Origin: Thraustotheca clavata
Taxonomy: Eukaryota
Reading direction: 5' to 3'
DNA: 43,190 bases
Assembly (NCBI GenBank): GCA_002081575.1
Contig: JNBS01000019.1
Span: 1 to 43,190 of the forward strand
The notes beneath the pieces are model-generated. The model was given only the letters and a program-made list of their open reading frames with translations. It made no database searches and was not told where the DNA came from. The number at the start of each line of letters is the position of its first letter. Position 1 is the first letter of the stretch. The translations under genes were made by a program, and so were the position numbers. Shown here in pieces: positions 1 through 43,190 of the stretch.

Positions 1-685
1 TGTTCGACATGTTGAAATTGAAAATGACAAAGAATCTTCTTATCTTCCTTGGATTCCCGTAAAATGGTATAGTAAACAGCAAATACGTTAAAATTACGGT
101 ATTTCTACTTATGGGCACTAACGAGACAAATAGGTTAAAGAGGGTCTTTTTGATTCTAAAACGAGGTTTTAAAGAGAGCAAAGTATGGAGAAGATAAAGC
201 TTTCAATGTATTATCTTATTAGCATGTTATAGCTCTTCAGAACACAAATGAATCATACCGACGCAATGATATTTCAGACAAAGTTGCGTGTTTGTAATCC
301 TTTCGTTTACAATTTTACTAAAATTACGCAACCTTGTGGCTACTTTATTTACTGTATGTTGTAGACCGGATTTAAGCATGCATAAATTTTAATTACTTTG
401 AATAGGATTGCTTTAATATGATGAAGAAAGCAGTATAAAGCTTGGAAATAAATGAATTCATTGAACATATTGCTACATCAACTTTTTAAAATGATACAAC
501 TTCCTTTACATTGACAACAAGTTGCGTGAAAATAGACTATTGCCAAGTACCTTTTCAAGGTGCATTTTCAACGATATCTCTGCATCGAATGAATCCTTTT
601 AAACTATAGGATACGACGTACAATGCTTGTATCATGCAATAGAATACTCTTTTTTCCTATTCCATTCACGTGGTTACCGTTGAAA

Positions 686-722
686 CGCGCGCCAAATACC
701 GTCTGGATTTGAATTTCCCGCC
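686..722. promoter_or_regulatory. E2F-like sites plus CHR-like element upstream of the Myb gene
   Basis: GCGCCAAA at 689-696 (reverse complement TTTGGCGC), TTTGAA at 708-713 directly followed by TTTCCCGC at 714-721; both fit the E2F consensus TTTSSCGC in otherwise AT-rich DNA. Confidence 0.5.
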
Positions 723-866
723 ATTGTTTAGAAAGGCCACACACACCTCCAGCGATTCGATTTTTTTTAAATTAGTCCATTTTATCTTTATATTTGTATA
801 CTTAATAAAATATTGTAAAAAATATGTATAAACCTGTAGCATTTTTCAACGTTCTCCATAGTTGAG

Positions 867-1769
867 ATGGACATGCGCGCTGTTGTTGGTATATGTGAAT
901 ATATTTCAGTAATAAGGATCTAAAGCAATCATATAGGTAAAGAGAATGTACCTCCAATCCGAAAGAATGCAAAGAAACCATCTAGGTAAGCTTATTTAAG
1001 TGTTTTCATGCGATTTTATCAATTTGTCTAGTAAATGTACAGATAACAAGACAGAAAAAGTGGTAAAACAATGAATTACATTTAGAAATGATTGTTTTGT
1101 AGCAATTGATTGCTAATAAAGGGTACTGGGCTCCAGAGGTATGACGAGAAGAAAGCCAGTGGAATTCAATATGAGTAGGATGATCAAAAACTACGTGCAT
1201 TAGTGTATGGACTTGGTACAAAAAATTGGAATGAAATTGGTTCACATTTTCCTCATAAAAGTGGAAGACAATGTCATGAACGGTGCTTTGGTTTGTCTCT
1301 TGAGAGACTCATTATTTCTGTAGTTGGAAACATTTTTGCAATGAACTTGCAAATACACAGCAAATCAAGATAGAACAACATGATTTTACTACAGCATTTA
1401 GCAATACATTGCTTGCAAAAAGATCTACTCATACAAGTGTTAAACGCTTTTCAACACCAAGTCCTCTAGTTGAAAAAGTCAATAAACTCAACAACATTGC
1501 CAATAAACTCAAACATCGGCAAGATCATAGCCCGGATGGCGTGGCTCTTGCTATAGTACCTCCTGCAGTAAAACGAAAGCTAGAACATTGGAGTATGATG
1601 TATGGTATTGATGTTAATCAAATGGAATACGTAACATTCGTCAAAAGGCCACCAGCACCACCAACAGGTTAGCATTTAAACAATGGCATAGCTTTAATTA
1701 GCTTTAGGTTATCGACCTCGTCGTATCGTTCGCCAAACAAAGAGACAGAAAATTGATCCAACTTCGTAA
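867..1769 (+). CDS. Single-repeat Myb/SANT transcription factor (7 exons, ~215 aa) with N-terminal KEN box and basic C-terminus
   Basis: Manual splicing with GT-AG introns 889-936, 986-1031, 1063-1102, 1139-1178, 1283-1323, 1668-1707 gives an open frame: MDMRAVVGKENVPP...NKGYWAPEDDQKLRALVYGLGTKNWNEIGSHFPHKSGRQCHERWKHF...RPRRIVRQTKRQKIDPTS*. The three regularly spaced Trp and KSGRQCHERW match the Myb repeat. Confidence 0.88.
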
Positions 1770-2118
1770 GCTACTTGACAAAAGTGAATCTTACTTGTAT
1801 TAGTACCTATCATGACACTATGTTTCTCAATCAAGAAGAGATTCATGAACATCTTAAAGACATGATCGGATGGAAATATCCAAACAGTGAACCATTGCAA
1901 TCTCAATTTAGATCAATCAATAATTTAGTACGGAATAGTTAACTATATCTTTGTATTCTACCATCTACAGTATTGTACGAGGTCCTAAATTACTATAAAG
2001 TTGCACTATGAACTATAGTTTAATTAAGTAATAACTTTGGTTAGGTAGTCTGTATTCCCTCTCAATACAATTGCATTACTTAAAATTCATCAAGTATCTC
2101 ATTCAATATTTCAATAGT

Positions 2119-3356
2119 TTAGCAATACCTTTTCAATTTGACAATGCGATTTGCCGATGATTTGATAACATTTCCGATAACTTTTATTTCCAACTTTGTA
2201 CAATGATTACAATAGATATTTATCTTTCCTTTGCCACCAGGAACCAACAAAGCATTTACTATTTCAATAACTCTTTTGAAATTAATGAGAGTCAGATTTA
2301 AAGTGTCGAAGTAATTTAAGACGGTGCTCAAAGCAATTGCACCCTTGTCACCTATTCTGTTTTGTGTTATTTCCTAATAGCACGACATTGTGGTATAGCT
2401 TTGGCAATTGCAATCGCTATTGTGTTTGTCAAGTGTTAAGCACTTACGCAAAAAACCTGTAAGCGAGAACAATGGATCAATTGCTCTACTATCACACCAA
2501 TGCTATCATCGTTCAATCACTCTATCAAGTCGCTCATACTGTAGCCACATCAAAGTACATGATGTTAGTTTTCCATTATTAAATACAAGGCCACTCATTT
2601 CTTCTTCAATCAACCAATTTGAACTGTTGTTTAAACAAGGCACCACAATACCTATATATGAGATCACATTGCAACTTCAATGTGTTTGATGTATTCTGTT
2701 GGTACCAATTTGACAAAGCTATGACCATTCTTGCATTCCAGCTATAATATTTAATCAGGTCCAAACAAAAGTACTTTAAAGCTGTGAACATGTACAATGT
2801 TTCAAGAAAGTCACATAAGATTTCTCTGTTCCCCTTGTTTGACCAACTCAATGTAAGATGCTATAAAGTAGTGCATATTACAGGATTTCGCACCATCTTT
2901 GGTGGTAATGACGGAACACCGTTGCTATAGCAGTCGCTTGAACAAGTCAACATTAAAGTTTACGCTTGGGCAGTGCTCATGAAACAACCACTTGATATTG
3001 ATCTCAACCGTGATAGCTTTTGGAATCTCAATGCATCGCAATAATGGGTTTGCGTGCACTTTTCCATACATTTGTAAACATATTTCAACTACCCAAGAAA
3101 TCTGGGGCTTGACAACAATACATGGTGTAGTAAAATTTGGCCACAATTGAATGCCACACGGATCACATCGTGTACTTCGACAAATATGACCCCAAATCTG
3201 TTTTATTCGACCTCTTTCTCTCTCTGAATATAAAAGACGTAGTGCAAGCATTGGATCTGTCAAGGAATATGTTGGTAGTGCAAAAAGTAGACGATATATA
3301 TCGGACGATGCTATCAAGTACCGACTAATGCTTTCAACAAGTATTGGTGGCACCAT
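2119..3356 (-). pseudogene. Degenerate F-box-like/RNI-type LRR gene (copy A)
   Basis: Fragments MVPPILVESISRYL...LFALP...LWPNFT, SWSNKG...ALSNWYQQNTSNTL and QNRIGDKGAIALSTVL are colinear with copy B. There is an in-frame TAG at 2861-2863 (CTTL*HLTLSWS versus CSNLKHITLRWS in copy B) and several frameshifts. Confidence 0.75.
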
Positions 3357-3685
3357 TATCAAACTAAATTTGAAATGTTTCCTTGTCCTCTCTCAAGAAC
3401 CTTTTACAGAAAATGACATACATGACAGCAAGAAATAAAGCTGACACACTGGCAAACTATGACTTATAGGTTTAGCATGAAAAAAGACATAATAATACAA
3501 AAGTTAACTACAGAGCTTTAGTATTCAGAGTTGGTCAAACCAAAATTGAATTAACTGCAAACACAACTATGTTTTACCGTCTGATTACAATAGGAGCTGT
3601 ATGAACGCTTGCACATATTGTCTAGACTTAATTGACAATAACGATTAGCTGATAACTCGATTCTCCTTCTGATAATTTTTACTTC

Positions 3686-5083
3686 CTATGAATTAAGATG
3701 GTTTCCACATAAATTGATGTCTTCTATATCTATACACCCAAGTAATGCCAAAGCTTTAGCTATTGCAGCAGCTCCTTTGAATTTAATGCAGTTTCTATTT
3801 AAATTGTTAGCATTTAAACAAGACATGACGTTGCTCAAAGCAAATGCACCATCGTCACCGATTCTGTTGTTTGATAAATCTAATTTCTGCATCGCACCAT
3901 ATTCTTTTATTCCTTTGCAATAGCAGTTGCCGTGACACTTGTCAAATACTGTTGAATTAAAGAGCTTGTAAACGAGAGCAATGAACCAGTTGCTCAATCA
4001 CGACAAGTGCGTAGTCATCGTCCACATTATTTTCAATTAAAACCAAGCTGACAAGTTGGGGTAATATCTTAGCCATGTGCCTACAGCAATCAATGTCAAG
4101 GGTGCATCGCTCAATAGTTAGATCTCGTAAGTTTGATATGCATCACAATCGGCAATAATTGATAAGTTTGAATTGTGTTTGCAAAACTCAATTTAAGTCT
4201 ACATAAAGTTTATAGTTTTCATCATTCGAGTCACATCAATAAGTTGGTCCCATTTCAAATATTTCAATGTACACGATATGACTTTACCATTATTGAACAC
4301 AACATTGTACACATTTTCTCGAATCATTCGATATGAAATTTCTGTAAAAAATTGATTCCACCAAGTACTGCGTATCATAAAATTAAAGTCCAATTCAAGT
4401 GTATTTGATCCGCTTTTGCGATACCATTTAGATAAAGCTTTATTCTCCAAAATAATATATCTTTGGTTGCTCATTCGTATACAAATATTACTGTAATTGC
4501 TTTATACTCGTGCAAAGTTTCACCTAATACACTTAAGGCCATATAATCGGTACTCCAACGTAATGTAATATGCTTTAGATTTGAGCAAGTTGGTAAATTA
4601 TTCAATAACGATGGTCTTACCTCATGATCTGCCCAATGTTCACTATGAACTTTAATATCAAGGGACTCAATGTTAAAGGCACTGTTTGCAAATTCCCACT
4701 CATTAAAATTGGCAATGAGAACGCTAACTTTAATTGTTTCGGGAATGCAATTGGCAACCAAACAAGGATTAACATTTACAACTTGATACAATGTCAGACA
4801 CTTTCGAATGAGCAAACACATATCAAGTTTAATTTTTTCACATTTCAACGTAAAATTTGGCCAGAGTGTCATGCCACACGATCACATTCTCCATCGCAAT
4901 CTCCAAATCTGCAGATGTATAAACAGGTTGAATTCCTCCTTTATCTCTCATTAAAAATAATAAACGAAATGCCAACATTGGTTCAGTCAAAGAATACGTT
5001 GGTATTGCAAACACAAACTTTTGCATATCTAACGAGCTGATCAAGTACCGACCGATGCTTTCTACAATAATTGCAGACAACAT
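3686..5083 (-). pseudogene. Degenerate F-box-like/RNI-type LRR gene (copy B)
   Basis: MLSAIIVESIGRYL...FAIPTYSLTEPMLAFRLL, frameshift near 4880, then TLWPNFT..., ALSKWYRKSGSNTL, and the LRR LDLSNNRIGDDGAFALS. Split over four ORFs with no convincing introns at the breaks. Confidence 0.72.
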
Positions 5084-5217
5084 GGCAATTTACAAACTAA
5101 ATCTTGTACTTAAGAGGTAAAATTCCTAAGATGATACTTGATGCATTTTGACTGAAAGTAAGAATTTGAATCTTTTTTAGGCTACCCCCGGGGGAGGGGG
5201 GTGGTTAATATCGTTAC

Positions 5218-5235
5218 TTTCAAATTTGGCGCCAA
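5218..5235. promoter_or_regulatory. E2F-like palindrome with adjacent CHR-like element
   Basis: TTTCAAA (5218-5224) followed by TTTGGCGCCAA (5225-5235), ~135 bp upstream of the ATG at 5369. Confidence 0.45.
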
Positions 5236-5368
5236 GTCCATCGATCAATTACATCTACAAGCGTCTGATCTCTTCTTTAACTCTTCTGTCAACGCTATAC
5301 AAGGTTTTCCTAAAGGTAATCTTTGCATCTATCGATCTATGTGTGTCCATCTGCGATTTAGTGACCAC

Positions 5369-6208
5369 ATGGCGACAGAAGCTGCATTGAAAGCAAACTT
5401 GGCGTACGTGGAGGCATTAGAAGAGATTCTTGACGAGTTAAACAAGAAAGAAACAGAACTCGCACTTCGTATTGATGTACTGAAGGCTAAAGGGGCTCGT
5501 CCTGTTTCTGTAGAGAGTGTTGAGGAGATTAAAAAGCCATTTCTGGCTGCTGATGCCCTTGTACAGCTTCCATCCGGTCGAATTCAAAGCAAACGCGTGC
5601 AGCCAACGACTAGCAGTACACAACACCTTGCACCATACGTAGAGAAGCTCAAGTGTGCGATTGGAGTGAACAGAACGCTGGAAATTCGCGTGAAAGGCAT
5701 TTCTAGGGTCTTGAGAGAATTACCAAAGAATGCAGAACAATTGAATGCTGAAGAATGGGAAAAGTTTGCAAAGGAACAAAAAGAAAACACAAAAAGTAAT
5801 TGCTATCGATTGTGTTGGCGGTATTACGTGTCCCCACAATGGCGAAGAGAGAAATGGACAAGTAATGAGATGAAATTACTATTGAAACTTGGATTTAAAA
5901 GTCATGACTGGAATGCAATTGCTGAAGAATTGGCAAAAGAGTGTAAAACAAGCAAAAGAAGACTTGCTGAGGCATGTTTAATTCGATTCCAGCAATTGTA
6001 TAGAAAAGAACGAGCTTACGAAGATTCAAAGAAGAAAAAACGCAAAGCATTTAGCTGTATTGATGATAGAAGACTGATTCTCGCTGTGTATGCCTATTGT
6101 GAGACGAATTTGAATATTGACAGTGAAAAATGGACAAAAATCAGTGAATACTTTACTGATAAGACTGTGGCAGAATGCAAAGATCGGTTTAAGTCAATTA
6201 TCAAGTGA
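5369..6208 (+). CDS. Myb-repeat protein resembling the SNAPc large subunit (SNAP190/SNAPC4) N-terminal region
   Basis: First good ATG at 5369. ALKANLAYVEALEEILDEL resembles the SNAPC4 N-terminal coiled coil, followed by Myb repeats (CRLCWRYYVSP..REKWTSNE..LL...DWNAIAEEL...CLIRFQ; FSCIDDRRL...WTKISEYFTDKTVAECKDRF). Confidence 0.7.
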   Translation: MATEAALKANLAYVEALEEILDELNKKETELALRIDVLKAKGARPVSVESVEEIKKPFLAADALVQLPSGRIQSKRVQPTTSSTQHLAPYVEKLKCAIGVNRTLEIRVKGISRVLRELPKNAEQLNAEEWEKFAKEQKENTKSNCYRLCWRYYVSPQWRREKWTSNEMKLLLKLGFKSHDWNAIAEELAKECKTSKRRLAEACLIRFQQLYRKERAYEDSKKKKRKAFSCIDDRRLILAVYAYCETNLNIDSEKWTKISEYFTDKTVAECKDRFKSIIK

Positions 6209-6285
6209 ATGTGGTATTTCAAAAAGATACTATGGTCACAACTAATATCAATGACTAGATGCCAAATTTATAATAGAAATTTAAA

Positions 6286-7743
6286 TTAAAAGCTGATATG
6301 CTTGGGGCAAGGAACAAATGATTGTGCTGTGATTTGATTTACTTGATTTCGACGAAGATCAATCAACTCCAATGCAGGCCCATATCTTTGAAAACAATCA
6401 GCTGTAAAAGCATTGTAAATGGCTCGACATCCATCGTTTTTGATTTTATTTGATTTAAAATCCATCGTGACTAGATGCCGAAATGAACCTTTTAAAAATG
6501 CGTGTGCAATGGCTTTACCTCCAGCATCACCGATCATATTACAACTAAATACCATGTGCTTTAAATTCTGCAACCCACCAACAGCTAATGCATCAAGTAT
6601 ACACTGCAATCCACTGGCATCTAAATTGTTTGCTTTCAAATCAAGATGACTTAACTGGGTACAAGCCCCTTGTGCAAAAGATTTACCTAATGAAGCAACT
6701 CCTCTTAGTTTGATATCATTCCATCCAAGATTTAAATGCTTTAGCCTTGGACAAGCCCCTGTAAGCAAAGATCGGCCAAGTTCAACACAACCACGTTCAC
6801 CAATATGATCACCTTGGCAGATTTCAACATGGCGAAATCGTTTAAGATTGATGGTAAACAAACTCTTTATTTTGGAGCTGTTGGCTTGTGGTTTATCTTG
6901 TGGTTCCTCTTTCTTTGGTGGTGCAAGACGTAAGATAAGCTCAACTGTTGTTTCAATTTGCTCAGGATGAACTATGGGTGGTGGTGTGTTAATTGCTGGA
7001 AGTGTACCATACTTTCGACCAAGAGTTTCTGCGTATTCACTTGTTGATAAAAGTTGCTCGGTCCTATACTCTGTTTTTGCTTTATGAAGAAGACTTTTTT
7101 CAATTTCAGTAATGGGAATTGGACTTGGAAGTGCTGGCGCAGATGATGAAGTTGTAATCACTGGAGGCTTTCGTCGAATAAATCCAAGTACATTTCCAGC
7201 GTCAACATTTAATCGATGTAATCGTATTTCAGATACAATGGTCATTTTGGCATCGAGCTTTTGGTTTCGTATATCACACAACTCCGTCTTATTTGCCATC
7301 ATTTTATCATTTTTCTTGTTGGCTTTCTTTTGCAATTTATGCTTTCGTTTTCTCTTGGTTTCAAGTTTTTGTTCTTGTTGCTGCTGCAATACCATCGTTT
7401 GTTCCAATTGTTTTTGCATTAAATACTCTGCTTTAGCTTTTTCATAAGCAACATCTTCTTTCCATTTCAACGTTGTATTAGTTCGATTTTCAAATCGACT
7501 TTCAGGTGTACCAATAATGGTTTTAATAGCACTTTTTACATGGTGTCCAACTTGTGTAACAAAATCCACAGGTTCTTCCTCTGATGAACTTGAATCATTT
7601 AAATATGATTCCATTTCATCATCATCACTACTTTCTTCACTCGATTCCTCAGCAGACTCGGACGATGAAGAAACACTGGAATGAACAAGTACTTGACTTA
7701 AAGTCGTCTCACCATCTTCATCATCACTTATACTGCTCATCAA
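6286..7743 (-). CDS. RNI-like leucine-rich repeat protein with acidic N-terminus and coiled coil
   Basis: 485 aa uninterrupted ORF. C-terminal repeats LKHLNLGWNDIKLRG, LSHLDLKANNLDASG, LKHMVFSCNMIGDAG, LVTMDFKSNKIKNDG. Confidence 0.88.
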   Translation of the reverse strand: MMSSISDDEDGETTLSQVLVHSSVSSSSESAEESSEESSDDDEMESYLNDSSSSEEEPVDFVTQVGHHVKSAIKTIIGTPESRFENRTNTTLKWKEDVAYEKAKAEYLMQKQLEQTMVLQQQQEQKLETKRKRKHKLQKKANKKNDKMMANKTELCDIRNQKLDAKMTIVSEIRLHRLNVDAGNVLGFIRRKPPVITTSSSAPALPSPIPITEIEKSLLHKAKTEYRTEQLLSTSEYAETLGRKYGTLPAINTPPPIVHPEQIETTVELILRLAPPKKEEPQDKPQANSSKIKSLFTINLKRFRHVEICQGDHIGERGCVELGRSLLTGACPRLKHLNLGWNDIKLRGVASLGKSFAQGACTQLSHLDLKANNLDASGLQCILDALAVGGLQNLKHMVFSCNMIGDAGGKAIAHAFLKGSFRHLVTMDFKSNKIKNDGCRAIYNAFTADCFQRYGPALELIDLRRNQVNQITAQSFVPCPKHISF

Positions 7744-7851
7744 CTCGAAATCAAATCATTAAGCTGTTTATAGCTACCAATTCTATTGTTCAATTTAAGC
7801 TATAAACAGCAATGTGATATTTCCACACCAAAGTGGCAATTATATCTCAAC

Positions 7852-7988
7852 AACTACAATATAGCTTTAACTACTTTTCAAGCAAAAGGGATTTAGCAAT
7901 AGTAATACCATTGTAAATATCATAGTTATTAACTACGATATACTGCTTTGATCAACTTTTCAAGCTCAAGGGATTTAACAATACTAAT
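7852..7988 (+). repeat. Imperfect ~55 bp direct repeat (2 copies)
   Basis: 7852-7906 aactacaatatagcttt..acttttcaagcaaaagggatttagcaatagtaat versus 7931-7988 aactacgatatactgcttt..acttttcaagctcaagggatttaacaatactaat. Confidence 0.7.
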
Positions 7989-8403
7989 TTCTATTGGCAT
8001 TATCTTAATTATAAGAACAGTACAACAATTAAAGCTAAGTTGAGACTAATTTCTAATTCTAAGGTTTTCAGTACTTAATGACTTTGAAAGAGAAGATAAG
8101 AGCAGTGTTAAATAGAATTATTTAGTACTTTAAAAGGGTATTACAATGGACATTGCAATGGACATCAAAGAATCAGTATCAAATTGATTCCGAATTATTA
8201 TTAAACTATTGTATTTCAAGCTAAAATATCAAAACTCTATTTATTGTTTATAGAAGTATATTTTAAGCATGAAACACTACTAAATCAGGAAGAAAGCAGT
8301 TAATAAATTTGATGTGCATGTGAAAAATAGATTGGCTAGTAAAAGCAATCGTTTTTGATCGAATGGTTGAGTAAAAAGATTTCAGAAGTCAATTTACTTT
8401 CAA

Positions 8404-9024
8404 ATGCCTACATTGCCACCACGTCTTCTTGGATTACTCCATGCTCGTCAATTAGCACCAATTATTCATGGATTGAGTATTTGTTCAAGTTTCCTTACTG
8501 CTGGATTTACAGTGAATTATCTTACAACAACTACTTGTGATCCATTTGTGACAGCAATTAGCAATATGGGCCAATTTCAATTTCAATTTGCTTCCAGTGT
8601 CTTGACTATCATGTGCAGTATTGCATCGATGATAATTTCCTATCGTAATAAAGAATGGTACACTAAACAACGTCTTCTGGTCATGGCTATTGATGTTATG
8701 TGTTTTGTCTTGATGATTGCAGCAACAACTTCAGTCAATTTTTCAGCTGCTGGACAATATGTTTGTACACAAAACTATTACACAGAACTCAATGAAATTT
8801 GTGATGTGAATTGTGGTGCTTTGAATGGAACTTTAGTTGGTGGAGGTATTACAGTATTGTTACTACTTTTTTCAATTTTGTCTTGTGCTTATCAATTGCA
8901 TTTAAGTGATCGTCGTCCAATGTTTCTTGTGGAAACACCAGAAACTAAAAATCACATTCTCATGGAAACACCACGTACTGATTGTCTTCACATTGATTGT
9001 GAGACTCCAACAATGGCTGTCTAA
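8404..9024 (+). CDS. Four-transmembrane membrane protein (MARVEL/CASP-like topology), paralog 1
   Basis: 206 aa ORF, four hydrophobic segments, Cys-containing loops (CDPFVTAIS..FQ; CDVNCGAL) shared with the neighbouring gene. Confidence 0.8.
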   Translation: MPTLPPRLLGLLHARQLAPIIHGLSICSSFLTAGFTVNYLTTTTCDPFVTAISNMGQFQFQFASSVLTIMCSIASMIISYRNKEWYTKQRLLVMAIDVMCFVLMIAATTSVNFSAAGQYVCTQNYYTELNEICDVNCGALNGTLVGGGITVLLLLFSILSCAYQLHLSDRRPMFLVETPETKNHILMETPRTDCLHIDCETPTMAV

Positions 9025-9056
9025 ATGTATTTTGGATATTAAAAATTGTAATGTAT

Positions 9057-9197
9057 CTTAGTTGGCTACAATAGCAATATTGTTATTTTTGTAGAAATTT
9101 ATAGTTAGCTTAGTTACCTACAGTATGAATATTGTTATCTTAGCTACTTACAGTACGAATATTGTAAATTTGTTACCTACAATATATATATTGTCAT
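9057..9197 (+). repeat. Degenerate ~30 bp minisatellite (about 4 copies)
   Basis: Units at 9057, 9109, 9139 and 9169 resemble cttagttacctacagtatgaatattgttat. Confidence 0.65.
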
Positions 9198-9358
9198 GTT
9201 TCCACCCAACTATTCCACTGTTAGAATAATTAATAAAAATGATTGAAATGCAATTCCTTTCAGTTAGTGCATTTCTCTTTGATCGAAATAGCATTTCTTC
9301 TGTACTTTCTTGTCCTTTCTTTAGTCAATCATTTCCTTATTTTCTTGGTTAACAAACA

Positions 9359-9955
9359 ATGAATTTTACAATAATCAAAAAGGCGTTAATGAGCCCATGG
9401 CTTTCAAAAGTGCTATTTGGAATGACATTTCTTCTTGGAATCATCACAATGGCATTTGTGTCGAAATACCTAAAGAAAACAATGTGTATTGCATATGTGC
9501 CTGCTATTAGTGATACAATGGAATTTCAATACCTTTTAACTGCGTCGATTCTTTCAGCTTTGTTGGGAATGACGTTAATGATTTTGGCTCATCACTATAC
9601 TGCTTTCTATTCAAAATACCAAATTTTGAACATTGGAGCATTTGCTTTATGTGCTGCAATGACACTTGGTTCACTTGTAGCTGTGAAAAATTCTGGTGCT
9701 AGTAGACTAATGTGTCGAAGACGTGCCGATTTGGACATTAAATCTCAATGTTCTGTAGATTGCAGTGCATTAAAAGCTGCTGTCATTTGCAACATTTTAC
9801 TACTTGTAGTGCTTTTGTTGACTATAACCAGCGAAGTTTACCAATACAACATGAAAAAACTCAATGAAATGGTGCACTATGCAGCCAAGTTTGAATTGAT
9901 GGAAACACCAAAAATCGTCCACGTTGATGGGAATTCACCAGTTAAGGTTACTTAA
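9359..9955 (+). CDS. Four-transmembrane membrane protein, paralog 2
   Basis: 198 aa ORF. CIAYVPAIS..FQ, CSVDCSAL and LMETP align with the 8404 gene. Confidence 0.8.
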   Translation: MNFTIIKKALMSPWLSKVLFGMTFLLGIITMAFVSKYLKKTMCIAYVPAISDTMEFQYLLTASILSALLGMTLMILAHHYTAFYSKYQILNIGAFALCAAMTLGSLVAVKNSGASRLMCRRRADLDIKSQCSVDCSALKAAVICNILLLVVLLLTITSEVYQYNMKKLNEMVHYAAKFELMETPKIVHVDGNSPVKVT

Positions 9956-10162
9956 AGGAGCTTTCTTTTGTGTATTACATTTTTATGTGCCTTTGTAATT
10001 GAAAAATATATGTACCTTTGTAAATCGAGTTGATTGTCTTCTTACCTAAAAACTTTAGTGCTAATCATGACTCAAAAACAAAATCGCTACATGAATTCTA
10101 CCAGAAATGATGAAAGTTAGAATTAATATCAAAACGTGTCATATTCATTATGCAGGATTATT

Positions 10163-12493
10163 CTAAGCCATTGTGGCATCTACAGGTGATGGCTCATCAG
10201 CCTTTGCTTCTTCAGTATTGTTTGTCAAAGTGGCTCGAGACTTTCTTAAATTCTTCTTCATCTTTTCAAAAATCTTTTGATCAGCTTTCGAGACAGACGG
10301 GAATACTGTCAAGAAAGCAGTGTTGAAATGCTTCATTTGAATGCATAAACCAGTGTCTTGATGAGTTTGATCAGCTTCACGTAAAACAGCAACACCAGCT
10401 TCTCGGACCAAAGCACTTAAATCTGCACCACTGAAGCTTTCGCAACGAGGGTCTGCAGCAATTTGCTGCAAATCCAACGATGGATCCAACTTGCATTTTT
10501 TGCTTAATGTGGTTAAAATCTAATAGTCAAGATAAGAGAAAGAAAAATGGCTTGGAATAGTACCTGGAAGCGATCAGATGCTTGTGGCAATGGTACATAG
10601 AGTAATTTATCAAGACGGCCAGGACGAAGCATAGCAGGATCAATGATATCAGGACGATTTGTTGCAGCGATGACAACTACATTCTTTCGAGTATCCAAAC
10701 CATCCATTTCAGTGAGCAATTGATTGACAACACGTTCACTGACACCATTGCCACCATCGCTCATACCACGACGTGGACAAAGAGCATCCAATTCATCAAA
10801 GAAAACAATGCAAGGAGACGATGCACGAGCACGTTCAAATACTTGACGAACAGCACGTTCAGATTCACCAACATATTTATCCAGTAGTTCAGGACCTTTG
10901 ACAGAGATAAAGTTGGCACCACTTTCATTAGCAATGGCTTTGGCCAACATAGTTTTACCACAACCAGGAGGACCATAAAGCAATACACCAGCAGGCATAG
11001 TAAGCCCCAAAGCTTCAAAGCGTTCAGGGTGCTGAAGAGGATGTAAAATGGACAAAACAAGTTCTGCTCGGACTTCGACAAGAGCACCGACATCTTTCCA
11101 AGTGACATCGGGAATAGTAGCAAAGCCTTCGCGTTTCGAACTTGGTTGTACCTTTGGCACAGCAAGTAAAAAGTCTTCCATGCAAACACTGAGAGGTTCA
11201 AGTTGTTCTTGAGTAAATGGAGCAAATGATCGAATTTCATCATTAATGGAGGCTTGCTCAGCATCAGGCTTTGGTGTATCCGTTAAAAGTGTAGTAAATA
11301 CACGATTTACAGCAAGAACAGCAGCTTCTTTGGTCAAAGACACTAGATCAGCTCCGACATAACCAGGAGTTCGACGAGCGAGGTCTTTAAAGTCGATATC
11401 TCCAGCAAGACGCATCTTTGAAGCAAGTACACATAAAATCTTTTCACGAGCTTCAGCATCAGGGATTCCAAGACAAATTTCACGGTCAAAACGACCAGCT
11501 CGACGGAGTGCTTGATCTAAATCATTGGGACGATTTGTTGCTCCGATGACAAGCACAGGTTTACCATTAGTATTTTCAAGGCTCAAAGTATCAGTACTTG
11601 TAAGTAATTGAGCCACAATACGCTTTTCCATTCCACGAGATGAATTTTCACGTTTTGGAGTAATAGCATCAATTTCATCAATGAAAATAATCGATGGAGC
11701 ATTGGCGATAGCTTGATCAAACAAATCACGAACTTTCTGTTCCGATTCTCCCGACATACCAGAAACAATTTCAGGAGCACTAACTTTAAGAAAGCATGCA
11801 CCAGATTCACCAGCAATTGCATTTGCAAGCATAGTTTTCCCCGTACCAGGTGGACCATGCAAAAGAATACCTCGAGGAGGTTCGACACCCAAGTGTGTAT
11901 AGATTTCAGGGTGAGTTAGCGGGTATTCAATAAGTTCTTGGACTTCCTTCAAGATAGCTTGAATACCACCGACATCCGAGTACCGAGTTGTTGGGCGAGA
12001 GACGATAAAGTTATCATTAGTGACTGCAGCCGATTCTGGCCGAGTTCTTTTAACTTTTTTCGGTTTATCAGGCTTGTTTTCTTCCTTTTCAGTCTTGGCA
12101 ACTTCAGCATACGCTTTTGTAATGGAATTATTAAGTAAATTAGCAGCAGGTCGTTGAGCTTCTAATGCTTGAGCTTGTTTTTCATCTTCATCATCTGAAT
12201 CACTTCGAGGACGTTTAGCACTATTTAACGCAATTAAATCCATCAACTAAATGTCAAATTCTTACCTTTCATTCTTTGGTTGATTTTTTGCAATAGCTTT
12301 TTGCACCATTTTCTTCAAAGGTCCCTAACTCTCATTTAAGCTCTCTAAATTTCAAAACAAAACAAACATGAGGTTTTCGAGCATATTCACTATACGTAGA
12401 AAGCAAATGCTGAAGCACAGTAGACTCTGTTGGCTTAATATCTTCATTTTCACGCAAGTATTTTCTTACATGGAAGTTAACTTTAGCTTCCAT
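10163..12493 (-). CDS. NVL: Nuclear VCP-like double AAA+ ATPase (NVL/Rix7), ribosome biogenesis; multi-exon
   Basis: Two AAA modules ([29 protein letters not shown]), [28 protein letters not shown] and [10 protein letters not shown] are typical of NVL. Short introns lie near 12330-12366, 12245-12285 and 10510-10562. Start taken as the ATG of MEAK. Confidence 0.92.
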
Positions 12494-12993
12494 TGCTCCT
12501 TTATCAACCAAATCGTCACTGGCCAATCAAATGCCAATATGGTCCTGTCACATTCGGCATCTGCCACAAATACCAACTCTCTCCCTTCAGTATACCACAT
12601 TATAGACTCAATTAATCAATATTTACTATCATATTATTCAAGTATGAATTCAACGGCATTAGTCAAATAAATATTTTTGACCCAAAATACTTGTACACAT
12701 CTTAGACAAGGTTACATTAGATGAAACAAATATATAATTCTAAAAGATGGCAGATGCCGAAATGTGTTAGTATTAAATAAATAGTACCATTATACTAGAT
12801 GTTTGTAAATATATTAAAATATTCAATTAAAAAATGACAAAAAGAGGGATATAGTTGTGACATCTCTTGTTTTAAACCAATCAAATGATCATATAATGAA
12901 ATATAGTAATTTAATTGGATAAAAACAAGAATGTATGGCTGAAATTCCTCTTTTTGTGCTTACTGGTGGTCGTGTATTTGTTAATTCTAAAGC

Positions 12994-14158
12994 ATGGCCA
13001 CGCCGATCGCTAATCTCTCAAGCTATGTCCATGCGTTGCTTAAAGACACGACAGATACGTCTGGAATGAATGCCCAACAAGTGGGAACGTACGTAATGAA
13101 CAAGTCGGATGCCTTGCTATCGATCCAGGACAACGATACGGACGTCGAAGGTTGTTTTAAATTGCTTGTCAAAGTCACTGGATCTGCCCATGCTGTTGAG
13201 CTTATTAAAAAGCTTACACAAAATCACACGAATGCTACGTTAAAGCTTCGCATGTATGTATTAGCATTGTATTGCATGGTTTTCATAGAATTTATAGTTT
13301 GGCTGATTTGTTTAATATTCTTCCTGCTCAAGACGCTCAACGTTTTAATACTTTGGTTGCTATTATCAACTATGCTGGTGCCACAAACCAAGTCAATTTG
13401 ATCAAGAGGTACTGTAAACGCTGAAAATGATTTCTGAATTTAATATTAGTTATTTCAATGATATTGATTGTGCTCTTGTGTCTGGAGTTGCTCCTGCCAA
13501 TTTGCGTAATGTTTACTTAAGCATTGCTGATTTACTTGAAAAAGATGCTGAAGGACAACAAGCTTTAGTATTCCTTGAAAAATACTTGAAATCGTTTGAA
13601 AATGAAAAAGATGTGACTCCAGCTAATCCAGTAGCTATTCGTGCTGCCCTTGCTGTCATTAAGAATCCTATTGAAAGCTTTGTGGCCCACATTGATCTTA
13701 TCAATCTTAAAGCAGTTGCTCAACTCAAAGGTGCCAACAAACTTTACGATTTACTTGACATTTTCACGTCCAAGACACTTGCTGATTACTTGGCATTTGA
13801 AAAAGCTAATACTGCCACTTTTAAAGAAAATGCTCTTGACAGCAATACTTGTGTTAGCTATATGCGTTTGTTAACACTTTGCTCATACCCAACGGGTCAA
13901 GAAGCTATTGCATACTCTTCAATTGAACAAACACTCCAAGTCAAAGAAGATCAAGTTGAACAATGGGTTGTTAGAGCTATCACTGCCAATTTGATTTCTG
14001 CTAAGATTGATCAACTTGGTAAATCTGTAGTTATCACCCGTTCCCTTCAACGTGGATTTGGTGCTGCAGAATGGAAAGTTTTGCATGCTAAATTGCTTTC
14101 TTACAAGGCTAATGTTGGTAGTCTTCTTGAGACTATTCGACAAGCACGTCTACAGTAA
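12994..14158 (+). CDS. eIF3m: Eukaryotic translation initiation factor 3 subunit M (PCI domain); 3 exons
   Basis: Spliced LRILADLFNILP..RFNTLVAII; C-terminal PCI motif MRLLTLCS...IAYSSIEQTLQV..DQVEQWVVRAITANLISAKIDQ...RGFGAAEWKVL. Introns near 13253-13296 and 13409-13449. Confidence 0.88.
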
Positions 14159-14239
14159 AATGACTTATTTGTTATTAGTAGAGTTAACGACTAATCTGTT
14201 AATTGCTAGTAACTTATTTGTTTGAAATAGTCTCTAAAT

Positions 14240-16021
14240 ATGAAATCCCGTAGTATGTCTACTCTTCGACGGGGAAGTGCTCGATTAACACCATCAGCAA
14301 TGCTTCCTGTCCATGCTGAAGATATAGTAATTGAAGCGTTGGATGAACTTCTTAATGGATTAATTCGTTCAATGCAAGAAAATACACTTAGAAAGGCGAC
14401 AGTATGTCAACTGCTTATGTTATCACCTCTTATACATTTTGTAGCTCAATTATACTGCTACAATAGCTGCCGATTGTGTTATGGGAATGTTAGGTATGAT
14501 GATGTTACCATATACGAAAACTTTACCTTTGGATAATCCGAATTTAAATGTGCCAAGTGGTGCTCCAATTGATATATGGTCAAAATCATGTGTGCCTTCA
14601 AAAAGAAAGTCTTCTAGAGGATCAAGCGTTCGTGCAAGTACACTTAAAAGAAGTGGAACTTCAAATAGTTTATTAGCTATACCTCGTGCACCATCACCAA
14701 AAAGAATGACACATTTACCACCACCTGATGAACTTGATGATCGAATAGCTGTACAATTTATTTCTTCGTATGTTGATATGATGCCTATTTCCTTTGAAGA
14801 ATTAGAGAGAAGAGAAAATATTGAAAAGATATTAGCTGCAGATGCTGAAAGAAGAAAAAGATTAGAGATTGAAGAAGCACGAAGTCAAGCTACATCAACT
14901 TTTGTTACAGATAAGGAAACACTTGAAAAACAACAAAAAACTATACAACATGAACTTGAAAACAAAGATGAAATAGTCGAAGAACAAATTGAAGCTTGTA
15001 CACCTACTATAGTGGAGTCAGAAGTTGTATTGTGTGAAGATCAAGAACTTCTTGTTGGTGAAAATTCTTTACTTGTATCTAGACGATCCAAAAATGAAGT
15101 ACTCAAGAAATTACCACCACCACGTTTAGAACCCACTGTAATTATACCTCCTGCAGAATTATCAACTCGATTGTTATCACCACCAAATTCACAAAGTGAA
15201 AATATAAGAGCTCCATCACGAAAAAGTATGGCTCGAAATAAATCTAGTATCAAACCAAAAACACCACAAGCACGATTAGCTCCACTGGTATACCTATGCT
15301 TGCATTGCTTCATTGTTAATTCCATTGTAGAATTTTTCAACTCCTGCAGATAATGCAAAATTATTCATTCGATATGAAGAACTCAATGGTGGACCAGCTT
15401 TTGATGAAGCATCAAGCCCAGTATCAAGAGGAGTTGTGATTAAACACAAAGGCATTGTAAAACGTGGTGTTGGATGGAAACCTAATGATGAAAAACTTGC
15501 CCGAGTATTTGTAGTTCTATTGTCTTACAGCTTATGATTTTTATGTTAGAATGAATCGGAGCCAGTACTACGTCGAAATTCAAAGAAAAGACCGTCTAAT
15601 AAATCGATTGATGCTTTCTCTATACCAACAAATACCCATACAAGCAAGTCACATTCATCACTTCCTCAACCTGTGCATCATGTAAGCAATTATTTTGCGT
15701 ATAAAATACTAAATTGATTGTAGCATGATGAAGTGAAATCATTGACAATGAGAATTCGTACTCCAGCATGCAAGTCCCGTCGATCACGACGTATTCTTGA
15801 TATTGAAAACTTTTCTGAACGTTCAGACGCTATGGTATGTGTTATGTAAGTATTGGTTTATAAGCTTGGTGAATTAGATTTTTGAACCACAAAAAGTGGT
15901 CTTACGAGCACTTAAACTACCACAAATTAACAAAGATACATCGGACACTGTACTCATACAGAATGAAGCCTTATCACTTCCTCTTGTTGCCAATTCAAGT
16001 AGTTTATTACCCAGTCGATAG
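14240..16021 (+). CDS. Multi-exon protein with C2orf81/DUF4639-like N-terminal motifs, then a low-complexity Ser/Pro-rich region
   Basis: Spliced EDIVIEALDELL...KATLNYTATIAADCVMGML...APIDIWSKSCVP recalls the conserved C2orf81 blocks. Several ~40 nt GT-AG introns (e.g. 14402-14444, ~15289-15330); likely stop TAG at 16019-16021. Family call is tentative. Confidence 0.6.
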
Positions 16022-16054
16022 AGATACCTTATTTAAATGAGAAAAAAGCCCGTA

Positions 16055-17163
16055 CTATGATACTATTAGCTGTTGTGTTAAGAATATTATACCTTTGGAC
16101 TGTAGTTTTTCATATAGAGTTGCTGATTGATACATAATTGTTGGATAAAACGTAGGGATAGTTGGTGTTGTCGGTAGTACACTTGGCAAATAATAGCACC
16201 AATCAACAACATATTTTCCAACATCATAAATGGCACTGGATTTGAACTTCTTATAGACACTGCCTGAACTTGTTTGTTCATCACATGGAATCATTTGGTT
16301 TACAAGTGTATTGATACTACGTTTCTTTCGTAAAACACCATGTTCATCCATAAAAAATTTCGAGTTTGGCTTCATGGCTTCATCAATATGTGCAGATGCA
16401 AAGATTTTAGTATAATCGGAATATTCATACGACGAAACTATAGGTGGCTAATAACATGTTAAATATTTGACATAATCAGTGACATACTGTTTGGGTTTGA
16501 GTTTTCAGTGACAAAAGCTTGCTTTCCAACACTGCTTTGTCTTGACGAAGTGTATGTAATTCATGGTGTATTTGTCGTACCTAAAAGCTTAAATTCATTC
16601 TTCTATACATGTAAGCAGCATACAGTTGAATAATTTAAAGTCACTTTGACATGAATTCGTCCATTAGATTGACGAGAAGGTGATGTCAAATCACACCATT
16701 TCTCAACAGTACTTTGATGTAATAGCTCTTCAAATGGTATTGTTGCGTGTCCAAGTACATTATCCGATCCAAATCGTACAGCATGTAAAACCTCAAAGTA
16801 TATCGTTGCATTTAAAGACAAAATTGAATGAATTCGAAGTGTTTCATGCCATTGGGGAAGTCTTAAACGTTGTCTTCTAGTCCATACTGTGCTTGCATTC
16901 TTACATACAGTACAAGGAATTAAACTCGCTCGTACATATCCCAATCCAGTTCCAAAGATTGTCATGGATTCGTCAAGAATTCCTTCTCCAGAGCAGATTT
17001 CCAAGGTCAATGTCGCCTGACTCTCACCCAACCCATTCATATCAATACCTGTAGCCATATCCAAGCGTTCAGTCTCCATTGCATTCACTAATTTGCCTTC
17101 AAGAATGATCTGACGCTGCCGTAGCGCCACGATCTGTTGTTTAAGTCTCTCCTCCATTGTCAT
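16055..17163 (-). CDS. C2-domain protein with N-terminal coiled coil; multi-exon
   Basis: TLEICSGEGI...YVRASL...PQWHETLRI...IYFEVL...DNVLGHATIPFEELLHQSTVEKWCDL...GRIHVKVTL is a C2 fold pattern. Short introns near 16582-16622 and 16442-16486 link to the 16055 exon. Confidence 0.8.
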
Positions 17164-17186
17164 TTGAAAACTGTCAGATCCCAAGC

Positions 17187-17375
17187 ATTTGATTGGTTAG
17201 ATATGGCCAATCATGAACTGCAATCTAGTACATTTAAAAGTATTTGATTGGTTAGATAGGACCAATCATAAGTGCAATCTATCTCAGAGAAATAAATTTG
17301 ATTGGATAGATAGGACTAATCAAAAGAGCAATTTATCATGAAAGAAGTATTTGATTGGTTAGATCTGACCAATCA
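17187..17375. repeat. Four-copy tandem array of a 27 bp palindromic CCAAT unit (period 53-55 bp)
   Basis: ATTTGATTGG-(T/A)TAGAT...-CCAATCA begins at 17187, 17242, 17296 and 17349 (third copy has CTAATCA). Intervening segments of 26-28 bp share GCAAT(C/T)TA. Confidence 0.9.
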
Positions 17376-17531
17376 AGTGCAGATATCAAGAAAGTCAATT
17401 ATGATGATTCTCAACATGAAGAAAATAGTTCATGAAAAAATGAAAAAATTCACTAGTGACATTGCCTGTATTATGATGATCATTACCCCGTCTACTAACC
17501 TGTATATACAATTTATATCCGTGGGTAATAC

Positions 17532-19331
17532 CTATGCTGGATTGGAAGCAAGTTCCTGTGCATGCTTGGCGCAAAAGCCGTTCCGTTGGGCCCATTTTTT
17601 ACATTGAGGAAATTCACATCGTTTGCCACCACCATGGCCACGGCAAAATCCACCCGATTGACAACTCTTTGTACATCCTTCAAATTTGCAACGAACACCA
17701 CCACCATGTTGTTTGCAAAGACCTCGAGATTGTGCAGTTTTTGGACAACCTTCCATACGACAAGGTTTACCACCACCATGAGCAATGCATAAATGACCCG
17801 TTTGAGCACTCTTCATACAGCCTTCCACTTTGCACCTGCGACCACCTCCATGGACTTTGCACATGCCCTTCGTTCGGGCAATATTGTTGCAACCAGGAGA
17901 CATACAAAATTTTGCATAAGCTGCAGGGGGAGCACCAGCTACAGCAGCTTGGACTTCAGCTTGAAATTTTTGTTCATAATGTGGTGCAGCTTGAGCTGCA
18001 GGTGGTGGATACGATGATGGATGATAAGGATGAAGATTATGTTGTTGAGCAGCAGCAGCTTGAAAAGCAAGGCTGTTTTGATAAAGTTGTTGTTGGTACA
18101 TATGTGGTCCATTATTATAATAGCCCCCTGCTTGTGGTGGCATCGAATATCCTTGCATCGATGGATGATGGGACATATGAGGTAATGGTTGCTGTTGATG
18201 TAGCTGCTGTTGACGATAATTATCATGATAAATGTGCATTCCTTGATGGTGTTGTTGTGTTTGTTGTTGTTGCTGGGTTGGATGCATCATGGTGGGATAT
18301 TGTTGATCAATTGGTTGACGAGAGTTGGGTTGACCACGTAAATTTTGAGAATTATGTTGAGGTTGTCCCAACGAACTCATAGCACTCATTGTAACAGCGT
18401 GTTGTTGTAAATTACGATCGTAATTGGCACTTGGTTGATTTACTTGAGGGTATTGTTGTTGTTGATGATGATTATTTGTGTTATTTTGCTGAGCAGGAGG
18501 TGGACGAATAGGTTGACCAAGTTGCTGCGATTGTTGTTGTTGCTGCTGTTGTTGTTGTGTAGGAGCTTGTCCAGCTTTTTCACGTGGTGGGTACGTTGTA
18601 GGTTGTACAATCTTGTCATCAAGCAAATTGTCAAGATTATCGACCGATACAACGTATTCATTTTCATCATCTTCTTGTGCTTCTTCTGCAGCATATTTCG
18701 CAACGTCACTTTCGATGGACTCAAGACAGTTGGCCAACGTTTGAAAACGGAAGCTATCTTGCGAAGTCATGGGACGTTGAATAGCTGAATTGGATGTAGC
18801 ATTCAATATGCCTTGGAGTACATCAAAACTTTTTTTTCGTGTCATTCCATCAGCATGCATAATAAACGATTTAAACATATTGGAGCTTGATAGTCGTTTA
18901 AGTTCTTCTGCAGGGATTTCATCACCAAGGCTTCTTAATAATTCTGTAGCTTCCGTTCGACTAATTCCTCCAGGTGCTTGATTTTCCAATAAACCAAGTA
19001 ATGCACTCACACTAGCCTTCTTTTCATTCATTGAAAAATTCTGCGAACTTAATAATCGTTTAAGTTTTGTAGCACTTTCTTTGACATTGAATTTACGTTC
19101 TTGATTCGGATATGTTGATTGTTGGGAATGAACTAATTGTTCAAGTTTGATATCATTCGCAACAGTATCATCCCCCGACACTAAAGAACGTAATTTCATC
19201 CACGATTCTTTACGTTCCATTGAAAATGAAGAAACATCAACACAATCCATCATATCTCGTAATAATTGTGCATTCACAGGCACTTCTTGGCTTGGTTCAC
19301 GGCGGCTTCCTCCTTGCTGGCCTTGCATCAT
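17532..19331 (-). CDS. Gln-rich protein with C-terminal Cys/HGGG zinc-binding repeats (often annotated WRKY19-like)
   Basis: 599 aa ORF. Five C-x3/4-C-x-K-x-A/C...G-x-C-x-x-H(GGG) repeats at the C-terminus, poly-Q tracts at ~18240-18560, and no WRKYGQK motif. Confidence 0.88.
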   Translation of the reverse strand: MMQGQQGGSRREPSQEVPVNAQLLRDMMDCVDVSSFSMERKESWMKLRSLVSGDDTVANDIKLEQLVHSQQSTYPNQERKFNVKESATKLKRLLSSQNFSMNEKKASVSALLGLLENQAPGGISRTEATELLRSLGDEIPAEELKRLSSSNMFKSFIMHADGMTRKKSFDVLQGILNATSNSAIQRPMTSQDSFRFQTLANCLESIESDVAKYAAEEAQEDDENEYVVSVDNLDNLLDDKIVQPTTYPPREKAGQAPTQQQQQQQQQSQQLGQPIRPPPAQQNNTNNHHQQQQYPQVNQPSANYDRNLQQHAVTMSAMSSLGQPQHNSQNLRGQPNSRQPIDQQYPTMMHPTQQQQQTQQHHQGMHIYHDNYRQQQLHQQQPLPHMSHHPSMQGYSMPPQAGGYYNNGPHMYQQQLYQNSLAFQAAAAQQHNLHPYHPSSYPPPAAQAAPHYEQKFQAEVQAAVAGAPPAAYAKFCMSPGCNNIARTKGMCKVHGGGRRCKVEGCMKSAQTGHLCIAHGGGKPCRMEGCPKTAQSRGLCKQHGGGVRCKFEGCTKSCQSGGFCRGHGGGKRCEFPQCKKWAQRNGFCAKHAQELASNPA

Positions 19332-19971
19332 GAAGAAAGTGTCTCAAATTCCACACTGAGGCTCTCGTAGCCAATTCAACAATTTCATTTAAAATTTGTA
19401 TACTGTCGTTTAAATTAGCCTTTTTGGGACAAGTCCCCACTCTCTCATTTTATTGGTTTAATTCAAACCAAACCAGATCTGATTGGCTACAGATTAAACT
19501 TGCAATTTGTATACTACCAATTGCGACAGAATACGAGACATGTACTTCCAGTCAACAGTATATTGCGACATGGGGACGTTCACCTTTTCTGAAAGGAAAA
19601 TGCTACGCTAGGTAAAGCTAGTTGAAGTAGATATATCAAATATAGAGATTTTGATGATCTTTACAATGAAAGAAAGCAAGGAAATCAAGTAGAGACAAGA
19701 TAATAAAGATATACATGTTTGATTGGACAAACGTAATGCGGATCCCCCTCTTTTAAACGGACTTTATCAAATATGAGCTTGGAAGAATGTTGGTCAATCC
19801 TTGCCCATAGATTTCTCGCTTTGGAATGACTGGTTCTGATCGGAAATCATCGAAGATGGAAATCTTCATGTCAATGGAAATGAATGTGATCTTATGATGT
19901 ATATTATCTGGGACAGATTATCTCGACACTCATCGCATGGACCAAACTGAAGACCATGGGACATGGCGATC

Positions 19972-20787
19972 TTATTGAAAGGGAGCGTGATCGACGTAGC
20001 ATTTTGGAAAAACATTGTTGACTTGAGCTTTTGCTTCTTCGGGAGAAAGCATGGACTAGAAAGAAAGATGAAGAACGAACGATAATGAAGGTTATTACTG
20101 ATGTGGCTTGAATTGCATTGTCTTTTACACATTTATGGGTCCACCATTCACAACCCTTTTGAAATGCACTAATTGTCGAGTTTGTCTTGCAAAAATGATC
20201 CACTTTTTGATAACATTCCGATTCTCTTGCAGATCGTACTTCACTATGATGATATGGAGCAAGATTGATGAGGAAATCATGTACCTGCAAGCTAAAATGT
20301 CTGGTTTGGTTAGATCCATGTTACGAACAGTGTACTATGATTGTATTAGCTAACATGTACACAAACAAGTTGACAGTACGTCATACGCATGTATGAGTTC
20401 ATGTACTATAACTTCATCCACGTCTTCTTGGGTTCGTAGACGATTGGCACATAAAACAATCGCCTAATGAGAGAAATATGACCCAAATTCACAAAATTTA
20501 ATACTCAAACCGGTGGTGCAGCAAAAAATGCACGTGCTTTACCCTCAACACCTATTAATCCATGCAATTCAGCATCATTCAATCTATTTCTTGCCTTCTT
20601 TCTTGCAGTCAACACAAAGAAACTCGAGTTTTTTTGGTGTTGCATTTGTTTTTTCCAAATGCTAAAGCTCCAATTCAGTTGCCAATTATCCATAAAGCTT
20701 AACCTCATTGATAGCTGTCACCAATTTCTTTGGACGTGAAGCTTTAAGTGCTTCTTGCAGAGCATCATAGCATTCTTCGATCTGCAT
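19972..20787 (-). CDS. ATP23: Mitochondrial inner membrane metalloprotease ATP23 (peptidase M76); multi-exon
   Basis: Manual splicing: MQIEECYDAL...LCVDCKKEGVEGKARAFF..PPAIVLCANRLRTQEDVDEVIVHELIHAYDY...LACSEVRSARESEC...CVKDNAIQATS...VNNVFPKCYVDHAPFQ*. Has the HExxH motif and LACSEVR signature. Confidence 0.9.
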
Positions 20788-20797
20788 TGTTCACCAA

Positions 20798-22322
20798 TAG
20801 TGTCGGTCGGGAAACTCTCTTCTCATAAGCTCTCTTTGAGAGAATAGATTCGTGAGAGCTCGTGAGAGAATAAAATTAAGATGAGAGGTCTTGGCTTCAA
20901 ACCTCACCAGTACCAAGATTTATTGTCGAAGTAGATTCAAATATATTGGAAATGCAATTATCAACGCTAATTCTTTTCTCGCAAATTATCAATTTCTTAA
21001 TATCCAATTCATTAAAGACTTTTCTATTTCTTGTCAAGTATATGTTTGCATGATAGTGTAAAGTTTTACTTTTCAAAATCTTTAGGCCGTGTTCAGATCA
21101 AAGTGGATATTAGGATAAAAGTGATAAATTAAAATGTTATTGCCACGTAGCTCATCTGCTGATTAAACATATAAAAGTCGGTAGTGAGGCAATATGAATT
21201 ATACTCACGTTTTAAAGTTTACTTTTGTTTTTCAACTTTATGATTATACACTTCAATATCTCGAGATTTAATGGTCTATTCGCATGGGTGAGTATAATTC
21301 CCACTAATTTTCTGAATATAATTAGGCAATTTAATCAATCCAGGGCCAACAACAATCGAAAACTGACGGTTGCTTGTTGCGAGCCACTGGATGGATGTCA
21401 ACAATCAAATTTACCAACAAAGTGGATCAGGTAGAATTGCTCAAATTTTAAATGGTATTCATTGCTTAGCTGGTGGTACAGGTCTGGGCTTGGATCGTTT
21501 ATATCAGATCTTTTGCATGATAATTTTTCTCATTCGTCTTTGCTCAACTCTTTCATTTGGCCATATCAGTCCTATGAAGTTATTGTTCAAAATTACAACC
21601 AATCTTAACAATGGCTTCCTTGCCAGAAGTAATGATCAATAAAAATTGTACTCGAGTAATTGTTTACAATGCTCTAGTATTCGAATGGTGTATTAATACT
21701 TCAAAATGATCAAATATGTCAAAAATTACTATTTAATCCTAAGCCATCGTTTGATCAAACGAATCAAGTTTTAGCAAACCGCATTGCATCTTTGCTATTA
21801 CCTGAACCCATATATGGGGTATATGTGTATATAGCAGGAATCATAGTGGATTAATCAGTTACAAATATGACAATACAAATTTCTAGTATCGGTAAAGGAC
21901 CAAGTTTCAATTAAGACAATATCGCCATGAATACCGTTTTTGGTCGGTACATCTAAACTTTGGATGTATTGTAGATCTGTCCGCGATTTGGATGGTTTCG
22001 TGAGATAACGTTACAATCGACCAAGGTGGAGAGAGTCCAGTCTTTGAATTACCATTCGAAATGAATAATATAGTATATGCACTACTTGTAAAACTACTTG
22101 AACTTACCTACTGAAGTCTAAACAAAGTAAGTTGATTGTACAAAAGTGTCGAGTGTGTTGATCTATACTTACATCAAGTATAATTTTTAACTTGGTTATA
22201 GTATAGTAGAGTAAATAACAGTATACAAATTTAACTCTCAAATTGAGAGGAATTGAGAGCTCCAGAACATTGTTGAGAGCATGAGAGTAAGAGTAAAAAA
22301 TCCTGAGAGTTTGCTGACACTA
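20798..22322. mobile_element. Non-autonomous hAT-like DNA transposon (1525 bp)
   Basis: Left end TAGTGTCGG(TCGG)GAAACTCTC; right end reverse complement TAGTGTCAGCAAACTCTC. Flanking 8-bp direct repeats ttcaccaa (20790-20797) and ctcaccaa (22323-22330). Clustered GAGAG/CTCTC subterminal repeats at both ends. No recognisable transposase inside. Confidence 0.8.
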
Positions 22323-22505
22323 CTCACCAAGTGATCAATTTATTGCAATCCGGACAAAACCGGATAATGCAGCATTCAGTAATACTCCAGTTAACCTGTT
22401 GCAGTCTCCGCCAAGAAAATCAATCTGTACATGCAGAGGCTTTAAATGAGATTGTATTCTTCATGGAAACACTGCATTTTTCTTTGTATATCTCTAATAA
22501 ATTAA

Positions 22506-22664
22506 CCGTAAATAGTGTAATACTATACATCCTGAAATAGTGTTTCAATTTGAAAAGCTAAAATAGAGTTTAAACCATACTTACTGAAATAGTGTAAACG
22601 CTCAAAGTAGTGTGGTTACAGTTGGTGTAGTGAAATAGTGTTCGAATATTTACACTATTTAACG
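22506..22664. repeat. MITE-like/foldback segment with AAATAGTGT repeats
   Basis: 12 bp perfect inverted repeat TAAATAGTGTAA (22509-22520) / TTACACTATTTA (22650-22661). AAATAGTGT at 22510, 22535, 22587 and 22633, plus variants near 22561 and 22605. Confidence 0.65.
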
Positions 22665-22671
22665 TCTTGAT

Positions 22672-23469
22672 ATGAACAAAAGGAGTCGTCTAGCACTCCC
22701 GAAGAGCCCAGGAGGAAGACGTCCTAATGAAATACAGGAGCAGAAGCACGAGGTGTCCATTGCTACAAGAGAAGATGATAGCACTGTAAACACTATGGAT
22801 CATTCAAATTCTCAGGCAAAAAAGGCTACACTTCATTCAGAGCTTCAATTGTACCAGGAGGGTCTTGATGGAGAATGGCTACAACTTGCTTGGATGCGTC
22901 AAAGATGTGAGCCTCCAGAGCCCCAATCGTTTTCGTTAGAGCTACCAACAGTGACTTGTTCACTTGGTGACATTTTACCAAAATTAGGCAAAGATGCTAA
23001 CAACTCACCCAAGGTGAATTTCAATTTGGCTGTTGAACAAGTACCACGGGAAGATTTAATAAGTGCAATTAAAGCATGGATACAAGACAATCATGTGGAT
23101 GTAAATTGGGATGCATGTAAAGAAGGCTTGGGAGATGCAGATTGGGTTGGGATTCTTTCAATGCCTATGAAAATTGAACGCCTTGCTGAGCTCCTATATG
23201 CTTGCAAGAATGACGCATTAACACGACAACTGTGGCTAAATGAAAAGATGCTTCGTCTACTTTTACAATATGCTGGCGAAAGGAAAGAAACAATGATATT
23301 TTTTTGCCTGTTGGAAAGTTCATTTATCAGTCAAAAGCCACCAAAAGAAGTCCGAGCATTACTTCGAAAGCTTGAATTGCGTACTATTGGTACTGAAGAC
23401 AATGGAATCTATATTGAATCCGAACTTGTACGCTTGTACACAGAAAAGCGAGAGAAGTATAAATGTTAA
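22672..23469 (+). CDS. Intronless hypothetical protein (265 aa), possibly a truncated TE-associated gene
   Basis: Long ATG-started ORF with protein-like composition; no family confidently recognised. Broken short frames follow to ~23830. Confidence 0.55.
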   Translation: MNKRSRLALPKSPGGRRPNEIQEQKHEVSIATREDDSTVNTMDHSNSQAKKATLHSELQLYQEGLDGEWLQLAWMRQRCEPPEPQSFSLELPTVTCSLGDILPKLGKDANNSPKVNFNLAVEQVPREDLISAIKAWIQDNHVDVNWDACKEGLGDADWVGILSMPMKIERLAELLYACKNDALTRQLWLNEKMLRLLLQYAGERKETMIFFCLLESSFISQKPPKEVRALLRKLELRTIGTEDNGIYIESELVRLYTEKREKYKC

Positions 23470-24134
23470 CACAAAGTACTTGTCCAACCAACCAACTCGA
23501 GCACAAGATGCAAACATATGCATTGGTTATTATATTCAAACCTATTTTATAAGGACAGAGGCCATTGGCATTCGTTTTCTATGCAGAAATTTGCTCAGTC
23601 AACAAAAACTAAATGTGACACTGCTTTCTGCATGGGTTATCGTTGTCTCACATCACATACATGGAAAAACAAATGTGATGTGGTAAAGATAATATTGTGT
23701 TGATGCAACAATGCACGGTTAAGCACACTGGTTGTGAAACCAAATCGAATCGTGATGCTGTTGAATCAACAAAGTTATGGCATTATTTTCTCTCCAACGA
23801 TAATACGCAACACAAAAGATCATCTTCATTAGATTCAATACCAATGCAACACTAGCTAAACAAAATTCACCAATATTTAGTTATCATCTTCAAATAAAAA
23901 AATAGTTGAATAAAGCTTTTATCAAGGTAAAAAAGACGCATTACATTCATGGAGATTACATGATCCATCAAGAACAATACATTTCTCAATGAACATCGTT
24001 TGCTTCTTTGATTTCACCAAAAGTAAACTAACTCATCACTCGGGACAATTTGATATTTCACTAAAATAGTGTGAACAGCGACATTTCTGATTCCATGTCA
24101 AAGTTATAAAGTGCACATTTTACTAAAGTGAGCA

Positions 24135-25388
24135 ATGGACGCATTCCTCCAAGAGATTTTACCGATCGATGAGCTACAAATTGACAAAGATATTGAATAT
24201 TATTTGAGAACTGAAGTACGTATGGACCCAGCTCCATTAAATGTTCCATCTCCACCATCTCCTGAAGCTTTAAGTGAAAATGAAGGTAAAGAATCAACAA
24301 GTCAAAAGTATCGACGCCGACAGAAAGAAGAATTGAAATATTTACAAGCACAAGTGGTTGAGCTTACAGAGCATTTGACATTACTACAAAGAGTTAATGC
24401 TCTTGAGGCACAAGGAGGTTCGGAATGGGAACGAATGGCACGTGCACAAAAACTTAATTCGCAAAGAGCTATTGCAGAAAATAGTCGATTAAAGCGTGCA
24501 TTGGAAGAACAACTTAAAATTGCTCAAGCATTGGATCAAATACTTATTAAAAGACCAAGATTAGCTGTAAGTGTTGCAAATACTATCAAGTTAAACTATG
24601 ACTAGACTTTTCCTTCAGTTGATTTAGATGATTGGAAATTGAGAAAACTATGCTGTGATTTTGAAAGAAGAAAGAGAACTTTTCAATCTTTGGTTGATGA
24701 TGCCTATGAACAAGTTGATACGATGTTATTACGGGCAGGACTTATGGAAGCTACACAAGATACTCGACATTTAAACGTGACTGTCAATTCAAAAGGCGAC
24801 TCTATTGTTTTGGAAGCGAATAGCTTGAGATATCGTGATTGCAATTTTATTTCCAATGGTATGAAATGCTGGGCTGCCTGGAATCGCCAAGATGGTATTG
24901 TGCTTCCAAACAATGCGACTTTAGAGGTAATAAAATTGCTAAATCCATTAAGTTACATCAACTAGGTTCTGGAACAATTGGATGAAAATTCGGTGTATTT
25001 GCGAATTACATCATATCTTGACAAGATGACTCCATTCATACAAACACTTGGTGCAGTCAAACGATATATTGAGACGAATCGTGTTGTTTTTGTATTGCAA
25101 ACAGTTCTCGAAGATGAAATAAATCCTCATCAACTTGGGTTTTATATTGGCAACATGACAGCTACGTATGTACAATCTTACTATGATCATACTCATTATA
25201 GTGATAGGGTGATTATAGTTCCACAAGGTCCATATCGTTCAATGCGTCGATTATGTATGTCGGGTCAGCTACCACTCGAACCACCTAAACAAAATGCCCT
25301 TCGTGCAAGTCCTCGAAGTTTAATTTGCGATGTATTTCTCAATCATCTTCGCACAACATTTGATGCATTGGAACACTTGATGGGTTAA
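24135..25388 (+). CDS. Oomycete M96 mating-specific-like protein (bZIP-like coil plus START-like domain); 4 exons
   Basis: KYRRRQKEELKYLQAQVVELTEHL...WERMARAQK...AIAENSRLKRALEEQLKIAQAL and KRYIETNRVVFV..TVLED are typical of the family. Introns near 24567-24605, 24928-24966 and 25167-25208. Confidence 0.82.
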
Positions 25389-25860
25389 TTCCATCACTTA
25401 TCGTAGAATCATGTATTTTGAAATGAGTCAATTATGTAATCAATGTTTTCCAATGTAAAGGTTATCCATGTCAATCAAATAATTGATAAATTTCATCATC
25501 ATTGTTAGACAGTGCACTATTACAGTAAAGTATATCAGGGGTAGGTTGGTTTGATATATATCAAGAGACAAGTAGGCTGCAAAATATGAAATTCTTGCGA
25601 TAACAAAGCAACCATTACTTAGGTTGATAACATAAAGCAACGTTGGATATCTATCAATCGTATGATTAAACTTTACGAAGACAAGAAGAGCCAAAGCAAC
25701 GCATAAATACAATTTAAACAGAAAGTACAAAAAGTCAGATCTACGGTATTTATACTACATATCTATTGGCCAATATGAAATTATTCTAACCAATAATAAG
25801 GCTCGAGTAAGTAATTATTTGACCAATCATTATCAAATCAACTGAGTTGTTTCATCTGTC

Positions 25861-26451
25861 ATGGGCGGCGGTGGTCTTCGAATCCTAAAGCACAAGAAAT
25901 GGCACGTGTGGACACGAGAAAACATTGAAAAAGTACGTCGTGATGAGCGCCTACATGAGGAATCAACTCGACGTGAATTTCGTGAAAAAAGAAAGCGAGA
26001 TCTAGATGCACGAGTGGAAATGTTGAAACCTGCTGGACATGTTGAACTCTTTCCTGCAGAACCAGCACAACAAGAAAGTAAAATTCAAGCTCCAGAAGGT
26101 ATTGCACTTGGTGGTGTATTAAACCCAGCATATCGACATAAACGTGCCAAACCATCCGAACCTTGGTACATGCATAAAGCAAACAAAGACGATAATAGTG
26201 AAATCAAACGTGATGCTGGTGAAGATCCATTAGATTTAATTGTATCACGCCCAAAATCACTCCAGACAACACCTCCTGATGAAGATGATAAACTTGATTT
26301 TGCTGGAGATACTATAGTCACAACTAGAACTGAACGAATGAAGAAGAAAAAGTCAAAGCAAAAAGCTTCAAATCGGATGGAAGAATTACGAAAAGAGCGT
26401 GAAGAGCGAGAAGCTGCTGAAAGAAAACGTGCTAACAATTTACTTCGCTAA
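25861..26451 (+). CDS. Cir_N-domain protein, LENG1-like (splicing-associated)
   Basis: N-terminal LRILKHKKWHVWTRENIEKVRRDE, plus GHVELF, PWY, EDPL and EELRKEREEREAAER.RA..LL motifs. Confidence 0.82.
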   Translation: MGGGGLRILKHKKWHVWTRENIEKVRRDERLHEESTRREFREKRKRDLDARVEMLKPAGHVELFPAEPAQQESKIQAPEGIALGGVLNPAYRHKRAKPSEPWYMHKANKDDNSEIKRDAGEDPLDLIVSRPKSLQTTPPDEDDKLDFAGDTIVTTRTERMKKKKSKQKASNRMEELRKEREEREAAERKRANNLLR

Positions 26452-27261
26452 TGTCATCATCTTATTCTATACTTAGAAACCTGATCAAGAAATCTACAAC
26501 TTTTAACACAACATATAATCATCATAAACTCCCATCTTTAGTTGAATATATTTAACACAATTCCCATAAGCACAATGCATTAGCATAACTTGCCAACAAG
26601 ATTTGTCGCGAAGTCTCTAGTTACTATTTGCTGAACGACTATATCTGAAGCCTTATTGCTGCTCTTTATGTTAATTGACTAGAAACAGATAAATATCTTC
26701 CTTTTATAGGGACTCAAAATAGTTACTTATTTTTACTTTATCAAATTGAAAATTATTACTATTCTTACTTTAATCATATTTGGTGATGCTATGACACATT
26801 TTAGTACAACAAAGACTAGAAGGATATACTGGAAACCTGCCAAAATTGCAGATTGCTTGTCTGTAGCTGGTTGTACCTCTCCACTCACAAAATTATGAAT
26901 GGATATCTTAAATGATTGCAATCCTTTTGAATTGGGATTTCTTTATCATCAATTAAAAATTAACTAGTTGATTTCAATTGACGATATTGATATAACATGC
27001 CACTGACAAAAAGATAGTGTGAAGTATAGGTTAACTTGGTAAAATTTATGTCAAGTACTACTAATTATACATGCCAGTCTTGGTACATTAATACTTTAAA
27101 ACATTTGAGTAACCATCATATTCGGGTTGAAATCTTATGATGATATTCTTGATTTTAAATATTCATGTCCTCAGTGAATTCAACTTGCATATGTCATTAA
27201 AAGCATCTTATGATTGCAATGTGAAAAGCTTTTTCTTCTTCTCACTTATCAAATTCACCTA

Positions 27262-27465
27262 ATGTTCAAACCGCGGTTCATCGCACTTGCATTGCTCTTG
27301 ACAATGACGCATGTGGTGATACTCCTTGTAATGAAGGGCGTGGATATACCTGTGTGGTCTGCAGCTTTGAATCAAGATAAAGATGCAGTTGGACCTAACT
27401 GTGTTTTGATGAAAGATGACGGAAACTTTGTTTTATACGACTCTAAATGTACAGCAACACCTTAG
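27262..27465 (+). pseudogene. Truncated secreted bulb-type (B-) lectin fragment
   Basis: Signal-peptide-like MFKPRFIALALLLTMTHV followed by IPVWSA...CVLMKDDGNFVLYDSKCTA, matching the B-lectin QxDGNFVLY/PxW repeat. Only ~67 aa, stopping where the next W is expected. Confidence 0.55.
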
Positions 27466-27598
27466 TACACAAAATTCAATTAATGCTTTCCACCTGTTGG
27501 TTTTCAGTATCTTGTATTGTTAGCCTGTAGGATATATCACTTTGAGTAACCTATCGGAATGTTGATCCTTGAAGTAACTAAAAAATTGGCAGTTGGCG

Positions 27599-29023
27599 AT
27601 GGAGGGAAAGCGGACGAAGACAAACGAAGAAGGGGGAAGTATGTTGCCAGAACTCATTGATTTAGTTGCAGAATGCATTGACGAACCTAATGCTCTCTTT
27701 CGTTTGCTTCGAGCATTGCCCTCGTGGCAACGTAGTCCCCTTTTCCAAGCCTTAGTCGAATTGGCTCAGCAACATTCTCTCACGTCATTGTGGCCGGTGC
27801 TTTATTTACCTGAAAGAAACTCCGCCAAGTCAATGGATACGTTTGGAAAGGCTATGTCAAGACATCCTTTAGTGTATATTGCAGTGGACGAATTGGCAGT
27901 ATGGCTTGATCAATTGGTTTCTTCATGTCGATTATGTACTTGTGTTGCAAAGAATGATTTAGATATGTTACCATCGATTGTTAAACCATTGTTGGTACAA
28001 TTAGAATTGGAATTAGATACATCAGATTCGATTGTATGCCTTGGAGAGTTTGTTGCTTCATTACCAGCACTTCAAACACTTCGGCTTGAATTTATTTGGA
28101 CAAGTTTACATACAAATCCAGCAATGGAACAACTTTACCAATGTACTAAACACTTGCATTTGGATTATGCTGGATTTTCTTTTCAAAATGGCTCTGAATT
28201 ACCCATTGAAAGTGCTAAAGCCATTGCACGATACATACGTGCTCAACAAGTCACTGCTATAAATTTACATGGCGTTGAAATAAACTCTTCCTCTGCTGCT
28301 CTTCTTAGCCAAGCAATATCCGAGTCCAAATCCATTACTTCATTAGCTCTTACACAATCAAGGACATTAGTGAAAGCTCTTATAGCTCCACCATCTGCTT
28401 CCAACTGGCGTTGCTTAGAAATGCACAAACATACATCATCATGTCGTACGCCACCTAAAGATCTTCCATTGGAATGTGCATTAAATACAATGAAAAGTTT
28501 ATCTCTTAATGATGTTTCTTGGTTTTATATTGAAGATGCATGGTGTCGATTGCCATTTTTGCCATATTTAACTGAATTGAATCTTTGGATTGATCAAGGA
28601 TGTTTAAACGAAAGCGAATTTGCTCTATTTATCAATACACTTTCTCAACTACGTTTAGAACGCTTGATACTCCACGCAAGTCAACTCTTAACAAATTATT
28701 GTGGGCGAGAAGATACTTTTATATCCAATCTTTCGCATCAACATCAACTTCGAGTGCTTTCCATGCATTTTATCATGTTAACCAACACTGGAATCTCTCA
28801 ATTAATTGCTTCATTACCACAATTTCCTCATCTATCAGCTTTGGATTTGCGCTACAACAATTATGATGATGGTTCACTACCATCTTTACAAAAACTCGTC
28901 CAAAATTTACAATTTCAACACATTTATCTAAATGACAATCTATCGCTTCCAAAAAAAAAAATATTACAAGATTTCGCTGCTTTAAATGTTGATCTTGTCT
29001 TGGAATTTGATTCTGAATGCTAA
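27599..29023 (+). CDS. F-box-like N-terminus plus RNI-type LRR protein (expanded oomycete family)
   Basis: LPELIDLVAECIDEPNALFRLLRALP...LWPVLYL, then LRRs (LTELNLW, LRVLSMHFIMLTNTG, LSALDLRYNNYDD). Intact ~474 aa ORF, same family as the two pseudogenes at 2.1-5.1 kb. Confidence 0.85.
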   Translation: MEGKRTKTNEEGGSMLPELIDLVAECIDEPNALFRLLRALPSWQRSPLFQALVELAQQHSLTSLWPVLYLPERNSAKSMDTFGKAMSRHPLVYIAVDELAVWLDQLVSSCRLCTCVAKNDLDMLPSIVKPLLVQLELELDTSDSIVCLGEFVASLPALQTLRLEFIWTSLHTNPAMEQLYQCTKHLHLDYAGFSFQNGSELPIESAKAIARYIRAQQVTAINLHGVEINSSSAALLSQAISESKSITSLALTQSRTLVKALIAPPSASNWRCLEMHKHTSSCRTPPKDLPLECALNTMKSLSLNDVSWFYIEDAWCRLPFLPYLTELNLWIDQGCLNESEFALFINTLSQLRLERLILHASQLLTNYCGREDTFISNLSHQHQLRVLSMHFIMLTNTGISQLIASLPQFPHLSALDLRYNNYDDGSLPSLQKLVQNLQFQHIYLNDNLSLPKKKILQDFAALNVDLVLEFDSEC

Positions 29024-29216
29024 TTAAATTTTCTATCTTGATACAATTACCTTGCATGCTATATTCCGGATAGCAAATGTTTTTCCGAACTAGACTGAGT
29101 TAGCCTGCAAGATACATCCCGGATAAGAATATTATCCGGATTTTTAGAAGGTACTCGAATGTGTATACATTCTTTCATATATTTTTTGATGTATGAAAAT
29201 GTATGGCAAAGATCTG

Positions 29217-29232
29217 TCATTTTGAATTTTGC
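29217..29232 (+). promoter_or_regulatory. Oomycete Inr+FPR core promoter candidate
   Basis: TCATTTTGAATTTTGC fits Inr YCAYTYY followed by FPR MWTTTNC, ending 5 bp before the ATG at 29238. Confidence 0.5.
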
Positions 29233-29237
29233 GGTAA

Positions 29238-30736
29238 ATGAGCAACGTGGTGCAATTGACCCCTGACGGCGGTGTGAAGAAGGAAATCCTCAAGGAAGGA
29301 GCTGGTGAATTTGCTCCTGCTGGTTACGAGATTCGAGGTGCGTTGTGTATGCATCTTTGCATTTTCACGTTGATCGGTGGAGGCTAAGTTGATTTTTTGT
29401 AGCTCATTATACTGGTACATTGTTGGACGGCTCAAAATTTGATTCTTCGCGCGATCGTGGTCAAGTATTTACATTCGTTCTTGGCAAAGGCAATGTTATT
29501 AAAGCTTGGGACTTGGCTTTTGCTAGTATGAAGATTGGTGAACGTGCTATGTTGACGTGTGCCCCTGAATATGCTTATGGAGCTAGTGGTAGTCCACCAA
29601 AAATTCCTCCAAATGCTACACTTCAATTTGATATTGAATTGCTTGGATTTGCACCAAAGAAGAAAGAAATGTGGGAAATGTCAGTTGTTGAAAAACTTGC
29701 TGAAGCTGAAGCAATTAAACAAGAAGGCACTACTGCATTTAAATCAGGAGCATTTAATGAAGCTCATGAAAAGTATTTGGAAGGTGCCAAGTATTGCGAA
29801 GAAGATTTTGAAGCTACAGATGAACAAAAAGAACAAATGAAAGAAGCTCAAACCGTGTTGTATTTGAACGCTGCTATGTCGAGCCTCAAGACAAAAAATT
29901 ACACTGCAGCCGCATCTGCAGCATCAAAAGCTTTGAAGAATGACAAGCAAAATGTCAAAGCTCTTTTCCGCCATGGTGTAGCTTTGATGTATTTAAATGA
30001 TTTGGATCGTGCCAAGGAAGATTTAATGGCCGCTGCCAAGTTAGATCCACAAAATCGTGATATTCGTCGTGAAATTGTTGTGCTTAAGCAAAAGATGGAA
30101 GAAAACAAGAAGGCTCAAAAGAGTGTCTTTGGTGGACTCTTTGGCAAGGTTTCCATGTACGATGACAAGGCTGAACTCCAGAAGGAAGTTTCCATTGAAG
30201 AAGTTTCGAGTGCAAGCAATCCAAAGACGTTCTTTGACATTACAATCGGTGGAGCTCCTGCTGGACGAATTACTATGGAACTTTTCTCTAATATTGTGCC
30301 AAAGACTGCTGAAAACTTTCGTGCACTCTGTACTGGTGAAAAGGGTAATGCTTCCACAGGTCAACCGCTTCATTACAAAGGCTGCTCGTTCCACCGTGTT
30401 ATCAAGAATTTTATGCTTCAAGGTGGCGACTTTACTCGCCACAATGGCACGGGTGGTGAATCGATTTATGGCGAAAAGTTTGCCGATGAAAACTTTGTTT
30501 TGAAACACTCTGACCCAGGGCTTTTGTCTATGGCTAATGCTGGCCCTGGTACAAATGGCTCGCAGTTCTTCATTACCACGGTCACAACACCTCATTTGGA
30601 TGGTAAACATGTTGTGTTTGGCCGTGTAATTGAAGGCATGGATATTGTCAAGAAGATTGAAGCACTAGAGACTGACAAGGGCGATCAACCAGTGTCACCT
30701 GTAATCATTGCTGACTGTGGCGTTCTCCCTCCGTAA
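29238..30736 (+). CDS. Dual-family immunophilin FCBP: FKBP + TPR + cyclophilin
   Basis: Exon 1 [21 protein letters not shown], intron 29338-29402, then [19 protein letters not shown]...[26 protein letters not shown] (FKBP), three TPRs (KALFRHG), and [16 protein letters not shown]...[19 protein letters not shown] (cyclophilin). Confidence 0.95.
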
Positions 30737-30812
30737 GATTCTGTCTACTTAACATAATTTTGAACTTTGTTTTGAGTTCTATTTTGTTTAGATAGCAAAG
30801 CAAGTACAAAGA

Positions 30813-33800
30813 TTAACTATTAGTTGTTTGATCTAGCAAAACCTTGGCCGTCACAGGCTCAACTGGTGCTGGGGCTTTATTTGCAGTCAAACGACGCTTT
30901 CCTTTAACATCTTCATCAACTGCATCAAAATCGTCAGCATAATCATTTTCTTGATCCTCGTCAATTTCAGAAGCAATCGATTTGGCTGCAATAAGCTTTT
31001 TAACTTGAGGTTCTGTCAAGTCTTCAATGGATGCTTGTCTACTTTCTAGCTCCTTTGGTTTAGCTGGTGGCTTTGGTTGAATTGGAGGTGTGGGTTGAGT
31101 TACAAATGTAGGCACTGGTTTCGACTCCTCAATCAGTTTACTTGGTGGATTCCTGTGCTTTGTCATCCATTGTGTTAGCTGCTGCATGATATCGTTCTGA
31201 TTGTCATCAGTGTACTCTACTCAATTTATTAGAGTTGTGCATTTTTGAGTTTATACCTTTGCCAAAAGCAAGGTTATAAAGCGTGTGAAGCTCATTACGA
31301 TTTGGCGTACTCGTTGATGGCCTTGATGGAGATTCTAATAGTTCATTATGATGATCATTTAGTTTTTCTTGTAGGTACCACTGGATGAAAGTCGAAGTAA
31401 GCTTTGATACTTTTCTAATTGTTCTTGTAACTCGGCTAATTCATCTTCTTTACTGTTCATTCGATCCGTGACCCAAACTAGTACAAATGACGACTATACA
31501 ACACAAAATTGCCTACCATAGCCATCTCGAATACGCTCAATTTCTTGGTCTTTTTCAGTGTTTTCAAAGAAGAGAATTTCTTCTTTTTGTCGAGCCGAGT
31601 CTCTTTCTTCAGTCACAACTTGGAGCTGTAGTGTAAGTTCTTCTTCTTGTTCCTCTAGAGCTTTCTTTTCTTTTTGTAGAATTTCAATACAACTTGTCGT
31701 CTCAACTAATTTCAATTCAAGTTGTTTGAGTTTTTCTTCTGCTGCAGCATATTTTGTCTCGAGTCGATCATTATCTGCTTTTAGCCTCACTTGTGTAGTT
31801 TGTACAGCAAAATATCTCTTTTCAGCTTCACTAGCTTCATCTTGTAATCTCTTGATTTCTTCATTGGCATTATCACTCATACGCTTTTTCGTTGTTTCCC
31901 TAATCCAGATGAGCTCTATCCATTTTGATAGCTAATATACAATTCCGATTGTAGAGTTGACACTGTGGCTACAGCTTTTTGTAATTGACTATCTAATTCT
32001 GAACGCTGGTTTATAGCTTCTTGATAAAGAGTTTGGGTTGATGTTTGTTGTTTTTGTAGCTCTTCAATTTGAGATTTAAACGTAGCCTCAATTGACTCGA
32101 GTTGACGATCTTTGGATGTACAATCAAGCTTTAATTCTTTGAGTTGATGCATGATATTATCTTTTTCAGATTGAGACTCTGCAAGTGCTTTATCTGATCG
32201 CTGAACATGGCGTTTGCATTCATCGAGTTGAATTGTTACTGATTGTAATTCTGCTGATAAACTTGCCATACGTGAATCTGTAGCTCCTTCTAATGCACAT
32301 TTGGAAGTGAGTTGAGCTCGTAAATTTTCACCAAGTTTTTCCAACTCTTCTTTGGACTAGACAACTTTCAATATGTGTAAGATTATAATGCTAAATACCT
32401 GAATCATAGATGTTAATTGAGCTTCAAGTTGAGCATGTTGTTGTTTCCATGAAGCATTTTGTCTTGTAAGTTCTGATGCTTGGGATGTTAATGCATCAAT
32501 ATTCGTTTTAGCTTTTTTAAGTTGATCATCTGTAGCTTTAACTTGAGCAGTGACTGACTCAACTTGTGCATTGCTTGCTTGTAAACGTGTATCTGTCTCA
32601 AGTTTATCTGCTTTCCACTTTTCAATCAATTTATTTGCACTTTCGAGCTCTGCCTTAAGAGCTAAAGTTTGTGCTTTCCATGAATCAATCTATTGAAATA
32701 GATAACTTTGAGCCATCTATACTTAATACCTCTTGTACAAGATTGTTAAGAGCAGTTTGTTTTTCACGTTGACTATCTTTTGCTTGTTTCCACTTAGCTT
32801 TAGCTTCATCAAGCACGAGTTCACCAGCTGAAAACAATTTTGTTAAGAGCCCAAGATAGTCGAGTATTTCAGCTTGTACATCTTCTAATATAGAGTCTGT
32901 TTGGCCTGTAGCATAACCAGTGACTTCAAGACGTAAAGCAGGAGCTAATTGATATTTGGTTGGTATCAATTTGATATGTCTTGCAATTGACATTGATGGT
33001 AACTTTGTTATTACAATGGAGTTGACATCAGTGTTACCCTGAAAAGTATTTGATAATGGTGTCCATGTTTCTCCATCAAGACTTAATTCAATTTGATATT
33101 CTGTAATCCAAGCATCCTGTTGAGCTTGTGGTGAAGTTGTAGTCAATGGTACTTCAGATGTATCGGGTAAAGTATCAGCTAGAAATCGCACTGCACCAAG
33201 GCAAAACAGTTCAAGTAAAATCATAGTTTGTTCTGGTTCTTTGCCAGCAAGAATATTTGCATCAGTAGCTTTAACTTGGACGATTCCTTGAAAACTACAT
33301 TGTAATTAGCTTTATGGGTCTATTTACTTTACCTTGTCTGAACTAGTTGAATCACTTTGATTAAATATTCGGATTTGTCTTTCTTCTCTGGCATTTGAGC
33401 ATAGTCTTTTTCTTTGTCAGTAAAAAGAGTTTGACCATAGCCTGTGTTGGCTATGACAAGTGTAATTACATCATGAAGAAATCGCACTGGTGGTCGACTA
33501 AATAGTTTTACTGGTACTTGATTTGACTTGAGCAATTTAAACCATGACATGACATTTCTATTCAAACATTAGCTTGAAAATGTATGAATAAACATACTTG
33601 GCAATGTCATAGGTTTGATTGTGATCTCCAGTGACCATTTCAGGTTTGAATTGTTCAGCAACTTTTTTCATTTGAGGCTTTGTTAAATCAAGAGGTGCTT
33701 CCTCGGCTACGATACCACCAACAATACCACCTTGTGTAGAAAGAGAGTCAATACACCGAGGTTTTTCTAAATCAATTTTGATCCATGAAGAACCTTCATC

Positions 33801-36193
33801 AGAAGTTGGTGTCCAGCACGAATTACTGTTTAGTCGAGCTGCCTTTGGGTCACCAGATGAAGCTGTAAATTTGTCATCACTAATAATTTTCTTTTCAATT
33901 CCAAATGCAAATAATTCACCCTTTGGTGTAAACTCAGGTTTAAGAGCACTTGGTTTCGGTGCTTCAATGTTAGCACATTTTTCCAATGCGCAAAGTAATG
34001 ATTTTAAAGCCAAAGCGCGAGCTTTTGTACGATCTTCATCCATTTGAGGACTATCAGCTTGAGACTGTAGCTCTGAAGTCATAAGCTTTGTTGCATCATT
34101 AAACTACAATCAGGTTAGTTAGTTGTCAGTATAGTTTCTTTACATTAAATATGCGCCTTCTTTCCGATTTAAGAGTTATCACCAACGAGGTTTTGTAGTT
34201 TTGAACCATAGTTAATGTGATGTTCAAAGCTTTATCTCGATCGTCATATAGCAATTTACTTTCTTTAGTCGGTGTAGTTGATAAAGTACTACTCCAGGCA
34301 TTGTGTAAATTATCAATTTCATTGCTAATCGTGTCACTTAAGGTATTGGTTTGCCGTATTAATTCACTTTCCAATGCCATCATCTTAGCACTTTCTTCTT
34401 GAATGTTTTTGATTTTCGTACAAAGTTGATTTGCTGCTACATGCACTGACGAAGCATCAATATCATCGTTTGTTTTCCAAGCAGATACGTCTTTATCCAG
34501 AGAATCTTTAAAGACACAAATAAGTGTGCGAGCATCTTTAACATCTTGTTCTAATGCTTTGGCTTTTGCTGCCATTGAAATCCAGGAATCTTCACCAATT
34601 TCAAGCTCTCGTGTAGCTCGAATTGCCAATTCAATATCAGCTTTAGCTTCCAAGAGTTTCCATTTCTTAATCTTTTCATCTTGTGTTTTTTGGTCTGCTC
34701 GAGCTTTTTCTTTAGCTAGTTTCTTGCGTTCCAATTCATGTTGTTTACTTAATTTGGCTTTATCTTCCCATGTTTGCATACGAACTGCATCCATTTCTTG
34801 AATTTGCTTTTCAAATCGAGCAATCATTTCATTTTTTTCAAGTGGGTCAACGCTTGTGCTTTGTTGCTCCATAAGCCTCTTCTTTAAAGCTGCTATTTCT
34901 TCATTTAGTTGCGAGATTTGACTTGCTTCTTCATTCTTTTTAGCATTCACCTTAATAGATTTCGCTCGACTAGCATATTTAAGAGTGCCCAATGTTTCAA
35001 TAAAGTTGATATTTGCTGGAGATAGAGTTGCAAGCATAGAGCAAAGACTATTACCACCAAGAGATTCCTATGTTCATATTAACAGTGTTTCCATGTAGAT
35101 TTCTATACTTGGAGTACACGAGTTAATTTTGAGTTGCGATATGGAATAAATGATTTTTTTCCAGTACGTGCATCTTCAACAAGAGCATTAATAACATTTC
35201 CTAAAGCACTAAGAGATTTGTTGATATTGGCTCCTTCTTTAAGTCGAGTGCCAACAGCACCAGTTCCAGCAGCACGTTCCGAACCAGCAAGATCAACAAG
35301 ATTTACTTTAGCAAAAACGTTCTTGCTTTCATCCAACGAGTCTTTCTGATGAATCTTAATAACAAAAATTGAATGGGATCGGGAACTTTCAGAGTTCATA
35401 TTTGTATAGCCGACAGTGCGATTTTGTTGTCCTTGAGTCATTAAGTCAAGAACTTCTTCTCTTGACTCAACAACACGTTCTTGGAGGTCTTTTACATAGA
35501 TTCCTAACACACTATGCTCTTTAATTTCTAAGCCCTTGTTCTTTTTATCTTTTGAAGCACTATGTATGATAAAAGAATTTAATCAATTGAATTGGATACC
35601 TTGAATCGAGCAAATCATATATAATTTCATTGTAAATTTCAAAGAAAGAACACTCAACAAGAAATAGCTTATTTGGATTGTTTGTTTTTTCAGCCTAATT
35701 AAGATTACTTTGGCTTAAGACAATTCATGACTTACATAAACATGATCAAATAATGCTTTGTTCATTCTTGGAATCAAACCTTCAAGTTCTTCATGACCAG
35801 CAACACCAGTCATACTAAAAGTCTTTCCACTGCCAGTTTGTCCATAAGCAAATATTGTGCCATTATATCCTCCAAATGCTCGTTGCAATACGGGCTGACC
35901 AAAATCAACAAATACTTTTTGCTGTGCCGTGTCTATACCATAGACAAAATCAAACCCAAATCTAAATTCACCATCAATATTCATGAGTGATATTCACATT
36001 TACTCATGAACATCATCTTTGTTTTCGGGATTTGTCAACACTGCATTACCATTTTTGCACTAATAAAAATCATAATTCCAAGCAAACATGAAACACATAC
36101 CAAAAAGCACGATTCAGCTTGTTCTGCTATTTCTTTTTTGCTCATCGGACGACATCGTACAGCTACACGAATGTTTTCAGCGGACTCTGACAT
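30813..36193 (-). CDS. N-terminal kinesin motor with coiled coil, split F5/8 type C (discoidin) domain, inserted IFT54/TRAF3IP1-type CH domain and long coiled-coil tail; many exons
   Basis: MSESAENIRVAVRCRP, GQTGSGKT, NSESSRSH, DLAGSER, IPYRNSKLT and ETLGTLKYASRAK. ~40 nt GT-AG introns join the ORF pieces from the motor through the tail in frame. The stop may instead be at 30749 if a last intron (30779-30842) is spliced. Confidence 0.9.
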
Positions 36194-36376
36194 CGCCGCT
36201 AAATTTTGTATCTAAACTATGCTGACGCCTGTTCACTGAATTCGTGTTCTTATTGGTCCAAGGGCAATCTTTTTCTCGTATACAATTGGTCCATTTCATA
36301 ACGACCGCACATTGGATTGGTTGAAAAATGTGATACGTTCATGATGATTGGCTGGAAAATTAGTCAAATCACAGAT
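36194..36376. promoter_or_regulatory. Compact bidirectional promoter with five CCAAT (ATTGG) boxes
   Basis: 183 bp between divergent ATGs. ATTGG at ~36252, 36285, 36311, 36316 and 36347. Confidence 0.55.
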
Positions 36377-37019
36377 ATGACACAACGTGTGCAAGATGCT
36401 GAGACTGGTAGGAAATCTATGATACATGCAATTCTTAGTGTTCTTAAGGTGAATGGCTTGAGATAGAAGCTCCATTGAACATTGATAGAGCTGTGATGAA
36501 GTGCAATTATGCAGCTGCAGGTATGTATTCACCAAACAAGTTAGAAAAGGGTGAAATTCATTGTGAAACACAATCTACACGTGCTTTGGGAGGGCAAATT
36601 AACTGGGGAAAGCGTATGAACGCAATGCGAGCAGTATGTAAATGTTATTTCATGTAGATGAATATCTAGTACTATAGAATTATGAACGTAAAGCTCGGGA
36701 ATCATTACGTGGTCTTGAAGAACAAATGCAGGATCCATCATTAACTAAAGAAAAAGGTCGTGAATTGCAAGTTAAAATACTCGATAAAGTTAAATTGCAA
36801 TTGAAGACTCAATTATCACAACTTGTTACTGAAGAAATGACACGAGAAGCTGAAAGACAAGAATTGTATGCAGCTCAAGTATCTGAACATGAACGTAAAC
36901 GAATGCATGAAAAACATACTCGAGAGAGAGAATACTACAAGACACTTATTGAACATTCGAAAGAAGAAAATAATATGCTGTTGACGGCACTGATGGAAAA
37001 ATATAATTTTCTTCGTTAA
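36377..37019 (+). CDS. Hypothetical protein with C-terminal charged coiled coil; 3 exons
   Basis: MTQRVQDAETG|EWLEIEAPLNIDRAVMKC...MNAMRA|NYERKARESL...EEMTREAERQELY...HTREREYY... joined by two short GT-AG introns. Confidence 0.7.
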
Positions 37020-37069
37020 AGTTGTTAATTTTCTTATTGATCCACAATAGATACAATAGATTCGAAATA

Positions 37070-37596
37070 ATGGTGGACGATCTACAGTCTTCTGAAGAGG
37101 TAAATGTTATCTATTTCATGTGATTGAATTTAGTAGCTAGCATTTGTTGCCGAAGAAGTCGATCGGATTATTTTACAGGTAAATACATTTCCTTATAACT
37201 CGATTGAAAATGATTAGACTGTCGATTACATCCTTCGAGATCAAACGTATGATGATAATAATGTTGCACATTGGGTTGACTCGATATGTGATGGAATCAT
37301 GAAAGGTTTGGGTGAACTTCGCAAACCTCTCAAGTATATTGGTCTTATCTCTTCATTATAATTCTGCTCATTAAACCAATAGTGAGCTGCATCATCATGC
37401 AAAAGAATGGTGCTGGTGTTCACTCTGCAGTATCATGCCATTGGGATACTGCTATTGATGGTTCCTTGTTTGTTTATTAGGTTGAATGATCATATTGAGT
37501 GTAGGTGCTCATGTTGTCAAGTGGCCTAGCGATAAACACAAAGATCATAGTCGTACGATGTATTGTATAGTCACTGTGGGTGGTCTTGGTTTTTAG
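37070..37596 (+). CDS. DYNLT1: Dynein light chain Tctex-1 family; 5 exons (missed by the ORF track)
   Basis: Spliced [92 protein letters not shown]...KW...[26 protein letters not shown] and WD...DG are the family signature. Confidence 0.92.
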
Positions 37597-37668
37597 CTAG
37601 TAATGTACAATAATAACATGACAATATTGTACATTTGACTTCAGTTTCGCAACTAGAAAGTGCCCTTT

Positions 37669-40600
37669 ATGTCGGCACTGTTGTTAGCATGGCTTAATGG
37701 CGAAATTAAGCTTGAAAGATCAATTCAATCTCTTGAAAAAGACTTGAGCAATGGCTATTTACTTGGTCAATTGCTCATTCATCTTGGAATTGATCAAGAC
37801 TCTTCTTATAATGACACTGACGTTGTATCAAGTGTACTTGCTAACTTTGAACAACTCGCAACATCCCTTCGTCATGCTGATATAACTTTGCCTGTGGAGC
37901 TTGTACGAGGAATAATGATGGAGAAGAAAGGAGCTGTAGCCAAGGTCTATAGCTTGGTATAAATTAAGTTAATCTTGCTTGTAGCTTTTAATTCAAATTA
38001 AAAATTATGTCGATCGAAAGCAAAGCAAACCTCATCATCTAGAGCCATCAACAGCCTCGTTAAGACCACCACCAGCAGGAAAGAGTCGTCACATGCCACA
38101 TATTGAACCAGCAGTAAGTTTACTATTATGGCTATATACTCAATAGTTTCTAGGATGCAAAAGAACGATTTGTGGATAATCTTATCAGTACAATTGATCC
38201 TTCTGACTGGAACAACCACAATCGAGTTGACATGGCAATTCACTTGCGTAAATTTTCCGAGTTTATGTGGAATACTGAAGAAAACACAGCTAACGTTGTT
38301 TATTTTAATCAAGTAGACTCATTTATGTATTAGTTCTTTGCAAATGAAAAAGAAAAACAATTGAATCAAAAACAACAACAACGAAGTTCAGAGCTCACCC
38401 ACACCCATGAAAAGCAAAGTTTTTTAAAACAATGGACTGACAAAGGCCTTGAAGAATGGACTGCTAACCAAGTACTATATTAGTCAATAGTGCTCAAATC
38501 AATTATCAATAGAAACATAAATGCAATCGAGAAGCAGAAGAATTGCAATTTGAACTTAGTTTAAGAGAAAGGCGTCGTGTAATTGTAGCTCACCAAAACG
38601 ATGCTGCTGCTATGGATTTGGCTGATGGTGTATCATCATTTGATAAGAATTTCAAACGTCTTGGAATTAGCAATGGAGATGATGATAATCCTCAAAGATT
38701 AACCCCAATTCAAGGCACTGGACTTGAGCATCTTGTCGAGTTAGAACGCCGAGTGGAAGCATGTCATTTTCGACCATCAAGTAACATTCAAATGATGAAA
38801 GAACTACGAGAAAAGCGTAAAATGCACTTGAATGCTCAACGAGAACGAGCTAGTCGTCGTCGTAAAATGCTTGTTGATCAAACAAGAAATACCATTCAGG
38901 TTAAGATGAATTCTATTCATTTATGCTTAGTGTAGCTTTTAGGTCAACCGAAAGCAAGAAGAGACTGAATTATTACATCGTCTTGTTGTTGTTGGAAAGC
39001 GTCGACGAGAATCTCTAGCTCAATTGTGGGAAGCTCGCCACCAGCATAATAAAGCTAAAGAAGAAACTAATACTACGTTGGTGGTAAAAAAAGACAAATT
39101 TGTAGGGGAACTCGAAGATGCTGTAGCTACAAGTTTACAAGCTCTACATGAACAAGTTATGGCTCCTGAAATTGTAGCTAAACGTGAAGAAATACTTCGT
39201 GTTGCCCAAGAAGAAAATCGTGCTCACAATGAACGCAAACACTTGGCACATACAGTATTATGTACAAGTGTACTAAATATGTTTCTTGACTTTGTCCATG
39301 TCATCATATCCATTCGGTAAGCAATATTGACAACATTTAAACCATAACTTTATGTAGTGAAAAGGAGCAACAACCACTACAACCATCAGTGTATAGAGCT
39401 CTCAAACAACAATTTATCTCTGGCGAAATTTATGGCCAGCATCACAAGGGTAAACCTGTACCTACCGAGTTTAGTACAACCGAATTACACTTCTTGGTCC
39501 GTGATTACCTTCAGTGTCGAGGACCATTTACTGTGCCGGGATTAAGCAAATCAATTGAATGTGAACAATCTACAATTGTGAACAATAATTGCTTTATAGA
39601 TGCTAATTGTATATTTGATAGATCACACAAACTTTACACCGCCTTGCTACAATGCCTGAAGAAGAGCTTTTAAACACTAGCTGGCCAGCAATTGAACCTT
39701 TACAGCACCCATACTTAATTTGTTGGTACGCCAAAGACAGCAAAAGTATACTTGCATCGACCATGGCATTAGCTTGGCGAATGCAACTGATTACAATTGA
39801 AATGTGTATTGATCGATGCACTAAACAAAGTGAACGTGGCAAACCTATTGCAGGTGAAAAACCATCACCACTCGAAGTACTTTAAATTGGTTCATTTTCT
39901 TGTAATCATTAAATACTTAGGTGGAAATGGCTGCTTTAGCCACCAAAGCAGCCCAAGCTAAGGCAAAAACAGGTCATATTGCTGATAATATGGTGTCAGA
40001 CATGGTATGCAAAGCCGTTCTTCATATTTTTCTTTCAAGTCAACAAGATCCAAGTTTTTTAGGTCTTGTTTTAGTAAACTACCCACGGTAAACAGTAATA
40101 TAAAAAGCATGTCTAATTCATAAAATTTTTAGGACTAAAGATGAAGCCAAACAATTTGAAATTGAAATGATTAAACATCTTACAGAACTCTCTGATACTG
40201 AAGCTAGTGCTCGATTGACTCAGCTTATGGCTGGCATTGAAGATAAACCAGATACACCACGACCTCAATCAAGTATAGATTGGGTTATTTTTGTAGACAC
40301 TCCAACACAACTTTTGATTGAAAACGATGATAAAAAAGATGAAATGATCTCTCGTTGTGAAGCTTGGACATCAACAGCATCTTCATTGCAAGCTTTTTGG
40401 AAGCCATTTGGATGTGTTTTCACGGTAAGTATAAAACACATTTAGCTGCTTTAACTTTGTATATTCAGGTTGGTATAAATGATCCTACCGATTATGCCAT
40501 TAAAGAATCATTAAATGCACTTATACGTCAACCACCTTTGCAATCTCATTTGCTTCAAACCACTGATTCCATTGCTTTTACCGAGCTTCTGAATCATACT

Positions 40601-42437
40601 AAACAAATACGCCGTCAATCTATGCCTCGAGATGAATTGTTAATATGCAGACATCTTTGTGGTGAATTAAAATTACCCAAAATCACGATTCACGAACTAG
40701 ATCAAGATTTACGTATAAATGTATTCTCCTTTTATAGTTATACCAATGCTAATGTTTCTTAGGACATTGATGTAATTGCGACTCGTCGAATGAATATAAT
40801 GCACATTTTTTATGAGGGCATTTTCCAAATCTCTCATATTGTTGTGTCATTTCGACGAAAGCTTTTAGAATTACTAAGTGGAAATCAATCCCAACAATCT
40901 CAAATCAATCAAGCCCTCCACAAACTTCATCACTTGAATAAAACCAACTCAAAGCAATATCAACTCGCTTCTAAGGTAAGTTCTATCTCTTATAAGGAGT
41001 TGATTGTTATTGTAGCAAATTATTATGGGACTCGAAGTAAGCTTAGGTGATATTGTAGATGATCTCAGAAAATGTGCAAATGAATTTATTCACACTGATG
41101 CATCATGGCCTTTAGCTGTGGATGAGTATATTGAACAGCTTAAAACATGGGCTAAAACTTTTATTGAAATTGAAAAGCAGTATTACCATCGACGAAAATT
41201 GCATTTTGAGACGTATTATACTGTGGTGGAACCAACTCCAAGCAACTCTCGAGTTCAACCACGTTCACCAGAACTAAAAGCTGCTTTTATTGAGATTTCA
41301 ACAACTTCATCATTAAACCAATTTCTTGGAAATCTTGTAGCCGAAATACTTGGAGATGATGATCCCCAAGAAGATAATGAACGGAACCAAGTTCTTGGAG
41401 TGGAACTTGATACATTTCTTCAGCATGTGATTGTTATTGTCAAATTCATTGACAAGCTTATTGACACCATTATGCCCCTAAAAGAAAGAGAGTTTGAGAG
41501 CTTTGAATTGATCATTATGGAGAATGTACAGCAAGAATTTCATTTTATTCAAAAAGTTATTTCATGTATTCCAAGTCATGTCATTAATAATGACTGGACA
41601 AATGTGCTTTGGCCTCGAGTACAATCTCTTTTGACACCACTGGATGGACATGGAATTTGTATTGCTCAACATTATAATTTCATTACAATTCCAGCATTGC
41701 ATCGACTAATAAGTACTTTGAAAGCAGTAGCAGCTCAAGCTACAACAATTCCATTGTCAACTTTTATCCAAGTTAATATTGAACTTGCTACTAAAGAACA
41801 ATGGCCTACAATTTGGACATCATTTACTGCTATTTCCAATGCTGGTTTGGCTTTTTGTTGTATGAATCATAAACAAGTGGAATGGCAAAGATTAGTTTTA
41901 TCCATTATGACAGCTCAATATTTACCATTACCTCGCTCTCATGACCTTGAAAAAATTCAATTGCATTTTAAATCACAGTATGGTAATATCGATTTAGATG
42001 CATTTTGGACTGATCGAGATGAGTTTATGAAAATTCCAATGTGGTTTAATGACTTGAAAGATGCCAAAGCATTGAAAGAACTTTTATATGATGTTTTTTC
42101 AAAAGATGATGGTCGAATTGTAGTTGCTGATTTTTTACTTTATGAGTGTATTTCTACATACCCACTTGACATTATACAAGTGTACCATAACAATATGGCT
42201 TCTTTTTCAAGAGGATTAGGAAAAGCATATAAATTACTTTACCATTGGAATGAACAATACGAATGGAATACAGCAAAAACAGAGCTTCTATGTAAATTTG
42301 CAGGTGTTCCTATTATACCAAATTTGAATGGTACTGATGAGGAAAATTTTCTTGAAGCTTGTGCATCTGAAATACCTTGTCTTGCAAATAAGTTTATCTT
42401 GTACAATTTTTACGACTATCTTGTCGAGAACTTGTAA
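37669..42437 (+). CDS. SPEF2: SPEF2/CPC1-like central-pair flagellar protein (N-terminal CH, coiled coil, degenerate adenylate kinase-like domain, C-terminal EF-hand-like region); many exons
   Basis: MSALLLAWLNGEIKLERSIQSLEKDLSNGYLLGQLL matches the SPEF2 N-terminus. Also RERASRRRKMLVDQ, the AK-like GLVLVNYPR|TKDEAKQFE, and VEWQRLVLS...LPLP near the C-terminus. ORF pieces are linked by short introns. Confidence 0.8.
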
Positions 42438-42548
42438 TAGATTAGCCATAAAGGAATGAGAAATAATATTTGTACTTGTCATAATATTACTACTCAGATT
42501 GGATCGAACTAGGATAATTATTAGTAAAAGTAATAATGAAAATTGTAC

Positions 42549-43190
42549 CTAGTGAGTGAGCTTCTTTTTTGTTTCTTGTGCTCGTTTGTAGAATTTAGCA
42601 TCTTTTTCAGCTTGAAGTTTACGTTGCTCTTCAATATAATCTTCTTGTTGTTGTAATTTAAACATCTCTCGACGTTCTTTTTCAACAAGCCATGCTTGAA
42701 TTTTAGCTTGTTTTTTCATTGCTTTTTCAGCAGCTTTAATTTCATCTTCTTCTGATCGTTTAGATGGAGTATCAGTTTGCCATGTTGTATCAATATCATT
42801 GCTTGTTTTTCCTCTTACACGAAAAGCAACTTCAGGAGCTTTATTACTTGTTGTCATTGCTAAATGTAGTTTATAAGTATTATAAGTAAGAAATAAAATC
42901 TTGATTTATCTTACATTTTGCTCGACTTCGTGAAAATGATGCATTAGAAAGGACGGATTTGTTATAAATTGGTGTAGTTGGACAATTCACTTTTAATCCT
43001 TTAAAACTTGCATCAAGTACACTTTTCAATTCATCTTCTTCAATTTCAAACTTAAAGAATCGATCTGTAGTCTCTTTTAATCGCATTAGAATACCTTCCA
43101 ATTGCTACACAAAAAGTTACCCAAGATAACATAATATCAAATAGTACTTGATTTTGGATTGTAAGATTGCGATCTAAATCCATAGACTCT
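42549..43190 (-). CDS. 3' part of a coiled-coil hypothetical protein (starts beyond the window)
   Basis: Exons ESMDLDRNLTIQNQ | QLEGILMRLKE...SRAK | SMTTSNK...KQAKIQAWLVEKERRE...TKKKLTH* joined by GT-AG introns. Confidence 0.7.

What the first reader, a model, noticed from the sequence alone, without database searches (positions are those of the whole stretch)
32915..36193. Kinesin carrying an IFT54-type tubulin-binding CH domain nested inside a discoidin domain
Seen: downstream of the motor and coiled coil is the first half of an F5/8 type C domain (FGIEKKIISDDKFTASS..AARLN...CWTP....WIKIDLEKPRCIDSLSTQGG, ~33727-33910). Then comes KLFSRPPVRFLHDVITLVIANTGYGQTLFTDKE...KKDKSEYLIKVIQLV...ANILAGKEPEQTMILL (~33210-33545). 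Then the second half of the F5/8 domain resumes (WITEYQIELSLDGETW...FQGNTDVNSIV...ARHIKLIP...ALRLEVTG, ~32915-33120). All parts splice in frame with the motor. Known: the middle block matches the N-terminal CH domain of IFT54/TRAF3IP1/MIP-T3 (KPPFRYLHDI..TGF..AG.EPE.T..LL), which binds tubulin and engages IFT motors; F5/8 C domains bind glycans or phospholipids. Inference: a motor with its own second tubulin or IFT-type binding site and a possible membrane-binding module, perhaps a zoospore flagellar transport or microtubule cross-linking motor. I do not know of this architecture being characterised.
Basis: partly seen in the sequence, partly recalled or inferred. Interest (0 to 1): 0.88.

Follow-up and report, generated by a model that had tools for sequence, protein, structure and literature searches.

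The report
Kinesin with nested cilium-type binding domain
A water-mould gene encodes a microtubule motor whose middle carries a copy of the tubulin-binding domain of the cilium-building protein IFT54, inserted into a loop of a discoidin domain; related motors in other water moulds and dinoflagellates share this nesting, which likely gives a flagellum-associated motor a second grip on tubulin or on acidic partner tails.

Summary
One 15-exon gene (36193 to 30813, minus strand) encodes a kinesin motor, a helical stalk, a split F5/8 (discoidin) domain with an IFT54-type CH domain inserted, about 450 residues of further coiled coil and a tail. The finding's range omits the last ~615 residues. In AlphaFold models the two halves close into one neuropilin-b1-like sandwich (Z 23.3, 143 of 154 residues, rmsd 1.8 A) and the insert matches IFT54 CH (Z 15.4). 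The nesting is in 42 of 48 hits of the orthologue search and in dinoflagellate orthologues, so it is old. The CH keeps the two lysines most conserved among IFT54-type domains. The discoidin lacks its membrane spikes and is lost in some lineages, so membrane binding is unlikely; it is more likely a pedestal. The motors form their own clade outside crown kinesin-2 and kinesin-3. New here: a conserved Tyr-acidic-Phe tail motif (40 of 82 family proteins, 0 of 93 other kinesins). A 2010 supplement lists the P. sojae orthologue as 'KISc-FA58C, Kinesin-2'; I found no description of the CH or the nesting. Function is inferred, not shown.

The parts
30813..36193 (-). Whole gene, 15 exons, about 1603 aa from the ATG at 36193 (deposited model starts at 36145, 1587 aa; residue numbers below follow the deposited model)
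   Evidence: Unique GT-AG splice solution reproducing P0001; N-terminus compared with orthologues
34954..36193 (-). N-terminal kinesin motor with intact P-loop (35843-35820), switch I (35396-35373) and switch II (35294-35277)
   Evidence: Pfam PF00225 E 7.9e-106; motif coordinates
34591..34953 (-). Neck and first coiled coil, resembling the kinesin-3 NC-CC1 segment; no FHA domain follows
   Evidence: phmmer extends to residue 408 against KIF13B 6a20 and 399 against KIF1A 8utn; side-by-side necks; no FHA hit
33924..34590 (-). Stalk (aa 451-659), inferred helical, moderately conserved
   Evidence: Alignment and identity by region
33720..33923 (-). F5/8 type C (discoidin) domain, N-terminal half (aa 660-727), spike 1 shortened
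   Evidence: Pfam; neuropilin alignments; model and structure search
33180..33638 (-). IFT54/MIP-T3-type CH domain (aa 755-881), interrupted by two introns, inserted in the spike 3 loop; basic residues equivalent to K66 and K69 lie within 33391-33374
   Evidence: Pfam PF10243 E 3.5e-22; alignment to 5fmu and 5fmt; model 104-230 against 5fmt, Z 15.4, rmsd 2.3, 119 of 132 aligned
32904..33116 (-). F5/8 type C domain, C-terminal half (aa 903-973)
   Evidence: Pfam E 3.3e-12; factor VIII and neuropilin alignments; structure search
31386..32900 (-).
   Evidence: Coiled-coil-type Pfam hits; composition; identity by region; own HMM hits in distant orthologues
30924..30941 (-). Conserved acidic tail motif Y-[ADES]-[DE]-[DE]{1,2}-F-[DE] (aa 1546-1551) in a proline-rich, probably disordered tail
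   Evidence: 40 of 82 family proteins, 0 of 93 control kinesins, shuffled mean 0.025

Best explanation
This is a single kinesin with an intact N-terminal motor and an IFT54-type CH domain nested in a discoidin domain, and it likely works as a plus-end-directed, dimeric motor of the flagellar apparatus whose CH domain would give it a second, ATP-independent grip on tubulin or microtubules, with the discoidin likely serving as a pedestal rather than a lipid or sugar binder. Shown: gene structure, domain order, conservation in oomycetes, pelagophytes and dinoflagellates, and the retained basic patch. Predicted by modelling: the two halves close into one sandwich. Inferred: because the discoidin starts and ends at the stalk and the CH replaces a ligand-end loop, the CH is held away from the stalk, where it could carry tubulin dimers or hold a second microtubule for sliding or cross-linking. 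The conserved end of the coiled coil and the acidic tail motif likely bind cargo or fold back onto the basic CH to keep the motor off until loaded.
For: One open frame over 15 exons. Model pLDDT 90.9; residues 10-322 align to 143 of 154 residues of neuropilin-1 b1 at rmsd 1.8 (Z 23.3) and 104-230 to CrIFT54 CH (Z 15.4). Same nest in P0081, which clusters at 90% with Crypthecodinium cohnii proteins: pLDDT 93.4, pTM 0.89, Z 24.5 and 14.3. Nest in 42 of 48 hits by my own HMMs. The CH is better conserved than the discoidin halves (43-81% against 11-55% and 19-50% identity in 17 oomycete comparisons). K66 and K69 positions are basic in 44 of 44 and 44 of 44 oomycete CH domains, and 22 of 23 and 23 of 23 others. 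The KKK64/66/69EEE mutant abolishes tubulin binding in mouse IFT54 (PMC4818760 section 9), and Chlamydomonas IFT54, which binds tubulin, also lacks K64. The 36 named hits are Saprolegniales, Pythium, Lagenidium, Phytophthora, Nothophytophthora, Plasmopara halstedii and Albugo; none is named Hyaloperonospora, Peronospora or Bremia. P. halstedii was the only zoospore-forming downy mildew in PMC6264045. P. infestans keeps separate FLA8, FLA10, KAP and FAP116/IFT54 genes, so this motor is an addition to standard IFT.
Against: No binding, localisation or expression data for this protein. The patch is altered: K64 is basic in 2 of 65 family CH domains against 77 of 109 free IFT54-type domains, and R94 in 0 of 68 against 87 of 91. 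The IFT54 CH is dispensable for ciliogenesis (PMC10320715) and also binds WDR60, so tubulin need not be the ligand. Absence from non-flagellate downy mildews had no positive control, and 12 of the 48 hits are unnamed. The exact motor signature was found for this family in only two of the genomes in the 2010 alignment (P. sojae, Aureococcus), so many flagellates seem to lack it. P0079 keeps motor, neck and tail but has neither CH nor discoidin. The oomycete model has pTM 0.59, so the CH-discoidin angle is not fixed there.
Confidence: 0.5

Rival explanations
1. The CH domain is mainly a reader of short acidic peptides, as IFT54 CH is for WDR60 residues 375-394. It binds the kinesin's own Tyr-acidic-Phe tail (fold-back autoinhibition) or dynein-2/WDR60, while the tail could dock on IFT54 of the IFT train.
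For: IFT54 CH binds WDR60 directly (pull-down; PMC10987677 section 12; PMC10110421 passages). The family has a conserved acidic tail motif, 40 of 82 against 0 of 93 controls, and a conserved basic patch on the CH. From recall only, not from any call: the WDR60 segment holds a similar Tyr-acidic-Phe motif.
Against: The WDR60 sequence could not be retrieved, so the motif match is unverified. The motif persists in P0079 and P0122, which have no CH, so it does not depend on the protein's own CH.
Confidence: 0.25
2. The motor is a cytoplasmic organelle or membrane transporter, kinesin-3-like, using the discoidin for phospholipid or glycan binding and the CH as a processivity aid.
For: Best PDB sequence matches are KIF13B and KIF1A, extending through the NC-CC1 neck. 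The family falls on the kinesin-3 side of a 95/96 branch. The fold is closest to factor V/VIII C2 and neuropilin b domains.
Against: Membrane insertion in factor V C2 uses spikes 1-3 (PMC11098723 passages). Here spike 1 is 5-6 residues shorter than in neuropilin and factor VIII, and the loop after the TQG strand (spike 3, by recalled numbering) is replaced by a 142-274-residue insert. The discoidin is degenerate in Albugo and absent in at least 7 CH-bearing orthologues. No FHA, PH or CAP-Gly domain.
Confidence: 0.12
3. The motor organises flagellar root or cortical microtubule bundles (static cross-linking or sliding during zoospore cleavage) rather than moving cargo along the axoneme.
For: Two microtubule-type sites on one long protein suit cross-linking; IFT54/20 co-pellets with microtubules. 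The distribution is patchy among flagellates, unlike core IFT.
Against: No localisation data; the CH is the cilium-associated IFT54 type.
Confidence: 0.1
4. Annotation artefact: separate motor, IFT54-like and discoidin genes joined by gene prediction.
For: No transcript of this species was seen. A few Phytophthora models lack all or part of the module (P0028, P0044, P0047).
Against: Unique canonical splice solution with uniform 38-44 nt introns; same order in 42 of 48 hits; transcriptome-derived dinoflagellate proteins P0217, P0218 and P0091 carry motor and nest in one chain; the halves are complementary and fold together.
Confidence: 0.02

Closest known systems
IFT54 / TRAF3IP1 / MIP-T3 N-terminal CH domain (PF10243; 5fmt, 5fmu)
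   Same: Same fold (Z 15.4, 34% identity over 119 residues); R18, K25, K29, R33, K66 and K69 positions basic.
   Different: Internal rather than N-terminal; nested in a discoidin and fused to a motor; K64 and R94 positions not basic; no IFT54 linker or IFT20-binding coiled coil detected (Pfam shows no such hit).
Physo_158263 in Wickstead, Gull and Richards 2010 (PMC2867816), filed as 'Kinesin-2' without subfamily, architecture KISc-FA58C
   Same: It is the P. sojae orthologue: its motor sequence matches P0040 by eye. Auran_54329 is the Aureococcus orthologue, listed as KISc only.
   Different: The table row names no CH domain, nesting or tail motif; 'MIP-T3' was not found in the main text or the 11 supplementary files searched (file 10 is cut short in storage).
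Heterotrimeric kinesin-2 (FLA10/FLA8/KAP; KIF3) and OSM-3/KIF17
   Same: N-terminal motor of the kinesin-2/3 neighbourhood; probable link to flagella.
   Different: Outside the crown kinesin-2 clade (100/99); different neck; about 1600 aa; coexists with FLA8, FLA10 and KAP in P. infestans.
Kinesin-3 (KIF1A, KIF13B)
   Same: Best sequence match in the PDB; NC-CC1-like neck with the TWE motif.
   Different: No FHA, PH or CAP-Gly; outside the kinesin-3 clade.
F5/8 type C / discoidin domains (neuropilin b1, factor V/VIII C2, DDR)
   Same: Same beta-sandwich, rmsd 1.6-2.0 A over about 140-150 residues.
   Different: Part of a motor with no signal peptide evident in the sequence; split by a whole inserted domain; spike 1 shortened and spike 3 replaced.

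Membership tests
Kinesin superfamily (N-terminal motor) | Complete motor with P-loop, switch I and switch II | tested here: met
   PF00225 7-327 of 327, E 7.9e-106; motifs located
Kinesin superfamily (N-terminal motor) | ATP-driven plus-end motility | not testable with these tools
   Inferred from motor position and intact motifs
Crown kinesin-2 (KIF3/FLA10/FLA8/OSM-3) | Motor nests inside the canonical kinesin-2 clade | tested here: not met
   Nine kinesin-2 rows (one identified as OSM-3-like) form a 100/99 clade without the 20 family rows
Kinesin-2 in the broad sense of the 2010 phylogeny | Family is sister to crown kinesin-2 | tested here: inconclusive
   The free tree puts it on the kinesin-3 side (95/96), but AU tests do not reject family plus kinesin-2 (p 0.12) or the broader grouping (p 0.20); the outgroups were long branches
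Crown kinesin-2 (KIF3/FLA10/FLA8/OSM-3) | Heterodimer with KAP binding | not tested
   No partner sequences were on hand
Kinesin-3 | FHA domain after NC-CC1 | tested here: not met
   No FHA hit in P0001 or in 42 scanned hits of the representative search; FHA found in control kinesin-3 rows
Kinesin-3 | Motor nests inside the kinesin-3 clade | tested here: not met
   Kinesin-3 clade 91/97 and family clade 98/95 are separate; family 100/100 against these outgroups
IFT54-type CH domain (PF10243) | Profile score above cut-off and CH fold like 5fmt | tested here: met
   78.9 bits against 23.4; Z 15.4, rmsd 2.3, 119 aligned
IFT54-type CH domain (PF10243) | Tubulin-binding triad K64/K66/K69 | tested here: inconclusive
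   K66 and K69 kept; K64 is Pro here and basic in 2 of 65 family domains; Chlamydomonas IFT54 also lacks K64
IFT54-type CH domain (PF10243) | Binds tubulin or WDR60 | not testable with these tools
IFT54 protein (IFT-B2 subunit) | N-terminal CH, linker and IFT20-binding C-terminal coiled coil | tested here: not met
   The CH is internal and the protein is a kinesin; P. infestans has a separate FAP116 gene
F5/8 type C (discoidin) domain | Complete beta-sandwich | tested here: met
   Predicted models: 143 of 154 and 151 of 154 residues aligned to neuropilin-1 b1
Phospholipid-binding discoidin C2 domains (factor V/VIII, lactadherin) | Hydrophobic spikes 1 and 3 available for membrane insertion | tested here: not met
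   Spike 1 region 5-6 residues shorter and the following loop replaced by the CH insert; spike roles from PMC11098723; loop numbering partly recalled

The most novel reading that the evidence does not exclude
An unnamed kinesin family of stramenopiles and dinoflagellates carries both halves of an IFT tethering system in one chain: an IFT54-type CH held out on a discoidin pedestal and a WDR60-like acidic tail motif. The pair would switch the motor off by folding back, and on opening let it dock on IFT trains or dynein-2 and haul tubulin in the flagella of these lineages.
Probability: 0.25. Interest if true: 0.82.

Novelty: new variant of a known kind. Interest (0 to 1): 0.62.

Why it matters
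It defines a distinct kinesin clade shared by oomycetes, pelagophytes and dinoflagellates, with a domain-in-domain insertion that probably predates their split. Why IFT54 has a tubulin-binding CH that is dispensable for building cilia is an open question. A motor that has kept this domain with K66 and K69 nearly invariant is a natural test of what the domain binds. It is also a candidate zoospore-specific motor in oomycetes, and a case of a discoidin fold reused as a scaffold inside the cell.

Tried and rejected
No whole genome is held for this window, so this species' own IFT54 and kinesin-2 genes were not checked. No RNA holder was listed. The complex prediction of the CH with the tail peptide gave no verdict (score 0.02, alignments not used, peptide fold uncertain) and is not counted either way. 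The WDR60 segment could not be confirmed by PDB searches, supplement searches (file 5 of PMC10987677 not searched) or a text search. Pfam has no family for the tail motif. The ESM Atlas gave only generic F5/8 clusters below 0.8 for the module and unnamed clusters at about 0.9 for the C-terminal part: leads only. Metagenome scans: nothing with the single exon; with the alignment, 80 of 129 loci were kept, all with CH domains only and no motor, neck or discoidin hit. The nest was not seen in any non-kinesin protein among the 13 hits, but that search covered only proteins of 872-2778 aa. Recent exon shuffling was rejected: the two introns in the module lie inside the CH, none at its borders. The P. 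infestans gene number was not obtained, so it could not be looked up in the flagellar gene list of PMC3471859; the supplements of PMC6264045 held none of the accessions. Three papers on IFT54 were not held. Co-location with Tctex-1 and SPEF2 genes is not used as evidence, since flagellar genes were reported not to cluster in P. infestans.
Full report
Gene and observation. The minus strand from 36193 to 30813 holds one gene. A search with one exon returned a deposited 1587-aa kinesin of Thraustotheca clavata from a contig of the window's length (P0001). A script mapped it onto the window with one solution: 15 exons and 14 GT-AG introns of 38-44 nt. The ATG at 36193 is 16 codons upstream of the deposited start, in frame, and restores the N-terminus seen in orthologues. 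Pfam finds the motor (E 7.9e-106), MIP-T3 (E 3.5e-22) and F5_F8_type_C in two stretches (E 2.3e-18).

The nest. The two discoidin pieces match complementary halves of neuropilin-1 b1, residues 6-74 and 74-151 of 1kex. AlphaFold2 on aa 652-975 with 36 sequences gave pLDDT 90.9 and pTM 0.59. VIA-align matched model residues 10-322 to 143 of 154 residues of neuropilin-1 b1 (Z 23.3, rmsd 1.8) and 104-230 to Chlamydomonas IFT54 CH (Z 15.4, rmsd 2.3, 119 of 132); Foldseek agreed on the discoidin. The module of P0081, in a 90% cluster with Crypthecodinium cohnii proteins, gave pLDDT 93.4, pTM 0.89, Z 24.5 and Z 14.3 against the same two targets. These are predictions, not solved structures.

Distribution. 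A search with the neck and stalk gave 48 proteins. My own HMMs found both halves and the CH in order in 42 of 48; three had the CH without both halves and three had no CH. The 36 named hits come from Saprolegniales, Pythium, Lagenidium, Phytophthora, Nothophytophthora, Plasmopara halstedii and Albugo laibachii. None is named Hyaloperonospora, Peronospora or Bremia, but 12 hits are unnamed and no control was run. PMC6264045 (passages) reports P. halstedii as the only zoospore-forming downy mildew it analysed and kinesin domains as depleted in the others. A profile search of 1.84 billion representatives (best 150 listed) added 35 more distant family members that I examined: 7 with the full nest by HMM, 6 with the CH and one half, 11 with the CH only (5 of these show discoidin remnants by eye) and 11 without CH, mostly short or partial. 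The C. cohnii and G. smaydae records are transcriptome-derived by their source names and hold motor and nest in one chain. On a 36-row motor tree, discoidin presence needs 5 changes. Since the insertion site is the same in oomycetes and dinoflagellates, one gain with several losses is the simplest reading (inference).

Motor family. Best PDB matches are KIF13B and KIF1A, through the neck, and the neck resembles kinesin-3 NC-CC1, but there is no FHA. In a 53-row IQ-TREE chosen from 140 motor rows, 20 family motors form a clade (98/95) apart from kinesin-2 (100/99) and kinesin-3 (91/97), on the kinesin-3 side of a 95/96 branch. Reference groups were identified by Pfam architecture and one PDB search. 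AU tests do not reject a sister relation to kinesin-2 (p 0.12 and 0.20). Wickstead et al. 2010 (PMC2867816; abstract, passages and supplement rows seen) list the P. sojae orthologue Physo_158263 as Kinesin-2 without subfamily, architecture KISc-FA58C. In their alignment an exact motor signature occurs five times: this protein, the Aureococcus orthologue, and three unrelated motors. P. infestans keeps FLA8, FLA10, KAP and FAP116 separately (PMC3471859 supplement rows).

The CH. In mouse IFT54 the triple mutant of K64, K66 and K69 abolishes tubulin binding, while single mutants of R18, K25, K29, R33 or R94 do not (PMC4818760 section 9). Aligned to 5fmu, this protein has K, K, R, R at 18, 25, 29, 33, then P, K, K at 64, 66, 69 and N at 94. 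Across the family K66 is basic in 66 of 67, K69 in 67 of 67, K64 in 2 of 65 and R94 in 0 of 68 (near-duplicate cluster members left out, gaps not counted). In free IFT54-type domains from 80 metagenome loci the figures are 109 of 109, 109 of 109, 77 of 109 and 87 of 91. The core of the patch is kept and its edge has changed. The IFT54 CH also binds WDR60 residues 375-394 and is dispensable for ciliogenesis (PMC10110421 and PMC10320715 passages, PMC10987677 section 12).

The discoidin. Factor V C2 enters membranes through spikes 1-3 (PMC11098723 passages). Here the spike 1 region lacks 5-6 residues relative to neuropilin and factor VIII, and the loop after the TQG strand is replaced by an insert of 142-274 residues in the 11 proteins measured; calling that loop spike 3 rests partly on recall. 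The halves are less conserved than the CH, eroded in Albugo and absent in P0051, P0075, P0077, P0078, P0085, P0090 and P0099. A structural role fits better than lipid or glycan binding (inference).

The tail. The last 86 residues of the coiled coil are strongly conserved and detected in distant members. Beyond it, a Y-[ADES]-[DE]-[DE]{1,2}-F-[DE] motif lies in the last 250 residues of 40 of 82 family proteins; many of the rest are truncated models. It occurs in 0 of 93 control kinesins (family-like fragments were left out of the controls) and shuffling gives a mean of 0.025. I recall a similar motif in the IFT54-binding segment of WDR60 but could not confirm it with any call.

Mechanism. Most likely a dimeric plus-end motor tied to the flagellar apparatus, with a CH on a discoidin pedestal as a second tubulin or microtubule site, and a distal coiled coil and acidic tail for cargo or fold-back control (0.5). 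Rivals: CH as an acidic-peptide reader (0.25), membrane-cargo motor (0.12), root-microtubule cross-linker (0.1), artefact (0.02). The architecture itself is nearly certain.

Novelty. Ten text searches turned up no paper describing a kinesin with a MIP-T3 CH or this nesting, judged from listings and the passages read; subscription journals and unseen supplements may hold one. Two earlier notes of this scan report IFT54-type CH domains fused to membrane proteins in marine protists (unchecked), which suggests a mobile module and tempers the surprise of the fusion. Verdict: real, a new variant of a known kind, interest 0.62.

Noticed in passing
window 37070-37550 (+) and 37670-42440 (+): A Tctex-1 family dynein light chain gene and a SPEF2-like gene (CH_2 and SPEF2_C hits) lie just upstream of the kinesin on the opposite strand; synteny in other oomycetes was not checked.
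   Followed up: partly
window 36340-37019 (+): A small multi-exon gene starts about 150 bases from the kinesin start codon, head to head; its longest exon has no Pfam hit.
   Followed up: no
window 29393-30736 (+): An intronless FKBP-TPR-cyclophilin fusion ends 77 bases from the kinesin stop codon.
   Followed up: no
window 10513-12246 (-), 13418-14158 (+), 17532-19343 (-), 5162-6208 (+), 6286-7755 (-), 16603-17196 (-): Other genes by Pfam: a double AAA ATPase, an eIF3m-like PCI protein, a WRKY19-type zinc-finger repeat protein, a Myb protein, an LRR protein and a C2-domain protein.
   Followed up: no
P0110, P0112, P0117, P0120, P0124, P0131, P0133: A group of ~700-aa kinesins with a similar neck but no FHA, including one from Pygsuia biforma, lies outside crown kinesin-2 and kinesin-3 in my trees; probably the other unassigned 'Kinesin-2' rows of the 2010 phylogeny.
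   Followed up: partly
L001-L080: 29 of 80 metagenome loci gave two or three separate IFT54-type CH hits; these may be multi-CH proteins or exons of one domain.
   Followed up: no
P0028, P0044, P0047: Phytophthora cinnamomi and P. kernoviae models lack all or most of the module while keeping the motor and terminal coiled coil; real loss or annotation error is not settled.
   Followed up: no
P0208: A kinesin-3 with FHA fused to a secretin-family 7TM receptor domain; possibly a real fusion or a gene-model join.
   Followed up: no
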